Below the pieces are notes generated by a model that saw only the letters and a program-made list of their open reading frames with translations, did no database searches and was not told where the DNA came from. A stretch of 64,000 nucleotides of DNA from Candidatus Saganbacteria bacterium (GTDB lineage: Bacteria > Margulisbacteria > WOR-1 > XYC2-FULL-46-14 > XYC2-FULL-37-10). The position numbers were made by a program, and so were the translations under genes. The stretch lies in the NCBI GenBank assembly GCA_016223245.1, contig JACRPL010000016.1, positions 1,128 through 65,127 on the forward strand, written 5' to 3'. Positions 1-64,000 of this stretch are shown here, in pieces. Position 1 is the first letter of the stretch, and each line of letters starts with the position of its first letter.

Positions 1-16
1 TAATTCGGTAAGCCTT

Positions 17-931
17 ATGCCAAGCGGGGCTGTTGGAGCATTGACAAGTACTACTTTTACAAATCCCTTGGTTCTTGGAGCCGACGGCAGTTTTAATTTT
101 TGGGATGGAAGATCGTCTTTAACGGTCGGCATGTTGGCGGTTGAAGGCGTGGACATTGCATCGGTAATCACGGCAAAAGGATATTATGGATTTGGATCGT
201 ATAGCCTTGGCGCCGTTACAAGTACGCCAACAACGCCTACGGTCAATATCAAATGCAATTATAAGGCGGATTCTCCGTATGCCCCTTCGATCACTAAATT
301 CGAAGAAGTATCGGCGACCGATCCGGTAAAAAATACTAAAACTTCATCGTTAAAGGTTACGGCGAACGAAGGTTCGGGTTCTACAGGCGATAGGGAGATT
401 AAATCTCATGGATGGAAGTATTGGATCCCAGCCGATCCCGCCAACGCGATGGCCTCTGCTCCGCCAACTGAAGTTGCGGGTGCTACATCGACTGTATTGG
501 ATCTGGATTCGACAAAGGTTACACCCGGCAAACAATACGCATTTATCTGTAAAACCATAAATCAATGGGGGGAGACTTGGAGTAGCCCGCAACTTTACAC
601 AATCGGCTCCGGCGGCACTGGCGGCGTTGCGACATCTTTCACCTATGACCTGTTAAAATCGGAAGCCGGGAAAGTTGTTATTAACGCAATTTCTTCTCCA
701 AAAGATATACAGGCATTCGAATTGGCTAAATTGATAAATGCGGCAAAGTCGGGCGATCCGGCAAAGCCGGCGAACGTCGTTATTGCGATCGGGCACTGGA
801 CAGGCGCCGCCTCCGAAGCATTTATAGTAGACGACAAGTCCGGCGCGAGCAAAGGATTTACGATACGAGCCGGCGAAGGCGTCCAGGTTTATGTTAATGA
901 CGATGTTAAGGGGTTTAAGCTAAGTAACTAA
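17..931 (+). CDS. Hypothetical secreted/surface protein, C-terminal part; the ORF probably continues upstream of the window
   Basis: The ORF is open to the window edge, has Thr/Ser/Gly-rich segments and no recognisable catalytic motif. Confidence 0.35.
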   Translation: MPSGAVGALTSTTFTNPLVLGADGSFNFWDGRSSLTVGMLAVEGVDIASVITAKGYYGFGSYSLGAVTSTPTTPTVNIKCNYKADSPYAPSITKFEEVSATDPVKNTKTSSLKVTANEGSGSTGDREIKSHGWKYWIPADPANAMASAPPTEVAGATSTVLDLDSTKVTPGKQYAFICKTINQWGETWSSPQLYTIGSGGTGGVATSFTYDLLKSEAGKVVINAISSPKDIQAFELAKLINAAKSGDPAKPANVVIAIGHWTGAASEAFIVDDKSGASKGFTIRAGEGVQVYVNDDVKGFKLSN

Positions 932-946
932 AGAGGAGGAGTGAGC

Positions 947-1051
947 ATGGAGCCGTTGTCAATTGTATATCTTTCACTAATAATTATATCAATAATAATG
1001 CTAGTCGTTTATTTTTTGTTCGGCAAAAATACGCCAAAAGGGATCTTGTAG
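947..1051 (+). CDS. Small hydrophobic peptide (34 aa) ending ...GKNTPKGIL; one of three paralogs in the window
   Basis: It follows a strong RBS (aagaggagga) and has a single TM-like core. Its C-terminal motif matches the peptides at 18776 and about 3244. Confidence 0.35.
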   Translation: MEPLSIVYLSLIIISIIMLVVYFLFGKNTPKGIL

Positions 1052-1083
1052 GATAAAAATGGCATTAAAGAAAGGGTTTAAAT

Positions 1084-1272
1084 ATGAGCGATAGATATAA
1101 AGAATTTTTAATCGATCTAATAGCAAAATCATTCCAAATAATCTTTGCTGTTATGATCATTGCGCCTATCGCAACTAGATCGTTCGATATCCCGTTATTA
1201 ATTTCCGGCTCGGTTATAGCGATAATTTTGATATTATGGGGCGGGAGTATTTCCGCAAAAATGGAGGAATAA
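1084..1272 (+). CDS. Small membrane protein (62 aa), KEFLIDLI...two-TM family; paralogs at 3049 and 18580
   Basis: Three copies share KE(Y)F(I/V)D..I......Q(I/V)(I/V)F near the N-terminus followed by two hydrophobic segments. Confidence 0.4.
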   Translation: MSDRYKEFLIDLIAKSFQIIFAVMIIAPIATRSFDIPLLISGSVIAIILILWGGSISAKMEE

Positions 1273-1273
1273 A

Positions 1274-1381
1274 ATGAGCGAAATGGCATGGTACTGGGTT
1301 TTTATCGGAATATTTCTTGTTGTTTTATTCGGTTTTATGACTTTTGTTTTTCCAAATCTTGTCGCGAGAAGGAAGCATTAG
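1274..1381 (+). CDS. Small hydrophobic peptide (35 aa, MSEMAWYWVFIGIFLVVLFGF...)
   Basis: A short ORF lies immediately after the 62-aa membrane protein and has a single TM segment. Confidence 0.2.
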   Translation: MSEMAWYWVFIGIFLVVLFGFMTFVFPNLVARRKH

Positions 1382-1443
1382 CGAGTCAATTTTGGCGGGG
1401 TTAAAAGTTCCGAGAGAGAAGACCGAAAATTAAAAGTCGGAAT

Positions 1444-2649
1444 TTGAATAATATGAAAAAATTATTATATATTTTAATATTTACATTGTTGGTCATTGGA
1501 AATTGGTCATTGGTCATTTGCGCAGCGTCTCACGCGGCGTATTATTACCCCCAGTATTGGATCGGCGGGACAATACAAGACCCTGACGCGAAAGCGACGG
1601 GCATGGCCGTTTATTTTTATGAATTCCTGAACAAACTTCAGGATGGGAGCGGGTTTGCCTATGGGCTAGCTGAAAAAGATAAATATTTATTAAATGCCGG
1701 CAGTACGCCGATGACCGATCCGTTCTTGTTCCTCGGCGGGACCGACTATCACGTCTTTATCCCGAACAGCAATCAAGCCGATCCGGCAAACGGATATGGC
1801 GCAGATAAAGTCGATGTGAAATTATCAAGGTCGGGGATCGATTATGCGAACCTTGTGCTTACCAAAGGCGGCGGCAAGATTGACGGCAATTATGTATTTC
1901 CTCCGGCTCCGGCGGCAGGCCCGGGGGCTGGCATAGCGTATCCTCCGCCGTTATTCGATTATATAAAATTCGGCAACCGAATTTACCAAAAGGCGTTGGT
2001 TGAAAAGGGTGATAAGTTCATAGTGCCTGCGACGCCAAAAATATTGGCGAAAGTCCAAAGCGAGCTTGCCTTAAAATCCGGGTCATTATCGATCAAGATC
2101 AACGAATCCGGCGGGCCTACGCCAGCACTCACAATTGGCGAGACAAAAATAACCAACAAAGAGCTGTCTGCATCGGGTGTTGGCGCAAAAAGCGTAAATG
2201 CCCTGTCTTTTTCATACGATGTGCCTGAGGAAAACAAATTGGGCGAAGGGGTTAATACTATAAAGATATACGTCGAGAACGCCGACGGCACAGCTACGTT
2301 TGAGGTCGCGACAGTTACCGTCATGTCAGGCCCCGCGTCGATACTGGGGCCAGTGCTTACGTTCCCATCGCCTTTCTCCCCGACAAAAGATAAGACGGTT
2401 ACGATCCAATATACCCTTTCGACGGCAGCCGACATCGATGTCCATATCTTCTCGCCGACAGGCGAAATTGTCAAAAAATTCATACTGCTTTCGGGGCAGG
2501 AAGGCGGCAACGCGGGCGTCAACAAGATAACCTGGGACGGCGTGAAGCCAACAGGCCTGACGCTCGGCAATGCTATATATTCCGGCGTCGTTGTAAGCCA
2601 TGCGCAGGGAAAGATCCTTGGCAAGTTCATGTTGAGCGTTGTTGATTGA
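1444..2649 (+). CDS. Secreted protein with LLVIGNWSLVI-type signal peptide and FlgD-Ig-like C-terminal domain
   Basis: The signal peptide is encoded by (TTGGTCA)n heptamer repeats. The C-terminal ...ITWDGVKPTGLTLGNAIYSGVV resembles a FlgD Ig-like / secretion-tail domain. Confidence 0.55.
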   Translation: MNNMKKLLYILIFTLLVIGNWSLVICAASHAAYYYPQYWIGGTIQDPDAKATGMAVYFYEFLNKLQDGSGFAYGLAEKDKYLLNAGSTPMTDPFLFLGGTDYHVFIPNSNQADPANGYGADKVDVKLSRSGIDYANLVLTKGGGKIDGNYVFPPAPAAGPGAGIAYPPPLFDYIKFGNRIYQKALVEKGDKFIVPATPKILAKVQSELALKSGSLSIKINESGGPTPALTIGETKITNKELSASGVGAKSVNALSFSYDVPEENKLGEGVNTIKIYVENADGTATFEVATVTVMSGPASILGPVLTFPSPFSPTKDKTVTIQYTLSTAADIDVHIFSPTGEIVKKFILLSGQEGGNAGVNKITWDGVKPTGLTLGNAIYSGVVVSHAQGKILGKFMLSVVD

Positions 2650-2668
2650 TCTTTGAGGAGACAATTAA

Positions 2669-2992
2669 ATGGCCGAAGAAAAATTAAAAAAAGAATATTT
2701 TGAAATACTCTTAGAGGGCATAAGAAGCGATGTTAAGCTTGTTCTTGAAGGACACGCCGTATTAAATAAAAAGATCGATAATGGGTATGCTGTATTAAAT
2801 CAAAAGATCGATAATGGGTATGCTGTATTAAATAAAAAGATCGATGATGTTAAAGAGCTGGTAAAAGCGGTGGACAAAAAAGTGGACCAGAATTACAAGA
2901 TGCTGGATTATGATATCAAACAAGTGGGAAAGAGCGTCGGCGAAGTCAAAGAAAAGCTTAACGAGCATATACGTATGCCGGCTCATGCGTGA
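2669..2992 (+). CDS. Hypothetical repeat-containing protein (AVLN(K/Q)KIDNGY x3)
   Basis: It is preceded by an RBS (ggagacaat) and contains a 33-bp tandem repeat encoding an 11-aa unit. Confidence 0.4.
   Translation: MAEEKLKKEYFEILLEGIRSDVKLVLEGHAVLNKKIDNGYAVLNQKIDNGYAVLNKKIDDVKELVKAVDKKVDQNYKMLDYDIKQVGKSVGEVKEKLNEHIRMPAHA
2759..2849 (+). repeat. 33-bp tandem repeat (about 2.7 units) inside the CDS at 2669..2992
   Basis: gtattaaat[a/c]aaaagatcgataatgggtatgct is repeated head to tail. Confidence 0.8.
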
Positions 2993-3048
2993 AATGGTTA
3001 TCAGGCCGGTTTCAGGTTGTTGGTCGATATTATAGGGAGAAATTGCAA

Positions 3049-3240
3049 ATGAACAAGGAAGCAAAAAAATATTTTGTCGATATATTTGCGAGAATGTCCC
3101 AAGTAATATTTACGCTTGCAATAGTTTCCCCTTTTTTCATAAATCTTTTTAGCTTAACAACGTTTATTTTTGGCGGAGTGTTTTTTGGTGTTATAGTTTT
3201 TTTGGGGTATCTTATTTCCAATTCAATATCGGAGGGATAG
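3049..3240 (+). CDS. Small membrane protein, paralog of 1084..1272 (start at MNKEAKKYFVDIF)
   Basis: It is preceded by an RBS (gggaga) and shares the KKYFVDIF....Q(V)IF motif and two-TM layout with its paralogs. Confidence 0.4.
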   Translation: MNKEAKKYFVDIFARMSQVIFTLAIVSPFFINLFSLTTFIFGGVFFGVIVFLGYLISNSISEG

Positions 3241-3243
3241 ATC

Positions 3244-3354
3244 ATGGTTAATGAGGCCGCTTTATATTCATTTTTGTCTATTGTCATATTAGGGGCTATC
3301 GTAGTAACGATATTTTCTGTATTTTCCGGCAAGCCTCCAAAAGGGATGTTGTAG
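3244..3354 (+). pseudogene. KG(M/I)L-type small peptide paralog carrying a +1 frameshift
   Basis: The start MVNEAALYSFLSIVILGAI is in one frame and the conserved end VVTIFSVFSGKPPKGML* is in the +1 frame, with an extra C near 3300. Confidence 0.3.
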
Positions 3355-3438
3355 GGGAAAATGGATATAAGGAGATCAGGTAAAAAACCTGATTATCTGA
3401 TCATCAGATATTCTGCCTACTGATAATCTGATACTCTG

Positions 3439-3509
3439 GAGACTAGTTAGGAACCTGCGAGTGAACCCTGCCTGCCGGCAGGCACGGTTCGCGGTTCCTA
3501 ACTAGTCTC
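3439..3509. repeat. About 70-bp near-perfect palindromic element (arms actagttaggaacc, core gcctgccggcaggc); second copy at 39238
   Basis: The sequence gagactagttaggaacctgcgagtgaaccctgcctgccggcaggcacggttcgcggttcctaactagtctc is present. Confidence 0.85.
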
Positions 3510-3620
3510 ATATTGGCAGTTAGATAGAGTTGCCATTCGTAAGGAATGATTTTTGGCAAGTTTTTGTTATCGGTTGTTGATTGATGAAAAAGGGGGAAAA
3601 TTGATGAAAAAGGGGGGAAT

Positions 3621-5306
3621 ATGAAAAATAAAATACTAGTTTATTCGCTGTTAGTTGTAAGCTGTATGTTCCTGCTGTCTGCTGTCTCATTAGCGGAAAT
3701 ACCGAGGACTATTAATGTCCAGGGGCGTGTTAGCGATAAAGGCATTCCAATTTCTGACGGGAAATATCAAATGTCTGTTGACTTTACGGACAAAGATGGG
3801 AACACGATCGCAGATGGCACGGAAAAAATATTTAATGATAAAGAAATAAAGAATGGCATGTTTAATTTGCAAATTAATTTGACTGGTGCCAATGATTGGC
3901 AATTAAAATTTGATAAGCCTTATTGGGTTCTTGTTGAACTTCCGAACTTAGGCTTGAAGTTTTTGCAACCCTTAACCTCCGTTCCATACGCCTTAAACGC
4001 GGATAGCCTTGGCGGCCTCCCTGCGACTTCGTATGCCACAAAAGATGCAAGTGGAAAGATCATTGGCGCATCGGGAGATTTTGTGAAAAAGAGCGGGGAT
4101 GATATGAGCGGGGTACTTGGGATTTCAGCTAAGGATGAAACAGCGGCTTTACGCGTTACGGACGACAGGACGACTATTACTCCTCCATGGTTTGGAATAC
4201 CTTTTGGTGCTATTGCCGCCAAGGGCGATGGAACGGTTGGCTTAAGCGCATATAGTAAAAACAATATGGGGATTTATGCTAAATCAGATTCAAAGGCAGG
4301 AATATTTGGAGTTGGGAAAGAAGCAGGCGTACATGGTGAAAAATCCAATGATGTCTTTGGCGAGCTTGGGACTGCTCGTTATTTCGCAGGCGTTTATCCG
4401 CCCATGGGCGTTTTTGGAACATCAACGGATATAGGTATTTATGGCTCAGTGGGGGAATCCTCCAAAGCGACGACATTGTCAGGCAAAAAGATCCCGTCAA
4501 TTGGTGTTGCAGGCTGGTCGCCTGATGGGAGAGGGGTTAGCGGTGGAAGCTCCACTGGGAGTGGCGTCTATGGAAGTAGCTGGTATGAATTTCCGGATAC
4601 TAGCTTATGGGTAAACAATAAGGATTACGCAGCAGGTGGATATTTTGAAGCACAAAAAGGATTTGGAGTAATTGGAACTTCTTTTTCGAATAATGGCGGA
4701 AATGGTGGCGGAGTTTTGGGAAGAAGTTTGGATACAAACGATGTTGTATCAGGCTTTTTTGCGAAAAATTTTGGTGTTGCAGGAATTAGCAATAAAGGAA
4801 ATGGTGTTTTTGGCGTTAGCAGTATGAACGATGGAATTTATGGGTACTCGCATGATAAAAACCATGCTGGGGTCTACGCGACGAATGCTGCCGCCACAGG
4901 AAACGCGATAAAAGCAGATGGAAAAGTTCAAATTGGATCGACAAAGGACCAATATTATGCTGATGTTGTTTTGGAAATTAATAAAGGGAAAATACAAATA
5001 GATAACGAAAGTAAAACAACTACTGTTGGGCCTGCAGCTTATTCAATTCATAATGTGGAGATAAATAAAATCGTCGGGAAAGTAACATTAAACGCTTCCA
5101 ATTCCAATTCTTACAATGGCGTAACTGTAACTAATGGTTACGTGAAAAAAGATTCTATAATATTATTAACTATTTTTGACTCAAGCTTTTCTCCCGCATC
5201 GGCGCACGACCAAGCTCTAGTTATCACTAAGCAATATGATGGGGGCTTTGAAGTTGTTTTCAGGTCAAAGCCAATAGGTGGATTTAATTTTCTAGTGATC
5301 AATTAG
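3621..5306 (+). CDS. Glycine-rich fibre-like surface protein with signal peptide and tail-fibre-like KSGDDMSGVL motif (paralog family, subfamily B)
   Basis: It has a signal peptide, a PRTINVQGR motif, PYALNADSLGGLPATSY...KKSGDDMSGVLGI, GVxGxS-type glycine repeats and the C-terminal GGFNFLVIN shared with the 19375 gene. Confidence 0.6.
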   Translation: MKNKILVYSLLVVSCMFLLSAVSLAEIPRTINVQGRVSDKGIPISDGKYQMSVDFTDKDGNTIADGTEKIFNDKEIKNGMFNLQINLTGANDWQLKFDKPYWVLVELPNLGLKFLQPLTSVPYALNADSLGGLPATSYATKDASGKIIGASGDFVKKSGDDMSGVLGISAKDETAALRVTDDRTTITPPWFGIPFGAIAAKGDGTVGLSAYSKNNMGIYAKSDSKAGIFGVGKEAGVHGEKSNDVFGELGTARYFAGVYPPMGVFGTSTDIGIYGSVGESSKATTLSGKKIPSIGVAGWSPDGRGVSGGSSTGSGVYGSSWYEFPDTSLWVNNKDYAAGGYFEAQKGFGVIGTSFSNNGGNGGGVLGRSLDTNDVVSGFFAKNFGVAGISNKGNGVFGVSSMNDGIYGYSHDKNHAGVYATNAAATGNAIKADGKVQIGSTKDQYYADVVLEINKGKIQIDNESKTTTVGPAAYSIHNVEINKIVGKVTLNASNSNSYNGVTVTNGYVKKDSIILLTIFDSSFSPASAHDQALVITKQYDGGFEVVFRSKPIGGFNFLVIN

Positions 5307-5375
5307 TAAACTGTAATCTTAGCCGCAAACGCCTATCCGCTTGACAATTATACTTAAATAAACTATACTTTATAT

Positions 5376-6608
5376 ATGCAAGGTAAAAATAATGTTCTAA
5401 TTAGAAGCTTGGAAGAAGTAATTAATAATACAATAAAAGAGAAGCACTCCGCTCTTGTGTTCGGGCCGCGCCAGGTAGGGAAGACAACGCTAATAAAAAA
5501 GTGCCTATCAAAAACAGAAAATCTGGGATCGTATTATCTGCAAAACCCCGAAATACGGGAACAATTTGAGAAAGACCCTTCTTTGCTAATCCGCCAGGTT
5601 GAAGCTATTGACGGGAACCCGTATATTTTTGTCGATGAAGCCCAGAAGGTGCCGGAACTTTTTGACTCGATGCAGTACTTGATCGACGACAAAAAAGCGC
5701 AATTCTTGATCACGGGGTCTTCCGCTAGAAAATTGCGGAGGAAGGGAGCAAATATGCTTCCTGGCAGGGTGAAATCCTGCCGCTTAGACCCGCTAAATTG
5801 GGGCGAATTCGGATGGATAAAAGGAAGCCATATCAAGGAATTAAAAATTGACAATATCAATTCGAGAGTTGACTATTCGCTGGAAAAAATGCTTGTTTTC
5901 GGAGCCCTGCCCGGCATTGTATTGATCGAAGATGAAGAAGAAAGAAAGGATATCCTGAAATCGTATTCGAATATTTATTTGGAAGAAGAGATCAGGGCGG
6001 AATCCTTGAGCAGAAAGATCGGGGCATTTTCAAGGTTCCTGGAACTGTCGGCAAACGAATCGGGGACAAGCCCGAATCTGTCGAAGCTTTCAATGGAAGC
6101 AGGGGTAAGCGCTCCTGCCATCAAAGAATTTTATAACCTGCTTGTTGATACGCTTGTGGCTGAAAAAGTCGAACCATACCTGAAAAATGCGAGAAAAAGG
6201 ATACTATCATCGCCAAAATATTATTTCTTCGATATCGGGGCAAGAAATGCCGTGTCCAGGATGCCATTGAAAATGGAATTGGTAAATACGCAAAAAGGGA
6301 CGCTTTTTGAGCATGCTGTAATTCTGGAAATCATCAGAAGAATAAGAGTATTAGGCGAAAATTATAAAGTTTGTTTCTGGAGGACAAGTGGAGGGGCTGA
6401 AGTGGATTGTATCCTCGATCTTGGGGATAGAGTTGTACCTATAGAAATCAAGGCCAGCAAGAAGGTCGCATTATCCGAGGTTAAAGGCTTGGAAATATTT
6501 TTGAATGATTATCCCGAGGCCGAAAATATTGGTTTTGTAATTACCATGGGGGATAGGCCGGAGAAAATAACAGATAGAATAATTGCTGTTCCGTGGGATT
6601 ACATATAG
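5376..6608 (+). CDS. AAA-type ATPase of the COG1373 / DUF4143 family
   Basis: It has a Walker A motif (GPRQVGKTTL) and a Walker B motif (FVDEAQ), and its length and architecture are typical of COG1373. Confidence 0.6.
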   Translation: MQGKNNVLIRSLEEVINNTIKEKHSALVFGPRQVGKTTLIKKCLSKTENLGSYYLQNPEIREQFEKDPSLLIRQVEAIDGNPYIFVDEAQKVPELFDSMQYLIDDKKAQFLITGSSARKLRRKGANMLPGRVKSCRLDPLNWGEFGWIKGSHIKELKIDNINSRVDYSLEKMLVFGALPGIVLIEDEEERKDILKSYSNIYLEEEIRAESLSRKIGAFSRFLELSANESGTSPNLSKLSMEAGVSAPAIKEFYNLLVDTLVAEKVEPYLKNARKRILSSPKYYFFDIGARNAVSRMPLKMELVNTQKGTLFEHAVILEIIRRIRVLGENYKVCFWRTSGGAEVDCILDLGDRVVPIEIKASKKVALSEVKGLEIFLNDYPEAENIGFVITMGDRPEKITDRIIAVPWDYI

Positions 6609-6650
6609 TCGCTCACTTTTAATTGATCGGCGCATCATCCATCCCTATAA

Positions 6651-6806
6651 CGATCTAATAATAGATATTTTATTTTTGATTCAAGTTTTAAAGCTTCACC
6701 GGCACAGGATCAAGCGCTTGTCATCGCAAAACAATATGATGGCGGCTTTGAAGTTATGTTTAGGCCAAAGCCCACGGGCGGCTTTAATTTTCTTGTTATA
6801 AATTAA
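6651..6806 (+). pseudogene. C-terminal remnant (about 51 codons, no start) of a subfamily-B fibre paralog
   Basis: It translates to ...FDSSFKASPAQDQALVIAKQYDGGFEVMFRPKPTGGFNFLVIN*, which matches the C-terminus of the 3621 gene, and there is a stop immediately upstream. Confidence 0.6.
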
Positions 6807-6928
6807 ATTCATAGGCCCGTATTTGTAGTTTCTTTATCCGCCCAAAGTAATTTTTGGGCGAGGTTTTTTTGAGTATGAGGAATGTAAATACTTGAAACTT
6901 GACAAATACAAGGAATATGGTATGATTA

Positions 6929-8062
6929 TTGCAAATGTTGCCACGCTATTATCAGAATTTAGAGGAATATCTACATCCCAATAAGGTTTTGGTGATATAT
7001 GGTGCAAGGCAAGTTGGCAAAACTACGCTTCTCCAAACTTTTTTCAAGAATACTAAGCTTAAATATAAAATAGACTCTGGTGATAATATTAAGGTTCAGG
7101 AAATATTGGGTTCACAAGATTTTTCAAAAATATTGGATTACGCGTCAGGGTATCAGCTTATAGTATTGGATGAAGCGCAAAGGATCCCGAATATCGGAAT
7201 GGGGCTCAAGATTCTTGTCGATCAAATCCCGGGGATTCTAGTGATCGCTACAGGGTCTTCTTCTTTCGAGCTTTCCGGCCAAATTGGCGAGCCGCTAACC
7301 GGACGGAAAAGAACCCTTACAATGTATCCATTGTCCCAAATAGAGCTGCTCAAGCTATTTAATGCCCATGAATTAAATGAAAAGCTAGGCGAATGGCTCA
7401 TTTTCGGAGGATATCCAGCAGTCATTACTTCAAAAACAAGAGAAGAGAAAATTAGCGTACTTGAGGAATTGGTGAATTCCTATTTGTTGAAAGATATACT
7501 TGAACTCGAGAAAGTTAAAGGAGCCCAGGTGCTAGTTAATCTTCTCAGATTGCTTGCTTTTCAGGTTGGGAACGAGGTTTCTTTGTCCGAACTCGCGAAT
7601 AAATTGAATATTGATTATAAAACCGTGGCTCGGTATATAGACCTTTTTGAAAAAGCTTTTGTCCTATTTGGCTTGTCTGGATTTTCGAGGAATTTAAGGA
7701 AGGAAGTTACAAGGAAGAAGAAATATTATTTTTATGACAATGGCATCCGAAATGCCATCATTTCAAATTTTAATAATCTTGATATGCGCGATGACATAGG
7801 AAAATTGTGGGAGAACTTTTTAGTCTTAGAAAGGCTTAAAACACAGGAATATATGCAGGTACACGCAAATAACTATTTTTGGAGAACTTGGGACGGGAAG
7901 GAAATTGATTGGATCGAAGAGAGAGAAGGGAAACTCTTCGCTTATGAATTTAAATACAAAAAAGATAAAGTTGGCTTGCCTAAAGATTTTATAACCTCAT
8001 ATCCAAATTCGGCATGGGAAATAATAACATCTGATAATTATTTGCATTTTCTCCTGACTTAG
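6929..8062 (+). CDS. AAA-type ATPase of the COG1373 / DUF4143 family (second copy)
   Basis: It has Walker A (GARQVGKTTL) and Walker B (VLDEAQ) motifs. Confidence 0.6.
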   Translation: MQMLPRYYQNLEEYLHPNKVLVIYGARQVGKTTLLQTFFKNTKLKYKIDSGDNIKVQEILGSQDFSKILDYASGYQLIVLDEAQRIPNIGMGLKILVDQIPGILVIATGSSSFELSGQIGEPLTGRKRTLTMYPLSQIELLKLFNAHELNEKLGEWLIFGGYPAVITSKTREEKISVLEELVNSYLLKDILELEKVKGAQVLVNLLRLLAFQVGNEVSLSELANKLNIDYKTVARYIDLFEKAFVLFGLSGFSRNLRKEVTRKKKYYFYDNGIRNAIISNFNNLDMRDDIGKLWENFLVLERLKTQEYMQVHANNYFWRTWDGKEIDWIEEREGKLFAYEFKYKKDKVGLPKDFITSYPNSAWEIITSDNYLHFLLT

Positions 8063-8142
8063 GACACCCCCACTAATTGTGCAAAAGGCCGCGCATAAAA
8101 AAACCGTGCGAGGCGTTTCAATTATTCCTGCTGCACAATGGC

Positions 8143-8171
8143 TTGCCCCCCCCCCAGAAATATGCTATTAT
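8143..8171 (+). promoter_or_regulatory. Sigma70-like promoter TTGCCC-N17-TATTAT whose spacer contains a C10 homopolymer (8146..8155)
   Basis: The sequence ttgccccccccccagaaatatgctattat sits about 12 bp upstream of ATG 8183. Confidence 0.45.
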
Positions 8172-8182
8172 TTGCCAATAAG

Positions 8183-9874
8183 ATGAAAAGAGTATTGTAT
8201 ATTTTATTGGTCATATTATTGGCAATTAGCTCAAGCGCTTTTGCAGCTACCCCGCATATTATAACTGTCCAAGGCAGATTGTTGCGATCTGGCGGCATCC
8301 CCGTCAACGGAATTAAAACCGCGACCTTTATGATAATCGAGGAGCCAAATTTGTTATTATGGTTGAGCGATCCAATGCAAGTAACCCTAATAGCGGGTGT
8401 TTTTTCAGTTGATCTCGACTTGGATAAGGTTGATGACGAAAGCTTGAGCTCCCCGAATCTATTAACTTTTGATAAGCCTTGTAAAATAATTACTAATATT
8501 GATGGAACGGTTTTTGAACAAAAGATCGCTGCGGTTCCTTACGCCTTAAACGCGGAGAAACTTAACGGTATGAATATCACGAAATTTGCAACACTGGATG
8601 CGAGCGGCAATATTATCGGCGCGAAGGCGGAAAAGTATGTAAAAAAGACTGGCGATGTAATGAGCGGCGGGCTTATTATATCAAGCGGCGGGGCAGATTT
8701 TGGGCTAGTGGCGAGCGGTGAAATCGGGGGTGTTAAAGGAACATATCTGGACAATAGCGATGCTATTGGGATGCTTGGTTACGGCAAAAAGCTGGGATTT
8801 GCAATTGTTGAGGGGAAAAAAATCAGCAAGGGAACCGAATTTTATGGCGCATACGGTAAATTCACCGATCTCGCGCAAGGAGGTCTTGGCGTCCAATTCC
8901 CCGGGAAAAAATCGTTCGGAGCCTGGGGTGTCGGCGGCGTTGCTGGGGGTTATTTTGAAAGCCAAAGCGGATATGGCTTGATTGCGATCGCAAGCAATGG
9001 GTCCGAAGGCGGGGCTTTGGGCGGCTATAATGTATTTGATACATCTGATACTAAGTTTGGAGTTGCAGGAATAAGCGATTCTGGCAATGGAGTTTATGGC
9101 GATGGCGACGCGGCCTATGGCGGGGAAATAAACGGGATATTTAAGAAAGCCGGTGTTTTTGGAAAAGGCGGGGCTAAGACGAGCGGTGTTCTGGGGTATT
9201 CTGAAGTCGACAACCCAAATCGCGCAGGAGTTGTCGGTATCAATCCTAACGGATACGCGGGGATATTCTCCGGCATTAAAGGCATGAATGTATCAGGGTC
9301 TCTTGAGGTAAAAGGTGATATCCGAGGAATTGATTGGATAAGCTTTGCACCATTTGATAAAAATTGGCCTGCACCTTTCCCGACCGACCTGGCCGACACC
9401 GTGATAGGTTATTCGAGCGGCGGCATGTTTGAAGAAGCTGTTCAGGTTGTTTCTCCAACAGAATCAATGGACCCGTATATTGTCTTTGCAAGCTCCTATC
9501 TTAACACTCCTAAGAGAGGAAAGATATTGATCAAGGCAACAGGGACTGTTCAGACTTCGGATGACGGCAACTCTCCATTTTGGGTTTCGGTCAAGCTTTT
9601 ACAGACAACTTACCAAGGAACGACGAAGAAAGAATTGCCAGGCGATCTTATTACAGTGGCAGGCACAAAAGCCAGCAAGATATTCAAGTATCCGTTCACT
9701 GTACAGGGGATGTTTGATGTTTCATCTGGTTTCCCAACCTTGTTTAACCCTAATAACTACGCCGCGCTTATTAGCAATCAATTTACTTTATCTTGCGCCA
9801 TGAAAACTTACGGCGGAAAGCCTTTAAATATTACGGGAAACATTCAGGCAATTTATATGCCGAATATTAATTAA
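8183..9874 (+). CDS. Glycine-rich fibre-like surface protein (paralog family); likely start MKRVLYILLVILLAISSSAFA
   Basis: It has a signal peptide, TPHIITVQGRL, PYALNAEKLNG...KKTGDVMSGGLII and glycine repeats. The track ORF start at 8138 crosses the poly-C tract and lacks a signal peptide. Confidence 0.55.
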   Translation: MKRVLYILLVILLAISSSAFAATPHIITVQGRLLRSGGIPVNGIKTATFMIIEEPNLLLWLSDPMQVTLIAGVFSVDLDLDKVDDESLSSPNLLTFDKPCKIITNIDGTVFEQKIAAVPYALNAEKLNGMNITKFATLDASGNIIGAKAEKYVKKTGDVMSGGLIISSGGADFGLVASGEIGGVKGTYLDNSDAIGMLGYGKKLGFAIVEGKKISKGTEFYGAYGKFTDLAQGGLGVQFPGKKSFGAWGVGGVAGGYFESQSGYGLIAIASNGSEGGALGGYNVFDTSDTKFGVAGISDSGNGVYGDGDAAYGGEINGIFKKAGVFGKGGAKTSGVLGYSEVDNPNRAGVVGINPNGYAGIFSGIKGMNVSGSLEVKGDIRGIDWISFAPFDKNWPAPFPTDLADTVIGYSSGGMFEEAVQVVSPTESMDPYIVFASSYLNTPKRGKILIKATGTVQTSDDGNSPFWVSVKLLQTTYQGTTKKELPGDLITVAGTKASKIFKYPFTVQGMFDVSSGFPTLFNPNNYAALISNQFTLSCAMKTYGGKPLNITGNIQAIYMPNIN

Positions 9875-9877
9875 ATC

Positions 9878-11452
9878 ATGAAAAAATTATATAAATTAAT
9901 AATTACATTGTTGGTCATTGGCCATTGGTCATTGGTCATTATCGCACCGGCGGCCGCTATTCCCAACAAAATAATTAACATCCAGGGAAAACTGACGGAC
10001 GATCACAATAAGATCGTCAAAAGTGTAAAACAGATCCGTGTCAGCATGGTTGATTCGAACAATCAAAGCATTTGGATTTCGCCTGTTATCACCATAACGG
10101 TAAATAATGCCGGAATATTCAATGCTGAATTTGACCTATCTTCCGCAACAGGCGTTGATTTTAATTCGCCTTACAGCCTTATTATTAATGTTATCGATGA
10201 TGCCGACAAAGTTACGACTCTCAATCCGCAGTCTTTGACCTCTGTTCCTTATGCTTTAAATAGTGACAAATTTAACGGCCTTTCATCTTCGAGTTTTGTC
10301 GTGCTCGATGATTTTGGGGAAATTGCTGGTGAACTTGCGGGCAATGTTAAAAAATCCGGGGATTCAATGTCCGGGAGCCTCAAGATAACAGGCGGTGAAA
10401 GCGATGATTATGGCGTCGAGGCAAGCGGGTAGTCGGGCGCAGTGAAAGGGACATGGATAGGGGATAATAATTTCTTCGGGGTATTAGGCGGCTATAGTTA
10501 CAAATATGGGGACGATGTGTCTTTGCCCGGGGTGTATGGGCAGCATTCAAGTTATACTGGCGCTGCCAGAGGAGGCCTTGGCGTTATAAGAAATATTCTA
10601 TGGTCTTTTGGTGTTTGGGGAAAAGGGCTGACCGCGGGCGGATATTTTTCTAGCGCGAACGGGACAGGTGTCCTTGGAAAATCTACGGGAACCGGCGGAA
10701 TATTTGGCGCTTATAATTCAAATTCGACAACTGACAAGTATTATGGAGTCGCAGGTGTTAGCGTTGCAGGCAACGGGGTGTATGGCGAGATAACTAGCGA
10801 TACGTTTAGCAGCGAGTGGAAAGCAGGGGTTTACGGCAAAGGAGGCGCAAAAACCTCTGGAGTTATGGGATACACAACAACAGATAAAGACAATGCGGCG
10901 GCAATTGTCGGGATCAATCCAAAAGGATACGGAGGGGATTTTACAGGAAAAAACGGCGTAAAAATAAATGGGCCGCTTGAAGTTTCGGGCGGGATACAAG
11001 GCAAGGGGCTTCACTGGGCGGAAAAAGGAATTACCGCATCTAATTTTTTTACCAAGACAAGCATTGGCGGTTATTATTACCATAAAATGATCAAGCATAT
11101 ATATGTGACATTCCCATATTCAGGCTATGCCCTTGTTCAAGCAAGCGGCATATTCTCAAACAATGACGAAAGTTTTTCCCAAATGTCCGCGCAAATAACC
11201 GACAACGAGTATTTGGATCCTGACGGAAAAAACTTTATTATTGATGGATCGGTCGCTGTTGTGGGATTAACAAATCCAACTGGGCAAGGATTCTATCCAT
11301 CGTTTCCATTTGCGTCATCAAGGGTTTTTGGAGTGGAAGGAGGCAAGTCGTATCATTTTCATTTGATCGGATTTCTAAAAACAACGAAAAGCGACGTTAA
11401 ATTTAATTTTGATGGCGCCCTTAATTGCATGTTCTTCTCGAGGAAATACTGA
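9878..11452 (+). pseudogene. Fibre-like surface protein paralog interrupted by an in-frame TAG at 10430..10432
   Basis: The ORFs 9878..10432 and 10442..11452 are in the same frame and the paralog alignment runs straight through the stop (GVEASG*SGAVKGTWIG versus GIESSGKTAGVKG). Confidence 0.5.
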
Positions 11453-11453
11453 T

Positions 11454-13007
11454 ATGAAAAGATTATCTATGAATATAATTATTACATTGTTGGTCATTTA
11501 TCATTGGTCATTTGTCATTTGTGCGCCTGCGCGCGCGGATGTCCCCAAAATAATGAATATCCAAGGCAAATTGACCGATCCGAATTCCAAGGCTGTTTCC
11601 GGGGCCAAAAAATTAAGATGTTCTCTGGTTGACAATAAAGGCGCGGCTGTTTTCAATTCTAAGGTTTATGATATCCCGCTAAATAGCGACGGAGTGTTCA
11701 ATGTGGATATTGACATATCTTCCACTCTCGCAGATTTTAATTCGCCATATACTTTGAATATTATTATTATCAATGAAGACGGGTCGACTTCTATTCTTGA
11801 GCCTAAGGCTCTAACTTCCGCACCATATGTATTAAATGCCGGAATGCTCGGAGGGCTTAAGCCCGCCTCTTTTGCGGCAAAAGATGCGGATGGCAAAATA
11901 GTCGGGTCGGTCGCCGGTTATGTCAAAAAAAGCGGGGATGAAATGAGCGGGGGCTTAAAAGTGAACGCCGGTAAATCTAATTTCGGGATCGAATCAAGCG
12001 GAAAAACGGCAGGGGTCAAAGGTTTATCGGCTTCAAGCGGCGATAGGTGGGGAGCGCTTGGCGGAGAGAATTATGGCGTTTACGGTCAGTCAACGGCTAA
12101 TGCGATAGGCATAATAGGCGTTTATGGCGTTTATGGCGTTTATGGCTCTGGAAAAACGTTTGGAGGGTATTTTCAAAGTTCAACAGGTATTGGCGCTATC
12201 GGGAAAACAACCGGCGCTAATGGCGGAGTGTTTGGCGGATACAACACCGCAGAGGCTAATGATAAATGGTTTGGGGTTGCAGGGGCAAGCGATTCGGGAA
12301 ACGGGATATATGGCGAAGTAGCCAGTAATACTTTGGACAGCGATTGGAAGGCCGGAGTTTACGGCAAGGGGAGCAATACGACGAGCGGAGTTTTTGGATA
12401 TACTGATTCAACGAGTGGCGCAGGCGTTAAGGGCGTAGATAATAGCGGATATGGGGCGATATTTTCGGGGGAAAAGGGCGTAAAAGTCGACGGACCTGTA
12501 AATATTTCAGGGACAATTACCGCAAACAATTTGCCGGGAATTGCTTACGATAACTATTTTAATTTTTCTAATACCAATCTAAAGTCGAGCACGGCAGTAA
12601 TCATTAAATCTGTTGAAATAGATGTGCCTGCTCCCGGGTATATATTGGTCCAATCAAGCGGAACCTTGTATTCATACGCCACTACCGATGTTTTAATTGG
12701 CTTAGGAATACTTAATATTGATAATTTCTCTTCTCAAGTCTTTTATGATGTATACTTTGGGACAAATCCATTGGTTTCGTATGTTTTTCTAGCGGATAAT
12801 TCGAAATTTAATTTTTCATGCCAGTTTGAAGCAAAAAAATCGATGGGCCCCAATATATATTTCCCATTTTCTACAAGCAATGTATTTGAAACGAAAACTG
12901 CCGGCAAACAAAAGTTTTATTTGACGGGATATCTTAAACATTCTGCTTCTTCCGGCCGATTAGATGTTTCAGGCTCGATACAAGCTATCTATTTCCCAAG
13001 CAAGTAG
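11454..13007 (+). CDS. Glycine-rich fibre-like surface protein (paralog family, subfamily A)
   Basis: It begins MKRLSMNIIITLLVIYHWSFVICAPARA, then PKIMNIQGKL, PYVLNAGMLGG...KKSGDEMSGGLKV and repeats such as GVYGVYGVYG. Confidence 0.6.
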   Translation: MKRLSMNIIITLLVIYHWSFVICAPARADVPKIMNIQGKLTDPNSKAVSGAKKLRCSLVDNKGAAVFNSKVYDIPLNSDGVFNVDIDISSTLADFNSPYTLNIIIINEDGSTSILEPKALTSAPYVLNAGMLGGLKPASFAAKDADGKIVGSVAGYVKKSGDEMSGGLKVNAGKSNFGIESSGKTAGVKGLSASSGDRWGALGGENYGVYGQSTANAIGIIGVYGVYGVYGSGKTFGGYFQSSTGIGAIGKTTGANGGVFGGYNTAEANDKWFGVAGASDSGNGIYGEVASNTLDSDWKAGVYGKGSNTTSGVFGYTDSTSGAGVKGVDNSGYGAIFSGEKGVKVDGPVNISGTITANNLPGIAYDNYFNFSNTNLKSSTAVIIKSVEIDVPAPGYILVQSSGTLYSYATTDVLIGLGILNIDNFSSQVFYDVYFGTNPLVSYVFLADNSKFNFSCQFEAKKSMGPNIYFPFSTSNVFETKTAGKQKFYLTGYLKHSASSGRLDVSGSIQAIYFPSK

Positions 13008-13024
13008 TTTAATGTTCTACGATT

Positions 13025-13288
13025 TTACCGATAAATATCTTTCCGATGCCCAATTCGAAGTATTATTATAGTTTTGCTTTTTTGCTCAACGTCGTACAGC
13101 ACCCTATAATCCCCGATACGGATACGGAATTGTGCTACATCGTCAGCAATAAGGCGTTTCACTCCATCAGGAAAAGGGATTGATTCCAGTTTCATAATTG
13201 CCGCATCAATACGTTTAACCTCAAAATGATCAATTTTTTTAAGATCTTTCTTGGTGCGAGGAGTGATAAGTATCTGATAAGCAGACAT
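13025..13288 (-). CDS. RelE/ParE-family type II toxin
   Basis: It is 87 aa with a RelE/ParE-like sequence (…RIRIGDYRVLYDVEQKSKTIIILRIGHRKDIY). Confidence 0.65.
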   Translation of the reverse strand: MSAYQILITPRTKKDLKKIDHFEVKRIDAAIMKLESIPFPDGVKRLIADDVAQFRIRIGDYRVLYDVEQKSKTIIILRIGHRKDIYR

Positions 13289-13504
13289 TTAGTTCCGTCC
13301 GACTAAAAGACGATATTTACGATAGGGAACGGCTTTTCCTCTATTGTGATCTTTTCTGCCTTGACGAATAGATTTTTTTAGCTGTTTGGAAGTTGTCTCA
13401 AGGATTATATCCTCCACCAGCGACCAGTCCTTCAATATCTCTTCTTGGAGTCTTTCTATTCTGCCCAATTTCTTTAAAATAAGATTTTTTGACGCTTCCG
13501 TCAT
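13289..13504 (-). CDS. Putative antitoxin partner of RelE (about 71 aa, start MTEASKNLILKKLGRIE)
   Basis: It sits immediately upstream of the toxin with the stop/start adjacent. The longer track ORF 13289..13738 is extended by antisense ilvD-fragment sequence. Confidence 0.4.
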   Translation of the reverse strand: MTEASKNLILKKLGRIERLQEEILKDWSLVEDIILETTSKQLKKSIRQGRKDHNRGKAVPYRKYRLLVGRN

Positions 13505-13620
13505 TTTTTCACCCAAAATAATTTTAGCATATATTTCTGATCGAGTCAAAAAGGGATTGGAATTGAGTCCATCCGTCCCTATCTTTTTTATGTTATAATT
13601 TATAGACTTAGGAGCTGATT

Positions 13621-13890
13621 TTATGCGAAGCGATAATATTAAAAAAATGGGGCCGCCCCGCGCCTTAGTCCACCGGCCTTCCTGCCATTTGTGATTGGAT
13701 CGCCATGGGACACAAGGGGATGCATTATTCTCTGCCATCGAGAGAACTCATAGCAGACACAGTTGAAACAGTAGCCGAAGCCCATCAATTAGATGGTCTT
13801 ATTTTGCTAACTGCTTGCGACAAGATAACACCCGGGATGCTTATGGCGGCGGCACGGTTGAATATCCCTTCTATGTTAATCATTGTTGTA
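13621..13890 (+). pseudogene. Degenerate duplicated 5' fragment of ilvD ([11 protein letters not shown]... fused to ...[66 protein letters not shown])
   Basis: It is about 90% identical at the DNA level to 15129..15183 and 15337..15540, and the atgttataatt promoter motif upstream is also duplicated. Confidence 0.8.
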
Positions 13891-14233
13891 GCCAGGCTTG
13901 ATAAAGTTATGGGAGAGTTGGAGAAATTCCGCGAAGATAGGGTTCTCGCAAAGAAAAAAGACGACGACCAGGACGAGAAATTGGCGGCGCATGAAAAGAG
14001 ATTGCTTCGCGTTGAGTCAAAGGTTGGAGTTTAGAACCGGATACCCAGGGAATTTGGATAATAGGAACAATAATTTTTTCCAAATAACCTAATCTCCCAA
14101 TTCCCAGTCGCAAATTTCCCAATTACCAAATTTCCTCGACAACGCGATTGCCCAAAAACCGCATCATTATGGTATAATTCACAAAAGAAGAGAAAAAAGG
14201 TATGACGCTATTAGTTGAGGCCAGGGCTTCAGC

Positions 14234-14587
14234 GTGATTTGTTCAGCCGCGCTCGGGGTAAAGGAAAAAAAGATGGACGAAGAAATAAAAAATATAACAA
14301 AGCGGATCGCCGAAAAATTTAATCCCAGAAAACTCATTCTCTTTGGCTCGTCTGCTTTAGGTGCGAGAAAAGAAAATAGCGATGTGGATTTATGCGTAGT
14401 TAAAGACTATATCCAAGATCGGACAATGGATTCAGTCGCGATCAGGAAAATTATTGGGAAAAATTTGATACCTTTTGATATTGTAGTTTTAGGCAGAGAT
14501 GAATATGACAGCCGGAAAAATATTTGGGGAACTTTGCAGTATGAGATAGATAAAAAGGGAATAGTTCTTTATGAGCGCAGAGATTGA
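14234..14587 (+). CDS. Nucleotidyltransferase-domain protein (MNT-type antitoxin/toxin component)
   Basis: It has the LILFGSSALGARKENSDVDLCVV motif (GS...D.D). Confidence 0.6.
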   Translation: MICSAALGVKEKKMDEEIKNITKRIAEKFNPRKLILFGSSALGARKENSDVDLCVVKDYIQDRTMDSVAIRKIIGKNLIPFDIVVLGRDEYDSRKNIWGTLQYEIDKKGIVLYERRD

Positions 14588-14957
14588 AAAAGAGAAAGCC
14601 GTAATAATAGGCGAATGGGAGCGGAGAGCGCTTGATGACCTTGTATCGGCGGAAATCATATTGAAGGAGAGCGATAAATATGAGATTTCCGTCTATCATT
14701 CGCATCAGGCAGTTGAAAAATTTTTGAAAGCAAACCTGTTAAAACTGGGGCAAACATTTAAATTCACCCACGATATTGATGTTTTGTTCGAACAAGTTTT
14801 TGGCGATGATAAAGATAAGGCGGCAGCCGAAAAAATCGCCCATCTTAACGCTTTATATCCGTCTTTAAGATATCCCTTTGGGGAAAAGATAACCAAGGAC
14901 CAGGCGATTAATTGCCTGGCGATAGCAAAAGAAGCGATTAGCCGGTTGCGAAAATAG
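14571..14957 (+). CDS. HEPN-domain protein (partner of the MNT at 14234)
   Basis: It overlaps the MNT gene and carries HSHQAVEKFLKANL, matching the HEPN R/H..EK.LKA signature. Confidence 0.55.
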   Translation: MSAEIEKEKAVIIGEWERRALDDLVSAEIILKESDKYEISVYHSHQAVEKFLKANLLKLGQTFKFTHDIDVLFEQVFGDDKDKAAAEKIAHLNALYPSLRYPFGEKITKDQAINCLAIAKEAISRLRK

Positions 14958-15128
14958 TCGTGGCGGTGGAAGGCTATGGGAAATAAGGGGGTTAGACATA
15001 GAAGATAGAAGCTTGTTTCAAGAATCCACAGTCCAGCATCCAATTTCATAATTAGCTTCCGAAACTATGGCCAAGATAACCTCAAACGATTATTTCATGT
15101 TATAATTGCTTCCTCAGGGGGTATCATC

Positions 15129-16772
15129 ATGCGAAGCGATAATATTAAAAAAATGGGGCCGACCCGCGCCTTAGTCCACGCGACAGGCGTTTCTGATAAA
15201 GAACTTTCAAAACCATTTATCGGCCTTGCTTCCTCATTTACCGACTTGGTGCCGGGGCATGTTGATATGCGATCGCTTGAAAGAGTTATAGAAAAAGGGA
15301 TACATGCCGGCGGCGGAGTTTCATTCACATTCGGCCTTCCTGCCATTTGTGATGGGATCGCCATGGGACACAAGGGGATGCATTATTCTCTGCCATCGAG
15401 AGAACTCATAGCAGACACTGTTGAAACAGTCGCAGAAGCCCACCAATTGGATGGTTTAATATTGCTCACCGCTTGCGACAAGATAACACCCGGAATGCTA
15501 ATGGCGGCCGCGCGATTAAATATCCCTTCTATTATAGTTACAGCAGGCCCAATGCTCGCAGGTTGTTATAAAGGCGAGAGGCTTGATCTTGTCCACGACG
15601 CTTTCGAGGCAGAAGCGGCTTACAAGCAGAAAAAAATATCAAAAAAAGATTTCGATAGTTTAATTTTAAGCGCGTGTCCCGGAGCCGGTTCGTGTTCCGG
15701 TTTATTTACCGCAAATACTATGGCCTGTGCGACGGAAGCGATGGGAATGTCCTTGCCATTCTGCGGGACATCCCTTGCCGTATCTTCCAAGAAAAAAATG
15801 ATCGCCTATGAAAGCGGCAAAAGGATAGTTGAGTTGGTATCCGAAAATCTTACTCCAAGAAAGATCATGAACATGAACTCATTCATGAATGCGATACGCA
15901 TCGATATGGCGCTTGGCGGATCGACGAATGCTGTATTGCATCTGACAGCGATCGCGCAGGAAGCGGGGATCGATCTGACGCTTGATATATTTGACAAGAT
16001 AAGCCGTGAAACCCCGCATATTACAAATATCCGCCCCGGCGGAAACCATTTTATGGAGGATTTTGAGAATGCCGGCGGCATTCCCGCCGCTTTTTCCGTC
16101 CTTCAAAAACTCTTGAAAGATAATCCAACAGTTTCAGGGATGTCGGTCAAACAGATCGCAAAATCTGGAGTTGTTTATGATCGCGAAGTCATAAAAACAT
16201 TGGACAATCCGTATCATAAGCAAGGAAGCCTCGCCGTTCTTAAAGGAAACATCGCTCCTGAAGGGGCAGTTGTAAAACAAACCGCGGTTTCACAGAAAAT
16301 GATGAAATTTTCGGGAGAAGCGATTGTTTTTGATTCCGAAGATGCGGCGCAAAAAGCGATCGTTTCCGGTAAAGTCAAAAAAGGGCATGTTGTTGTCATA
16401 AGATATGAAGGGCCAAAAGGCGGACCCGGGATGCGGGAGATGCTTTATCCAACATCGGCTATCGCCGGTATGGGGCTTTCTGATTCAGTCGCATTAATTA
16501 CTGATGGGCGATTTTCCGGTGGAACAAGAGGTCCATGCATTGGCCACGTCGCGCCGGAAGCCGCTTTAGGCGGACCGATCGCGGCTGTAAAAAATGGGGA
16601 CGTTATTGATATAGATATTCCGAACAGGAGAATAGAGTTGCGGGTAACGAGCAGCGAGTTGAAAAAACGATTGGCGGCTGTAAAACCGCATGAGCCGAAG
16701 ATCAAAGCCGGGTGGCTTGCGAGATATCAGAAGCTTGTAACTTCGGCAAGTGTGGGCGCTATACTTAAGTAG
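15129..16772 (+). CDS. ilvD: Dihydroxy-acid dehydratase
   Basis: It contains [19 protein letters not shown] and [11 protein letters not shown], and is the length of a full IlvD/Edd enzyme. Confidence 0.9.
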
Positions 16773-16800
16773 GATAGCAGGAGGTCACTCTGAAGGGAAA

Positions 16801-17127
16801 ATGAAAACAGATAAAATTGATGAAAGTTTAATTAAAGATGCCGCGGCTAAGATAGCGGCAAAGCTTAATCCTAAAAAAATTATTCTTTTTGGGTCGCATG
16901 CATGGGGGAAAGCTTCGGGAAGCAGCGATTTAGACCTTTTTATAATAGCACCTTCGGTTTTACGTCGAGATGAAAGGGGGGTTGAAGTTTCCAAACTTTT
17001 TCCAGATAGGTTGTTCCCACTCGACGCGCTTGTATATACCCCGGAAGAAGTTGAGCAAAGTTTAAGGCGAAAAAATCCGTTTGTGAAAGAAATTTTGGAA
17101 AAAGGGAAAATTCTCTATGGCGCCTGA
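16801..17127 (+). CDS. Nucleotidyltransferase-domain protein (MNT-type)
   Basis: It has the ILFGSHAWGKASGSSDLDLFIIAP motif. Confidence 0.6.
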   Translation: MKTDKIDESLIKDAAAKIAAKLNPKKIILFGSHAWGKASGSSDLDLFIIAPSVLRRDERGVEVSKLFPDRLFPLDALVYTPEEVEQSLRRKNPFVKEILEKGKILYGA

Positions 17128-17530
17128 TTCTTTAAATTTTGAGGATTGGTTTTTAAAAGCGGGAAATGAGATAAAAGCCGCTGATGGGATTTTCTTCTAT
17201 TATGAAGATCCGCCGACGGACATGATCTGTTATCATGCCCAACAGGCGGCGGAAAAAACGCTTAAAGCTTTTTTGATCTATAAGTCCGAACTGGCCCCCA
17301 AAACGCATGATTTGGTTGAACTTGTAAATTTGTGTATTAAGCAGGACAAGGATTTTTTAAGCCTGAAAGAGCTTATTGAAGTTTTAAATAAGTATTATAT
17401 TGAATCAAAATATCCACCGGACAATCCTATTATTTATTCTAAAGACGAAGCAAAGAGCGCTATAGCGCTAGCAAAAAACATTTTGAAATTTTCAAAAAGC
17501 AAGGTCTCAAAAGGGGCGGTGTTAAGATGA
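17117..17530 (+). CDS. HEPN-domain protein
   Basis: It has YHAQQAAEKTLKAFL and overlaps the upstream MNT gene. Confidence 0.55.
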   Translation: MAPDSLNFEDWFLKAGNEIKAADGIFFYYEDPPTDMICYHAQQAAEKTLKAFLIYKSELAPKTHDLVELVNLCIKQDKDFLSLKELIEVLNKYYIESKYPPDNPIIYSKDEAKSAIALAKNILKFSKSKVSKGAVLR

Positions 17531-17769
17531 GCCTCCCAAAATATTTCAAAGGAATATTGTGGTTCGCAGATTTCAATAAACTCTCCCTAAAAGAGGACAG
17601 AAATATTATTTTGTTCCAAGCGCTTGAGAAGGGTAGAATGGAGCACCTCAAATATCTGAAAAACAAGCTTGGCGCAAAAGCGATCGTTGATTTTGCAAGA
17701 AAAAATTCGAATAAATTCAGCAGGAAAAGCGTATTAACTTTCGCGGAAACGGTTTTTGGTGGCAAATAG
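17527..17769 (+). CDS. Small hypothetical protein, probable partner (AbiEi-like antitoxin role) of the downstream AbiEii-type gene
   Basis: It overlaps the start of the 17756 gene and is 80 aa. Confidence 0.3.
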   Translation: MSLPKYFKGILWFADFNKLSLKEDRNIILFQALEKGRMEHLKYLKNKLGAKAIVDFARKNSNKFSRKSVLTFAETVFGGK

Positions 17770-18415
17770 GATGCAGCCGCTTCACTTTGAGGTCCTTGAT
17801 GAGAAAAGAATTAAAGCGTTCAAGGATATTTCCGCTATATTGGACGAAAAATATTATCTTGCCGGTGGCACAGCGCTGGCTCTTCAGCTCGGGCATAGAA
17901 AATCCTATGATTTTGATGTTTTCGGGAACAAAGATATAACTTTTGCCGTTAAAAAAAAGATTATAAAAGGGCTTAGCGGCTATAAGATCAAAACGCTTGT
18001 AGATTCCTCCGATGAATTAAGCCTTATCCTTAATGAAGAGATCAAACTTACAGTCCTGAATTATTATTGGGATCCGATAAAGTCGCTTGTAAAGCTTAAA
18101 GGCTATCTTCCTCTTCTTTCAATATTGGATATCGCGGCAACAAAAGCATACGCACTTGGAAGAAGAGGCAATTACAGAGACTATTTCGACCTTTATATTA
18201 TCATAAAAAATGAGTATGCGACTTTAAGAGCCATAATTTCTTGCTGTAAAAAAAAGTATGGAGAACTCTTCAGCGAAAAGATGCTTCTTGAGCAATTGAC
18301 CTATATTGGCGATCTGGACGAAAAAGAAAAACTCATGTTTTCTTCGGAGAAATTTGTTCCGTCGAGGAAAATAATAGAGTTCTTTAAAAATAAGATCAAG
18401 GGGAACTCGCATTAA
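17756..18415 (+). CDS. Nucleotidyltransferase AbiEii/AbiGii toxin family (DUF1814-like)
   Basis: Near its N-terminus it has YYLAGGTALALQLGHRKSYDFDVF, matching the GGTAL...R.S.D.D signature. Confidence 0.55.
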   Translation: MVANRMQPLHFEVLDEKRIKAFKDISAILDEKYYLAGGTALALQLGHRKSYDFDVFGNKDITFAVKKKIIKGLSGYKIKTLVDSSDELSLILNEEIKLTVLNYYWDPIKSLVKLKGYLPLLSILDIAATKAYALGRRGNYRDYFDLYIIIKNEYATLRAIISCCKKKYGELFSEKMLLEQLTYIGDLDEKEKLMFSSEKFVPSRKIIEFFKNKIKGNSH

Positions 18416-18579
18416 AGAAGCGTGCTATACTTAGGAAGGCGTAATGCGTAACGCGCGATGCGGGATGCGAGGGGGAATTATATGAAAGACGCAGCTGTTA
18501 ATTGGTTTGCAAAGGCAGATCTGACAAAATATGCGCAAGCAGGAGATATTGTTGATCGATTTGTAAAATAAATGTTAAA

Positions 18580-18774
18580 ATGAAAATAACAAAAAGATCG
18601 AAAGAATATTTTATAGATAATATTTCGCGGACAAACCAGGTTGTTTTTACAGTGCTCATAGTCGGCACATTTGTAACAGGGTTCAATATTATTGTTTTTA
18701 TTATCGGCAGTATTATTTTTCTTTTACTTTTGCTTGCAGGAACTTTTTTAACATCAAAAACGGAGGATCAATAA
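18580..18774 (+). CDS. Small membrane protein, paralog of 1084..1272
   Basis: It begins MKITKRSKEYFIDNISRTNQVVFTVLIVG followed by a second TM segment. Confidence 0.4.
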   Translation: MKITKRSKEYFIDNISRTNQVVFTVLIVGTFVTGFNIIVFIIGSIIFLLLLLAGTFLTSKTEDQ

Positions 18775-18775
18775 T

Positions 18776-18883
18776 ATGAACCAATATTTAAGCTTGGTGC
18801 CGATGGTGATATTTTTAGTTGTAGTTTTGATCTTTGTGGCTATTGTTGCGTTTAGCGGCAAGCCGCCGAAGGGGATACTATAG
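18776..18883 (+). CDS. Small hydrophobic peptide (35 aa) ending ...FSGKPPKGIL
   Basis: It follows an RBS (ggagga) and is a paralog of the 947 peptide. Confidence 0.35.
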   Translation: MNQYLSLVPMVIFLVVVLIFVAIVAFSGKPPKGIL

Positions 18884-18927
18884 GGGCTATCGGCGCAAGC
18901 AGGAGATCAGGCAAAAAATCTGATAAA

Positions 18928-19269
18928 GTGAAGGCAGGGCATAATATGGCAAAAGAATATGAATTAGTTGTAAATAATTTTTTGGATAGGATAAGCGCCT
19001 TAAGGCCAAGCATCAGCAGCATGTATCTTTTCGGTTCGCATGCAAGAGGGACCGCTCGACCGGATTCTGATTATGATATTCTCATTGTTGCGCCTAAAAA
19101 AAATAAGGAATTAAAAAGCAAGCTGTATGACGCTGTAATGGATATTGAGTTGGAAAAGGGCGCGGACATTTCGTTGAAAGTGTTAAAACAGGACCAATTT
19201 GACAGGCTTCGGGAATTTAACACGCCATTCATTAAAAATGTTTTAAAAGAAGGGATTAAAATTGCATAA
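18928..19269 (+). CDS. Nucleotidyltransferase-domain protein (solitary MNT)
   Basis: It has the LFGSHARGTARPDSDYDILIVAP motif. Confidence 0.55.
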   Translation: MKAGHNMAKEYELVVNNFLDRISALRPSISSMYLFGSHARGTARPDSDYDILIVAPKKNKELKSKLYDAVMDIELEKGADISLKVLKQDQFDRLREFNTPFIKNVLKEGIKIA

Positions 19270-19374
19270 CAGCGCGTTAATAAAAGAATTTATTTCGGAA
19301 ACTAAGAAGATTTTAAAGATCTAGAAAGAAGTTCCTGTTGACTGTTGTTGATTGATAATTAGGAGGAAATAATC

Positions 19375-21225
19375 ATGAAAAAATTAATATTGTTCCTGGC
19401 CCTGTGCTCTGCTTTCTGCTTTCTGCTGTCTGCTGTCTTATTTGCCGATGTGCCGAGGACAATAAATATCCAGGGGCGATTGACGCAAAAAGATGGCGCG
19501 CCGATAAAAGACGGCCACTATGATTTCACGTTTTTCTTGGTAGATGAAAATAACAACTTCATGTCAACGATACTTAACGGTATAAACCCGATAGTAAATA
19601 ATACAAACAAGCAAACTCTTACTATAGATAAAAATGGGATATTCAATGCAATCCTTGAATTTGATCCAACATTTAGTTTTGATCCCGCTGTTTATCAGAT
19701 CAAAAAAATTGTTTTGGTTTCCAATGTCATAATTGACCCAGGTCAGCCCAAGGGGGTTGGCTTTGCGCAAGATATTACAGCTGTCCCTTATGCGATAAAT
19801 GCTGCAAATGCCGATAAGATCGGCGGAAAAACTTTTGATGAAGCGCTAAAAGCAAGTGGTGTTTCCGTAGGCGGTGGAGGCGTTGTTAACGAAAAATTTG
19901 ATCATTTGTATGTTGGCGATCAAAACAAAAATCATATAACTATGGTACCGCAAGGCAATAGTCTGGCTATATATGCTAAAGGAAATTATGTTGGCATTAA
20001 TGCTGTTGGTTATAGTTTTGGCGGAACATTTGAAGCTGATCCTGTTAAAGGAGTAGGGGTTTCTGGAGCTGGTGGAATTGGCGTGCAGGGCATTGGCGCA
20101 ACATATGCTGGTGGTATTTTTTATGGGCCAAATATAGGCGTTTTCGGTGCGTTATCTAGCGGACCACAAAATGGAAATAATTATGGCGTCTTAGGTGTAA
20201 CGTCTATTGCTGCTGGGAAGTATCTTCCTGGCACCATTAATTCTTATGGGGTTGCAGGAGTATCAGATACGGGAACTGGCGTTTTCGGAAAGAGCGATCA
20301 ATGGATAGCGATAGATGCAAAAACTAACTCGACAAAAGTTGAAGTGGCGGCTGTACATGGAGAAGCATCCAATTTTAAAGTGTTTGGCGAACTTGGGGTA
20401 TCCCGTTATTTCGCAGGCGTTAATCCGCCCATGGGCGTATTTGGAACATCAACGGATATTGGCGTTTATGGTTCCGTCGGAGATTCCACCAAAGTGACGA
20501 CATTGTCAACAAAAAACATCCCATCAATTGGTGTAGCTGGCTGGTCGCCAGATGGGAGAGGCGTGAGCGGGGGCAGCAGTAGCGGGACGGGGGTGTTTGG
20601 GGTCTCACAAGATGGTCTAGGCGGCAAATTTGAAAGCAAAAGCAGTGATGGTATTCATGCTTCGGGTATTTATGGAGTGTATGGCCTAAGTACTTCAAAA
20701 GATGGGATAGGAATATATGGCGCAAATGTTAATGGTATTGGAGTTAGAGGATGGAGCAGTACATCTATTGGAGGAAAATTTGAAAGTGTGAATGATGCAG
20801 GAATTTCAGGATATAGCATGAAAAGCAATGGCGTCCATGGGATTAGCGATCAATCATACGGTGTCTATGGAATTAGCAAAAGCGATTTAACCGCCGGAGT
20901 GCGCGCGCAAAACCAAAATGGCGGCCCCGCATTGTTTGTTGACGGCCCAATTCAAATGCCTGCAGGCAACGCCTCTGTAACTAGCGGCTCGCCCACAGCG
21001 ACAATAAATAAGGCTGTTGGCAGGGTAAATATTTCCGGGACATCCCAGTTTGATGTAACGGTAAATAATTCTTATGTGCATAAGGATTCTATTATATTAT
21101 TGACTATAATAAATTCTAATTCTAATTATGATCAGGCTGTGACGATCAAAAATCAAGTTAACGGGGCATTTACTGTCGGGTTCCGCTCAATAACTCAAGG
21201 GTTCAATTTTCTTGTTATAAATTAA
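19375..21225 (+). CDS. Glycine-rich fibre-like surface protein (subfamily B paralog of 3621)
   Basis: Its signal peptide is encoded by (CTGCTKT)n heptamers. It has VPRTINIQGRL and VPYAINAANADKIGG, and shares 'ELGxxRYFAGVxPPMGVFGTSTDIGxYGSVG' and the C-terminal FNFLVIN with the 3621 gene. Confidence 0.6.
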   Translation: MKKLILFLALCSAFCFLLSAVLFADVPRTINIQGRLTQKDGAPIKDGHYDFTFFLVDENNNFMSTILNGINPIVNNTNKQTLTIDKNGIFNAILEFDPTFSFDPAVYQIKKIVLVSNVIIDPGQPKGVGFAQDITAVPYAINAANADKIGGKTFDEALKASGVSVGGGGVVNEKFDHLYVGDQNKNHITMVPQGNSLAIYAKGNYVGINAVGYSFGGTFEADPVKGVGVSGAGGIGVQGIGATYAGGIFYGPNIGVFGALSSGPQNGNNYGVLGVTSIAAGKYLPGTINSYGVAGVSDTGTGVFGKSDQWIAIDAKTNSTKVEVAAVHGEASNFKVFGELGVSRYFAGVNPPMGVFGTSTDIGVYGSVGDSTKVTTLSTKNIPSIGVAGWSPDGRGVSGGSSSGTGVFGVSQDGLGGKFESKSSDGIHASGIYGVYGLSTSKDGIGIYGANVNGIGVRGWSSTSIGGKFESVNDAGISGYSMKSNGVHGISDQSYGVYGISKSDLTAGVRAQNQNGGPALFVDGPIQMPAGNASVTSGSPTATINKAVGRVNISGTSQFDVTVNNSYVHKDSIILLTIINSNSNYDQAVTIKNQVNGAFTVGFRSITQGFNFLVIN

Positions 21226-21231
21226 TCTATA

Positions 21232-21639
21232 ATGAATAACACGTATATTAATAAGGAATTGCTTGCAATACTGGATAAATATAGCCCCATGCTAGTATAT
21301 TATTTTGGGTCGGCGTCAAGGGACAAGATGGGGCCCATGAGCGACATTGACCTGGCGGTTTTATGGCCTGAAAATGAAAATACCCCAATGGTAAAAAGCT
21401 TGATCCTGCAAAACGAGATCCAAAGCCGGCTAAATAATAAAAAATACGAAATTGGCTGCCTGAATAACCAATCTTTGAGCTTTTGCTATTCGGTAATATC
21501 AACAGGCAGATGCATATATGGTTCGGATCCGAACAGGGTCGCTTATGAAACAAAGATATTGGACGAATATCTTGATTTCGGATATTTGTCCGATATTTAT
21601 AACAAAGAATTCGACAAAAGGATACTTAAAAATGGATAA
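21232..21639 (+). CDS. Nucleotidyltransferase (MntA-like antitoxin)
   Basis: It has the YYFGSASRDKMGPMSDIDLAVLWP motif. Confidence 0.55.
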   Translation: MNNTYINKELLAILDKYSPMLVYYFGSASRDKMGPMSDIDLAVLWPENENTPMVKSLILQNEIQSRLNNKKYEIGCLNNQSLSFCYSVISTGRCIYGSDPNRVAYETKILDEYLDFGYLSDIYNKEFDKRILKNG

Positions 21640-21641
21640 TC

Positions 21642-22049
21642 ATGGTCAATATTGAAGAAATACACCATAGGCTCTCGGAAATAAAGGAAGCGCTCGATTA
21701 TCTTGAAAGCTCGCATGAACAAATGCGGTCGAGCAGGGATAAGTTTTTACTTGGAAGATATTTCTTGCAGGTAATGCTTGAGGCTGTATTCACGATAGGC
21801 AACCAAATAATATCCGATGCCGGGCTCAGAAAACCTTCAAATTATAAGGATATCCTGCTGATATTAAAAGAAAATGGCATAATAAGCGCAAATGAACACG
21901 AAACAATGATAAAATTTGCGGACCTAAGGAACCGGCTTGTGCATACTTACTGGAAAATTTCTTCAGAAGAACTTTTGGAAATAAGCTCTGATCTTATGAT
22001 ATTCCATAATTTTTCAGGAATTATAGTGAGATATATTTCAAAAAAATAA
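21642..22049 (+). CDS. HepT/DUF86-like HEPN toxin
   Basis: It has RNRLVHTYWKI, matching the R-X4-6-H-xY HEPN motif, and lies immediately downstream of the MNT gene. Confidence 0.5.
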   Translation: MVNIEEIHHRLSEIKEALDYLESSHEQMRSSRDKFLLGRYFLQVMLEAVFTIGNQIISDAGLRKPSNYKDILLILKENGIISANEHETMIKFADLRNRLVHTYWKISSEELLEISSDLMIFHNFSGIIVRYISKK

Positions 22050-22052
22050 CAA

Positions 22053-23732
22053 ATGGAAAGCTCAGGCGCAAAAGCGCTCCTCGAATCCCTAAAGCACGAA
22101 GGCGTGGATATCATATTTGGATATCCAGGCGGCACTGTCCTGCCTATCTACGACGCGCTCTACACTTTCAAAGATATTAAACATATCCTCGTTCGCCATG
22201 AGCAGGGGGCGGCGCATGAAGCTGATGGATATGCCCGCGCAACAGGCAAAGTTGGCGTGTGCCTTGCGACATCAGGACCAGGCGCTACAAATTTGGTTAC
22301 GGGAATTGCAACAGCAAACATGGATTCGGTTCCTATGGTTGCCATTACAGGCCAGGTTGCAACAAATTTAATAGGAAAAGATTCTTTCCAGGAAGCGGAT
22401 ATTACCGGCATCACAATGCCGGTCTCAAAGCATAGTTTTCTTGTAAAAAACGCGGATGACCTGCCAAGGATCGTAAAAGAAGCTTTTTATATAGCAAAGT
22501 CGGGAAGGCCGGGGCCGGTGATCATCGATATCCCAAAGGATATACAACTTAAGAAGATAAAATTTAATTATCCGGATAAAGTTGATATTCCAAGCTACAA
22601 GCCGAACATGGCCGGCCACCCGAAACAGATAAAAGAAGCCATCGCGCATATCGTGGCATCAAAAAAACCTGTCATTTATGCCGGAGGCGGGGTTATCTTG
22701 TCTAATGCCGCGCATGAATTGAAAGAGTTCGCAGAAAAATACAATATTCCTGTCACAACTACACTTTTGGGCAAAGGGGCTTTTCCCGAAACCCACGAGC
22801 TTTCCTTGGGGATGCTCGGGATGCACGGGACAGCATTTGCTAATTACGCCGTGACGGACTGCGATTTGCTAATTGCGATAGGTGCCCGTTTTGATGATCG
22901 AGTGACTGGGCATATTGAACATTTCGCGCCGAACGCAAAAATCATCCATATCGATATCGACCCTGCTGAAATAGGAAAGAATGTAAAGATCGATGTCCCG
23001 ATAGTCGGCGACGTTAAAAATGTGCTTAAAGCGATACTAGGAAAAGCCTCTCCAAAAGGAGCATGCGAAGAGTGGATGAGCCAAATTGCCGATTGGAAGG
23101 CCAAGTACCCGCTTTCTTATAAGCAAGTTGGCGGCAGTATTAAACCGCAATATATTATCGAACAGATATACGAATTGACAAAAGATAAAGATACAATAAT
23201 CTGCACAGAGGTTGGCCAGAATCAGATGTGGGCGGCAATGTTCTATAAATACACAAGGCCCAGGTCTTTCATAAGTTCCGGGGGACTGGGTACTATGGGA
23301 TTTGGACTTCCTGCGGCGGTTGGGGCGCAATTCGGGCGGCCGGACGCGATCGTCTGCGATATCGCGGGGGACGGTTCGATCCAAATGAATATCCAAGAGT
23401 TAACTACCGCGGTAAATAATAGATTGCCGATAAAAATTTTTGTTTTGGACAATTCTTTTTTAGGGATGGTCAGGCAATGGCAGGAAATTATCCACGGGAA
23501 AAGATATTGCGCGACAAACCTTTGCGCGAATCCCGATCTTGTGAAAATAGCTGAAGCGTATGGCGCCAAAGCTTTTCGCGTTGAGCAACCGGAAGAAGTA
23601 AAAGAGGCGATCAAGCGCGCGTTAGAGATAAAAGACGGGCCGGTCCTGGTTGACTTTGTTGTGGCAAAAGAGGAAAATGTTTTTCCTTTTGTCCAGCCGG
23701 GGCAAGCGATCAATCAGATGCTGATTGATTAA
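22053..23732 (+). CDS. ilvB: Acetolactate synthase large subunit
   Basis: It has ThDP-enzyme motifs (GYPGG...; GDGSIQMNIQEL) and is about 560 aa. Confidence 0.85.
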   Translation: MESSGAKALLESLKHEGVDIIFGYPGGTVLPIYDALYTFKDIKHILVRHEQGAAHEADGYARATGKVGVCLATSGPGATNLVTGIATANMDSVPMVAITGQVATNLIGKDSFQEADITGITMPVSKHSFLVKNADDLPRIVKEAFYIAKSGRPGPVIIDIPKDIQLKKIKFNYPDKVDIPSYKPNMAGHPKQIKEAIAHIVASKKPVIYAGGGVILSNAAHELKEFAEKYNIPVTTTLLGKGAFPETHELSLGMLGMHGTAFANYAVTDCDLLIAIGARFDDRVTGHIEHFAPNAKIIHIDIDPAEIGKNVKIDVPIVGDVKNVLKAILGKASPKGACEEWMSQIADWKAKYPLSYKQVGGSIKPQYIIEQIYELTKDKDTIICTEVGQNQMWAAMFYKYTRPRSFISSGGLGTMGFGLPAAVGAQFGRPDAIVCDIAGDGSIQMNIQELTTAVNNRLPIKIFVLDNSFLGMVRQWQEIIHGKRYCATNLCANPDLVKIAEAYGAKAFRVEQPEEVKEAIKRALEIKDGPVLVDFVVAKEENVFPFVQPGQAINQMLID

Positions 23733-23796
23733 TGACAAATTACAAATGCCATGCCTACCGGCAGGCAGGTCAAATGACAAATGATGGAGTTGTTTT

Positions 23797-24288
23797 ATGA
23801 AACACACTATTTCTGTAATTGTTGAAAATAAACCCGGGGTGCTCTCGAGAGTATCGGGTCTTTTCGCGCGAAGAGGTTTTAATATCGAATCTCTTGCGGT
23901 GGGAGTGACCGAAGATCCGCAGGTTTCCCGTATGACAATTGTTGCCGAAGGCGACGAAGCGGACCTCGAGCAGATAATTAAACAGCTCTACAAACTTATT
24001 GATACGGTAAGGGTTTTTGACCTGCCGGCAGATAGATCTGTCGAGCGGGAATTGGCATTGATAAAAGTTTCCGCTAACGACAAGACAAGATCGGAGATAA
24101 CCCAGATCGCAGACGTGTTTCGCGCAAGGATTGTCGATGTTTCGGACAATTCGATCATTATCGAGATCTCGGACGAACACTCGAATGTTGAAAGCATCGA
24201 AACAATGCTGCAAAAGTTTGGCATTAAGGAAATGGTAAGGACGGGAACGATCGGATTGCTGCGCGACTTGACACAAAATACAGTCTAG
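23797..24288 (+). CDS. ilvN: Acetolactate synthase small (regulatory) subunit
   Basis: It begins with an ACT domain (HTISVIVENKPGVLSRVSGLFARRGFNIESL). Confidence 0.85.
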   Translation: MKHTISVIVENKPGVLSRVSGLFARRGFNIESLAVGVTEDPQVSRMTIVAEGDEADLEQIIKQLYKLIDTVRVFDLPADRSVERELALIKVSANDKTRSEITQIADVFRARIVDVSDNSIIIEISDEHSNVESIETMLQKFGIKEMVRTGTIGLLRDLTQNTV

Positions 24289-24318
24289 AGTAAGCTACAT
24301 ACACTATGTGTTAGTTGA

Positions 24319-25323
24319 TTGCAGTATTGGCATATGGAAGGTGGAATGATGTATTTCAACCCGCAAGTAAAAGAAAAAAAAGAAGATTTTTATAATTATC
24401 AAATATTGCAGGAAGAGCTCAAAAAAGCTGTTTTAGATAAGTTGATCCCACTGATAGCAGTCTATGGGTTGAGGCGAACAGGGAAAACCAGCTTGATCCA
24501 TGTGGTTCTTAATTCGCTGAAAAAGAAATATGTGTGGCTAGATGGGCGGGATATAGAATCCAGAGAAGATTTTCAGGTAAAAATTGCGAATGAAGTTAGG
24601 AAAATGAAGCGATTCAGCATAAAAACCATTTCCATTAAAGGTTTGCAGGTGGATATCGGGCTATTCAAAGAAGGGCTGAATTATTTAAATCAACGCAAAA
24701 CGATCTTGGTAATAGATGAAGCCCAGTTATTAAAAAGAGCCCATTTAGATAAAATTGTCGCCTATATTTACGATAATTATCCGGATATTAAGATCATTCT
24801 ATCGGGATCCGAGATCGGCATGTTGATGGCTTTTCTTGGGAAAGAAGATGCGCAGGCGCCGCTTTTCGGCAGGGCTGTTTTTGATATCCATACCCATAGG
24901 TTGGAAAAGGAGAATTCATTAGGCTTTTTAAGTATTGGCGCAAAACAAGCTAAATTAAATTTCAAAGAAAATGAAATCATGGAAACGATCGCCAATCTGG
25001 ATGGAATAATCGGATGGCTTACAAAGTACGGCTGGTATCGGTTGAATTTTTCGCACAAAGAGGCCTTGCGCAAGACGATCCAAGACGGCAAGTATATCGC
25101 TAAAGAGGAATTCGGCAGGTTTTCGATCCGGTCGGAAAAGAAATATAATTCAATTTTAAGAACATTAAAAGGCGGGGCTGGATGGGAAGAGATAAAAAAG
25201 AAAACAAGGATTTCCGATAAACAACTCTCATCGATGTTAAAAAGAATGACAAGCTATGGTTTTATCGAAAAGCATGACCGGATATATACCATTGCGGACC
25301 CTCTTCTCGAGGCCGCTTTTTAA
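24319..25323 (+). CDS. ATPase of the archaeal-ATPase/AAA family (PF01637-like) inserted between ilvN and ilvC
   Basis: It has a Walker A motif (GLRRTGKTSL) and a Walker B motif (VIDEAQLL). Confidence 0.5.
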   Translation: MQYWHMEGGMMYFNPQVKEKKEDFYNYQILQEELKKAVLDKLIPLIAVYGLRRTGKTSLIHVVLNSLKKKYVWLDGRDIESREDFQVKIANEVRKMKRFSIKTISIKGLQVDIGLFKEGLNYLNQRKTILVIDEAQLLKRAHLDKIVAYIYDNYPDIKIILSGSEIGMLMAFLGKEDAQAPLFGRAVFDIHTHRLEKENSLGFLSIGAKQAKLNFKENEIMETIANLDGIIGWLTKYGWYRLNFSHKEALRKTIQDGKYIAKEEFGRFSIRSEKKYNSILRTLKGGAGWEEIKKKTRISDKQLSSMLKRMTSYGFIEKHDRIYTIADPLLEAAF

Positions 25324-25382
25324 GATTTAGAAAGATGTAAGGACGGGAACGATCGAATTATTAAGAGGAGGAGTGGAGTAAA

Positions 25383-26381
25383 ATGGCAAAAGTATACTAC
25401 GAAAAAGACGCGGATCTCAATGTTTTGAAGGGTAAAAAGATAGCGATAATCGGTTTTGGGTCGCAAGGAGCCGCGCAATCGCAAAATCTTAAAGACAGCG
25501 GACTCGATGTAGTTATAGGACTAAGAGAAGGTTCGGCTCATTGGGAAAAAGTTAAAGAAGCAGGATTAACCCCAATGACTATCGAAGAAGCCGCAAAAGC
25601 GGCCGATATCGTCCAAATTTTAACCCCTGACGAAACTCAAGCCGATGTGTATAAGCAGTCGATCAAAAAATATATGAAAAAAGGCAAAACTCTGGCTTTC
25701 TCGCATGGTTTCAATATCCATTTCAAATTAATTAAACCATCAAAAGATATCAATGTCATCATGATCGCGCCAAAAGGCCCCGGCCCAATGGTCCGCCAGA
25801 TGTATGTCCAGGGTGGAGGCGTTCCATCTCTCATCGCGATCCATCAAGATGCGACTGGCGATGCCAAACAAATAGCTTTAGCTCATGCCAAAGGGCTTGG
25901 AGGGGCTAGAGCCGGAGTTTTTGAAACAACTTTTAAAGAAGAAACAGAGACCGATCTTTTTGGCGAACAAACTGTCCTTTGCGGCGGCACAAGCTCGCTT
26001 ATTATGGCAGGGTTTGAAACTCTGGTTGAAGCGGGATATCAGCCCGAGATGGCATATTTCGAATGCTGCCATGAGCTAAAACTCATAGTCGATCTGATCT
26101 ATAAAGAGGGCATTGCAGGTATGCGCAAAGCGATCAGCAACACGGCTGAATACGGAGACCTGACCGTTGGCCCAAGGACAATCGACGCACGCGTCAAGAA
26201 AAATATGGCAAAAGCGTTAAAGAGGATCCAAACCGGAGCCTTTGCAAGAGAATGGATAAAAGAGAATAAAAATGGCTGCACCAATTTTAATGCCATGCGC
26301 GAAAAAGATAAAAACCATCAGATAGAAAAAGTCGGCACCAATCTTCGAGCTATGATGCCGTGGCTTAAGAAGTCCAATTAA
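25383..26381 (+). CDS. ilvC: Ketol-acid reductoisomerase
   Basis: It begins [22 protein letters not shown] (a Rossmann motif) and has the KARI C-terminal domain. Confidence 0.9.
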
Positions 26382-26393
26382 ATATAATGAAAT

Positions 26394-27620
26394 ATGGCAA
26401 TAATTGTTCATAAATACGGCGGGACATCCGTTGGGACTCCCGAAAAAATAAACAACGCCGCAAGGCGTGTCAAAAGATTGCATGACGACGGGAATCAGAT
26501 CGTCGTTGTCGTGTCGGCAATGGGCCATACGACGGATGAATTGATTGGCCTAATGGATAAAGTAACCTCAAACCCCAATCCTCGCGAATACGACATGCTT
26601 GTATCGACCGGGGAGCAGGTTTCGGCGGCACTTTTGGCCATGGCTCTTCAAGAATTGGGCTGTCCCGCTGTTTCATTGACCGGAGGCCAAGCAGGGGTTG
26701 AAACAGAGGACATTTATAAGAGAGCCCGCATAAAGGACATTAAGCTTAATCGCATCAAATCCGAACTAAAAGATGACAAAGTTGTCGTTGTAACCGGATT
26801 CCAAGGGATCGATAGTAAAGGCGATATCATAACGATCGGCCGCGGTGGATCGGATACCTCGGCGGTCGCAATTGCGGCGGCGCTTAAAGCGGATGTTTGT
26901 GATATCTATACGGATGTCGACGGCGTATATACGACTGATCCCAGGATCGAGCCCAATGCCCGAAAATTAAAAACAATTTCATATGAAGAAATGCTCGAGC
27001 TTGCTTCCCTTGGGGCGCAGGTCTTGCATCCTCGTTCTGTTGAATTGGCAAGCATCTATGGGATAGTTATTCATCTTAGATCCAGTATCAGTGAAATAGA
27101 AGGAACATATATCAAGGAGGCATCTGAAATGGAAAAGAAAGAAGCGGTGAGGGGGATAGCATTGGACGAGAATGTCGCAAAGATCGGCATCTTAAAAGTG
27201 CCGGACAAGCCCGGGACCGCCGCAAAACTCTTTTCCGCATTGGCCGACGATAAGGTAAATGTTGATATGATAGTCCAAAGTATCCATTCGGGCGGCGCTT
27301 TTGCCGATATGGCATTTACTGTTGAACGCCCCGATGTGAAAAAAGCCGTCGATGTCACACAAAAAATATCAAATACTCTTGGAGCCGAAAAAGTCGTTTC
27401 AGATCCGGGTGTTTGCAAGGTATCGCTTGTTGGCGTTGGGATGGTATCCCAGCCGGGCACCGCGTCACAAATGTTCAAAACGCTTTCCGACGAAAAAATA
27501 AATATTCAGATGATAACCACATCTGAAATAAAGATCTCATGTGTTGTGAAGCTTGAAGACGGCAAACGAGCAGTCAGAGCGCTGCATAAAGCTTTCAGAT
27601 TGGATAAAATTGTTCAGTAA
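26394..27620 (+). CDS. lysC: Aspartate kinase
   Basis: It begins VHKYGGTSVG and has two C-terminal ACT domains. Confidence 0.85.
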   Translation: MAIIVHKYGGTSVGTPEKINNAARRVKRLHDDGNQIVVVVSAMGHTTDELIGLMDKVTSNPNPREYDMLVSTGEQVSAALLAMALQELGCPAVSLTGGQAGVETEDIYKRARIKDIKLNRIKSELKDDKVVVVTGFQGIDSKGDIITIGRGGSDTSAVAIAAALKADVCDIYTDVDGVYTTDPRIEPNARKLKTISYEEMLELASLGAQVLHPRSVELASIYGIVIHLRSSISEIEGTYIKEASEMEKKEAVRGIALDENVAKIGILKVPDKPGTAAKLFSALADDKVNVDMIVQSIHSGGAFADMAFTVERPDVKKAVDVTQKISNTLGAEKVVSDPGVCKVSLVGVGMVSQPGTASQMFKTLSDEKINIQMITTSEIKISCVVKLEDGKRAVRALHKAFRLDKIVQ

Positions 27621-28212
27621 TCTTTTTTTTGCAATAGTAGTCTCGTATCTTATTGGTTCGATCCCCTTTAGTTTGATCTTTGCGAAATTATTTACGGATA
27701 CAGATGTTAGGCAAAAGGGCTCGGGCAACGTCGGCGCTACAAATGTCCTTGTCACGACCGGAAAAAAAAGAGCCGCGATCCTATCGGTGTTTTTTGATAT
27801 TCTAAAAGGATTTGTCGCTGTCGCAATTTCTAAGATATTATTTGGAGCCGATATTTATGCCTATACTGCCGGATTGTTTTCGATAATAGGACATGATTTT
27901 CCTGTTTTTCTTGGATTCAAAGGCGGGAAGGGCGTTGCGGCCACGACAGGGGTCTTGATCGCTCTTAATCCAATAGCAATTTGGTTTTGTCTGCTGATCT
28001 ATATTGTTTCGATCTCAATATCCCGCTATCTAATATTATCGAGCATAATTACGATCGGATTTATTCCCTTTATCTTGTGGTTTTTAGGTGAAGGGTTATT
28101 TGGCATAATATTTGGTATTTTGGCGTTTCTTTTAGCTTTATTCGTCCATCGTAATGATATAATAAGACTCCTTTCGGGCAAGGAAGCAAAATTTGATCGG
28201 GGCGTAGCTTAG
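27610..28212 (+). CDS. plsY: Glycerol-3-phosphate acyltransferase PlsY (probable TTG start; the track ORF begins at 27553)
   Basis: It contains LIGSIPFSLIF, GSGNVGATNV and the HDFPVFLGFKGGKGVA motifs. Confidence 0.75.
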   Translation: MFSNLFFAIVVSYLIGSIPFSLIFAKLFTDTDVRQKGSGNVGATNVLVTTGKKRAAILSVFFDILKGFVAVAISKILFGADIYAYTAGLFSIIGHDFPVFLGFKGGKGVAATTGVLIALNPIAIWFCLLIYIVSISISRYLILSSIITIGFIPFILWFLGEGLFGIIFGILAFLLALFVHRNDIIRLLSGKEAKFDRGVA

Positions 28213-28271
28213 CTTGGTGGAGCACTCGCTTGGGGTGCGAGAGGTCGGCCGTTCAAATCGGCTCGCCCCGA
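28198..28271 (+). tRNA. tRNA-Pro (anticodon GGG)
   Basis: The acceptor stem is cggggcg/cgccccg and the anticodon loop is ttGGGgt on a ctcgc/gcgag stem. Confidence 0.65.
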
Positions 28272-28285
28272 TTCTAATCTTTTTT

Positions 28286-28362
28286 CGGAGCGTGGCTCAG
28301 CTTGGTAGAGCGCCTGGTTCGGGACCAGGAGGTCGTGGGTTCGAATCCCGCCGCTCCGACCA
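28286..28362 (+). tRNA. tRNA-Pro (anticodon CGG), encoded CCA included
   Basis: The acceptor stem is cggagcg/cgctccg, the anticodon loop is ttCGGga on a cctgg/ccagg stem, and the T-loop is ttcgaat. Confidence 0.7.
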
Positions 28363-28439
28363 GACTGTACTCTGTGCGGTTTCGGCGGACGATGGGGAAA
28401 GGCCAGCAAAACAGCCCTGCGCGATTTTTCCCCTGTGTT

Positions 28440-28902
28440 CCGCCACAAAATTATACGGCTGCCGCCATTCCCATGAGCATATTGAGCAGTTATCGCCGCA
28501 CCACATTCACCACACCGCAAAAGACCAACAAAAGGGAAATTATGGCCGCTTTTTGTTTTTCTAGGTTTTGAGTTATCTTTTAACACTTTTTGAACGGCTT
28601 CAAAAGTCGCTCGGGAAACAATTGGATCAAACTTGCCTTCGTAAGCTTCGCCGTTGTGGATTATCACAACTCAGGCGATCACTTAAACTTGCTAATGTAT
28701 GCTTGCCATCTGCAAATTCTTCAAAGGCCAATTTGATAATTCTTGCTTTCACTGGATCTGGATCAATGTTTCTAGTTTTGGGATTATTCACATAGCCAAG
28801 CGGAGCCAATCCATTCCATTCACCGCGCCTGAGTTTTTGACGTTTCCCGCGCTTCACATTTTCAGATAAGTTATCTGAATAATAAGAAATAAGGGAGGGC
28901 AT
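28440..28902 (-). pseudogene. Remnant of a large serine recombinase (recombinase domain plus zinc ribbon; catalytic N-domain missing; internal frameshift)
   Basis: ...YYSDNLSENVKRGKRQKLRRGEWNGLAPLGY... lies in ORF 28627..28902 and ...LLRCGECGAAI... in the shifted ORF 28209..28667. The remnant abuts the tRNA-Pro genes. Confidence 0.6.
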
Positions 28903-28910
28903 TATAATTC

Positions 28911-31900
28911 CTAATCAGAAGAAATCATCTGCTTATCAATTCCACCATATTGATTTATAAAAGATAATACTCGAAGACCGCCGTTCACTCCTTCTTCTGG
29001 AAGTTGAAGGATATTAGGATTTTCTTGGGCAATGGTTCTGGCACGTGTCCCAACATTTATACTTAAGGCCTCAGGAAAAGTCATAAGTAGTTCGCGATCA
29101 ATTTGATGTGTTCTGGCTGAATCAGCCATAATAAGCGTGCTAGTCATATCTATTCCTAAGGTATTTATGCAGAATCTAGCAGCATCTTCTTTGTGTTGTA
29201 ATACAACCTTAACGCTGGTCCTGCCAGCTTTATAGAGTTTTACTTCAATTCCGGTATCAGACAGCATTTCTCTCGCTTTTTCAATAAAGTGGTTTCTCGG
29301 ACTTTTAACATGGCGTAAATCTATTCGAAACTCCGGGTTAATGCGGGGCGTTCTTTGGTCTATTTCAAATTGACCCTTAAAATTCTTATCTAGTAAAGCT
29401 ATAACTCTTTGGCGAAAATCAGTAGTTATGCGACTTTTGCGATTATATTCTTCCAGATAAACTTTTGACCCCGCAGCATCAAAGGTAAATCCTCTGGTGG
29501 CACCATCAGAAAAGATCACTAGTCTATGGCGCAATGCTGCAGGAATATATTGAACAACCCTTTCATCAACATTAGCCTCAAGGTCTTCAGTTTCTAAAAT
29601 GAATCGTTTACCATTCCCAAGAATATCAAGTATTTGCTTAAGCATGCTACCGGAGAGATGCTCATCGGTTACGACTAATACTCCGTCAAGGTCAGCAATG
29701 ACATTATCAATTTTAGTAATTTTAGAAGGTTTATCTGTTTTTGTTTCTATTGCTACCCCTAACATGTTGGCTAGTTCCCTGTAATAAAAACGGGATAGAT
29801 TGGCAAACCTTTTTGATCTAACCACCCCGTATCCTTCTTGGTAAGCCAAGTGGAACTCTTTGAAGTGATCTTTATCATCAAAAAATGCAGGGGTATGTCT
29901 GTCACCATACATAAATTTTTGTCTTATTTGATGAGGAACTGCATCGGGTTCCGCGGCCGCTTGGACAAATATCACTGCCGGACCTTCTATTTTAGAAATG
30001 TCATCCAACCTGGCCGCTTGTGTATTCTTCTTTTTCCCCACTCGTAAATAAAGGTACTTATTGCCAGGGTACCAGAAATATAAACGATATGGCTGAGCCT
30101 CTTTAGGTTTATCTGCTTCCTTTTTTATGGTACTCACCAATTTGTTAAATCCATTTGTGCGGGTTAACCCATCCAAGAAATCTCTATCTTCTCCAAAATC
30201 CTCAGGAACCACATTGCCCAAGAGAGCCCTATTTAGTGCCATAAAATAATTACGGTAACCTTTAAAGGCATCCGGTATGTGCGGTGATGTCCTATGCGGA
30301 TCACTAACTGAAGTAGAAGCGTCAACTACGATGACAATCGGGTTTTGTTGAACCAATGTTCTTAATTGAGAAGAAGTAAAAAGATTAAGATTTAAAACAT
30401 ATTCATTAGTATGGCTTTCGGTGGAGCCAACTTTTGTACTTACAACCGGGATATTTGTACCTACAATTGTCTTCCTGCCATGCCGTTCCTGCAAAATTGG
30501 TGTTAAGGCTACCTCGCCATAAGAAAGATTTGCAACGACCATCACTTTTCGCCCAATTGTTTCAGCATGTTTTTGAATTTCAAGGATTTTTTCTCTTAGA
30601 AGATGTGCCTCATAAGCAACTGCGCGAACCTGAAGTTTCAGCTCTGTGGGAATATCTCTTCTATAGAAACGCCCTTTTTCGCCTTCTTCTACCATAACCA
30701 GATATTCTTCAAAGGTTAGTTCTTTTGGTGAAGATCCTTCCACCACTTTAATAGCATCAAAATAATTTAGGAGTAGGTGCAAGGGATTATTTTTATCAAA
30801 ACTACCATGTATAATTTCTCTTTCGGCTTCAAATGACGGAGAAATCGGCAATAAAGAGTCGAGCATGTTATGATCGGCCAAAACATTTAAGGCCTGGAAA
30901 AGCTTGTCCATTTTATTCCCAGCTATTTCTCTCAGCCCTTTTATGTCCCCAGGTTTAATTTTCTCCAATACTTTTGCATTTAAACTAGACGTAATTGCCT
31001 TTACATAATCCAAGTAACTCTTAACACGTTTTCTTTTCGTATCGTCAGGGAAATTTACCAGTATCATCCCACCAGGGCGGCTATTGTCCGTGAAATACTC
31101 ATATTCTTCAAAATAATCAATAAATTCTTTTATTAATACCAATTGTCCTATGCTTTCTGCCCCCCTAAGAAGCTCTGGCACAACATTTGATCCCAATGCC
31201 TTAGTTTCGCCCTTCCACCATTCCTCATCATGCGTAGGTAATTCGGGTAACAACGTCGCTTTTAAATAGGCCATTTCGTCCGTTATACTTTCATGAGACT
31301 TGCAAATAGCCGCAAGCAGTGCTTTTAACCCCATGTGCCACTCGCTCAATTCTTTCGTGCTTTTTGCTTTCGAGATTAATATAGAAAGAGCAGATTGAAC
31401 GTATGAACCAACAGCATCAGATGCGCCAAGGATAAACCAGCTATTGTTGTCATATATCCTAACTTCTTTATCAGCAATTATAGCTTTTGCTTCATTGTCC
31501 CATTCTTTCAGTTCCGCAGTGTTTTTTACCTTCCCAAGCAAAATTGGAAGTGTATACTCTAAGTGCCAATCGGGCGATCCAAATTTCTCAAAATAATCAA
31601 CAAGCAGGGTCATGATTTCTTTATTCCATTCTTCTAGTTCTTTAACATTTTCAACTTTTGAAAGCAAAACTTTCAAAAGTTTTACGCTGTCATTGATTAC
31701 ATCCTCAATTCTAGAAAGGGAAGATTTTTCGAATTTTTGAAAATAATCAGTAATCAGTAATAGAATTTCTCTGTTCCATTCTTTTAATTCATCAAAGCTT
31801 TTTACCTTCCCAACTAAAATGGGAAGAACTTCTTTTGCATAGGTATCGGCCGTAAATAGTTGACGGCAATCAGCAACCAGAGACTTTATGCTTTTTAATT

Positions 31901-33644
31901 CTTCAATACTTCCTACCGCTTTAATTAAAGTTAGAAGGGCGCTATTTTTGTAAATATACGGCTCTCCAGCAATCAGGGATAGGATTTCTTTACTCCATTC
32001 TTTTAACTCCTCGATGCTTTTCACCTTTTCAAGTAAAGCGGGAAGAATTTCTTTTATATAATGATCGGACTTTTCGTTGGGTGGCCAATGATATTCTGGA
32101 CCAAGTAAATTAATAAGTCTGAATACAAGATTCATTGTTTCATAATTTGTTTTATTCTTTTCTTTAATAATTTCGGGCCACAATTTAGATAACTTTTGAG
32201 ATGCAATCCGGGATATAGTCTGAGCACATGATCTCTCCATCTCTTCTCTTTGTGCTTCTTTTTCTTTACTACCCCATAAGTCGCCAATAATTCTGAAAAG
32301 CCCAACTTCGATTGGTGCATATTTCATTAATGTTGGTTTGCTATCTCTTGTTGCATGGAATTCAAGGCTGATATATTGCTTTGAAAATTCAATAAATTCT
32401 TCTACATTTGAAAATTCATCGGCGTTCCTGCTCGCTATTTTAATCTTTAGTGCTTCTATTAGCCGATTCCTAATTTGTTCCCCATCTTCATGATCGTAAA
32501 GGGCAATTTGAAGCCATAGATAAGCCAATAAATATGACACCTCGATGTTTTCACCGCTTAATAGATACGGCAATAAATTATAAAATAGAGGCCTACAAAT
32601 AGTAGCAAGCTTATCTTTTTTGCTATTTTCCTTACAGATGTACGCAAAGGTAATAAATGCTCTCTCTGATAATAATGGTGCATTAAGTGCTAGTGTTTTT
32701 AAAAATTCAAGACATTCTTCTGAACTGCTTTCAAGCATAAAAAGACCTAACGTCTGGATGAAAAATCCATTTTCTTTAAGATTTGGCTTACCAGCGGCTT
32801 CTTTAATCAATATCCCGGCAAATTCTGCTTTTTGCTCAGGGCTGATATTATGATAAATATAAGACATAATATTGTAAATATCTTTATTAATTTCACGAAA
32901 TATATCCCGATGATATCCGCATGAATCTAACGGCATAACGATCCCTAGCTCAAGTATCTTTCTTGCAAATTCTATTTTTTGGTCAGAAGGGAGATTATAT
33001 GCAATCTGATGCATAAGATATGTCAGCCCCTTCTCGATAGATAGGAAGGGAATGCCTAATTTCCCCTTTGTTTTTTCGCCAAAGCCTGCATATAAAAGAC
33101 GATTCCAACAAAACTCTTTCGTAAACTTGAGAAAATCAATCAAAGTCCCTGCAAGTAAAAAGCTTTTTCCTGTGCTGAGAAAAGGCATAACCCTACTTAT
33201 CTTAATCATGTTTTGATAGATCTTTAGATGTGTTTTTAATGCAATCTTGTCTTGAGATGAGTGATATAATTCTTTATCTCCAACCTTTGCAAGCAATTCT
33301 TGCAATCTTCCGATCAGTCTCAGCCCTTTTCTTTCTTTGCCGAAAGGCAAACTCAAGCATTGAGAAGTAAATGTTTCTGGGATTACGCTAAGGTCAAATG
33401 CTATGTTTGTTGCCTCTTTTACTCGGATTGGGTTAATTTTCAGTCTTCCAGTAAATCTACATAGAACATCTCTTCCCTTTAGTGCAGTCATGGTTTCATC
33501 AACCAAATGAGTTCTTTCAGCTTCTGTCTGAGCAACGGAAGATTTAATTAGAGCATTTCTTAAAAAAGGATTACCTCTTCCAAAATGATAGCCAATAAAG
33601 CCGCGTGTTCGATAAAAGATAGGGCTACTGACCATTTTTAACAT
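28911..33644 (-). CDS. Giant (1577 aa) multidomain hypothetical protein with an N-terminal helical-repeat region, a central alpha/beta domain of unknown function and a C-terminal HAD-like domain
   Basis: There is a five-fold tandem repeat of about 38 aa (KVKSxEELKEWxKEIxxLIxDYFxKF). The C-terminal region carries VIADLDGVLVV, resembling HAD motif I, and IFSDGATRG, resembling Cof-type motif II. Its DNA is AT-rich relative to its neighbours. Confidence 0.5.
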   Translation of the reverse strand: MLKMVSSPIFYRTRGFIGYHFGRGNPFLRNALIKSSVAQTEAERTHLVDETMTALKGRDVLCRFTGRLKINPIRVKEATNIAFDLSVIPETFTSQCLSLPFGKERKGLRLIGRLQELLAKVGDKELYHSSQDKIALKTHLKIYQNMIKISRVMPFLSTGKSFLLAGTLIDFLKFTKEFCWNRLLYAGFGEKTKGKLGIPFLSIEKGLTYLMHQIAYNLPSDQKIEFARKILELGIVMPLDSCGYHRDIFREINKDIYNIMSYIYHNISPEQKAEFAGILIKEAAGKPNLKENGFFIQTLGLFMLESSSEECLEFLKTLALNAPLLSERAFITFAYICKENSKKDKLATICRPLFYNLLPYLLSGENIEVSYLLAYLWLQIALYDHEDGEQIRNRLIEALKIKIASRNADEFSNVEEFIEFSKQYISLEFHATRDSKPTLMKYAPIEVGLFRIIGDLWGSKEKEAQREEMERSCAQTISRIASQKLSKLWPEIIKEKNKTNYETMNLVFRLINLLGPEYHWPPNEKSDHYIKEILPALLEKVKSIEELKEWSKEILSLIAGEPYIYKNSALLTLIKAVGSIEELKSIKSLVADCRQLFTADTYAKEVLPILVGKVKSFDELKEWNREILLLITDYFQKFEKSSLSRIEDVINDSVKLLKVLLSKVENVKELEEWNKEIMTLLVDYFEKFGSPDWHLEYTLPILLGKVKNTAELKEWDNEAKAIIADKEVRIYDNNSWFILGASDAVGSYVQSALSILISKAKSTKELSEWHMGLKALLAAICKSHESITDEMAYLKATLLPELPTHDEEWWKGETKALGSNVVPELLRGAESIGQLVLIKEFIDYFEEYEYFTDNSRPGGMILVNFPDDTKRKRVKSYLDYVKAITSSLNAKVLEKIKPGDIKGLREIAGNKMDKLFQALNVLADHNMLDSLLPISPSFEAEREIIHGSFDKNNPLHLLLNYFDAIKVVEGSSPKELTFEEYLVMVEEGEKGRFYRRDIPTELKLQVRAVAYEAHLLREKILEIQKHAETIGRKVMVVANLSYGEVALTPILQERHGRKTIVGTNIPVVSTKVGSTESHTNEYVLNLNLFTSSQLRTLVQQNPIVIVVDASTSVSDPHRTSPHIPDAFKGYRNYFMALNRALLGNVVPEDFGEDRDFLDGLTRTNGFNKLVSTIKKEADKPKEAQPYRLYFWYPGNKYLYLRVGKKKNTQAARLDDISKIEGPAVIFVQAAAEPDAVPHQIRQKFMYGDRHTPAFFDDKDHFKEFHLAYQEGYGVVRSKRFANLSRFYYRELANMLGVAIETKTDKPSKITKIDNVIADLDGVLVVTDEHLSGSMLKQILDILGNGKRFILETEDLEANVDERVVQYIPAALRHRLVIFSDGATRGFTFDAAGSKVYLEEYNRKSRITTDFRQRVIALLDKNFKGQFEIDQRTPRINPEFRIDLRHVKSPRNHFIEKAREMLSDTGIEVKLYKAGRTSVKVVLQHKEDAARFCINTLGIDMTSTLIMADSARTHQIDRELLMTFPEALSINVGTRARTIAQENPNILQLPEEGVNGGLRVLSFINQYGGIDKQMISSD

Positions 33645-33882
33645 CTCCCTTTAAAAATAGACAACACGAGTTCAATAAGCAAGTATATACTGTGCTGATT
33701 TATTTTACATCCTTTTCTGTCGACCCTCTCAGCGGACCCACATATACATCGTGAAATTTCTGCCGAAATTTCAATATTTTTCTATAACTCTCTTTGGTAT
33801 TTGTGTTCAACGTTTTAAAAAGTGGGAATGAAGATATAAAGCGCCGCGTGGGAATTATTGGCTTGCTATCGTCCTGTTGACT

Positions 33883-34110
33883 TTAATGGGTGTTCCTTTT
33901 CTTCTTTTTAGGCACAAATTCCAGAATATCCCCAACGGAGCAGTCTAATAAGGCGCAGAGTTTTTCCAGCGTCTCAAATTTAATGCCGGAAACTTCCTCA
34001 TTGTAAAGACTAGATAGGGTATTTGGATTTATTCCTGTTTTTCTGGCAATCTCAGCGGCGCGCATTTTTCGCTCCCCTAGCAATTTCCCCAAATGAATTT
34101 TTATTGGCAT
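33883..34110 (-). CDS. XRE-family helix-turn-helix transcriptional regulator
   Basis: It has a Cro/C1-type HTH (MRAAEIARKTGINPNTLSSLYNEE) and is 75 aa. Confidence 0.7.
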   Translation of the reverse strand: MPIKIHLGKLLGERKMRAAEIARKTGINPNTLSSLYNEEVSGIKFETLEKLCALLDCSVGDILEFVPKKKKRNTH

Positions 34111-34206
34111 TCCCCCTTTTCCTTTGTTGTTATCAAATTATACGCCCACAATAATACTTCAGTCAAATGCAATAATAGAAAGTACCATTTTGGGCATAAA
34201 AAGCTC

Positions 34207-34236
34207 TTGACATTTATACTACTATATTGGTATAAT
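34207..34236 (+). promoter_or_regulatory. Near-consensus sigma70 promoter (TTGACA-N18-TATAAT) upstream of the DprA-like gene
   Basis: The sequence ttgacatttatactactatattggtataat is present, with the ATG at 34275. Confidence 0.5.
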
Positions 34237-34274
34237 ATATTATCGGAAGCATATAAATATGGAGGGGGGTAGAT

Positions 34275-34835
34275 ATGAAATGTGTTGGTATCGAGGGTTC
34301 AAGAAGTCTGCCAGATAATTTTCGCTTTCATGTTCGCGAGGTTGTTTCACATCTTCTGGCAAAAGGGTGTTACATAAATTCTGGCGGCGCAATGGGAGCT
34401 GATTCATATGTAATTGCCGCGCTTCTCAGATACGGCAAGGCATACAGAGGAGTGATCTATTCGGCATGGAGTTATTTCTCTGGTTTTCCCTATTCGGTAA
34501 GGCAGGAAATCGGCGAGTTCGCCAAAAGAGGCGGGAGAATAGATTGGGGTACGGTTCAGCCCGACCCGATGGGAAAAGAAGTAATCGCTGGTCTTTTGGG
34601 AAGAAATAGAAAATTAGTGCAAAATTCTGATGCGCTAATTGCGTATTTTTATGGAGAATCCAGAGGAACAATATATACGATAAGGGAAGCAAGAAAAAAG
34701 AACCTCCCGATAATTGTTTTTGTTTGCGATCCTGTTTCATCCCGATTATATCAAAATCTCGACAGACAAATCGGTGGCCAAATCAAAATCTTCGAGATCA
34801 GCACACAATCTATGCCGGATAAACTTTTTGTTTGA
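34275..34835 (+). CDS. Short DprA/Smf-like Rossmann-fold (SLOG-family, DUF2493-like) protein
   Basis: It has GIEGSRSLP..., SGGAMGADSYVIAALL and LLGRNRKLVQNSDALIAYF...TIYTIREARKKNLPIIVF, which match the DprA core motifs. Confidence 0.55.
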   Translation: MKCVGIEGSRSLPDNFRFHVREVVSHLLAKGCYINSGGAMGADSYVIAALLRYGKAYRGVIYSAWSYFSGFPYSVRQEIGEFAKRGGRIDWGTVQPDPMGKEVIAGLLGRNRKLVQNSDALIAYFYGESRGTIYTIREARKKNLPIIVFVCDPVSSRLYQNLDRQIGGQIKIFEISTQSMPDKLFV

Positions 34836-35536
34836 TGAATATTGTAAAATCGCTTATAATAATGTTTGTTCTCAGCCAGAGGCTGATCCGCCTTTGGCGG
34901 AAAAATAGGTTCGAGCATCGTTCAGTATGTTCGATGTGCCTTTTTCATGGTATAATAACAATTATGTTCATTCCCCATGACACTCACGGGAAGCCAATTC
35001 GCTTCGCGATCCTACTTATTGTCGTATTTGCCGCTTTATTTTCATTTTACGGCTTAAAAGAAACCCGGGACAAGCAGCAGACAAGAGAACTTGAAGCAAA
35101 GGTCAAGAAGATCCAAAAAAAGCTCGATTCAACCCCTTCCGGCTGGCCGTTGCGCGGCGCGATCAATTCCGGATATGGATATCGGTATTCCCCATGGCGC
35201 GGAATGCATACAGGCATAGATATCAAGGCATCATATGGGGATCCTGTCAGGGCTACTGCCCCAGGCTTTGTTTCTTATTCGGGATGGATGCAGGGTTATG
35301 GGAAAACCGTAGAGATCGACCATAAAAATGGTTTCAAAACTTTGTACGGGCATAATAGCGTACTCGCTGTCAATGTCGGAGAAAAGATTGAGAAAGAGCA
35401 AATTATTTCTTATGTCGGCCTGACCGGCTTTTCAACCGGAGCCCATCTGCATTATGAAGTCAGGAAATATGAAAGCCCGATCAATCCGGTCGCTTTCTTA
35501 AACTTAAGCGTATTATCTGCCGGCAAGTATTTCTGA
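34832..35536 (+). CDS. M23-family metallopeptidase (LytM-like); exact start uncertain
   Basis: It has HTGIDIKASYGDPV, YGKTVEIDHKNGFKTLYGHNS and GAHLHYEV. Confidence 0.75.
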   Translation: MMNIVKSLIIMFVLSQRLIRLWRKNRFEHRSVCSMCLFHGIITIMFIPHDTHGKPIRFAILLIVVFAALFSFYGLKETRDKQQTRELEAKVKKIQKKLDSTPSGWPLRGAINSGYGYRYSPWRGMHTGIDIKASYGDPVRATAPGFVSYSGWMQGYGKTVEIDHKNGFKTLYGHNSVLAVNVGEKIEKEQIISYVGLTGFSTGAHLHYEVRKYESPINPVAFLNLSVLSAGKYF

Positions 35537-35539
35537 TCG

Positions 35540-36241
35540 ATGGGAACCCTGTATATTGTTGCAACGCCTATCGGCAACCTTGAAGATATAACTTTCCGCG
35601 CGGTCAGGCTCCTCTCCGAAGTTGATCTAATTGCCGCAGAAGATACAAGAAAAACAAAGATACTCCTTGATCGGTATAATATCAACAAACCTCTTACTTC
35701 TTATCATAAATTCAATATCAGGACAAAAACCAGCCATATTATTGGATTATTGAATGAAGGGAAAAATATCGCGTTGGTGTCCGATGCCGGAAGCCCTGGG
35801 ATCTCGGACCCGGGATTTGAGCTTATCAGGGAATCAGTTAATCAGGGCATCAATGTTGTTCCAATACCCGGGCCATCAGCTGTGATTACCGCTCTTTCAG
35901 TGTCCGGTTTAAATACCGACAAATTTATTTTCTTGGGATTTCTTCCGAGAAAACCGGGGAAGCAAAGAAAAATATTTACCGGATTGATTAATTTCGACGG
36001 AACGATTATAATCTATGAGTCGCCGTTCAGGGCCGTTAAGACTTTAAAAGAAATACTTAATATTTTTGGCGACAGGAATGTTGTCGTGGCGCGTGAGCTT
36101 ACAAAAAAATTCGAGGAGGTGGTGCGAGGGAAAATATCACATGTTTTGGGACACTTTACTGCGAAAGATGTTCGCGGCGAAGTTACGGTCTTGATCGAAG
36201 GAAAACGATCCAAGCAAGCGGCTCAATCGGGAGAGATATAA
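35540..36241 (+). CDS. rsmI: 16S rRNA (cytidine1402-2'-O)-methyltransferase
   Basis: It has the N-terminal tetrapyrrole-methylase-like motif GTLYIVATPIGNLEDITFRA and DLIAAEDTR. Confidence 0.8.
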   Translation: MGTLYIVATPIGNLEDITFRAVRLLSEVDLIAAEDTRKTKILLDRYNINKPLTSYHKFNIRTKTSHIIGLLNEGKNIALVSDAGSPGISDPGFELIRESVNQGINVVPIPGPSAVITALSVSGLNTDKFIFLGFLPRKPGKQRKIFTGLINFDGTIIIYESPFRAVKTLKEILNIFGDRNVVVARELTKKFEEVVRGKISHVLGHFTAKDVRGEVTVLIEGKRSKQAAQSGEI

Positions 36242-36314
36242 ACGGTACGCAGGTTCTAATCCTGCCTTGCGTGGAATAGAGTAACCCGGAGCTCTACTTA
36301 TAAGGAGTAGAGTT

Positions 36315-38141
36315 GTGAAAAAAGTTATTAGGTTGGTTTTGTGTCTCTGTGTCGCTATGTCTCTATGTCCAATGGTTAATGCTATCGAGCTTCCCTCCTT
36401 TTACAGCGAAGAAATCGTTGTTACCGCTGCAAGGATGCTTCAGCTCAAAACAAGCATTCCGTGGAGCGTTTCGATAATAAACAGCGATGACCTCAGATTG
36501 AAGGGCGCGAAATACTTATCGGATGCCTTGAACGGAGAAATTGGGACAGATATTGTCAACTATGGGGGCCTGGGCGCCCTCTCTTCTGTAAGGCTTAGGG
36601 GCTCTTCATCCCAGCAAGTTTTGATCCTGGTTGATGGAAAACGAGTGAATTCGCCATTGAACGGCGGAGCTAACCTTTCGAATTATCCAGTGGATGAGAT
36701 CGAGAAGATAGAGGTTGTCCGAACGCCTCTTTCGGCGGTTTATGGGGCGGATGCGGTGGGCGGGGTAGTTAATATAATCACAAAGAAGCCGGTTGGCGGG
36801 GAAAAAGCCGTAATTGTTTCTCTGGGTTCTTTTAACGAACAGAAAATCAGGTTGTCTTATAATTATTCCGATGATAAATGGCGAACATATTTTAATGCCG
36901 GACTAAACAGGGCTGACGGATCCCGCGCTAACAGCCAATTTGCGGAATCGGATTATAATGTAAAACTCAGCAGGCTTCTAACCGATATAACTGATCTTGA
37001 ACTGGAGTATTCCAATTTCTCAGCCGATAAAAGGATTCCCGGATCGGCATCTTCCCCTTCGCCAAACGCGTTGCAGGAAGACAGGAATAACATCCTTGGT
37101 GTTTCGCTTAGGTCTTCGCCCGACCCAAAATCAAGCTATCTTGCAAAGATTTATCAAAGGGGAGAAAACAGCCGTTACAAAGATCCCAATCAATTAACCG
37201 ACAACCCCTATCAGGCAATAATTTCAGGAATTGAAATTGAAAAGCGCGCGGATAAATTAGTCGTTGGGATTGATGCAAGGCAGGACGCCGCGGACGGCAG
37301 CGCAATTTCAGGTTATAAAGCAGTCAGGAATATAGCGATATTCGCTGAAAATACTTTTGGTCCGTTGTCGCTTGGGTTAAGGGAGGATTTGCATTCAACT
37401 TTTGGCTCAATTTTAACGCCGAGAGCCGGAGTCGTAAAGCAAATAAACCAAAATACTTCTATTTCATTAGCATATTCCGGCGCATTCAGAGCTCCTGTCT
37501 TAAACGAGCTTTACGGCAATTATCCCGCTTATTACGCAGGAGGGCTCCCCTATCTGGGGAATCCCAATCTTAAGCCGGAAAAAGGGTATTTAGCTGAAAT
37601 TTCAGTCGAATACTCTCAACAAGCCCGCATAACCGTATTTTCTGGAAAAACTTCCGATCTTATAACGCCCAGCTGGCCGGTTAATGCTTCGTTTACGGCT
37701 TATTCTCCAGTAAATCTCAATTCTATCACCCGGCAGGGAATAGAGCTCGAGTATAAACAAGCAATTACCCCATTGCTAAGAAGTGTTTTTAATTATACGT
37801 ATCAAAATTGCGTAGACGACAGCAACGGAGATAAAATTGTTTACCTGCCGAACAATAAAGCCAATCTGAGTTTGTTGATTGGCGATAGTATTGGTGGTGG
37901 AAGTTTCGTTGCCAAATATGTAGGGGAAAGACCTTATTTTGCTTACCCTGCACCAACTTATGCGGCAACTAAAGCCCTTTTACCAGACTTTTCTACAGTA
38001 GATCTTCATTTGTTTAGGAAAATAGGGATGGCAGAAGCTTATTTGGGAGTCGAGAACCTTTTTGATAGAAGCTATCAGTTGATAGCCGATTATCCTCAGC
38101 CTGGTCGGAGATTTTCATTTGGAATGAAATATGGGTTTTAG
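36315..38141 (+). CDS. TonB-dependent outer-membrane receptor
   Basis: It has a signal peptide and a plug domain (EEIVVTAAR...; [28 protein letters not shown]), and the barrel ends with a terminal F. Confidence 0.8.
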   Translation: [608 protein letters not shown]

Positions 38142-38144
38142 ACA

Positions 38145-38810
38145 ATGAAAGCTTTCGTCTCCTGGAGTGGCGGAAAAGACAGCGCCTTCGCTTGTTACAA
38201 GGCGATAAGGCAAGGATTAGAAATAAGTTGCTTGCTTAACGCAGTGAGAAAACGCTATGGTCGCGTTGCTTTTCACGGCGTACGCAGAGAACTGATTAAG
38301 CTGCAAGCGGAAGCCATTGGCATGCCGCTCCATCAATTTATGGTCAATAAGGATAATTATGAGGGAAAATATAAGGAAGCGGTTTCCGCCGTTAAAGCTT
38401 GGGGGATCAAGGGTGGGGTGTTTGGCGATATATTTTTAGAGGATGGCCGCCAATGGGTGGAGAAAGTTTGTCGGGCGATGAGGATCAAGCCGGTTTTTCC
38501 TCTTTGGAAAATAAAGACCGAAAAGTTGATCAAGGACTTTGTTGCCGCTGGTTTTGAAGCTTACGTCGTTAGCACCCAAGCCAATCTTTTAGGTAAAGAA
38601 TGGGTAGGCCGAAGGGTGGATAAAAGTTTTATCAACGATCTTAAAAGGTTAAAGAATGTGGATATTTGCGGGGAGAATGGGGAATTCCATACTTTTGTTG
38701 TAGACGGTCCGATCTTTAACAAACGGATCAAGTTAATGAAAACCCGCAAAGTCCTTATTCGAGGATACTGGTTCTTGGATATTAGAAAATACGTATTGAT
38801 CGATAAATAA
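38145..38810 (+). CDS. Dph6/MJ0570-related N-type ATP pyrophosphatase
   Basis: It begins with the PP-loop SWSGGKDS. Confidence 0.65.
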   Translation: MKAFVSWSGGKDSAFACYKAIRQGLEISCLLNAVRKRYGRVAFHGVRRELIKLQAEAIGMPLHQFMVNKDNYEGKYKEAVSAVKAWGIKGGVFGDIFLEDGRQWVEKVCRAMRIKPVFPLWKIKTEKLIKDFVAAGFEAYVVSTQANLLGKEWVGRRVDKSFINDLKRLKNVDICGENGEFHTFVVDGPIFNKRIKLMKTRKVLIRGYWFLDIRKYVLIDK

Positions 38811-38887
38811 TTTCCTGAGTGCCCGGGTGGCGATATTCTTTTGATGTGAAATGTGAGTTATAATTTGGTATAATCTGGATAGGAGGG

Positions 38888-39148
38888 ATGCAAATGATTA
38901 TCGATTATATCGAAGCCGCATTAAAGAAAGCGCACTACGACATGATCCAGGATCAAGAGCCGTTTTATGCCGAGGTGCCTGGGCTTGACGGGGTCTATGC
39001 CAGCGGTAAAACATTGGAGGACTGCCGCAAAAATCTGGCAGAAGTAATTGATGATTGGATCGTTGTTCGGCTGAGAAGGGGATTGTCGATTCCGCCAATT
39101 GAAGGGCATAAGATCGAAGAATTGAAGGAATTGAAAATTAATGCCTAA
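38888..39148 (+). CDS. hicB: HicB-family antitoxin (UPF0150-like)
   Basis: It has YYAEVPGLDGVYASGKTLEDCRKNLAEVIDDWI. Confidence 0.55.
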   Translation: MQMIIDYIEAALKKAHYDMIQDQEPFYAEVPGLDGVYASGKTLEDCRKNLAEVIDDWIVVRLRRGLSIPPIEGHKIEELKELKINA

Positions 39149-39230
39149 ACTTGGCCCAATCTCCTGGAAAGAGCTCGTCCGTCGACTCCGAGAGTTCGGT
39201 ATCGCGGAGAGATTGGAGTTGATCTTTTAA
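39141..39230 (+). pseudogene. hicA: Truncated HicA-like toxin (29 codons, MPKLGPISWKELVRRLREFGI...)
   Basis: The N-terminus is HicA-like but the conserved GSH core is missing. The ORF ends just before the palindromic element at 39238. Confidence 0.4.
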
Positions 39231-39237
39231 ACAGGAT

Positions 39238-39300
39238 GAGACTAGTTAGGAACCTGCGAGTGAACCCTGCCTGCCGGCAGGCACGGCTCGCGGTTCCTAA
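39238..39300. repeat. Second copy of the about 70-bp palindromic element (right arm truncated)
   Basis: gagactagttaggaacctgcgagtgaaccctgcctgccggcaggcacggctcgcggttcctaa is nearly identical to 3439..3500. Confidence 0.85.
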
Positions 39301-39366
39301 AATCTACGAGGAAACCGCGACGCTTGTCCCGATTCCCACATCGGGATTTAGTCGCTGGTTTCCGAG

Positions 39367-39846
39367 TTGCTAACTGGTTTGATCGCGGCGTCTTTTAGTG
39401 TTGTTTTCATGGTAAATCACAAAGCAAGGACAACACAGGCCCCGTTGTTTGTTTATGATGAGATGGTAGCGACAAAGGCAAGCATCGCAAAACCTGCGGC
39501 TGAACGCCGCGGTTTAGAAGCGGCAGTGGGAACCGATACGTTTAGTGTCGGGGGTCCCGCCTCAGCTCCTTTGCCCATCATTCCTCCCCGTATTATTTCG
39601 CAGGTATTGCCAATATATCCCGAGTCTGCTATACAAAGCGGCGCAGCTGGCGTTGTAATTATCGAAGCGGCGATCCTCTCCACTGGAAATTTGGGACCCC
39701 TCAAAGTTAACACGACATCCGGCATCGCCGAATTGGATCAAGCAGTTGTAACGGCTGTTTCACAATGGAAATTTTCTGCGGCAACGCAGGGCGGAGCCGC
39801 TATCGCGTCGGTGTTTAAGATACCGATTAGGTTCGTATTGCGTTAA
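39367..39846 (+). CDS. TonB C-terminal-domain protein with an N-terminal TM anchor
   Basis: Its C-terminal part (...VLPIYPESAIQSGAAGVVIIEAAI...GIAELDQAVVTAVSQWKF...) resembles the TonB CTD fold. Confidence 0.5.
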   Translation: MLTGLIAASFSVVFMVNHKARTTQAPLFVYDEMVATKASIAKPAAERRGLEAAVGTDTFSVGGPASAPLPIIPPRIISQVLPIYPESAIQSGAAGVVIIEAAILSTGNLGPLKVNTTSGIAELDQAVVTAVSQWKFSAATQGGAAIASVFKIPIRFVLR

Positions 39847-39973
39847 GCGGCAGCGATACGAGAAACGGAATGCGATACGCGAAACGTTTCGCATTTCTCA
39901 GCCGCATAACGGAGGACTCAGTTAAGTGGCTTTAGAAGGACTAGGCAGGTTACGAATATTCATTGGGGAATAA

Positions 39974-40345
39974 ATGGCAAAAAATAAAATCATTAAAATC
40001 TTAATCGTTTCTCCGAAGCCGGACCAGATTTTTGAGCTTAATGCCTCTCCAGTAGAAACGGATCCCATCATTTTAAGCGCCAATATAATCCAGGATGGCA
40101 CAGATATTACTGGGAAAGTTAATATAAACTGGAAGTTAAGGTTAAGTTGGGCGACAGGATACAAAACTTATCAAACGCTATTTGAAATTTCTGGTAATCC
40201 CGCGGAAGTGAAGGTTGAAACCGGGGGAATATTGAGGGTTCGGGCGGCTGTTGTTATTGATGGAAAGGAATATTCGTCAAGAATCAAAGCCAATATTGTC
40301 GGAACTAATCCAACGCGAGACGAGACCAGATCAATAATATGCTAG
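39974..40345 (+). CDS. Hypothetical protein
   Basis: It is an ORF with no recognised motif. Confidence 0.3.
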   Translation: MAKNKIIKILIVSPKPDQIFELNASPVETDPIILSANIIQDGTDITGKVNINWKLRLSWATGYKTYQTLFEISGNPAEVKVETGGILRVRAAVVIDGKEYSSRIKANIVGTNPTRDETRSIIC

Positions 40346-40770
40346 AAAGCGATATTCTTAAGGCACTTGCCTGGCAAGAAAGCACTTGGTTGCAATTTAA
40401 AGATGATGGGCAGCCATTATTGCCTAAGATCAAAATAAAAAAAGGCCAAAAAATTCCTGCGATGAGAGGACTTTTTCAAATCAGCGAGTATTGGTGGGGG
40501 AGAGATAAAAGGATAGAGCATCAAGATCATAATCGGGTTGCCTGGCAATGGGATTATAATATCGCAACGGCTAAAGAAATTCTAAATCTGTTGCATGGTT
40601 TAGTTCTGGCCGCATATCCAGATGAAAGCGAGGAAAGAAAATGGAATAGAACTATTAAAGCTTTTCACGAAGGCGGAAGCAGCATTAATACAAAAAGAAT
40701 CCCCGATGATTTTTGGTATGTTTTAGAAGTCAGAGAAAAGCTGAAAGGGAAATTATGGGAAAAGCATTAG
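40339..40770 (+). CDS. Lytic-transglycosylase (SLT/lysozyme-like) domain protein
   Basis: It has ALAWQESTW ... MRGLFQIS, consistent with the SLT catalytic E-S and GLMQ motifs. Confidence 0.45.
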   Translation: MLESDILKALAWQESTWLQFKDDGQPLLPKIKIKKGQKIPAMRGLFQISEYWWGRDKRIEHQDHNRVAWQWDYNIATAKEILNLLHGLVLAAYPDESEERKWNRTIKAFHEGGSSINTKRIPDDFWYVLEVREKLKGKLWEKH

Positions 40771-41318
40771 GCTGTTTTCTTTTCCTAGCGTTGTTTTTTT
40801 GTTCAACTGGTATAGCCGGTGCGTCAAATAAGGCTATTAAGGAAAAATTAACAGCCCAATATTATACTGATATCAACGGAGACGGCAAAAGAGAATTACT
40901 GGTACATGATTTTTATGGCGGGACAGCCGGTTTTGGCGAACTAAGAATTTATAATTCAAAAGGCATTCTTATTTTTCGTAAAAAAGTTGAGGGCGATCCT
41001 TATCTCTGGCATCCAGTCAAACATGTTCAAGCCCTTAACCCTGATTTTTTTCCAGATTTAGATAAGGATGGCATAGTAGAAATTCTTGTTGGATATCGCG
41101 GTGAAGATGGCCATGTTTCCCATGTTGACGAACCCTGGTGGTTTGATATATATAAATGGAATGGGAAAGCTTATATTTTGGCGGATGATCAATTTCCTGG
41201 ATTTTATAAAGAAGAATTGTCCGGATATAAATCTTTTGCCAAAGAAAAAGGCGAATGTGAATTAATCAGGGAATATATTAGAAGGGCAGAAAGATTTGCA
41301 GGTCTGGAAGAGGATTAG
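40713..41318 (+). CDS. Hypothetical secreted protein with FG-GAP/VCBS-like Asp-rich repeats
   Basis: It has a signal peptide and the repeats DINGDGKRELLV and DLDKDGIVEILVGY. Confidence 0.4.
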   Translation: MVCFRSQRKAEREIMGKALGCFLFLALFFCSTGIAGASNKAIKEKLTAQYYTDINGDGKRELLVHDFYGGTAGFGELRIYNSKGILIFRKKVEGDPYLWHPVKHVQALNPDFFPDLDKDGIVEILVGYRGEDGHVSHVDEPWWFDIYKWNGKAYILADDQFPGFYKEELSGYKSFAKEKGECELIREYIRRAERFAGLEED

Positions 41319-41326
41319 GAGATAGC

Positions 41327-41548
41327 ATGGCATTAGAAGGCTTAGGTAGATTACTTATCTATATAGGCGTCATAATCGTAATGATAGGCGCCTTCCTTCT
41401 TTTGGTCTCAAAGCTTCCGTGGTTTGGAAGGCTGCCAGGGGACATCGCGTGGCAAAAAGACGGCTGGACGATCTACGTGCCCTTGACGACTATGGTACTG
41501 GTTTCTATTGTAATAACAATAATCTTAAATTTTGTTTTTCGTAAATGA
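41327..41548 (+). CDS. DUF2905-family small membrane protein
   Basis: It has PWFGRLPGDI...GWTIYVPLTT and is 73 aa. Confidence 0.55.
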   Translation: MALEGLGRLLIYIGVIIVMIGAFLLLVSKLPWFGRLPGDIAWQKDGWTIYVPLTTMVLVSIVITIILNFVFRK

Positions 41549-42723
41549 TCCCAATCGACCTTAAAACATCCGACTTCGATTATGATCTTCCCCAAAGTTT
41601 GATCGCTCAAACACCGACCAATAAACGCGACGAATCGCGATTGATGGTCCTCAACCGAAAAGAAAAAACAATCGAACACAGGCTATTCAAAGATATTATT
41701 GACTATCTAATGCCCGAGGATCTTCTGGTATTAAACGACACAAAAGTAATGCCCGCGAATCTTATTGGGAAGAAGGCTGATGGGACGGCGAGGATTGAAG
41801 TTCTTCTTGTTCAGCGATGGAAACCTGCGACTAAATCCCGATGTGGGAATCGGGACAAGCGTCGCGGTTTCCAAAAATGGACATGTCTTGTGAAACCCGG
41901 CAAACGATTAAAAATAGGATCGAAAATAGTTTTCTCGGGAAAATTAACAGGTACGATCCGTGAGAAATTAGAATCCGGAGAACAAGTTATCGAGTTTATA
42001 GGCGAACTTCAGGGATTTATGCGTGAGCATGGGGAGATACCATTGCCGCCTTATATAAAAGTAGCTAACTCACCCCCTCAATCCCCCTCTCTTATTAAGA
42101 GAGGGGGAAGCCCGAAGGGCGGGGGTGAGTTGATCGCTAGATATCAGACAGTCTACGCCGAGAAAGAAGGCGCCTCGGCGGCGCCAACGGCGGGGCTTCA
42201 CTTTACCTCCGAACTTTTGGATCAAATAAAAGCAAAAGGCGTCAACATCGCGAAAATAACCCTTCACACTGGGCTTGGGACCTTTAAACCAGTTTATGCC
42301 GAATATATTAAAGACCATAAGATGTTCGAGGAAGAATACGAGGTGTCTGCGGAAACAATACGCGCGATATCCCGATGTAACATCGGGATGAAACGCGTGA
42401 TCGCGGTCGGAACAACGAGTGTTAGGACATTGGAAACCATTTACCCACACTTACATCTCCCTCTTATCAAGGGGGAGAACGAGAGGGGGTCAACCGACAT
42501 CTTTATCTATCCAGGATTTAAATTTCAAATAGTTGATGCCATGATTACGAATTTTCACATTCCAAGATCAACTTTGCTGATGCTTGTTTCCGCCTTCGCA
42601 CAGAATGCTTCGGCGGACAAGTCCGCCTTCGCAGGGAGAGATTTTATTTTTCGTGCTTATAAAGAAGCGATAGATAAGGAATATAGATTTTTCAGCTTTG
42701 GCGATGCGATGCTTATTATTTAA
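41545..42723 (+). CDS. queA: S-adenosylmethionine:tRNA ribosyltransferase-isomerase, with two in-frame palindromic-element insertions
   Basis: It begins DFDYDLPQSLIAQTP and has the QueA core. It is longer than usual because of the inserts SPPQSPSLIKRGGSPKGGGE and HLPLIKGENERGSTD. Confidence 0.8.
   Translation: MIPIDLKTSDFDYDLPQSLIAQTPTNKRDESRLMVLNRKEKTIEHRLFKDIIDYLMPEDLLVLNDTKVMPANLIGKKADGTARIEVLLVQRWKPATKSRCGNRDKRRGFQKWTCLVKPGKRLKIGSKIVFSGKLTGTIREKLESGEQVIEFIGELQGFMREHGEIPLPPYIKVANSPPQSPSLIKRGGSPKGGGELIARYQTVYAEKEGASAAPTAGLHFTSELLDQIKAKGVNIAKITLHTGLGTFKPVYAEYIKDHKMFEEEYEVSAETIRAISRCNIGMKRVIAVGTTSVRTLETIYPHLHLPLIKGENERGSTDIFIYPGFKFQIVDAMITNFHIPRSTLLMLVSAFAQNASADKSAFAGRDFIFRAYKEAIDKEYRFFSFGDAMLII
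42068..42130. repeat. GC-rich nested palindromic element inserted in-frame in queA
   Basis: actcaccccc-tcaat-ccccctctcttattaagagaggggg-aagcccgaagggc-gggggtgagt is present. Confidence 0.75.
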
Positions 42724-42732
42724 TTGCTATAA

Positions 42733-44769
42733 TTAAAAGAAAATAATCCTTTTTACCTCGTTTAACAAATCGCAAAATTTTTCGTAGGATGCCTCAAATT
42801 CTTCAGAGTTTTGAATAGAGTCTTCCAATGCTTTCAATTGGCCCAATATCTTCTCTTTTAATTCGGGTCGCAGTTTTCCAATGCTTGCGGCAAATAGGTT
42901 TCGCGTCTCCGATATTTTCTTTTTAAGCCTTAAAACTCTTGATCCAGCCATCTCAAGGTCGGAAATAAAAGAATAAATATATACTTGCGCCTCTGTCAAG
43001 AGCGCTTCATATTCTTTCCTTTCCGCGGGAATGATTGAAAATCTTTCAATCCTCCCGATAAGGGCCGCTAAATCGCCATTTGGCCTTTTATTTATTTTTT
43101 CAAACTCCTCTTTGATCTTTAGCAATTCTTTTATTATTTGGGGCCTTTGGCGCCTGTAATTTTCTATTAGCGCAGAAGCCTCGAGGCTGTAGTCCGATTT
43201 TATTTCAGCGTCAATTTCCGCCTTAAGGCGCGATATCCTTGCCTTAACTTGCGGCATTAAATTCGCTTCGTCGCGCTTCACCGGGTATGCCCATCTTCCA
43301 TAAGCGGCAAGTTTCTCGTGCGCCAAAAAAGGAGAGGCTTCGCCTTCGGCTTTTTTTGCGAGTTGAGCCTGCTCTAAATAAAGCTTTAATCTTATGAATT
43401 GCAAGTCGCTAAAATCTCCCGGGATCAAAGATGCCCCCTTAAGGGCCATGATTGCCTCCGCAATAAGCTCTGCCGCAACAGATTTAAGAACGCTGTTATT
43501 TTCTTTCTTATAATCCTTGCTGAAAACCAAGGCGGTTTTTACGGAGCTCAAGATGGAATATAAGCACCTGTAGCCAACTAATACGTCATCGGGTATCTTA
43601 TTAAAAATTTCACGGATAATTTTATCCAGGTCTTCGTGGGATTTAGCGTCTTCAAGCAGGGCATTGGACAAAGCAAACCCTAAAACGGCAAAATCGCGGA
43701 TAAAGCTTTTTTTGCTTTTGGCTGATGTTTCAAGGATTTTCAAAGCCGTCGCAAGATAAGTTGCGTCTCTTTTCCCTTTTCTCGAATTGATAAGCTCTTT
43801 TGTCAGGGCAACAAAATCTTTGAGACTAGTCCAAGCATGGGCTTTTGTTTCATCCGGCATAATATCAGATGTTGGCAGGGATGGTTTTCGTGTTGTTCTT
43901 AAGGATTCGGGGATATTAGGATTTGGCACTGCTTCAGAATCGACAGCTTGGGCCCAAGCCTTCAAGCTTTCAAAATCCATCTGCCCGCGATATTTTTGTT
44001 TAATTGGGTAAGATAGGTTAAAGATTGTTCTTTGGAAGGATTCGCTCCATTGGGAGGCAATTGCAATCTTAATTAAAAAGCCTGCAACTTTTTTTCTCAT
44101 TCCATCACTCATCTGCCAATCTTCAATATAACCAAAAAAGCCCAATAATATTGGGTTGCCGTTGTTTTTGATATTTAGCTCATTTTTTACCACAAGAAGA
44201 AATGCGATGGCATCCGTAATGCCTTTTGTCTTATCGGCGAGAAAAGCTTCAACAAATTCGATATTCTTGTCCCAATTCCCCATTTCTTCGGTGCGGAGCT
44301 CTAATTTTTGGCTTCCCAAAGTAAAGGCATTTAGAGCCTCATCATAAGCCATCCGCCTTGATCTTGCATATTCCTTTACAGCATTGTCAAATTTCAAAAG
44401 ATCGACGTCGTCAATGTTTGACGCTTCTGGTTCTTTTTGCGCTGTCTTATCCCCATCAAGATGCCATCCCCTGGCAATTGTCCTAACAAGAACAAACTGT
44501 TTCGGGTCTATTCCTAATGCCATAAGCTCTTCAAAGCTTAAGCCGTCGCTTAGATCGATTTTTGTAAATGTTTGGTCGGCAGATTTGTCATTTTTATCTT
44601 TTATGACAACAACATTTCCTGAAAACTTTGCGTAAACAAAGGTATCGGCGCTTCCATCGCCTTTATCGTTAGTGTCGCCGATCTTCTTCAGTTCATCTTT
44701 TTTAAGGAACAGATTCCAAGAAGAAATAAGGCGCACATAAAGATTTGTATTTGTTTTTAATTCCGCCAT
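42733..44769 (-). CDS. Large hypothetical protein (678 aa)
   Basis: It is a long ORF with no recognised motif and is predicted mostly helical. Confidence 0.4.
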   Translation of the reverse strand: MAELKTNTNLYVRLISSWNLFLKKDELKKIGDTNDKGDGSADTFVYAKFSGNVVVIKDKNDKSADQTFTKIDLSDGLSFEELMALGIDPKQFVLVRTIARGWHLDGDKTAQKEPEASNIDDVDLLKFDNAVKEYARSRRMAYDEALNAFTLGSQKLELRTEEMGNWDKNIEFVEAFLADKTKGITDAIAFLLVVKNELNIKNNGNPILLGFFGYIEDWQMSDGMRKKVAGFLIKIAIASQWSESFQRTIFNLSYPIKQKYRGQMDFESLKAWAQAVDSEAVPNPNIPESLRTTRKPSLPTSDIMPDETKAHAWTSLKDFVALTKELINSRKGKRDATYLATALKILETSAKSKKSFIRDFAVLGFALSNALLEDAKSHEDLDKIIREIFNKIPDDVLVGYRCLYSILSSVKTALVFSKDYKKENNSVLKSVAAELIAEAIMALKGASLIPGDFSDLQFIRLKLYLEQAQLAKKAEGEASPFLAHEKLAAYGRWAYPVKRDEANLMPQVKARISRLKAEIDAEIKSDYSLEASALIENYRRQRPQIIKELLKIKEEFEKINKRPNGDLAALIGRIERFSIIPAERKEYEALLTEAQVYIYSFISDLEMAGSRVLRLKKKISETRNLFAASIGKLRPELKEKILGQLKALEDSIQNSEEFEASYEKFCDLLNEVKRIIFF

Positions 44770-44829
44770 GCATAATGATCGAAAATAATTTAAGCGGATT
44801 TCAGGCGGGCAACATTTATTTTTTAATTT

Positions 44830-45789
44830 TTACAAGTATTCGGGCGAAAAAGAAATGGATATATATTGGCTGGTCAGCTCCGATTGGAACGCATCCGCCA
44901 TGTATGCGTAATCGAACGAAAAACCCGATGCTTTTAGCCCCAAGCCAAAAGTATAATTGTTCGCTATATTACTTTGGCCGATCGCTTTTTGACTAACGCC
45001 CGCCCTAAATGATAAATTTTGAGCTACTTTCCACTCCGTCCCAAAATGTAAAAGCAACGGCTTTTGTTCCGATAATGAGCTTTCGCTGTCCGCGGCAATA
45101 AGGATACTGGATCCTATCAATTTATATGATCCGCCGAGCCTCAATGCCGCCGGGAGCTTATCGGCGTTGCTCGATCCCCAAGAAATATTGCCTCTCAAGA
45201 AATTCTGGAAGCTTAATCCAAAATTAAAATCTTTTGGCCCGGCTAATATCAGCCCGAAATCGCAATCTATCCCGGAGCCGTTTCCGTCAACAACGCCTCC
45301 CAGGAAATTCCTCATATATTTGACATTGAGGCCAATAGACAAGTTTCCCATGGCAGGGCTTACTTTCATGATCTTATTCATATTTTGCGCGGCGGTCAAA
45401 ATAAACATCGAGCTTGAATATGAAATAGGGGAGGCGGAAGCCATGCTTGCCTTATCTGTCGTGCCGAATCCCGCAGGGGATAATGCGGAAATATAATTGA
45501 GGCCGAAAAACCCGTTCATTGCGGCGATTGTCCCGCCATACAATTTATAATCGACAGTGTTCAGGGCCTTTGTCTGCATGGTAGTTGCTTCAAAGGTCTT
45601 CGTTTGTGAAATTCCAGCGGGATTGAACGCGATCGAATTTGAATCCCCAAAGATCGCCGTGAACGAATTGCCCATGGCAAGGGGTCTTGCGCCGACGCTT
45701 GAATTTAGGATATCGGTTGACAAACCCGCGAGACATATCTTGGGAAATATTGCCAAAAGACAAATGCTTATTAATAATTTATTAGTCAT
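44830..45789 (-). CDS. Outer-membrane beta-barrel protein of the FadL/PorV-like superfamily
   Basis: It has a signal peptide and the N-terminal motif GARPLAMGNSFTAIFGDSNSIAFNPAG. Confidence 0.45.
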   Translation of the reverse strand: MTNKLLISICLLAIFPKICLAGLSTDILNSSVGARPLAMGNSFTAIFGDSNSIAFNPAGISQTKTFEATTMQTKALNTVDYKLYGGTIAAMNGFFGLNYISALSPAGFGTTDKASMASASPISYSSSMFILTAAQNMNKIMKVSPAMGNLSIGLNVKYMRNFLGGVVDGNGSGIDCDFGLILAGPKDFNFGLSFQNFLRGNISWGSSNADKLPAALRLGGSYKLIGSSILIAADSESSLSEQKPLLLHFGTEWKVAQNLSFRAGVSQKAIGQSNIANNYTFGLGLKASGFSFDYAYMADAFQSELTSQYISISFSPEYL

Positions 45790-46504
45790 AGACAGCTATT
45801 TGCCCATATTTAATGACTTTTCCCTGATAAATAATGATATATGGATAAGCGCCGTTGCCGACTTGCGATCCAAAATCGGTATTTCCGTTCCATGAGACCT
45901 CGTTGTATCCCTGTCTGCCGCCGAGCCCAACACCCGCCGAGTCCTGTGCTCCTGCAGTTCCGGTCAGGCGCTTTACCATATTTCCGTTAAGATCATAGAT
46001 ATTTATTGATGTGTCGCCGTCGTCGGTCAAAGTATATGTGATCTTTGTTGTTTCGCCGTGAAGCGGCTTAAAAGGGTTTGGATAATTCATTGCATTGCCG
46101 GTGACAGTTACAGTTCCTAGGACCGAAACCGAAAATGTCGACGTGGAAGTTTCGGCCCCAAGGTTATTTGCGCTAACTTGGATTATATGGGAGCCTTTAT
46201 CGAGCGCCGAAGTTACAGTATACGTTGCCTCATAGGATGTTTGTCCTTCGGTTGTGGGAGATATTGTGAAAGTTTTAATGCCGCCATCGATCGTAAGAGA
46301 GATCGTCATTTTATTAATGCCTGTCGCGTCTGAAATTTTTGCGGAAATTATTGGGAGCCGTCTTACCGTTGTGCCGGCGGAAAGAGTTACTCCGTCCGTA
46401 TAAATTGTTATAGTTGGAGCGGCGACCGCTTGCGCGGTAATGACCAATGACCAATAACCAATGACCAATAATGAAAATATTATAATAGCAAATATCTTTT
46501 TCAT
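45782..46504 (-). CDS. Secreted protein with LLVIGYWSLVI signal peptide and FlgD-Ig-like C-terminal domain
   Basis: A (TTGGTCA)n heptamer repeat encodes the signal peptide, and the C-terminus reads ...YNEVSWNGNTDFGSQVGNGAYPYIIIY. Confidence 0.5.
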   Translation of the reverse strand: MKKIFAIIIFSLLVIGYWSLVITAQAVAAPTITIYTDGVTLSAGTTVRRLPIISAKISDATGINKMTISLTIDGGIKTFTISPTTEGQTSYEATYTVTSALDKGSHIIQVSANNLGAETSTSTFSVSVLGTVTVTGNAMNYPNPFKPLHGETTKITYTLTDDGDTSINIYDLNGNMVKRLTGTAGAQDSAGVGLGGRQGYNEVSWNGNTDFGSQVGNGAYPYIIIYQGKVIKYGQIAVYD

Positions 46505-46570
46505 TTGAAGACATTATACATCAAGACATGGAAACCTGCGACAATATCGTCGCGGTTTCCAATATGGTAG

Positions 46571-48450
<1,880 letters not shown>

Positions 48451-48600
48451 TACAATTAACTCACAGTTAGCATGAAAAACACAAATCAATTCCGCCTGCT
48501 CATAATTTTTGCCATTCTAGGCGCTTCAATTGATTCCATGGCTGGAGTTATTGCGAGAGGGAATCGGAACGAATTGCCAACAAGGCTATTTTGAAGCCAT

Positions 48601-49266
48601 TTAAGGCTTAATGATCCTATCTTTTAGCGCTTTTGCTTCTGATTCATAATAGCTTTGCCAATCCGACTCGTTCAATTTTTCAAGCAATTTTGGATAATCT
48701 TTTAATTCTTTTGCAAGCAATAACTGCGCTCCCAGTTTCAATAGGTCTATATGCCAATCAAACTTAATCCTTGCTTTTTTTAGGAGATCGTTGATTTGGA
48801 AATTGTATTTTTTATTTATCATAAATAGATCCATAAAATCCCTGGAACGGGGGTTCTGATAAATAGTAAAGATTTTATTGACCGCGATATCCAAAACACT
48901 GTCAATCCTTATCCCGCCGATAGTTTTTGGCTTTTCAATTGACGGGAACGGAAAATATGTGAATTCCGATTTCAGCATCTTATTATTGCCGAATCTCAAG
49001 ACGATAATATTGCGATTATAGCTTGTATTTAAGTCGAACTTTTCAAACCCCAGGCTGGTTTTAATGGATTTTAGGAAAACAATAATGGAATTAATGTCGA
49101 TCTCATTTTCAGAGAAAAAATCCAGATCTTCGGAAAAGCGGTAGGGAATATAGTATTCAGCCAAAGCTGTGCCGCCGGAAAGATAAAAATCGTTGACTAT
49201 ATTTTTGTTTTTTGACAACAGGCCAAGAAAAACCTTTTGCCTGCCGCTTAAAATAGATTTTTTCAT
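48601..49266 (-). CDS. Nucleotidyltransferase AbiEii/AbiGii toxin family (second copy)
   Basis: It has FYLSGGTALAEYYIPYRFSEDLDFF. Confidence 0.55.
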   Translation of the reverse strand: MKKSILSGRQKVFLGLLSKNKNIVNDFYLSGGTALAEYYIPYRFSEDLDFFSENEIDINSIIVFLKSIKTSLGFEKFDLNTSYNRNIIVLRFGNNKMLKSEFTYFPFPSIEKPKTIGGIRIDSVLDIAVNKIFTIYQNPRSRDFMDLFMINKKYNFQINDLLKKARIKFDWHIDLLKLGAQLLLAKELKDYPKLLEKLNESDWQSYYESEAKALKDRIIKP

Positions 49267-49460
49267 GAAGAGTGCAAAAGAAATCCTAAATATTTCTTCT
49301 TTAAAGGATCGATGTGAAGTTTTCCTATGTTTGCTTCAAGCTCTTTTTGATCAAGTTTTTCGCCTGAAAGGCCGTAATTTATAAGCTGTTCTAAACGCCA
49401 AATGGCATATTTTTCGGGGTATTTTTTGAGTTTTTTAACATCAACTGACCAATTGTACAT
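49263..49460 (-). CDS. Small partner protein of the AbiEii-type gene (putative antitoxin)
   Basis: It is 65 aa and overlaps the AbiEii gene by 4 nt. Confidence 0.3.
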   Translation of the reverse strand: MYNWSVDVKKLKKYPEKYAIWRLEQLINYGLSGEKLDQKELEANIGKLHIDPLKKKYLGFLLHSS

Positions 49461-49551
49461 AATATTATTATATCACATTTAGTGAGCATTTTGGCGCAAA
49501 TTTCAGTTGGACAAAAAAAATATTCTTTGATACAATTAACTCACAGTTAGC

Positions 49552-50883
49552 ATGAAAAACACAAATCAATTCCGTCTGCTCATAATTTTTGCCATTCTAG
49601 GCGCTTCCATTTTTGTACTTTCACAAATGCCGATCACGCTTGGCCTCGATCTCCAGGGCGGGACCCGTTTGGTTTTTGTGGGAGAGGAAACCGCAAAAGT
49701 AAAAGTTTCCGATGATTCAATGGCAGGCGTTGTCGCGGTAATAAGGAACAGGATCGACGCGCTTGGGGTAGCAGAGCCTGTCATCCAAAGAAAAGGCCGC
49801 GACCAAGTTATTGTCGAACTTCCCGGGATCAAAGATCCCGATCGTGCGATCAAACTTATCGGAGATACCGCGCTTTTGGAATTTGTCGAAGCCGAATGGG
49901 CGCCGGGATCCGAATCCACTCTTACTCCGGAAAAAGTCAAAGAATTTTATGGCGCCGATGCAAGGCTCGACAAAGTATCCGATATCAAAGATGGCCAAGT
50001 TGTTTCATCCAGATTAATTATCCTCAAGAAAACAGCATTATCCGGCGGCGACCTTAAAGCCGCTTATCCGCAAGTCGACGAATACGGCAACCCCTCGGTC
50101 GGGTTTGAATTGAATTCCGAAGGCGCGAAAGCTTTCGCCGACCTTACGACGAGGCACATAGAAAAGCCTATCGCAATAATCTTGGATAAAAAAATTATTT
50201 CCGCCCCGAACGTTAAAACCCCTATCACAGAAGGTAAAGGCATTATAACCGGCAACTTTTCTGCGACCGAGGTGCGCGATATGATAATTAAGCTTAAGGC
50301 CGGCTCTCTTCCAATTCCTGTAAAGCTTATTGAAACGAGGATAGTTGGCCCGACCTTAGGTAAAGATTCGGTAGATAAAAGCAAAATCGCGGGCGCAATA
50401 GGTTTTATCTTTATATTTTTCTTTATGATCCTTTATTATCGCCTGCCAGGGCTTATCGCAAATATCGCGCTATTCCTTTACATATTCTTGACCCTAGCCG
50501 TTCTTTCTATCCTGCATTCAACTTTAACTCTTCCAGGAATTGCAGGGTTCTTGCTTTCGGTGGGTATGGCTGTTGATGCCAATGTTATCATTTTTGAGCG
50601 CCTAAAGGAAGAATTGAGAATCGGGAAAACCATTAAAGCGGCTATCGACACCGCCTTCGAAAGGGCATGGGCCGCGATATTAGATGCGAATGTGACAACC
50701 ATTATTGCCGCAGTGACCCTGTTTTTTGTCGGAACAGGGACTATCAAAGGTTTTGCGGTAACGCTTACGGCAGGCATATTGGTTTCCATGTTCACAGCGA
50801 TCACTCTTACAAAAATGATGTTAAATATGATGGCGGACAGCAAGATCATCCCGAATTCGGATTCGAAGCTGGTGTACAAATGA
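49552..50883 (+). CDS. secD: Protein translocase subunit SecD
   Basis: It has the SecD periplasmic and TM regions (...LGLDLQGG...; AGAIGFIFIFFFMILYYRLPGLIA). Confidence 0.85.
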   Translation: MKNTNQFRLLIIFAILGASIFVLSQMPITLGLDLQGGTRLVFVGEETAKVKVSDDSMAGVVAVIRNRIDALGVAEPVIQRKGRDQVIVELPGIKDPDRAIKLIGDTALLEFVEAEWAPGSESTLTPEKVKEFYGADARLDKVSDIKDGQVVSSRLIILKKTALSGGDLKAAYPQVDEYGNPSVGFELNSEGAKAFADLTTRHIEKPIAIILDKKIISAPNVKTPITEGKGIITGNFSATEVRDMIIKLKAGSLPIPVKLIETRIVGPTLGKDSVDKSKIAGAIGFIFIFFFMILYYRLPGLIANIALFLYIFLTLAVLSILHSTLTLPGIAGFLLSVGMAVDANVIIFERLKEELRIGKTIKAAIDTAFERAWAAILDANVTTIIAAVTLFFVGTGTIKGFAVTLTAGILVSMFTAITLTKMMLNMMADSKIIPNSDSKLVYK

Positions 50884-51755
50884 GCTTTCACATAATTAAA
50901 AAAACAAGGCTATGGTTCATGATATCCGGGCTGCTTATAATATTATCTCTTGGGGGGTTGGTATTTAATTCTGTCAGCCGCGGCCGCGCAATGAACTTCG
51001 GCATCGATTTTACAGGCGGGACTTTGATCAATATCCGCTTTGCAAGCCCGACATCCGTCGCTCAAGTAAGGGCCGTTTTAAATGATTTCAAGCTTGCGGA
51101 AACTGTTATCCAGCGATCAGGTGAAAATGATATTTTTATAAGGACCGAGCCTCTTGAGACAGAAGTACGGCAAAAGATAGTCGCCGCGCTTTCCGAAAAA
51201 TACGGTGGCGCGGAACTTTTGGAAGCCGATACGATAGGCCCTATCATCGGTTCGGAATTAAGGACGCAGGCTTTTTGGGCCTTAGTCCTCGCGTCTTTAG
51301 GCATCGCGATATACGTAGCTTTCCGTTTTGAAATGGTATTCGCGGTAGCGGCGCTGTTCGCCTTATTCCATGACGCGATAATTACTACTGGATTTATGGC
51401 CATTCTTTGGAGGAATATTGATATAACTTTCATAGCAGCCTTGCTTACCATCTTGGGGTATTCAATAAACGATACGATCGTAATATTCGACAGGGTCCGC
51501 GAGAACTTGAAAAAACCTGGAGCCTCAAAAAAGTCTTTTGGCGAACTTGTGAACGCAAGCCTTTGGGAAACGATGGCCCGTTCAATAAACACCGTCCTAA
51601 CTGTTGTCGTCATGGTGCTTGCGTTGTTGTTTTTTGGCGGAGCCCCGCTGCGCGAATTCTGTTTGACGCTGCTTGTTGGTTTTACGCTGGGCGCATATTC
51701 ATCGGTCTTTGTTGCATCTCCCCTTATCGTCCTATGGCATCACGGCAAAAAATAG
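50880..51755 (+). CDS. secF: Protein translocase subunit SecF
   Basis: It begins MSFHIIKKTRLWFMISGL and has NFGIDFTGGT. The ATG overlaps the secD stop, and the track ORF 50667.. is an upstream in-frame extension. Confidence 0.8.
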   Translation: MSFHIIKKTRLWFMISGLLIILSLGGLVFNSVSRGRAMNFGIDFTGGTLINIRFASPTSVAQVRAVLNDFKLAETVIQRSGENDIFIRTEPLETEVRQKIVAALSEKYGGAELLEADTIGPIIGSELRTQAFWALVLASLGIAIYVAFRFEMVFAVAALFALFHDAIITTGFMAILWRNIDITFIAALLTILGYSINDTIVIFDRVRENLKKPGASKKSFGELVNASLWETMARSINTVLTVVVMVLALLFFGGAPLREFCLTLLVGFTLGAYSSVFVASPLIVLWHHGKK

Positions 51756-51770
51756 TGATATAATACTCGC

Positions 51771-53930
51771 GTGGCCCGCAAAAAAAACAATGAACCATCT
51801 CCGTTCGCGCAAGACCTTACAGGGATACTGCTTGTCGCCTTGGCTGTTTTTATCCTGGTCTCGAATTTTTCGTCCGGGACCGGGCTTGTAGGGTTGTATG
51901 TGATAAAGCTGGCCTTCAGGTCGATCCTAGGGATAGGCATTTACTTGCTTCCTTTTATCCTTGCCGCATACGGAGTGATCCTTCTCTTCAGGCATGAAGT
52001 AAAAGAGCTTGCGACAAGGCTGACCGGGCTTTTGATCTTGTTTTTCACTTTTATCACTGCAGTCCAATTTTATGCTCCAAATTATTTTGAGACGAATGCC
52101 CAATATAATATTGTCCAAGGAGCCGGCGGATTTTTGGGGTATATTTTCAAATTCGCCCTGGAGCGGAGCATTGGCGCCATGGGCGCATATATTGTAATTT
52201 CCGCATTTGCGCTGATCTCGCTCCTATTGGTATTCAACATAACTTTTTTAGATATTTTCTCAAGATTAAAACTTTGGCTTTCGCTCGCGCCCAATAAAAA
52301 GGCGCAAATAAGCAAAAAACCAGCAATTCCTGTAAAAACAATGGACGAAAGGTCTATTCCGGCGCAAATACCTCTTATAATAGAATCTTTTCCTATGAAC
52401 GAGCCTGAGCCGCCAAAGGACGAAACAGAAATTGTGATCGAAGAAAAAAAACCTGGCCTGCCGGCAGGCAGGGAAAAACAGTCCTACAATAAATACAAAC
52501 TTCCGCCATTGAGCCTTCTCGACGACCCGACAGCCAAAGAAAAGCAAAAACAGGACAAGCTTAAGGAAACCACAGAATACAGGAGAAAATTGCTTGAAGA
52601 TACTTTGAAGAATTTCGGCGTCGGCGCCCGGGTTGTTTCGACAAACCAGGGGCCGGCGGTGACAAGATACGAGCTCCAGCCCGATCCCGGCGTCAAGATA
52701 AGCAGGATCGCATCTCTTTCGGATGATATTGCATTGAACCTAGCGGCACAGGGCGTTCGAATAGAGGCTCCGGTGCCTGGAAAATCGGTTATCGGTATCG
52801 AGGTCCCCAATGTTTCTGTAACTCCTGTAAGGCTAAAAGAGATCGTAAAAACAAATGAATTCATTAACAACCAGTCAAAATTATTCATCGCTTTGGGAAA
52901 AGACCTGTCGGGGACCCCGATTTACGGCGATCTTGCGAAAATGCCCCATTTGCTTATAGCGGGTACGACAGGGTCAGGTAAATCCGTATGCATAAATTCA
53001 TTGATCATTAGCCTTCTTTTGCGGGCGCGCCCCGATGAGCTGAAATTCATCATGATCGATCCCAAAATGGTCGAGCTTTCCGTTTATGATGATATTCCGC
53101 ACTTATTGGCGCCTGTTGTTACTGATGCCATGCGCGCGGCTCTTACCTTGAAAGAATGGGTAATGAAAGAAATGGAGCGCAGGTACAAACTTTTTTATGA
53201 TGTCGCCGCCAGGAATATTTTTGCCTATAACAGCAAGAAGCCTGATGAAAAGATCCCGCATATTGTAGTAGTAATAGACGAATTGGCTGACCTCATGATG
53301 CTTGCGGCATCGGAGGTTGAAACGACGATATGCAGGCTTGCCCAAATGGCGCGCGCTACAGGAATCCATCTGGTGATAGCCACGCAGAGGCCGTCGGTTG
53401 ACGTCATTACGGGCCTTATCAAAGCGAATATCCCGTCCCGCATAGCTTTTGCTGTTGCAACACAGATCGATTCGCGCGTCATTCTCGACGCGTCAGGGGC
53501 CGAAAAACTGCTTGGCCGCGGCGATATGCTTTATAATCCTGTAGGAGCCATGAAGCCGATCCGCCTGCAGGGATCATATGTTACGGACAAAGAAACTGAA
53601 AAAATAATTGATTTCATAAAAGAGCAGGCCGCACCCGAATATTTGGAAGAGCTTGTGTCATTAAAAGTTGCTGAAGGCGATACTGTATTCAAGGACAAGG
53701 AAGAGAACGGCCGCGATGCGCTGTTCATTGAAGCGGTGAAGCTTATTATTGAAGCCCAAGTAGCGTCGACATCATACTTGCAGCGCAAGATGAGGATAGG
53801 ATACAATCGCGCGGCAAGGCTTATGGACGATATCGAAGCCGCAGGAGTAGTTTCAAAACCCGAAGGCGAGCAAAAGACTAGGCGCATCGTTGCTACTATG
53901 GACACACTTGTTTCTTTAGGCGTTAAGTGA
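51771..53930 (+). CDS. ftsK: DNA translocase FtsK
   Basis: It has N-terminal TM segments, a linker, the motor domain with Walker A AGTTGSGKS and a C-terminal gamma domain. Confidence 0.85.
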   Translation: MARKKNNEPSPFAQDLTGILLVALAVFILVSNFSSGTGLVGLYVIKLAFRSILGIGIYLLPFILAAYGVILLFRHEVKELATRLTGLLILFFTFITAVQFYAPNYFETNAQYNIVQGAGGFLGYIFKFALERSIGAMGAYIVISAFALISLLLVFNITFLDIFSRLKLWLSLAPNKKAQISKKPAIPVKTMDERSIPAQIPLIIESFPMNEPEPPKDETEIVIEEKKPGLPAGREKQSYNKYKLPPLSLLDDPTAKEKQKQDKLKETTEYRRKLLEDTLKNFGVGARVVSTNQGPAVTRYELQPDPGVKISRIASLSDDIALNLAAQGVRIEAPVPGKSVIGIEVPNVSVTPVRLKEIVKTNEFINNQSKLFIALGKDLSGTPIYGDLAKMPHLLIAGTTGSGKSVCINSLIISLLLRARPDELKFIMIDPKMVELSVYDDIPHLLAPVVTDAMRAALTLKEWVMKEMERRYKLFYDVAARNIFAYNSKKPDEKIPHIVVVIDELADLMMLAASEVETTICRLAQMARATGIHLVIATQRPSVDVITGLIKANIPSRIAFAVATQIDSRVILDASGAEKLLGRGDMLYNPVGAMKPIRLQGSYVTDKETEKIIDFIKEQAAPEYLEELVSLKVAEGDTVFKDKEENGRDALFIEAVKLIIEAQVASTSYLQRKMRIGYNRAARLMDDIEAAGVVSKPEGEQKTRRIVATMDTLVSLGVK

Positions 53931-54739
53931 GCAACGCATCCCGCATCACGCTTCTCGCGTTACTTTTTATTCTTATCGTTTCCCCCGCGTTCGCTTTTCC
54001 CCAAAGGATCATCTCAACTATGCCCTCTATTACTGAAACTTTGTTCGCGTTGGGTTTGGGGGACAGGGTAGTTGGTGTTACAACCAATTGCGATTATCCG
54101 CCAGAGGCCAAGAAAAAAGAAAAAGTGGGACAGATGGTCATGAATTTAGAGAAGATCGTATCACTTAAGCCCGATCTCATAATAATGCTCCAGGATGCCC
54201 AACAGTATGATATATGGCGGCTAAAGGGCAGGGGATTGCCGGTCGTCACAATAAATCCCCATTCTGTTTCAGACGTTATGGATTCCATAAAATATATCGG
54301 ATCGATCACAGGCGTTACATATGAAGCGCAGTCGCTGGTCAATAGATTGAATTATCGGCTGGATCGGATCGGATATTTAACAAAAGGAAGAGTTCCTAAG
54401 TCCGCATTTGTCATGGTGGGATATAGGCCGCTTGTTACGACCGGTAAAAGCACTTTTGTGAACGATATTATCACTCGAGCCGGTTTCCAAAACAGCATGC
54501 AGGGCGGCGGAGAGTATCCTCAAGTCAATTTTGAGGAGCTTTACAGGATGAACCCTGATATCGTCATTATTCCGGTAGGGTTAGTCTCATCGTACGAGGT
54601 AATAAATGACGCAAAATTATCGAGGCTAACGGCCGTCACATCTGGTAAAATACTATGGATCGATCCGGATATCTTCTTTAGGCCGGGACCAAGGATAGTT
54701 GATGCCGTTGAAGAGATATCGGGATTTTTATTCCAATGA
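53927..54739 (+). CDS. Periplasmic substrate-binding protein of a cobalamin/Fe-siderophore (BtuF/FecB-type) ABC transporter
   Basis: It has a signal peptide and RIISTMPSITETLFALGLGDRVVGVT. Confidence 0.65.
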   Translation: MSNASRITLLALLFILIVSPAFAFPQRIISTMPSITETLFALGLGDRVVGVTTNCDYPPEAKKKEKVGQMVMNLEKIVSLKPDLIIMLQDAQQYDIWRLKGRGLPVVTINPHSVSDVMDSIKYIGSITGVTYEAQSLVNRLNYRLDRIGYLTKGRVPKSAFVMVGYRPLVTTGKSTFVNDIITRAGFQNSMQGGGEYPQVNFEELYRMNPDIVIIPVGLVSSYEVINDAKLSRLTAVTSGKILWIDPDIFFRPGPRIVDAVEEISGFLFQ

Positions 54740-55698
54740 GAAAAAGAACAGCAATATATTTTGTTCTAGCCGGACTTGTGGTCGCTTCGATCATTTCCCT
54801 TTTTCTTGGCCCTGTCTTTGTCCCCCCCCAATATATTTTAAAAAGCGAGATCTTGTGGCAAATAAGAATCCCACGCGTTCTTCTTTCGGCGCTAGTCGGC
54901 ATGATGCTTGGCCTCTCCGGTGTCATGCTTCAAGGGATATTGCGAAATCCGTTAGCCGATCCATATATTCTTGGGGTATCGTCTGGCGCAGGAGTTGGAG
55001 CAGCAACTGCATTAGCGCTAAAACTTAATTTTGTATTTCTCGGGATGAGCTCGGTCCCGATCCTTGCTTTTATTTTTGCGATCATCGCGGTTCTCGTGGT
55101 TTATAGGTTATCTTACGTTTCCGATCGGAGCTCTCCTGAAGCCTTGATACTTGGCGGCGTAGCTGTCTCCGCTTTTGCATCGGCAATACTTGCTTTAATA
55201 ATTATCGTTTCAGGCCAGCTTCAATCGATCTATTTCTGGCTTTTAGGATCGTTATCAATGGCCTCATATGTTGATGTTGCGACTTTGATACCGTATTTGT
55301 CAATTGGTTTGGTAGTAGCGTATTTTCACTCAAAAGAATTAAATGTTCTTCTGCTTGGCGAAGATATGGCTCTCACTATGGGCGTCGAAGTTTCAAAGAT
55401 AAGATTTCTAATGATAGTTACCGCAACACTTATGACTGCGGCGGCAGTTTCGGTTTCAGGTCTTATCGGATTTGTCGGACTTATCGTCCCACACTTTGTA
55501 AGGCTAACAATTGGCCCCAACCATAGGTCTTTGATCCCGATGTCGGCCCTTGGCGGCGCATTGCTCATGGTGGTTGCCGATTCAATAGGCAGAACGGTTT
55601 TCACTCCGGTTGAAATGCCGATAGGGATCGTAATGGCGCTTGTCGGAGCGCCATTTTTTCTATATATCCTGAAAAAGCGGAGACTTGGCAAGAAATGA
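54736..55698 (+). CDS. FecCD/BtuC-family ABC transporter permease
   Basis: It is a multi-TM protein with LGPVFVPPQYIL...RIPRVLLSALVGMMLGLSG. Confidence 0.7.
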   Translation: MRKRTAIYFVLAGLVVASIISLFLGPVFVPPQYILKSEILWQIRIPRVLLSALVGMMLGLSGVMLQGILRNPLADPYILGVSSGAGVGAATALALKLNFVFLGMSSVPILAFIFAIIAVLVVYRLSYVSDRSSPEALILGGVAVSAFASAILALIIIVSGQLQSIYFWLLGSLSMASYVDVATLIPYLSIGLVVAYFHSKELNVLLLGEDMALTMGVEVSKIRFLMIVTATLMTAAAVSVSGLIGFVGLIVPHFVRLTIGPNHRSLIPMSALGGALLMVVADSIGRTVFTPVEMPIGIVMALVGAPFFLYILKKRRLGKK

Positions 55699-56474
55699 GC
55701 GCATTAAACGCACTTGAAGTGATAAATTTGCACTGCGGTTATGAAGATAAAGTTGTTATCCAAGGCGTTTCATTCACCGTAAAGACAGGAGAATTTGTCG
55801 GCATCGTCGGAGCCAATGGTTCCGGTAAAACAACTCTTTTAAAAGCAATTACAGGCATTCTGCCGATCACCGCAGGCGAGGTCAAAGTTACTGCAAAAGA
55901 AATGCTTTTATTTTCAAGAAAAGAAATGGCAACGCTCGTAGCTTTTGTCCCCCAGCTTATGGAGCCGATCCAAGGTTTTTCGGTCCTTGAAATGGTGCTG
56001 CTTGGACGGACCCCATATTTGGGAAGGTTCGAGTTTGAATCGGAGGAAGATTATAACGTCGCAAAGTGGGCCATAGACGAGCTTGAAATAGGCGATCTAT
56101 CACAAAAAGATGTGACGCAATTATCAGGTGGTGAATTCCAGAGAGTTGCGATAGCAAGAGCTTTGGCGCAAGAGCCAAAAATTATGCTATTAGACGAGCC
56201 GATCTCGCATTTGGACCTGCGGTATCAAATAAAAATACTTAAGCTCCTGCGCAAGATAAGGCAGCAGAGGACCGTTATTGCCACTTTTCACGATCTTAAT
56301 ATGGCGTCGCGCTTTTGCAACAGGCTTATTTTATTAAAGAAGGGCGAACTAATTGCCGCGGGCTTACCTGACGAGGTTGTAACTGCTGAGAATATTTGGA
56401 AGGCGTATAGAGTGAGGGCTCAAGTTAAGAAAAATCCTCGTACAAAGCACGCGAGCTTAGTCTTTTTGCCTTAA
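55695..56474 (+). CDS. ABC transporter ATP-binding protein (FecE/BtuD-type)
   Basis: It has Walker A GANGSGKTTL, the signature LSGGEFQR and Walker B LLDEP. Confidence 0.8.
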   Translation: MSALNALEVINLHCGYEDKVVIQGVSFTVKTGEFVGIVGANGSGKTTLLKAITGILPITAGEVKVTAKEMLLFSRKEMATLVAFVPQLMEPIQGFSVLEMVLLGRTPYLGRFEFESEEDYNVAKWAIDELEIGDLSQKDVTQLSGGEFQRVAIARALAQEPKIMLLDEPISHLDLRYQIKILKLLRKIRQQRTVIATFHDLNMASRFCNRLILLKKGELIAAGLPDEVVTAENIWKAYRVRAQVKKNPRTKHASLVFLP

Positions 56475-56975
56475 AACGAATCTGTAAGGCTTCTTTGCCC
56501 AACTACCTGCATAGCCAACACCAATTCTTGGGGTTCGTTTTATTTGTTTTTTTGATATTCTAACGCCACGATCCTCAAACCAAAGCCCCGACCTGGGTTC
56601 AGCCTTTTTTCCATTCAGTTTCTTGTCGATTTTTAATGCTTTGGTCAAACGAGCAGGGCCGGATATCCCTTCAACGCCTCTTATGAGGATTGCCGCGGGA
56701 TAATCTTTCTTCCCGGTCACAATATTAAGCATCCAGTGGATGCCGTAAGTGAAGTAAACATAGAAATATCCAGCTTCTCCGAACATGATCTCGTTTCTTT
56801 TCGTTTTTCCTCGGCTTGCGTGGGAAGCTTTATCAAGAAAGCCATCATATGCTTCGACTTCTGTTATCATAAAAGCTTTTGTCTTTCCTCTAAAACGGCG
56901 AACAAGATATTCTCCTATGAGAGATTGCGCGACTTTGAGAGTGGGCTTATTGAAAAAATGGGATTTTATAACCAT
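56457..56975 (-). CDS. mpg: DNA-3-methyladenine glycosylase (AAG/Mpg family)
   Basis: It has ITEVEAYDG...SHASRGKTKRNEIMFGEAGYFYVYFTYGIHWMLN. Confidence 0.75.
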   Translation of the reverse strand: MVIKSHFFNKPTLKVAQSLIGEYLVRRFRGKTKAFMITEVEAYDGFLDKASHASRGKTKRNEIMFGEAGYFYVYFTYGIHWMLNIVTGKKDYPAAILIRGVEGISGPARLTKALKIDKKLNGKKAEPRSGLWFEDRGVRISKKQIKRTPRIGVGYAGSWAKKPYRFVLRQKD

Positions 56976-57424
56976 TATTTATACGGAAGGATTATGGAGT
57001 TGATCTCTTTATTTAGCGATTCAAATTCCGGGTCCCGGTGGACCAAGATGGCATTATATTTTTTTGCCGTAGCGGCTATCCAGGAATCAGCCAGTGAAAT
57101 CTCATGCGCGGCTTTCATTTCCGCGGCGATAAGCCTTAGGTCTTCATTGCTTTCGATTATTTCTAACGGCAGGAGCGTCATTTCCAGATATGCTTTATGT
57201 CCTGCTTCTTCTCCGTAGCGAATAAAATTAATATATAAAAATTCCATCGCCGTCATAAAAGAAATGATCACTTTGCAGTGTTTAATTCGTGCCGCCTCTA
57301 AGATAGCTTCAACCTTGGCGGCCCCGTCCTCATCGTCTTTAAGGCAAAAAACAGCCGAAGTATCTAGGACGTAAAGCTTATCTTTTTCCACTTTCTTTTT
57401 CCCGTTCTTTTTTCCTTTCAGCAA
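56975..57424 (-). CDS. PIN-domain protein (VapC-like toxin)
   Basis: It has YVLDTSAV near the N-terminus and acidic residues later in the sequence. Confidence 0.5.
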   Translation of the reverse strand: MLKGKKNGKKKVEKDKLYVLDTSAVFCLKDDEDGAAKVEAILEAARIKHCKVIISFMTAMEFLYINFIRYGEEAGHKAYLEMTLLPLEIIESNEDLRLIAAEMKAAHEISLADSWIAATAKKYNAILVHRDPEFESLNKEINSIILPYK

Positions 57425-57617
57425 GCAGGGTCTTTAGCAGTCCTTTGGAACTTCCACGGAAAGCCTTTATCGGGTTATGCGGCAAAGGGAGGATTGTGAC
57501 CATATTGCCCAGATCGAGCCATGCGATCTTTTGGCCGGCCTTGATGTGATACTTTTTGCAGATCTCGGATGGCACCGCGGTTTGCCCTCTTTTTGATACC
57601 GTTGTTTCTATCGTCAT
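57378..57617 (-). CDS. AbrB/MazE/SpoVT-family antitoxin (VapB-like)
   Basis: It has TIETTVSKRGQTAVPSEICKKYHIKAGQKIAWL. Confidence 0.5.
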   Translation of the reverse strand: MTIETTVSKRGQTAVPSEICKKYHIKAGQKIAWLDLGNMVTILPLPHNPIKAFRGSSKGLLKTLLAERKKEREKESGKR

Positions 57618-57696
57618 ATCGGCACCTCTTAAGGCATTATACAAGGCGAAAGCATGCACTGTCAAGTCGTATTATAATATTGACTTGTAAGGATGG

Positions 57697-57769
57697 TGGG
57701 CGCCGTTGGGATTGAACCAACGACCTCCTGCGTGTGAAGCAGGCGTTCTACCACTGAACTAGGCGCCCG
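57697..57769 (-). tRNA. tRNA-Val (anticodon CAC)
   Basis: The acceptor stem is gggcgcc/ggcgccc, the anticodon loop is ttCACac and the T-loop is ttcaatc. Confidence 0.7.
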
Positions 57770-57818
57770 CATTTGAAAAAAAGAATGGACAGTACCCCGA
57801 TGGAAAATAAATTTTCAA

Positions 57819-57890
57819 TGGGCGCCGTAGGGATTGAACCTACGACCTTCTCGGTGTAAGCGAGACGTTCTACCACTGAACTAGGCGCCC
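57819..57890 (-). tRNA. tRNA-Val (anticodon UAC)
   Basis: It has the same acceptor stem and D arm as the neighbouring tRNA, with anticodon loop ctTACac. Confidence 0.7.
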
Positions 57891-57896
57891 ATAAAG

Positions 57897-57966
57897 CACT
57901 TCTTTCCCATCGGGGTGACCTGTCCGATGTAACATCGGACCATTCTACCGCTGAACTAACTGCCCT
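57897..57966 (-). other. tRNA-like fragment / pseudo-tRNA (acceptor 5' strand, D arm and an odd anticodon arm; no T arm or 3' acceptor)
   Basis: The minus strand reads gggcagttagttcagcggtagaatggtccgatgttacatcggacagg... and then loses the cloverleaf. Confidence 0.3.
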
Positions 57967-58160
57967 TGTTTATGTAATTATATCTTATAAAGCTCCCTCC
58001 GTCGATAGGTTGGGGTAGCGGGTAGCGTCGGGAGAAACGGCAGAGTGATGCGTTTTGCGTCATATTATTGCGTACTTTCGGTATTTATTCAGGCTCTCCC
58101 AGCACGCAACCTCTCAACTCCCAACGTTTCCCCCGACGCAGCCTCTTCCGCCCAACCTGT

Positions 58161-59006
58161 TTAGTGAATTTTCTGAAGGAGATGGATCCGGTAGGTGAGG
58201 TGCTTCTTAAAGGTATCCCGATCTAGGGGCACCACATTGTTTATTATCGTCTGTTTTAAACTTTTCCCGTTGATCCTAATTTTCAATAATTGCATCAAGA
58301 TCCAATGGATAGGCCGGAGATGAACTTCTAGAGTTGTTAGGATACAATCAAGTACGGGTTTTATATAATTCCTGTAAACAATATTGCCGTAGTCAAGCGT
58401 TGGGAGAATTTTATCTGTTATCTCGAGCTCTTTTACTACTTTAAACCCTTGTCTTTCGGCCTCATTCAGGAAATCTGAAAGAGGGTGGCCAGGCAAATTC
58501 TTCTCATTTCGTGACGCTTCATATTTATAATAATCCGAAGCCAATAAATAACCGTTTTCATTTAATAATTGATCCGCTTTCGTGAGAATATCTTTTTCGG
58601 CGATATATTGGACAGATTCGGAACAAAGCATAAGATCATATTTTTTATCGGTGGTGAAATTCTCGAGCGTTGTAAGATAAAACTGGATCTTCCCGTTTGA
58701 ATTCTTTGTAAAAAGCTCCTGCTGGTAAGGGTCTGGGCTCATCGACTCAACTTTAAAGCCTGCTTTTGTAAGAGCGATCGCGTTCCCGCCAACCCCGCAG
58801 CCAACATCAAGGATCGTTTTAACGCCGGACGGCATTAAACTGATGAGTGTTTGCGCGTAATTTTCTTGCGCTTTCTGGAAATTTAGAAGATTTAATTCGG
58901 CGCCTTCATCCCACATCCCGAAATGAAGATAGTTTGTTTTTGACAGGTCCAAATAGAGTTTCAAGACGGGTTGGACCTGGACTTTTGTTTGTACGAAATC
59001 AGGCAT
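58161..59006 (-). CDS. Class I SAM-dependent methyltransferase
   Basis: It has motif I ILDVGCGVGGNAIALTKAGFKV. Confidence 0.7.
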   Translation of the reverse strand: MPDFVQTKVQVQPVLKLYLDLSKTNYLHFGMWDEGAELNLLNFQKAQENYAQTLISLMPSGVKTILDVGCGVGGNAIALTKAGFKVESMSPDPYQQELFTKNSNGKIQFYLTTLENFTTDKKYDLMLCSESVQYIAEKDILTKADQLLNENGYLLASDYYKYEASRNEKNLPGHPLSDFLNEAERQGFKVVKELEITDKILPTLDYGNIVYRNYIKPVLDCILTTLEVHLRPIHWILMQLLKIRINGKSLKQTIINNVVPLDRDTFKKHLTYRIHLLQKIH

Positions 59007-59469
59007 GCTGTTATTTTATCATAATTTTCATTTGTGTTATAATTTATATATGCCAAGCAATACTTACGCCTTCATTATAAAAGGCGGATATTTTGAGGAT
59101 ATGCTTTATGCTTTTAATTTCGCGAGCATTCTGGCAGTATCGCATAAAAAAGTCAGGATCCTTTTTGTGGGGTGGGCGGCAAGCAAGCTCAAGAAAGGAA
59201 ATCTTGATAAAATTGACATCCCAAGCTCGCTTCATGACCAAAAAAGCTTTTTTGTCGATCAATTGAAGAAACATAAGACTCACAACCTCGAGGATTTATT
59301 GAAGCTTGTAAAATCCGCAGGCGATGTGAAGATATATATCTGTTCTTTAGCCGCAAGCGTTTGGGGAGTTACCCGCGAGAACATGATACCCGAAGTCGAC
59401 GATCTAATGGGGTCGCCGAATTTTCTCTTAAGCGAAGCAAAAGACGCCGCGCATATTTTGACTTTTTGA
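59005..59469 (+). CDS. DsrE/DsrF-like family protein (tentative)
   Basis: It is about 150 aa with a ...KIYICSLAASVWGV Cys-containing motif. Confidence 0.3.
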   Translation: MLLFYHNFHLCYNLYMPSNTYAFIIKGGYFEDMLYAFNFASILAVSHKKVRILFVGWAASKLKKGNLDKIDIPSSLHDQKSFFVDQLKKHKTHNLEDLLKLVKSAGDVKIYICSLAASVWGVTRENMIPEVDDLMGSPNFLLSEAKDAAHILTF

Positions 59470-59533
59470 AAGGATAGGATTTTCACTGCGGATCTCGCTA
59501 TCTTCTGACATCTTTTAATGCCATAATGTTTTC

Positions 59534-60613
59534 ATGTGTTTCTCGCCAGAAGGAAGCTTTATCATTGGAACAGCTCTAACGGCAACAGGAGCCCTCTGCG
59601 TCGATCGATCCGCCCGTACCGACAGGAATTTTATTCTATTTGCTTTGATGCCGTTATTTTTTGGTATCCAGCAGATCTTCGAGGGATTTGTTTGGATCGG
59701 GCTTTTAAGAAATATCCCTTGGATGGCCCATATCTTCTCGCACGCTTTTGTCTTTTTCGCTTTCAGTTTTTGGCCGGCATATGTCCCTGTGGCTGTTTAC
59801 TTGGTTGAAAAGCACGAGAATCAAAGGACAAAACAATTGCTGCTGCTTGCAATGATCTTTGGCGTTGGCGCCGGTATTGCCGCATTTTTCTTGCTTATGC
59901 CGGGTTATATCACTCTGACGGCAAAGATCGTTGGGAGCTCTATCAGCTATGATACGCAAAGCCCGCAGAGGCTTAAAGAATTATTTACTTTTACTTATCT
60001 TTTGGCGGTTATACCTCCTTTTCTCATTATCTCCGATATCAGGCTTAAGGTCTTTGGGTATCTACTGCTTTTTTCCGCGATCGTGTCGCAAGTTATTTTT
60101 GAGTACGCGTTCGTGTCGGTCTGGTGCTTCTTTGCAGGGTTGTTGTCTTTTTACATAGCATCAGTTATATTTAGGCTGAGGAGTTGTTGTCATGAAAAAG
60201 CGGTTAGCATGAGCAATAAGATCAAGATATTATTTGTTTGTGTTGAAAATACCGGACGCTCGCAAATGGCTGAGGGTTTTGCCAAGAAATACGCAGGAGA
60301 CAAAATTGAGGTGTTTTCCGCGGGATCAAAGCCATTGGGAAAGCTGAATCCGGTTGCTATCCAGGTTATGCAGGATATCGGCATTGATATTGCAAAACAG
60401 GTTTCGAAAGGATTTGATTCGCTTCCTTACAAGAAATTTGATTATGTTGTCACAATGGGCTGCGGCGATGCTTGCCCTTTTATTCCCTCAACAGAACATT
60501 TGGATTGGAAGATCGAAGACCCAAAAGGAAAGCCTATATCCGAGGTCGCAAAAATAAGGGACGAGATCGGCTTAAAGGTCAAAGAATTGATCGATAGGAT
60601 TTTAGAAAAATAG
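59534..60613 (+). CDS. Multi-TM membrane domain fused in-frame to a C-terminal ArsC/LMW-PTP-family arsenate reductase-like domain (or two genes, with the arsC-like start at ATG about 60209)
   Basis: The C-terminus has KILFVCVENTGRSQMAEG (the CX5R P-loop) and GCGDACP. The N-terminal 220 aa form hydrophobic helices. Confidence 0.55.
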   Translation: MCFSPEGSFIIGTALTATGALCVDRSARTDRNFILFALMPLFFGIQQIFEGFVWIGLLRNIPWMAHIFSHAFVFFAFSFWPAYVPVAVYLVEKHENQRTKQLLLLAMIFGVGAGIAAFFLLMPGYITLTAKIVGSSISYDTQSPQRLKELFTFTYLLAVIPPFLIISDIRLKVFGYLLLFSAIVSQVIFEYAFVSVWCFFAGLLSFYIASVIFRLRSCCHEKAVSMSNKIKILFVCVENTGRSQMAEGFAKKYAGDKIEVFSAGSKPLGKLNPVAIQVMQDIGIDIAKQVSKGFDSLPYKKFDYVVTMGCGDACPFIPSTEHLDWKIEDPKGKPISEVAKIRDEIGLKVKELIDRILEK

Positions 60614-60682
60614 CCCCACGGGGATTCGAACCCCGGCCGTTAGCTTGAAAAGCTAATGTCCTAACCCCTAGACGATGGGGCC
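60611..60682 (-). tRNA. tRNA-Glu (anticodon UUC)
   Basis: The minus strand reads ggccccatcgtctaggggttaggac...ttagc-ttTTCaa-gctaa...ccggggttcgaatccccg. Confidence 0.65.
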
Positions 60683-61032
60683 ATAACGCGCTGCGCTCGT
60701 AATGACCAATGACAAATTTCCAATGACCAACATTGTATCGCTTCGCGATAATTATAATAAATACATTGTTGGGATTTGGTCATTAATAAGTATATCAGAA
60801 TTTCTTTTACAATTCACCCTGCGCCTCGATTGCTCATGCAATGGTCAGGGCTTTTTCGAGTCTGGTTTCCTCGTTGGTAACTGGGCCTCAAGCAGAATAT
60901 ATCTTCGCCAAATTGATTATCTTATCATATCCTTCGACATTCAGGTTGACACATGAAGCAACAACATTTTTTAAGGTTTTTACGTGATATTCGCTTGACA
61001 AAATCGCGGACTCGAGGGCGGCTTTATAAATT

Positions 61033-61199
61033 ATTATTCTTTAGGCCATTTGTTTGTGTCGGAGCCGTAGGCTTCTTTGTTCTTGAGTATTTTAGCCCTT
61101 AATGTCGCGATATTTTTAACAAGTTCGTTCACGGTTTTCTCGAAATCATCGATTTGCTTCAACAATTCATCAACAGATGTTTTATTTTGATCAGGCATA
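61033..61199 (-). CDS. Small hypothetical protein (55 aa, MPDQNKTSVDELLKQIDDFEKTVNELVKNIATLRAKILKNKEAYGSDTNKWPKE)
   Basis: It has a good RBS (ggaggaact) and is a predicted coiled-coil protein too short for the ORF track. Confidence 0.35.
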
Positions 61200-61307
61200 A
61201 TAGTTCCTCCAAATTGTAGTTTTCTATTTGATTATACAGAATGGCATGAGCGGGGGCAAGGCGTAATTTGACTAAGGGCTCGTTTATAAGATAAACTAGT
61301 AGAATAC

Positions 61308-61379
61308 GGGCCCATAGCTCAATGGTGGAGCAATCGACTCATAATCGACAGGTTGTAGGTTCGAACCCTACTGGGCCCA
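61308..61379 (+). tRNA. tRNA with CAU anticodon (Met/fMet or Ile2)
   Basis: The acceptor stem is gggccca/tgggccc, the anticodon loop is ctCATaa and the T-loop is ttcgaac. Confidence 0.7.
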
Positions 61380-61383
61380 TTTT

Positions 61384-62436
61384 TCAATCCCTCAAATATT
61401 CGCGAAGTTTCTTTGCCCTGGTAGGGTGTTTGAGTTTGCGTAAAGCTTTGGCTTCGATCTGTCTTATTCTTTCTCGAGTGACATGGAATTCGCGTCCCAC
61501 CTCTTCTAGTGTCCTTGGGTGGCCGTCATCGATACCAAATCGCATTTTAAGAACTGTTCGTTCCCGTTCGGAAAGCGACGACATTACTTCTTCAAGATCT
61601 TCCCTCAATAATCCGTGCATGACTATCTCATCAGGCGCTACAACCCCCGCATCTTCCACGAAATCGCCTAGTTTTGAAGATTCTTCGTCCCCAACTGGCA
61701 TTTCAAGTGATAATGGAACTTGGGAGATCTTTATTATCTCGCGTACTTTATCAACGGATATACGAGACCTTCTCGCTATTTCTTGTTCTGTAGGTTTTCT
61801 TCCCAATTCCTGCAAAAGCTGTCGGCTTGTTTTTCTTAAACGGTTTATTGTTTCAACCATATGGACAGGTATTCTTATTGTACGGGCTTGGTCGGCTATA
61901 GCTCTAGTTATTGCTTGTCTTATCCACCAAGTGGCGTAAGTCGAAAATTTGTAGCCTTTCCTGTGGTCGAACTTTTCAACCGCTCGAATAAGACCTAGGT
62001 TGCCTTCTTGTACCAGATCCAAGAATAGCATTCCGCGGCCGGTATATTTTTTTGCGATCGAAACCACAAGCCGAAGATTTGAATTTACTAGCTTATGCTT
62101 TGCCGCGCGTTCGTTCAATTTTACTTTTTTTGCAAGATATACTTCTTCCTCGCCGGTTAAAAGTGGGAATCGCCCGATCTCGCGCAGGTACATCCTGACA
62201 GTGTCGTCAACGCCGATGCCGTGCATTTCGGTGACGCCGCCTGTCAGTTCGTCTTCTTTAAGATATGGGGTCTTCGCCGGTTTTTCTTCCGCGATCTTAA
62301 AGCCGTGCGACAAGAGCTCCTCTATCTCGTCGATGTTCTTTTCGGGTTCAGGATATATTTGGAGCAATTGCTCGGGGGTTATCGAGCTTCTTCTCCCGGC
62401 CCGCAAATGTTCGATCATTTCTTTTTTATCTATCAC
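61384..62436 (-). CDS. rpoD: RNA polymerase sigma-70 factor (short RpoD-type)
   Basis: It has region 2 ([27 protein letters not shown]), region 3 and region 4 ([27 protein letters not shown]). Confidence 0.85.
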
Positions 62437-62453
62437 GTTGCCCCTCCTTAATT

Positions 62454-64000
62454 CTATCGTGCAAGGGACCTAAAAATTTCATTTAGGCCCAAATATTCTT
62501 TATTCATGGAAGCAATGGCTTCCGCCCCCCCCTTTTTTTCAGAGTCAGAAAACGCATTTCGGAGCGCTTCCATCTTGTTCTTTATAGCCTCCGCTTTGAG
62601 GGAATTGATGCAGTCGGAGAGTATGAGTTCCCGGTCTTCCAAGGGTTCCTCGCTTAACATTATCTCCCGTAATATTTTGCCTTCATCAGTATTCGCCAGG
62701 TTTTCCAAGACAACATTTGCCGGGCTTTCAAATATTTTCTTTGCGAGTTCTTCGTATCGTCCAAAATTCTCTAACTGCAATTCATCTTTTATCCTAACGG
62801 TTGCTTCATCCCACTCGATCATTAATCTGATCAATTTTTTCTGTGCTTCAATAACTTTTGAAGATGGCTTTGCCGTTGTCCGCCGCAGACTGCTTCTTGC
62901 CCTATAAAAAGAATATTTGCTTTTAACTTCGCCTTCAAGCAATTCGGCCGAAATCCCGATCAACTGTGACGCTAGCTTTATGTATTCGCTTTGCAGTATC
63001 TTGTCTTTTTCGTCCGATAGGATCGCGGATGCTTCATGGGCTGCGCGCGCGCGAGCTTCCGCTTCATTCAAATTAAAGCGCCCGATAACGCGCCTAAGTT
63101 TAAATTCAAGGGCAGGGCATGATGCTTTTACGCTTTCGATAAAGGCTTCTTTTCCGGATCTCTTTATCATCTCATCTGGATCTTTAGCGTCTTTTAGTTG
63201 AGCAATTCTTATTCGAACATCAGCTTCTTTTAGGATTTCTTGTGCGCGTTCGGTTGCCGCAACTCCCGCGGGATCCGCATCAAAAGCCAAGACCACCATA
63301 TCGGAAAATCTCTTTATAAGCTTTGCCTGCCTTGGCGTGAAGGCCGTCCCAAGAGGCGCTATGACATTTTTTATTCCCGCCTCATAAATTGATATGACAT
63401 CCACGTTGCCTTCAACCACAAGCGCGAACTTTTGCTGTTTTATCGCATCTTTTGCAAGCCCCAAATTGTACAAGTTGTCCCCTTTGACAAAAATTTCCGA
63501 ATCGGGAGAGTTCAAATATTTCGGCTCCTCGTTATTAAGAGCGCGTCCCGAAAATCCGACGACTCTGTTCCTATGGTCTGTTATCGGGAATATCAGGCGA
63601 TCGCGAAAACGGTCGTAATATCCTTGAGCGTTCGGCCTCGGGATTATAAGCCCAAGTTTTAACAGATCCTCAAGTTTCGCACCGCGGGACAATAAATATT
63701 TGGAGATTGCGTCCCAAGAATTCGGCGCGAACCCGAGCCTGAACAATTTTGGATCGGCGATCCCGCGTTTTTTTATATATTCATTAGCCCCATCGATATT
63801 TAATTCAAAGAACTCGCATGCCGCTTCCGCAAGAGCGTATAAATGATTTTTTTGTTCCCTGTTTTTTTCGTCGTAAGCCGATCTTTCGATATGGACCCCG
63901 ATCTTGTCGCCTATGATCTCTGCCGCCTGCAAAAAATCGGTATTTTCCATCTTCATGACGAAAGTAAAGACATTTCCTCCTGCGCCACAGCCGAAGCAAT
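62454..64000 (-). CDS. dnaG: DNA primase DnaG (the N-terminus runs off the window end)
   Basis: It has the TOPRIM region (...[15 protein letters not shown]...), and zinc-finger residues [13 protein letters not shown] are encoded at the window edge. Confidence 0.8.

Follow-up and report, generated by a model that had tools for sequence, protein, structure and literature searches.

The divergent gene pair described here, an XRE-family regulator and a short DprA-like protein encoded within a 64,000-nucleotide stretch of Candidatus Saganbacteria DNA (hereafter the window), appears from comparison with related loci to be a travelling cassette of a decayed integrating element, which suggests that it is neither a host competence gene nor a known defence system. 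The DprA-like product, referred to here as mini-DprA, is an intact single-domain SLOG protein of the DprA clade and not a fragment. With moderate confidence, we further read the pair as a cassette of integrative elements that use large serine recombinases beside tRNA genes, within which a repressor would gate an early gene for the handling of single-stranded DNA (ssDNA). What we observe, and rest these readings on, is the fold of the protein and its motifs, a set of promoters, a cassette conserved between loci and its recurrence in mobile-element contexts.

The XRE-family repressor gene (positions 33883..34110, minus strand) encodes 75 residues ending in a basic C-terminal tail, KKKKRNTH, and is separated by a 164-bp spacer from the mini-DprA gene (34275..34835, plus strand; 186 residues), which NCBI annotates as ‘DNA-processing protein DprA’. 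Both reading frames and their coordinates, as called in the first-pass annotation, are confirmed, and all four peptide strings quoted there are present in the mini-DprA translation, whose ATG at 34275 is preceded by a GGAGG ribosome-binding site (34261-34265). The regulator matches HTH_26 at 4.1e-22 over residues 6-68 and profile positions 1-63 of 63, as well as HTH_3 at 9.6e-7. Between loci, the XRE and mini-DprA genes are under purifying selection, with dN/dS of 0.07-0.20 for the two and 0.09-0.20 for the XRE gene alone.

PF02481 (DprA/Smf), the profile proposed earlier as a check, is the sole Pfam match on the 186-residue mini-DprA: it scores 33.3 bits against a gathering threshold of 29.6 and aligns residues 2-155 to profile positions 45-193 of 212, with the first 44 positions missing. 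Neither a SAM domain nor the DprA winged helix (PF17782) is detected on it by Pfam; canonical DprA matches carry PF17782, whereas the short mini-DprA family does not, and 39 of the 39 tested members of the wider short family match PF02481 (E <= 0.01). Against the dprA equivalog TIGR00732 the protein reaches 22 bits and fails the cutoff of 191.15. It belongs to a full-length, conserved short family and is not a fragment of a competence DprA, the concern raised in the first pass. An AlphaFold model computed from a 45-sequence alignment, used in place of one with 19 close homologues only (pLDDT 49), has a pLDDT of 90.8 and adopts the Rossmannoid SLOG fold common to DprA, LOG, YpsA, the Moco carrier protein and the SLOG domains of ThsA and TRPM. 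In Foldseek searches the best match to this model is ShosA (E 4.5e-9, TM 0.73), HpDprA aligns with a TM of 0.70-0.72, and DprA-clade structures score above LOG and ThsA.

The Rossmann domain of HpDprA binds ssDNA by itself through two essential motifs, G-S/T/A-R in the loop that follows the first strand (G50-R52) and F/L/Y-x-x-R-N/D (F140-N144) (PMC3950713). Alignment to HpDprA places the first at G8-S9-R10 and the second at L107-L-G-R110-N111 of mini-DprA; G8, R10, R110 and G131 are invariant across the wider family alignment, N111 is at least 90% conserved, and the conserved pocket residues match those that HpDprA uses for ssDNA. The protein is laid out as about 150 core residues followed by a lineage-specific tail of about 35, and RecA loading is uncertain because even members of the mini-DprA family do not conserve the C-terminal region, where characterised DprAs have their dimer and RecA interfaces. 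The catalytic motif of LOG enzymes, PGGxGTxxE, is absent: the sequence at this place is YGESRGTIYTIRE, and the equivalent segment, Y126-G-E-S-R-G-T-I-Y-T-I-R-E138, is without PGG and has its Glu out of register.

Upstream of mini-DprA lies the consensus promoter noted in the first pass as TTGACA-N18-TATAAT and given here as TTGACA-N18-TGgTATAAT (34207..34236, plus strand), with a 12/12 match in its TTGACA (34207-34212) and TATAAT (34231-34236) boxes and an extended -10 TG (34228-34229). Two TTGACA-N16-18-TATAAT sites occur in the 64-kb window, versus 0.04 expected from shuffles, and the -35 box of this one, read as CTTGACA, is identical in six orthologous spacers. Facing the XRE gene is a second promoter-like site that had been missed, TTGACT-N18-TATAAT (34137..34166, minus strand; TTGACT at 34166-34161 and TATAAT at 34142-34137), which matches at 11/12 positions and whose boxes are kept in most aligned orthologous spacers, with L004 as the clear exception (L numbers denote other loci). 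Our operator search of the spacer returned only AT-rich imperfect palindromes, none convincingly conserved across orthologous spacers. One of these, an imperfect 11+11-nt palindrome, TTATACTACTA/TATTGGTATAA (34214..34235), has arms that are 82% complementary in the repeat search and spans the promoter's spacer and -10 box; being AT-rich and not clearly conserved, it is no more than a candidate operator. An outward-facing promoter-like site, TTGATG-N17-TATAAT (34832..34860, plus strand; 10/12), sits just after the mini-DprA stop codon, and most of its columns do not vary among six loci that differ in their downstream flanks.

Small DNA-binding regulators are recurrent partners of mini-DprA, which makes the earlier suggestion that the XRE protein may act as a switch a reasonable one. 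Divergent XRE genes stand beside mini-DprA in the window and in L004, L006, L010, L011, L015-17 and L018, a co-directional one is found in L002/L003, and L020 encodes instead a 47-residue RHH protein. The window XRE is 85% identical to its orthologue in L010, 75% to that in L002 and 71% to that in L006, and only 38% identical to the XRE of L004; the regulator of mini-DprA is repeatedly swapped, being an orthologous XRE, a non-orthologous XRE or an RHH protein.

The pair is embedded in a conserved DNA block of ~1.05-1.1 kb that reaches 34934 from a point close to the XRE stop codon and consists of the XRE gene, the back-to-back promoters, the mini-DprA gene and ~100 bp 3' of the latter, with flanks that vary by locus. 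A 30-nt insertion that folds into a 9-bp hairpin (34872..34901, plus strand) is present in the window and in L006/L008, and is missing from L010/L004. The right end is formed by a terminal hairpin, AATAGGTTCGAGCATCGTTCAGTATGTTCGA (34903..34934, plus strand), and falls on the same nucleotide, ...GTTCG(A), in six locus types (the window, L004, L006/8/9, L010, L011 and L020), each of which continues into a different flank. This hairpin resembles a tRNA 3' end and can be aligned by MAFFT with that of tRNA-Pro, a likeness that is suggestive only of a tRNA-like nature; its region has an RNA fold z-score of -3.85, and in the window it is followed by a T-run and scored as terminator-like. Six other loci (L002, L003, L004, L007, L010 and L011) also have tRNA genes next to the cassette. 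To its right in the window lie a housekeeping gene for an M23 peptidase and two reading frames which, named by eye only, we take to encode an RsmI-like methyltransferase and a TonB-dependent receptor.

In the window, the terminal hairpin closes a 6.6-kb low-GC segment that follows tRNA-Pro(cgg) (28286..28362, plus strand), its proposed left border, and carries the pair, a giant ORF and a recombinase pseudogene. This tRNA and the neighboring tRNA-Pro(ggg) (28197-28272), both called by ARAGORN and Rfam, are the only matches in an Rfam search of 28-37 kb at permissive thresholds, which left unmatched the cassette's downstream block and a 117-nt element that we term X (28357..28473, plus strand). 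The latter follows the tRNA in the window and the terminal hairpin of the cassette in L010, where its counterpart (L010 3523-3639) is 94% identical while the genes are only about 73% identical. The hairpin-X junction of L010 corresponds to a tRNA-X and a hairpin-chromosome junction in the window, and only CGA is common to these junctions. The pseudogene of a large serine recombinase (28462..28884, minus strand) survives as fragments in several frames without the N-terminal catalytic domain; by blastn it is 75-76% identical to the L010 recombinase, its translation has stop codons, and one fragment matches Zn_ribbon_recom at 25.5 bits. Such frameshifted fragments are all that the window holds of an intact recombinase with Resolvase, Recombinase and Zn ribbon domains, and because the remnant is, by comparison with L010, truncated and in the opposite orientation, the history of the island is complex. 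Neither clean direct repeats or att sites bounding the window island nor an empty site or a defined left end were found. A tRNA island of the tyrosine-integrase type, with its long direct repeats, was rejected as an alternative, since no extended second copy of the tRNA 3' end was found in the window.

The giant ORF (28911..33644, minus strand; 1577 residues counted from the first ATG, 1574 in other calls) lies downstream of the XRE gene, which does point toward it, as first reported, across a gap of 238 bp. Neither a terminator nor a promoter was detected in a scan of this gap, and no significant RNA structure was found there (z = -1.2); transcription of the XRE gene may continue into the giant ORF. 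The GC content of this ORF is 0.34-0.39 versus about 0.44 in the flanks. Searches of Pfam, PADLOC, NCBIfam, PHROGs and PDB sequences returned no match, the homologue search recovered only the ORF itself, and it adjoins the pair in no other locus examined. As it matches no family or homologue, it can neither be called an effector nor be linked to the pair, and the proposed co-occurrence of the pair with a large effector is not supported. On the reading favored here, the window copy of the element has decayed, with its recombinase reduced to a pseudogene and the giant ORF left as probable orphan cargo.

Mini-DprA relatives are rare stand-alone proteins of 150-220 residues: a profile search recovered 566 among 1.84 billion representatives, a number so small that the abundant canonical DprAs were largely not recovered by it. 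The GTDB scan yielded three loci and the JGI scan four, and homologous contigs are mostly 1-3 kb long, so that the context counts given here are small and unsystematic. The expectation that short DprA/SLOG proteins occur in phage and plasmid modules is borne out by relatives in phage-like, plasmid and recombinase-bearing contexts: one distant relative is encoded on a phage-like contig with HIRAN, PD-(D/E)XK and AAA_23 genes, another lies beside SSB and a weak, sub-threshold DUF932 match, and others are carried on Nitrosococcus and Methylobacter plasmids. Searches of IMG/VR and of cultured phages recovered no close mini-DprA relative.

Genes for large serine recombinases lie downstream of and co-oriented with mini-DprA in L010, L013 and L023 and nearby in L019, and the window has the pseudogene; overall, a large serine recombinase is found next to or near mini-DprA in five lineages. 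That of L013 is intact (518 residues, all three domains). In L010 two ORFs share the domains between them, and in L019 and L023 the gene is cut off where the contig ends. This arrangement, with mini-DprA directly upstream of the recombinase, would suit a protein that serves its neighbor as an accessory or directionality factor in the choice between integration and excision or in the synapse, and not as a general mediator for ssDNA or RecA, a role that we consider unlikely for mini-DprA as such a dedicated factor. Serine integrases take their directionality factors from unrelated, recruited proteins, and the recombinases in question share only 25-26% mutual identity, which makes their linkage to mini-DprA old or recurrent. 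On the other hand, for many family members (L004, L006, L012, L014, L015-18 and L020) the available DNA shows no recombinase, purifying selection on mini-DprA persists where the recombinase is dead or absent, and the invariant residues of the ssDNA pocket would not be needed for a purely protein-binding role.

The regulator exchange and the fold similarity also invite comparison with toxin-antitoxin-like or abortive-infection modules akin to ShosTA or PsyrTA. In such a module the SLOG protein would take the part of toxin or antitoxin, with the XRE or RHH protein both neutralising and repressing it. The best PADLOC matches of mini-DprA are indeed ShosA (1.6e-6) and PsyrA (1e-3), ShosA tops the Foldseek list, exchange between XRE and RHH regulators is what the diversity of type II antitoxins typically looks like, mobile elements carry the module, and a very strong promoter that needs repression would suit a harmful product. 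We nevertheless regard this reading as quite improbable. ShosA (PDB 8zva, 9vzo), the DprA-like antitoxin of ShosTA, has about 320 residues with an N-terminal SAM domain and adjoins the ShosT PRTase, whereas mini-DprA is without the SAM domain, the best stretch of the ShosA HMM covers only its residues 2-54, and that of PsyrA, from the PsyrTA (RqlHI) system, only residues 3-55. In the two neighbors tested, the XRE gene and the giant ORF, PADLOC matches neither the ShosT PRTase nor the PsyrT helicase. Most loci have the two genes in divergent orientation, with 164 bp between them in the window, unlike a co-directional, overlapping type II operon, and the regulators, at 47-77 residues (a 75-residue HTH protein in the window), consist of the DNA-binding domain alone, with no room for a toxin-binding extension. 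Copies of mini-DprA broken by a frameshift or an insertion sequence are tolerated with the regulator present, an observation that is neutral in this respect.

Could mini-DprA instead be the host's own minimal DprA, acting in natural transformation or recombinational repair under an XRE protein that is its local regulator? The above-threshold PF02481 match, the presence of both ssDNA motifs, the ability of the isolated HpDprA Rossmann domain to bind ssDNA (PMC3950713) and the housekeeping genes to the right of the cassette are all compatible with such a role. It is very unlikely, however, for a protein that falls so far below the TIGR00732 cutoff, has neither SAM nor winged-helix domain and belongs to a family of only 566 relatives from which canonical DprAs are largely missing. 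One MAG carries two mini-DprA copies, one of them interrupted by an IS66 transposase, and the gene is frameshifted in L002/L003; moreover, the flanks are unlike in every locus, while recombinase, phage and plasmid contexts recur. The first-pass proposal of nucleotide-signalling defence, whereby the SLOG domain would sense or hydrolyse a signalling nucleotide with the giant ORF as its effector, is highly improbable and finds no support here, given an orphan ORF that is absent from every other pair-bearing locus, no PADLOC match above noise in either the XRE gene or the giant ORF, no ShosT or PsyrT partner found among these neighbors, DprA-clade structures that outrank LOG and ThsA, and a pocket that has the ssDNA residues of HpDprA and no LOG catalytic motif.

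Compared with DprA/Smf of H. pylori, S. pneumoniae and R. palustris, mini-DprA has the PF02481 domain in common and differs in its missing SAM and PF17782 domains, its failure against TIGR00732, its mobile, multi-copy context and its pairing with a repressor. Similar in format are the short DprA-like, DUF2493 and cpYpsA SLOG proteins of phages (PHROG 768), which like mini-DprA are stand-alone, mobile-borne proteins of 120-220 residues with the same fold; one example is the 153-residue ‘DprA-like’ protein of Streptomyces phage Mildred21. Mini-DprA shows weak similarity to PHROG 768 (5.6e-5), over residues 6-70 only. To our knowledge, no conserved association with XRE or RHH regulators and with large serine recombinases has been described for these phage families. 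In its organization the pair further recalls the repressor switches found in temperate phages and in integrative elements, as well as the control of restriction-modification genes by C proteins, where a small Cro/C1-type HTH gene diverges from a strong early promoter and the regulator type is likewise exchangeable. The rexAB genes lie downstream of cI, and the giant ORF occupies what would be the same position relative to the XRE gene. It is important to note that this likeness to phage repressor switches is organizational only: unlike temperate-phage switches, the pair has no Cro-like second regulator, no lysis or structural genes and at most candidate operators.

Under the cassette reading that we favor, repression by the XRE protein, ssDNA binding and cooperation with the recombinase are inferred steps of a plausible cycle. 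An XRE dimer would repress the very strong consensus promoter of mini-DprA and probably its own promoter as well, and in the absence of repressor, for instance upon entry into a new cell or induction, a burst of mini-DprA would follow; in intact elements the co-oriented downstream serine recombinase would be made together with it. Mini-DprA would then bind ssDNA via the DprA base pocket (R10, F71, L107, R110, N111 and G131) and either protect or process the ssDNA of the element or recruit RecA, while the recombinase would integrate or excise the element. A bolder version, to which we give little credence, would make mini-DprA a hitherto unrecognised recombinase partner, produced in a burst from the repressor-gated consensus promoter as the element enters or leaves a genome. 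It would serve in directionality or establishment and tie the handling of ssDNA to site-specific recombination at tRNA 3' ends, with the giant ORF, transcribed behind the repressor, as a rex-like cargo or exclusion gene of a new kind.

Together, these data correct an annotation: the ‘DNA-processing protein DprA’ of this genome is very probably not a competence gene and represents instead a rare single-domain clade of mobile elements. They also define a compact, portable cassette, in which a regulator and mini-DprA are joined by two consensus promoters and followed by an outward promoter and a putatively tRNA-like end, that would mark serine-recombinase integrative elements in Saganbacteria-related genomes. 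Should the recombinase link not be functional, the cassette would be an ordinary mobile-element remnant; should it be functional, mini-DprA would become a candidate accessory factor of enzymes that are common tools of genome engineering.

The divergent pair in the window, which comes from a Candidatus Saganbacteria MAG, consists of a Cro/C1-type helix-turn-helix regulator, the XRE gene (33883-34110, minus strand), whose 75-aa product matches the full Pfam HTH_26 profile at 4.1e-22, and a gene for a 186-aa DprA-like protein, mini-DprA (34275-34835, plus strand), with a GGAGG site ahead of its ATG. The first-pass annotation described this real and well-defined feature accurately: its coordinates and sequence features are right and every peptide it quoted is present in the 34275-34835 reading frame. 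The 164-bp spacer holds the consensus promoter it reported ahead of the DprA-like gene, TTGACA(34207)-N18-TATAAT(34236), with a TG extended -10, and, on the opposite strand, an XRE-facing promoter with an 11/12 match, TTGACT(34166)-N18-TATAAT(34137). The 64-kb window has two exact copies of this consensus, where 0.04 would be expected. The other perfect copy (57636-57665, minus strand) lies beside a tRNA-Val pair, and there is no third. When six orthologous spacers are aligned, CTTGACA never varies, and most of them retain the minus-strand boxes, L004 (L-numbers denote loci in other sequences with relatives) being the clear exception; this conservation persists despite near-saturated synonymous sites in the flanking genes (dS ~1-2), and the XRE and mini-DprA genes are alike under purifying selection (dN/dS 0.07-0.20). 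By analogy, such divergent repressor/early-promoter layouts resemble the switches of temperate phages and integrative elements.

mini-DprA belongs to the PF02481 domain family and the SLOG superfamily: it scores 33.3 bits against Pfam DNA_processg_A (gathering threshold 29.6; profile positions 45-193 of 212), and its AlphaFold model, built on a 45-sequence alignment including distant relatives (19 close homologues alone gave pLDDT 49), reaches pLDDT 90.8 and pTM 0.87 and shows the strand-helix alternation of a Rossmann fold. Foldseek searches of the PDB place ShosA first (E 4.5e-9, TM 0.73), followed by the DprAs of H. pylori, R. palustris and S. pneumoniae and, below these, by Moco carrier protein, YpsA, LOG and TRPM SLOG domains; the DprA/SLOG fold, put forward at first pass as a refutable point with Pfam profiles as a check, thus stands on both counts. 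In the HpDprA-ssDNA structure two essential motifs, G-S/T/A-R and F/L/Y-x-x-R-N/D, bind ssDNA, with further contacts from Tyr108 and Gly164 (PMC3950713). Profile alignment to HpDprA places the mini-DprA counterparts at G8-S9-R10, L107-x-x-R110-N111, F71 and G131, and G8, R10, R110 and G131 show no variation across the wider short family. No LOG catalytic motif is found in the sequence, and its C-terminal ~35 residues are lineage-specific. An identical protein at NCBI is named 'DNA-processing protein DprA', but mini-DprA is not a canonical DprA, since it falls far under the NCBIfam dprA equivalog cutoff (22 bits vs. 191) and has neither a SAM nor a winged-helix domain.

A word-indexed search returned 19 close homologues at 56-81% identity, all ~186 aa, and when 1.84 billion representatives were searched exhaustively with a profile, 566 proteins came up at E <= 1e-3, 25 of them at E <= 1e-30. 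Nearly all 566 are stand-alone proteins of 150-220 aa matching residues 2-150, and canonical DprAs (265-380 aa, with PF17782) surface only at 1e-12 to 1e-5; mini-DprA therefore represents an intact, distinct, rare and short clade and not a cut-down competence gene, and the shared short full length rules out the canonical competence DprA fragment that the first reading had allowed for. PF02481 is matched by 39 of 39 aligned family members and SLOG cluster 4 by six of these. The short stand-alone DprA-like, DUF2493 and cpYpsA proteins that are common in phages are alike in kind, but searches of IMG/VR and cultured phages found none close in sequence.

It is modestly new that regulator and mini-DprA form a portable cassette whose sharp end resembles a tRNA 3' end. 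Between loci, the DNA is conserved from near the XRE stop codon (33835-33910) up to 34934, and this right end falls on the same nucleotide (...GTTCG/A) in six locus types, beyond which all flanks differ: an M23 peptidase gene in the window; in L010, the 117-nt element X and then a recombinase; in L004, a T-run and tRNA-Arg; in L011, an inverted tRNA-Pro 3' end with a TCG overlap; and unrelated sequence in both L006 and L020. Within the 100 bp after the mini-DprA stop, a promoter-like site (TTGATG-N17-TATAAT, 34832-34860) faces outward and is conserved, and in the terminal hairpin (34911-34934) GGTTCGA...CGA is aligned by MAFFT to the tRNA-Pro T-arm and acceptor end; tRNA genes lie beside the cassette in six other loci (L002, L003, L004, L007, L010 and L011). 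The longest M23 peptidase ORF (34832-35536, plus strand) begins at a TTG at 34832, overlaps the mini-DprA stop codon and takes the conserved non-coding cassette end as its first ~100 bp; the ATG at 34934 or 34964, with TGGTATAAT upstream at 34948-34956, is the likelier true start. In L002 (~3300-3465) the tRNA-Pro(tgg) 3' end (AATCCAGTCACCCCGACCA) is repeated ~140 bp downstream of the tRNA gene, which looks like the footprint of integration there; a GIY-YIG ORF overlaps this tRNA region. In the window, an 86-aa ORF ~4 kb right of the cassette (38888-39148, plus strand) resembles, by eye, a HicB/UPF0150-type antitoxin.

A large serine recombinase lies directly downstream of mini-DprA and co-oriented in L010, L013 and L023 and nearby in L019, and the window copy is a pseudogene; this recurrence of the cassette next to large serine recombinases, only 25-26% identical to one another, is also modestly new. 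One relative sits in a phage-like contig alongside HIRAN, PD-(D/E)XK and AAA_23 genes, another shares its contig with SSB and a DUF932 match that is weak and sub-threshold, and others sit on plasmids of Nitrosococcus and Methylobacter, so that the mobile-element association suspected at the outset is borne out. The co-oriented linkage would also suit an accessory or directionality factor of the recombinase, a role we consider unlikely given that many family members have no recombinase in the available DNA and that the ssDNA pocket is invariant. Inverted repeats (16-18 nt, 88-94%) flank the L010 recombinase gene on both sides (3656-3746 and 5145-5178), and the remnant in the window lies inverted with respect to X, which suggests that the recombinase segment is invertible or IS-like.

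A small DNA-binding regulator recurs beside mini-DprA across loci, which upholds the XRE protein as the likely switch. An HTH gene is divergent from mini-DprA in L004, L006/8/9, L010 and L011 and co-directional with it in L002/L003; the L004 HTH_26 protein is only 38% identical although its mini-DprA is 77% identical, and in L015-17 and L018, where mini-DprA is more distant (46-49% identical), the divergent XRE is only 15-20% identical. In L020, with a 76% identical mini-DprA, a co-directional gene for a 47-aa RHH_3 protein (1437-1580, plus strand; 30.6 bits) with its own promoter, TTGACA-N17-TACAAT, replaces the XRE gene. Since regulator type varies in this way, mini-DprA seems to need a small repressor and no particular protein. 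Such exchange resembles antitoxin diversity and the best match is ShosA, yet a TA-like or ShosTA/PsyrTA-like module is quite improbable: the genes are divergent, the regulators (47-77 aa) consist of a DNA-binding domain and nothing more, and no PRTase or helicase partner was found among the window neighbours searched, the XRE gene and the giant ORF, so that the pair does not qualify as ShosTA or PsyrTA. That mini-DprA is the host's minimal DprA, which its domain and motifs would fit, is very unlikely in view of the equivalog score, the variable flanks in a mobile-element setting and the multiple, broken copies: the L004/L005 MAG carries a second one, L007, cut short to its C-terminal 84-98 residues and abutting tRNA-Pro(tgg), and the L002/L003 copies are frameshifted. 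A 468-aa ORF beside the L007 remnant (the two together at 445-1851 and 1899-2195) we take, by eye, to be an IS66-family transposase that would have truncated this copy.

The window cassette closes a low-GC island (0.34-0.39 over the giant ORF vs. ~0.44 in the flanks) ordered tRNA-Pro(cgg) (28286-28362), X directly after it (28357-28473), inverted, frameshifted fragments of an L010-type recombinase (28462-28884), the giant ORF (28911-33644, minus strand), the XRE gene and mini-DprA. X is 94% identical to L010 3523-3639, which trails the L010 cassette hairpin, while neighbouring genes are only ~73% identical between the two; a short stretch at L002 3527-3560 is assigned to it as well. X matched no Rfam family and forms no significant RNA structure (z = -1.6); a recombinase binding site, a leader and a small ORF (MGKGQQNSPARFFPC...) are all conceivable roles for it. 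The L010 hairpin/X junction appears in the window as two, tRNA/X and hairpin/chromosome, with only CGA in common. Site-specific integration that uses a very short core would leave such an arrangement, but this is suggestive only: later inversion and deletion blur the picture, and the loci retrieved include no empty site. The giant ORF is a true orphan of 1574-1577 aa: Pfam, NCBIfam, PADLOC, PHROGs and PDB sequence searches gave no match and a homologue search only an identical copy. Its N-terminal two thirds contain helical repeats of ~50-73 aa with an 'ELKEW' motif (DNA repeats at 31472-32068). A scan detected no terminator or promoter in the 238-bp gap separating it from the XRE gene, and its place behind the repressor would be that of a co-transcribed cargo gene. 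The first-pass proposals of a large effector and a defence-signalling link fall away, and a nucleotide-sensing SLOG protein with the giant ORF as effector is extremely unlikely: the ORF adjoins the pair in no other locus examined, this reading has neither a conserved partner nor PADLOC support, and the features of mini-DprA are DprA-type, not LOG- or ThsA-type.

As the best explanation overall, held with moderate confidence, we propose that mini-DprA is the repressor-gated ssDNA-handling gene of an integrative element. The XRE protein would shut off the mini-DprA consensus promoter and probably also that of its own gene; where repressor is missing, upon entry or induction, a burst of mini-DprA would follow, made in intact elements together with the downstream recombinase. 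mini-DprA would bind element ssDNA and may recruit RecA or help the recombinase, which would then integrate or excise the element at tRNA 3' ends; the window island, because its recombinase is dead, is fixed in place.

Follow-up and report, generated by a model that had tools for sequence, protein, structure and literature searches.

Homology-anchored insertion as a possible origin of a putative AbiEii toxin-antitoxin cassette between long direct repeats of the secD start in a Saganbacteria genome

It is debated how small defence or toxin-antitoxin cassettes without mobility genes reach isolated spots between core genes. The secD locus of a Candidatus Saganbacteria contig raises this question, as a small AbiEii-type cassette lies there between two copies of the secD start. 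We analysed a stretch of 64,000 nt of this contig (the window), to which all positions refer. The host is an uncultivated groundwater bacterium, and secD is an essential gene.

A first-pass annotation of the window had described direct repeats with two mismatches at the secD start, and these were confirmed by blastn (105 nt, 98% identical, E = 9e-46; 1080 nt from start to start; Table 1). The first copy lies where it had been placed, and the second, given as 49501-49604, has to be shifted by about 6-7 nt to 49507-49611. Each copy contains the final 7 codons and the stop of the C39-like gene (48427-48450 in the first copy), a 21-nt spacer, and secD codons 1-20. The last C39 codons, the intergenic region, and the secD start had been named correctly, but the number of secD codons (about 25) was too high. 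The two mismatches, 48495/49575 (C/T) and 48528/49608 (A/C), are both synonymous. The longest exact stretch is 68 nt, and it is 33 nt in the repeat at ilvD that is described below. For both loci, the phase of the repeats is that of the deposited metagenome-assembled contig. The C39-like protein is a 100% match to an NCBI Saganbacteria protein. In the first copy, the -35 hexamer of a promoter-like site begins 1 nt after the repeat start; a promoter consensus scan gave a count for the secD repeat region that was no higher than in shuffles.

Table 1 Features of the secD locus and of the ilvD locus in the window
Feature	Position	Strand	Basis
C39-like peptidase gene, intact; its 3'-most 24 nt lie within repeat copy 1	47677..48450	+	Pfam PF13529 E = 5e-11
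Repeat copy 1 (R1): C39 3' end, 21-nt spacer, secD' codons 1-20	48427..48531	+	blastn, direct comparison
Promoter-like site TGGACA-17-TACAAT, TG upstream	48428..48456 (R1), again 49508-49536 (R2)	+	consensus match only
Leftover ORF MKNTNQFRLLIIFAILGASIDSMAGVIARGNRNELPTRLF, 40 aa: secD codons 1-20 joined in frame to a diverged secD stretch from codon 55 on	48472..48594	+	
Distal tail of the secD leftover, homologous to secD 49714-49757	48532..48572 (~41 nt)	+	local alignment
Short AbiEii-family nucleotidyltransferase, 221 aa, full length compared with homologues	48601..49266	-	Pfam PF08843 E = 3.9e-15; PADLOC AbiEii E = 4e-15
Partner gene, 65 aa, 4-nt overlap with AbiEii	49263..49460	-	conserved family without database model
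Cassette-side upstream region, right end of the inserted DNA; TGATATAAT ~6 nt before the partner's ATG	49461..49506	-	read from sequence
Repeat copy 2 (R2), runs on into intact secD	49507..49611	+	
secD, intact	49552..50883	+	Pfam SecD domains; 75% identity to Saganbacteria SecD
ilvD 5' leftover: ilvD nt 1-51 and nt 204-404, 152-nt internal deletion	13623..13874	+	
Insert at ilvD, 1254 nt, with MNT (14234-14587) and HEPN (14571-14957)	13875..15128	+	
ilvD, intact	15129..16772	+	

The insert between the repeats is 975 nt long, and its only two ORFs are the AbiEii gene and the small partner on the opposite strand, as had been annotated. Homologues of the short toxin have 218-223 aa. In AbiE systems, the AbiEi antitoxin is a winged-helix transcriptional regulator of about 200-300 aa, which is encoded upstream. 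The term AbiEii-type pair is justified for the toxin by Pfam and PADLOC but not for the partner, in which no AbiEi is recognizable; the partner matched no Pfam, PADLOC, or NCBIfam model. It is 56-69% conserved with the partners of homologous toxins, and the two-gene layout recurs at homologous loci. The cassette has in common with AbiE type IV toxin-antitoxin (abortive infection) systems the AbiEii nucleotidyltransferase, the overlapping two-gene operon, and the upstream position of the partner. It differs in the 65-aa partner and in the putative toxin, which belongs to a short (~220 aa) subfamily common in Patescibacteria. The promoter consensus scan did not flag the TGATATAAT region (49461-49506). 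[quoted passage not shown] The insertion of a foreign accessory gene pair with a putative toxin-antitoxin function is supported.

The left repeat copy extends beyond 48531, where the repeat of the first-pass annotation had stopped short. The short ORF that this copy was said to create is present. Its distal tail begins at the first base past the repeat, in frame, and aligns locally to secD with a score of 16 compared to 9.5 +/- 1.3 in shuffles; 2 of 2000 shuffles reached 16. The in-frame alignment of the tail to 49714-49757 implies a 102-nt internal in-frame deletion in the leftover. The first 24 nt of the tail differ from secD at 5 bases over 4 codons. The changes in three of these codons are synonymous and at the third position, and the remaining one is a two-base change of an Ile/Val codon. 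Hence, the leftover is a mosaic with 2 differences per 105 nt in its proximal part versus 5 per 24 nt in its distal part (Fisher p = 0.0025, for a distal sample of only 24-41 nt).

That a housekeeping 5' end is duplicated around a cassette at ilvD as well as at secD had been proposed, and this holds true. Both loci have the order of a 5' leftover with an internal deletion, a cassette, and an intact gene. At ilvD, the leftover consists of two blocks, 13673 being the last position of the first one (13623-13673 versus 15129-15179, 98%, 51 nt; 13674-13874 versus 15332-15532, 92%, 201 nt). Leftover and intact gene show 18 differences in 252 nt, and 15 of the 16 differences in the distal part (nt 291-404) are at third codon positions (probability of at least 15 of 16 by chance, 7.7e-7). 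The divergence is again unevenly distributed: ilvD nt 1-290 have a dS of 0 and 2 non-synonymous changes only, and nt 291-404 have a dS of about 0.9 and a dN of about 0.012 (Fisher p = 1e-4 for proximal versus distal). The distal leftover allele includes CATCAATTAGATGGTCTTATTTTGCTAAC.

As the differences are almost all synonymous, leftover and intact copy appear to be two functional alleles. The sharp mosaic suggests that the proximal part recently arose as a genuine duplication of resident DNA and that foreign DNA makes up the distal part next to the cassette. Each leftover is a chimera of a resident duplicated part and a foreign piece of the same gene that is joined to the cassette. Given the codon-position bias, we ruled out that the repeat differences stem from pseudogene drift. 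A simple in-situ target duplication was rejected because the codon analysis identifies the distal leftover parts as different, selectively constrained alleles. We also discarded the idea that cassette and gene start were duplicated together in tandem, as there is no second cassette copy upstream of either leftover. The secD locus and its ilvD twin preserve the scar of an arrival, namely a resident duplication and a gene piece from another lineage on the cassette. This composition points to a homology-guided, host-mediated insertion.

We compared the insertion at secD with several classes of mobile elements. DNA transposons have a transposase, terminal inverted repeats, and a target duplication of less than about 15 bp. 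The secD insert has no transposase ORF, its best end-to-end inverted match scores 7, and its duplication is 105 nt. Integrase islands have a tyrosine or serine recombinase, an identical core in the att sites, and often a tRNA target. Between the secD repeats, there is no recombinase, no tRNA is present at the site, and no motif is common with ilvD. Integron cassettes have an attC site of imperfect inverted repeats with an integron integrase or attI nearby; the insert ends have no inverted-repeat structure, as judged on inverted repeats and not with an attC model. Comparing the secD and ilvD inserts, we found no common sequence, junction motif, or terminal inverted repeats and only trivial A/T-rich 8-9-mers. 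A core motif shared by the junctions, for which the first-pass annotation had suggested a comparison, is absent. Its proposal of one recurrent integration mechanism stands as far as the architecture is the same at both loci. It falls as far as a cassette-encoded or shared-site mechanism is meant, as common sequence, motif, and inverted repeats are absent and homologous AbiEii cassettes at five independent loci in other genomes have no long flanking repeats. At four of these loci, no flanking repeat was convincing, and the fifth has no room for repeats. A 25-nt, 80% flanking pair at one of the four was judged a probable chance match. What recurs would rather be a route at the level of the host, by which it recombines with DNA of diverged lineages.

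Repeat pairs within the same length, identity, and spacing thresholds numbered three in 0.97 Mb of other loci, for which the blastn settings were slightly different and the pairs were counted by thresholds alone, versus two in the 64-kb window, both flanking toxin-antitoxin genes. Distantly related Saganbacteria have no cassette upstream of secD and a single secD start, with the gene order C39-tRNA-Arg-secD in one case and tgt-secD in another. A genome scan for SecD yielded relatives of at most 75% identity, in which the upstream genes are mostly different. Exact-protein look-ups for SecD, AbiEii, and the predicted partial leftover ORF gave no match. In cluster look-ups among 15 billion proteins, each tested protein was a singleton at 90% identity; hence, no close strain is represented among them. 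The collections searched yielded neither a close relative nor an empty site, and neither a donor locus nor a circular form. For reference, the junction forms would be C39-R leading directly to TTTGTACTTTCAC for the empty site and 49506-R leading to GATTCCATGG, in a circular or tandem sense, for the excised circle, R being the repeat. Degenerate patterns for the start of secD and for the diverged block of ilvD had no match in two metagenome scans, and searches of phages, plasmids, and viral contigs with the toxin revealed no relevant carrier.

We favour a homology-anchored insertion with long target duplication, in which the host's own homologous recombination, and no element-encoded enzyme, took in DNA of a diverged lineage. 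We put the probability of this reading at roughly one half. The incoming DNA would have borne a piece of its own secD beside the cassette, in the permuted order of gene fragment before cassette; a foreign homologous segment adjoins the insert at secD. This piece would pair with the resident secD, and the other end of the incoming DNA would join upstream, at the edge of the secD promoter. With these two joints, the resident segment between them (-45 to at least +60) would end on both flanks of the insert and thus be duplicated around it. The route may be a single crossover of Campbell type, for which the incoming molecule would be circular or gapped, or a linear "ends-in" equivalent across sister chromosomes, and probably depends on RecA. 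The downstream copy, with promoter and complete secD, would be the working gene, and the upstream copy would be left as a truncated chimera from which 102 nt were lost later. The ilvD locus with its MNT-HEPN pair would have followed the same route, with a likewise secondary internal deletion. From this one genome, we infer the order of these events, their direction, and their number.

The lack of synonymous differences in the proximal block at ilvD led us to reject a plain single crossover with a uniformly foreign fragment. With a fully foreign fragment, divergence would be expected over the whole repeat, which is not seen. One has to assume that the intermediate was gapped or ends-in, that gene conversion followed later, or that the donor fragment was itself chimeric. 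At secD, the transition from resident to foreign DNA coincides with the site of the 102-nt deletion; hence, this joint may be illegitimate and not homologous.

Another explanation is an imprecise allelic replacement, the classic form of homology-facilitated illegitimate recombination. It gets by with a single homologous joint and a single illegitimate one, and the donor need be neither circular nor permuted. A related donor with the cassette directly upstream of secD would recombine through a homologous joint in or downstream of secD and an illegitimate joint in the resident secD at ~+206, so that the leftover is the old resident allele and the intact 5' end comes from the donor. The almost exclusively synonymous divergence fits two alleles, the route has been proposed for toxin/immunity arrays (PMC5361080), and small toxin-antitoxin islets are thought to spread via recombination of flanking core genes (PMC13617665). 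However, allelic replacement gives no reason for the near absence of synonymous divergence in the proximal 105 nt (secD) or 290 nt (ilvD) beside a distal dS of at least 0.9. At both loci, donor and resident alike would need to be mosaic, with a breakpoint within the short duplicated stretch. Moreover, the 24 nt of C39 in copy 2 would require that the donor carried its cassette within the final 8 codons of the donor C39 gene. We consider this explanation unlikely. If, on the other hand, the target was duplicated in situ at a break, with the cassette caught between staggered or resected ends, the copies would have been identical at first, and the intact gene would later have imported an allele from a diverged lineage without the cassette. 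Since the insert interrupts the homology, the left end of such an import would lie a few hundred nt into the gene, and this edge effect of recombination tracts explains identical proximal and diverged distal blocks at both loci. It also fits the mechanism debated for restriction-modification insertions (PMC2853133). Yet it takes two events per locus, with imports from a lineage at a dS of about 0.9, and makes the attachment of the diverged block to the cassette a mere coincidence, which renders it decidedly improbable.

The repeats might also result from misassembly or wrong phasing of two strains, or of a chromosome and a small circle; the true chromosome would then be C39-R-secD, and the cassette with one repeat copy would be a 1080-bp circle or belong to another strain. 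The contig is metagenome-assembled, each repeat has two in-edges and two out-edges that a k=31 graph is unable to phase, and the AbiEii and partner proteins were not detected in the Logan assembly, in which the neighbouring genes were. However, the exact stretches of the two repeats are shorter than ordinary reads, so an assembler could phase them, and the internal deletions and unique junctions of the leftovers must exist in reads. Three Logan contigs (k=31, SRR12113407) end exactly 30 nt into the repeats, which indicates that both versions of each repeat are in the reads. As the same detailed structure at two loci is hardly an artefact, we regard this explanation as very improbable. Least credible is the remnant of a site-specific element that targeted the secD 5' end through an integrase, supplied a replacement 5' end, and later lost the integrase and the rest. 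A duplicated target-gene end is frequent with integrative elements, and the repeat does start exactly at the promoter edge. But neither an integrase nor any other ORF accompanies the gene pair in the insert of only 975 nt, no core motif is common to both events, and the gene-ward similarity is a mosaic instead of an identical core with diverged arms.

A bolder extension of the homology-anchored insertion is that such cassettes are recombinase-free mobile units. The fragment of a housekeeping gene would be a built-in homology arm, by which host RecA could insert the cassette beside that gene in lineages new to it, even when these differ at the species level, and thereby duplicate promoter and start. 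Recombination between the repeats would release small circles. We view this idea as doubtful; if true, the sequence of the locus would show directly that the cassette takes its arm along. It would correspond to the "virus-like life cycle" that was earlier proposed for restriction-modification systems. As a single genome, the present case is an instructive example and not a discovery.

Homology-facilitated illegitimate recombination has one homologous joint, and the other joint is formed at 3-12-nt microhomology; it was reportedly described by de Vries and Wackernagel in 2002 and by Prudhomme et al. in 2002. As may have happened at our locus, one homologous anchor and one non-homologous joint trap foreign DNA by a conserved gene and leave orphan fragments. 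The classic outcome is an insertion that deletes recipient DNA, whereas recipient DNA is duplicated here. In an illegitimate-integration screen in E. coli, 56 of 60 integrants had 109-950-bp duplications of the target gene, which arose by a single crossover of a circular molecule with a gene fragment (PMC3240628). This Campbell-type insertion-duplication, at lacZ, has the same order of truncated upstream fragment, insert, and complete downstream copy and the same range of duplication sizes. It started from an engineered plasmid, whereas our intermediate is deduced and the mosaic is unlike a simple crossover with a uniformly foreign fragment. In transformation-induced merodiploidy, the ends of a linear donor pair in permuted order across sister chromatids, and a tandem duplication results from host recombination alone (PMC3784515). 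The duplications there comprise 100-900 kb between IS copies, compared with about 0.1-0.3 kb around a 1-kb insert in our case.

Long target duplication is a phenomenon of restriction-modification systems, in bacteria that are cultured and mostly competent. Our reading would extend it to putative toxin-antitoxin pairs and to an uncultivated Saganbacterium. For restriction-modification gene complexes, this kind of insertion was reportedly described by Nobusato et al. in 2000. In a later study, restriction-modification systems without mobility genes are inserted with target duplications of 30-420 bp (Furuta, Abe and Kobayashi 2010, PMC2853133). By the criteria of Furuta et al. 2010, our repeats are longer than 30 bp (105 nt at secD; 51 + 201 nt at ilvD), and the insert at secD (975 nt) is shorter than 20 kb and consists of a putatively addictive pair with no mobility genes. 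The published definition also includes an empty-site genome of the same species, in which the repeat sequence occurs once; the relatives compared here are distant ones, with a single secD start and no cassette upstream. Both cases share a small gene pair of this kind, long direct repeats that consist of unique host sequence and measure 30-420 bp there and 105 to about 290 bp here, a lower GC content of the insert, and repeats that overlap the ends of neighbouring genes. A chimeric upstream copy with a foreign allele beside the insert is found here and is not mentioned in the passages of PMC2853133 consulted. Elsewhere, the codon positions of differences in such scars could help to tell in-situ duplication apart from recombination between lineages. 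In the Saganbacterium, the cargo is a putative toxin-antitoxin pair and no restriction-modification system, and the target is the promoter together with the 5' coding end of a housekeeping gene.

The first-pass annotation had placed a direct repeat with two mismatches near secD. Such a repeat is present, 105 nt long, at 48427-48531 and 49507-49611 (1080 nt from start to start), with mismatches at 48495/49575 and 48528/49608. The first of the annotated intervals was correct, while the second (49501-49604) lay about 6 nt too far left. The repeat does cover the end of the C39-like gene, the intergenic part and the secD start, the latter with 20 codons rather than about 25. A promoter-like site (TGGACA-17-TACAAT with TG in front, a consensus match) starts 1 nt inside each copy. 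As this site, the spacer and the secD codons all lie in the repeat, the duplicated unit comprises a putative secD promoter, leader and start.

Copy 1 is followed by 41 nt (48532-48572) that, from the first post-repeat base on, align in frame with secD 49714-49757. The alignment score is 16, compared with 9.5 ± 1.3 in shuffles, 2 of 2000 of which reach 16. This in-frame tail points to a 102-nt internal deletion in the left copy. The 40-aa ORF, previously annotated as out of context, exists and is thus a decayed secD 5' fragment (-45 to +60, deletion, +163 to about +206).

Window coordinates and properties of the features
Feature	Positions	Strand	Details
secD repeat, each copy			C39-like peptidase last 7 codons + stop, 21-nt spacer, secD first 20 codons
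AbiEii-family nucleotidyltransferase		minus	221 aa; Pfam E = 3.9e-15; PADLOC AbiEii
Partner gene	49263-49460	minus	65 aa; 4-nt overlap with AbiEii-family gene
ilvD leftover	13623-13874		ilvD nt 1-51 + nt 204-404
MNT/HEPN in ilvD insert	14234-14957
ParE toxin + unannotated upstream ORF	13025-13525
Second MNT/HEPN	16750-17530
Second short AbiEii + 80-aa partner	17527-18415		weak DUF6922 match
Orphan MNT	18928-19269
AAA_14/DUF4143 ATPase gene	5376-6608		between the surface-protein 3' copies
Paralogous ATPase	6929-8062		downstream of copy 6672-6806
Second palindrome in queA	42082-42108
TTGGTCATTGG blocks	1428-1527, 9850-9949, 11429-11528, 46422-46504, 60689-60737

The AbiEii-family gene and its small minus-strand partner are, as annotated, the sole genes between the repeats. 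The cassette is an insertion in a metagenome-assembled Candidatus Saganbacteria genome. GC content is 34% in the insert versus 46% in secD, secF and tgt and 40% in C39, and the closest homologues of the toxin (60-66% identical) are annotated mostly as Patescibacteria. Upstream of secD, more distant relatives carry C39 and tRNA-Arg (L002, a Saganbacteria locus), tgt (L008, another) or other genes; no toxin-antitoxin pair occupies this place in any that were inspected. At every locus inspected, the homologous toxin has the same kind of partner upstream (63-65 aa), and members of this conserved family at Patescibacteria-type loci are 56-69% identical (alignment A2). No model in Pfam, PADLOC or NCBIfam matches the partner of 65 aa, which is no AbiEi. 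A TGATATAAT box is located some 6 nt before its ATG, suggesting that the transcript is leaderless.

Both this locus and the parallel ilvD event consist of a truncated upstream copy (the leftover), foreign DNA and a complete downstream copy, with a duplication of 0.1-0.3 kb. At secD, both repeat mismatches are synonymous third-position changes, and three of the four codon changes in the leftover tail are synonymous, the remaining one being Ile/Val. At ilvD, where the event is larger and the signal clearer, nt 1-290 show no synonymous and two non-synonymous differences, one of them Gly to Trp in the leftover. The block of nt 291-404 has 16 base differences, of which 15 are at third positions (P = 7.7e-7 for at least 15 of 16 random changes) and all silent (dS ~0.9, dN ~0.012). 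The contrast between proximal (start-side) and distal (cassette-adjoining) divergence is significant at ilvD and secD (Fisher p = 1e-4 and 0.0025, respectively). Thus, with almost entirely silent distal divergence and a near-identical proximal part, each leftover is a chimera. The proximal part is a recent copy of resident DNA. The distal part comes from a lineage long split from the resident, with the gene still under purifying selection during that time. The copies differ as two alleles do, unlike those of a plain target-site duplication.

Mis-assembly or wrong phasing could mimic such repeats, but is very unlikely: the longest exact stretches (68 nt at secD, 33 nt at ilvD) fall within the span of ordinary reads, and the leftovers have unique deletions and junctions. 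An independent k=31 Logan assembly of run SRR12113407 has three contigs that, where aligned, are 99.9-100% identical to the window. Two stop exactly 30 nt into repeats (L091 at 13652, L090 at 15158) and L092 starts at 49578, 30 nt ahead of the 49608 variant, as expected if the reads hold both repeat versions, in whichever phase. L090, which carries the MNT/HEPN cassette (14096-15158), begins 221 nt to the right of where the ilvD leftover stops, so either a coverage gap is indicated or a graph branch, due to a variant near 14095 in the sample or to a second left context.

The 975-nt AbiEii and 1254-nt MNT/HEPN inserts share no sequence and neither has inverted ends. A core motif common to the secD and ilvD junctions did not emerge; the comparison gave trivial A/T-rich 8-9-mers only. 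The secD repeats enclose no recombinase, the site lacks a tRNA, and a decayed integrase element is highly improbable. In other genomes, five independent loci have homologous AbiEii pairs packed tightly between housekeeping genes, with no long flanking repeats. The sole hint among them is at L089, where a 25-nt, 80% direct repeat (3742-3766/4677-4701) immediately borders the pair on both sides; it is probably a chance match. With thresholds for length, identity and spacing unchanged but slightly different blastn settings, 0.97 Mb of other loci gave 3 comparable repeat pairs, counted by thresholds alone, versus 2 toxin-antitoxin-flanking pairs in the 64-kb window.

Elsewhere in the window, a surface-protein gene of 561 aa has its final 45 codons plus stop (5172-5306) repeated at 6672-6806, with 77% identity in nt and 80% in aa; of 31 differences, 22 affect third positions. 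The second copy is either a third, older scar, the 3'-end counterpart of those at secD and ilvD, or a paralogue remnant. Together with the negative tests, this candidate third scar suggests that what recurs is a trait of DNA uptake by this genome and not of one element. Hence, of the recurrent integration mechanism first proposed, the insertion and the recurring architecture hold, and a cassette-specific mechanism does not. ilvD is set within a toxin-antitoxin island (13025-19269), apart from the remaining ilv genes; the ORF upstream of ParE may be its antitoxin.

Other repeats also occur. Palindromic elements lie in frame inside housekeeping genes and resemble Rickettsia palindromic elements. 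CCCTCTCCCAGTGGGAG(A/G)GGG is found in tgt (47117-47137) and the C39-like gene (47733-47753), with 0 chance matches expected, and the tgt element adds about 12 residues not in a relative's Tgt. A 54-nt element (98% identical, inverted) is shared by intergenic 39310-39363 and queA coding sequence 41819-41872. The former directly adjoins one copy of a 63-nt, internally palindromic repeat (GAGACTAGTTAGGAACCTGCGAGTGAACCCTGCCTGCCGGCAGGCA..., 98% identical) at the distant intergenic sites 3439-3501 and 39238-39300. Several genes for paralogous secreted or surface proteins have a conserved nucleotide block in common where the signal peptide is encoded (TTGGTCATTGG... repeats, 78-89% identical).

The architecture at secD and ilvD is the one obtained when a circular molecule with a gene fragment enters the chromosome by a single crossover, and in an E. 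coli screen such crossovers formed 109-950-bp duplications in 56 of 60 integrants (PMC3240628). Had the fragment been uniformly foreign and the crossover simple, the repeat would be diverged along its entire length, which is not the case; a gapped or 'ends-in' crossover fits better. A foreign secD (or ilvD) piece beside the cassette would pair with the resident gene, the other end would join at the promoter edge (secD) or start codon (ilvD), and the resident stretch between both joints would be copied to either side of the insert. The same product results when a linear donor bridges sister chromatids (PMC3784515). Decay at a later time is the simplest account of the internal deletions, although the one at secD falls right where resident sequence gives way to foreign, and the joint there may thus have been illegitimate. 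Homology-facilitated illegitimate replacement of the classic kind, in which the leftover would be the old resident allele (cf. PMC5361080), is unlikely, if the strongest competitor to the gapped crossover. In-situ duplication followed by allele import is less likely still. Common to all viable models is host recombination with diverged-lineage DNA, without an element-encoded enzyme.

The closest phenomenon in the literature is 'insertion with long target duplication', described for restriction-modification complexes (PMC2853133). Unique host sequence there forms direct repeats of 30-420 bp around inserts that lack mobility genes and often have a lower GC content; most cases are from naturally competent species, and the mechanism is still unresolved. 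The secD locus shares the long direct repeat and a small cargo without mobility genes, and its empty-site comparison is with distant relatives only. Small toxin-antitoxin islets have been argued to spread via homologous recombination at flanking core genes (PMC13617665). A more far-reaching reading, in which pieces of housekeeping genes would travel with the cassettes as portable homology arms and no recombinase would be needed for their life cycle, is unlikely. Novel features of the secD locus are the type of cargo, the lineage of the host, a target made up of promoter plus start, and a chimeric leftover in which a foreign homology segment is tied to the cassette.
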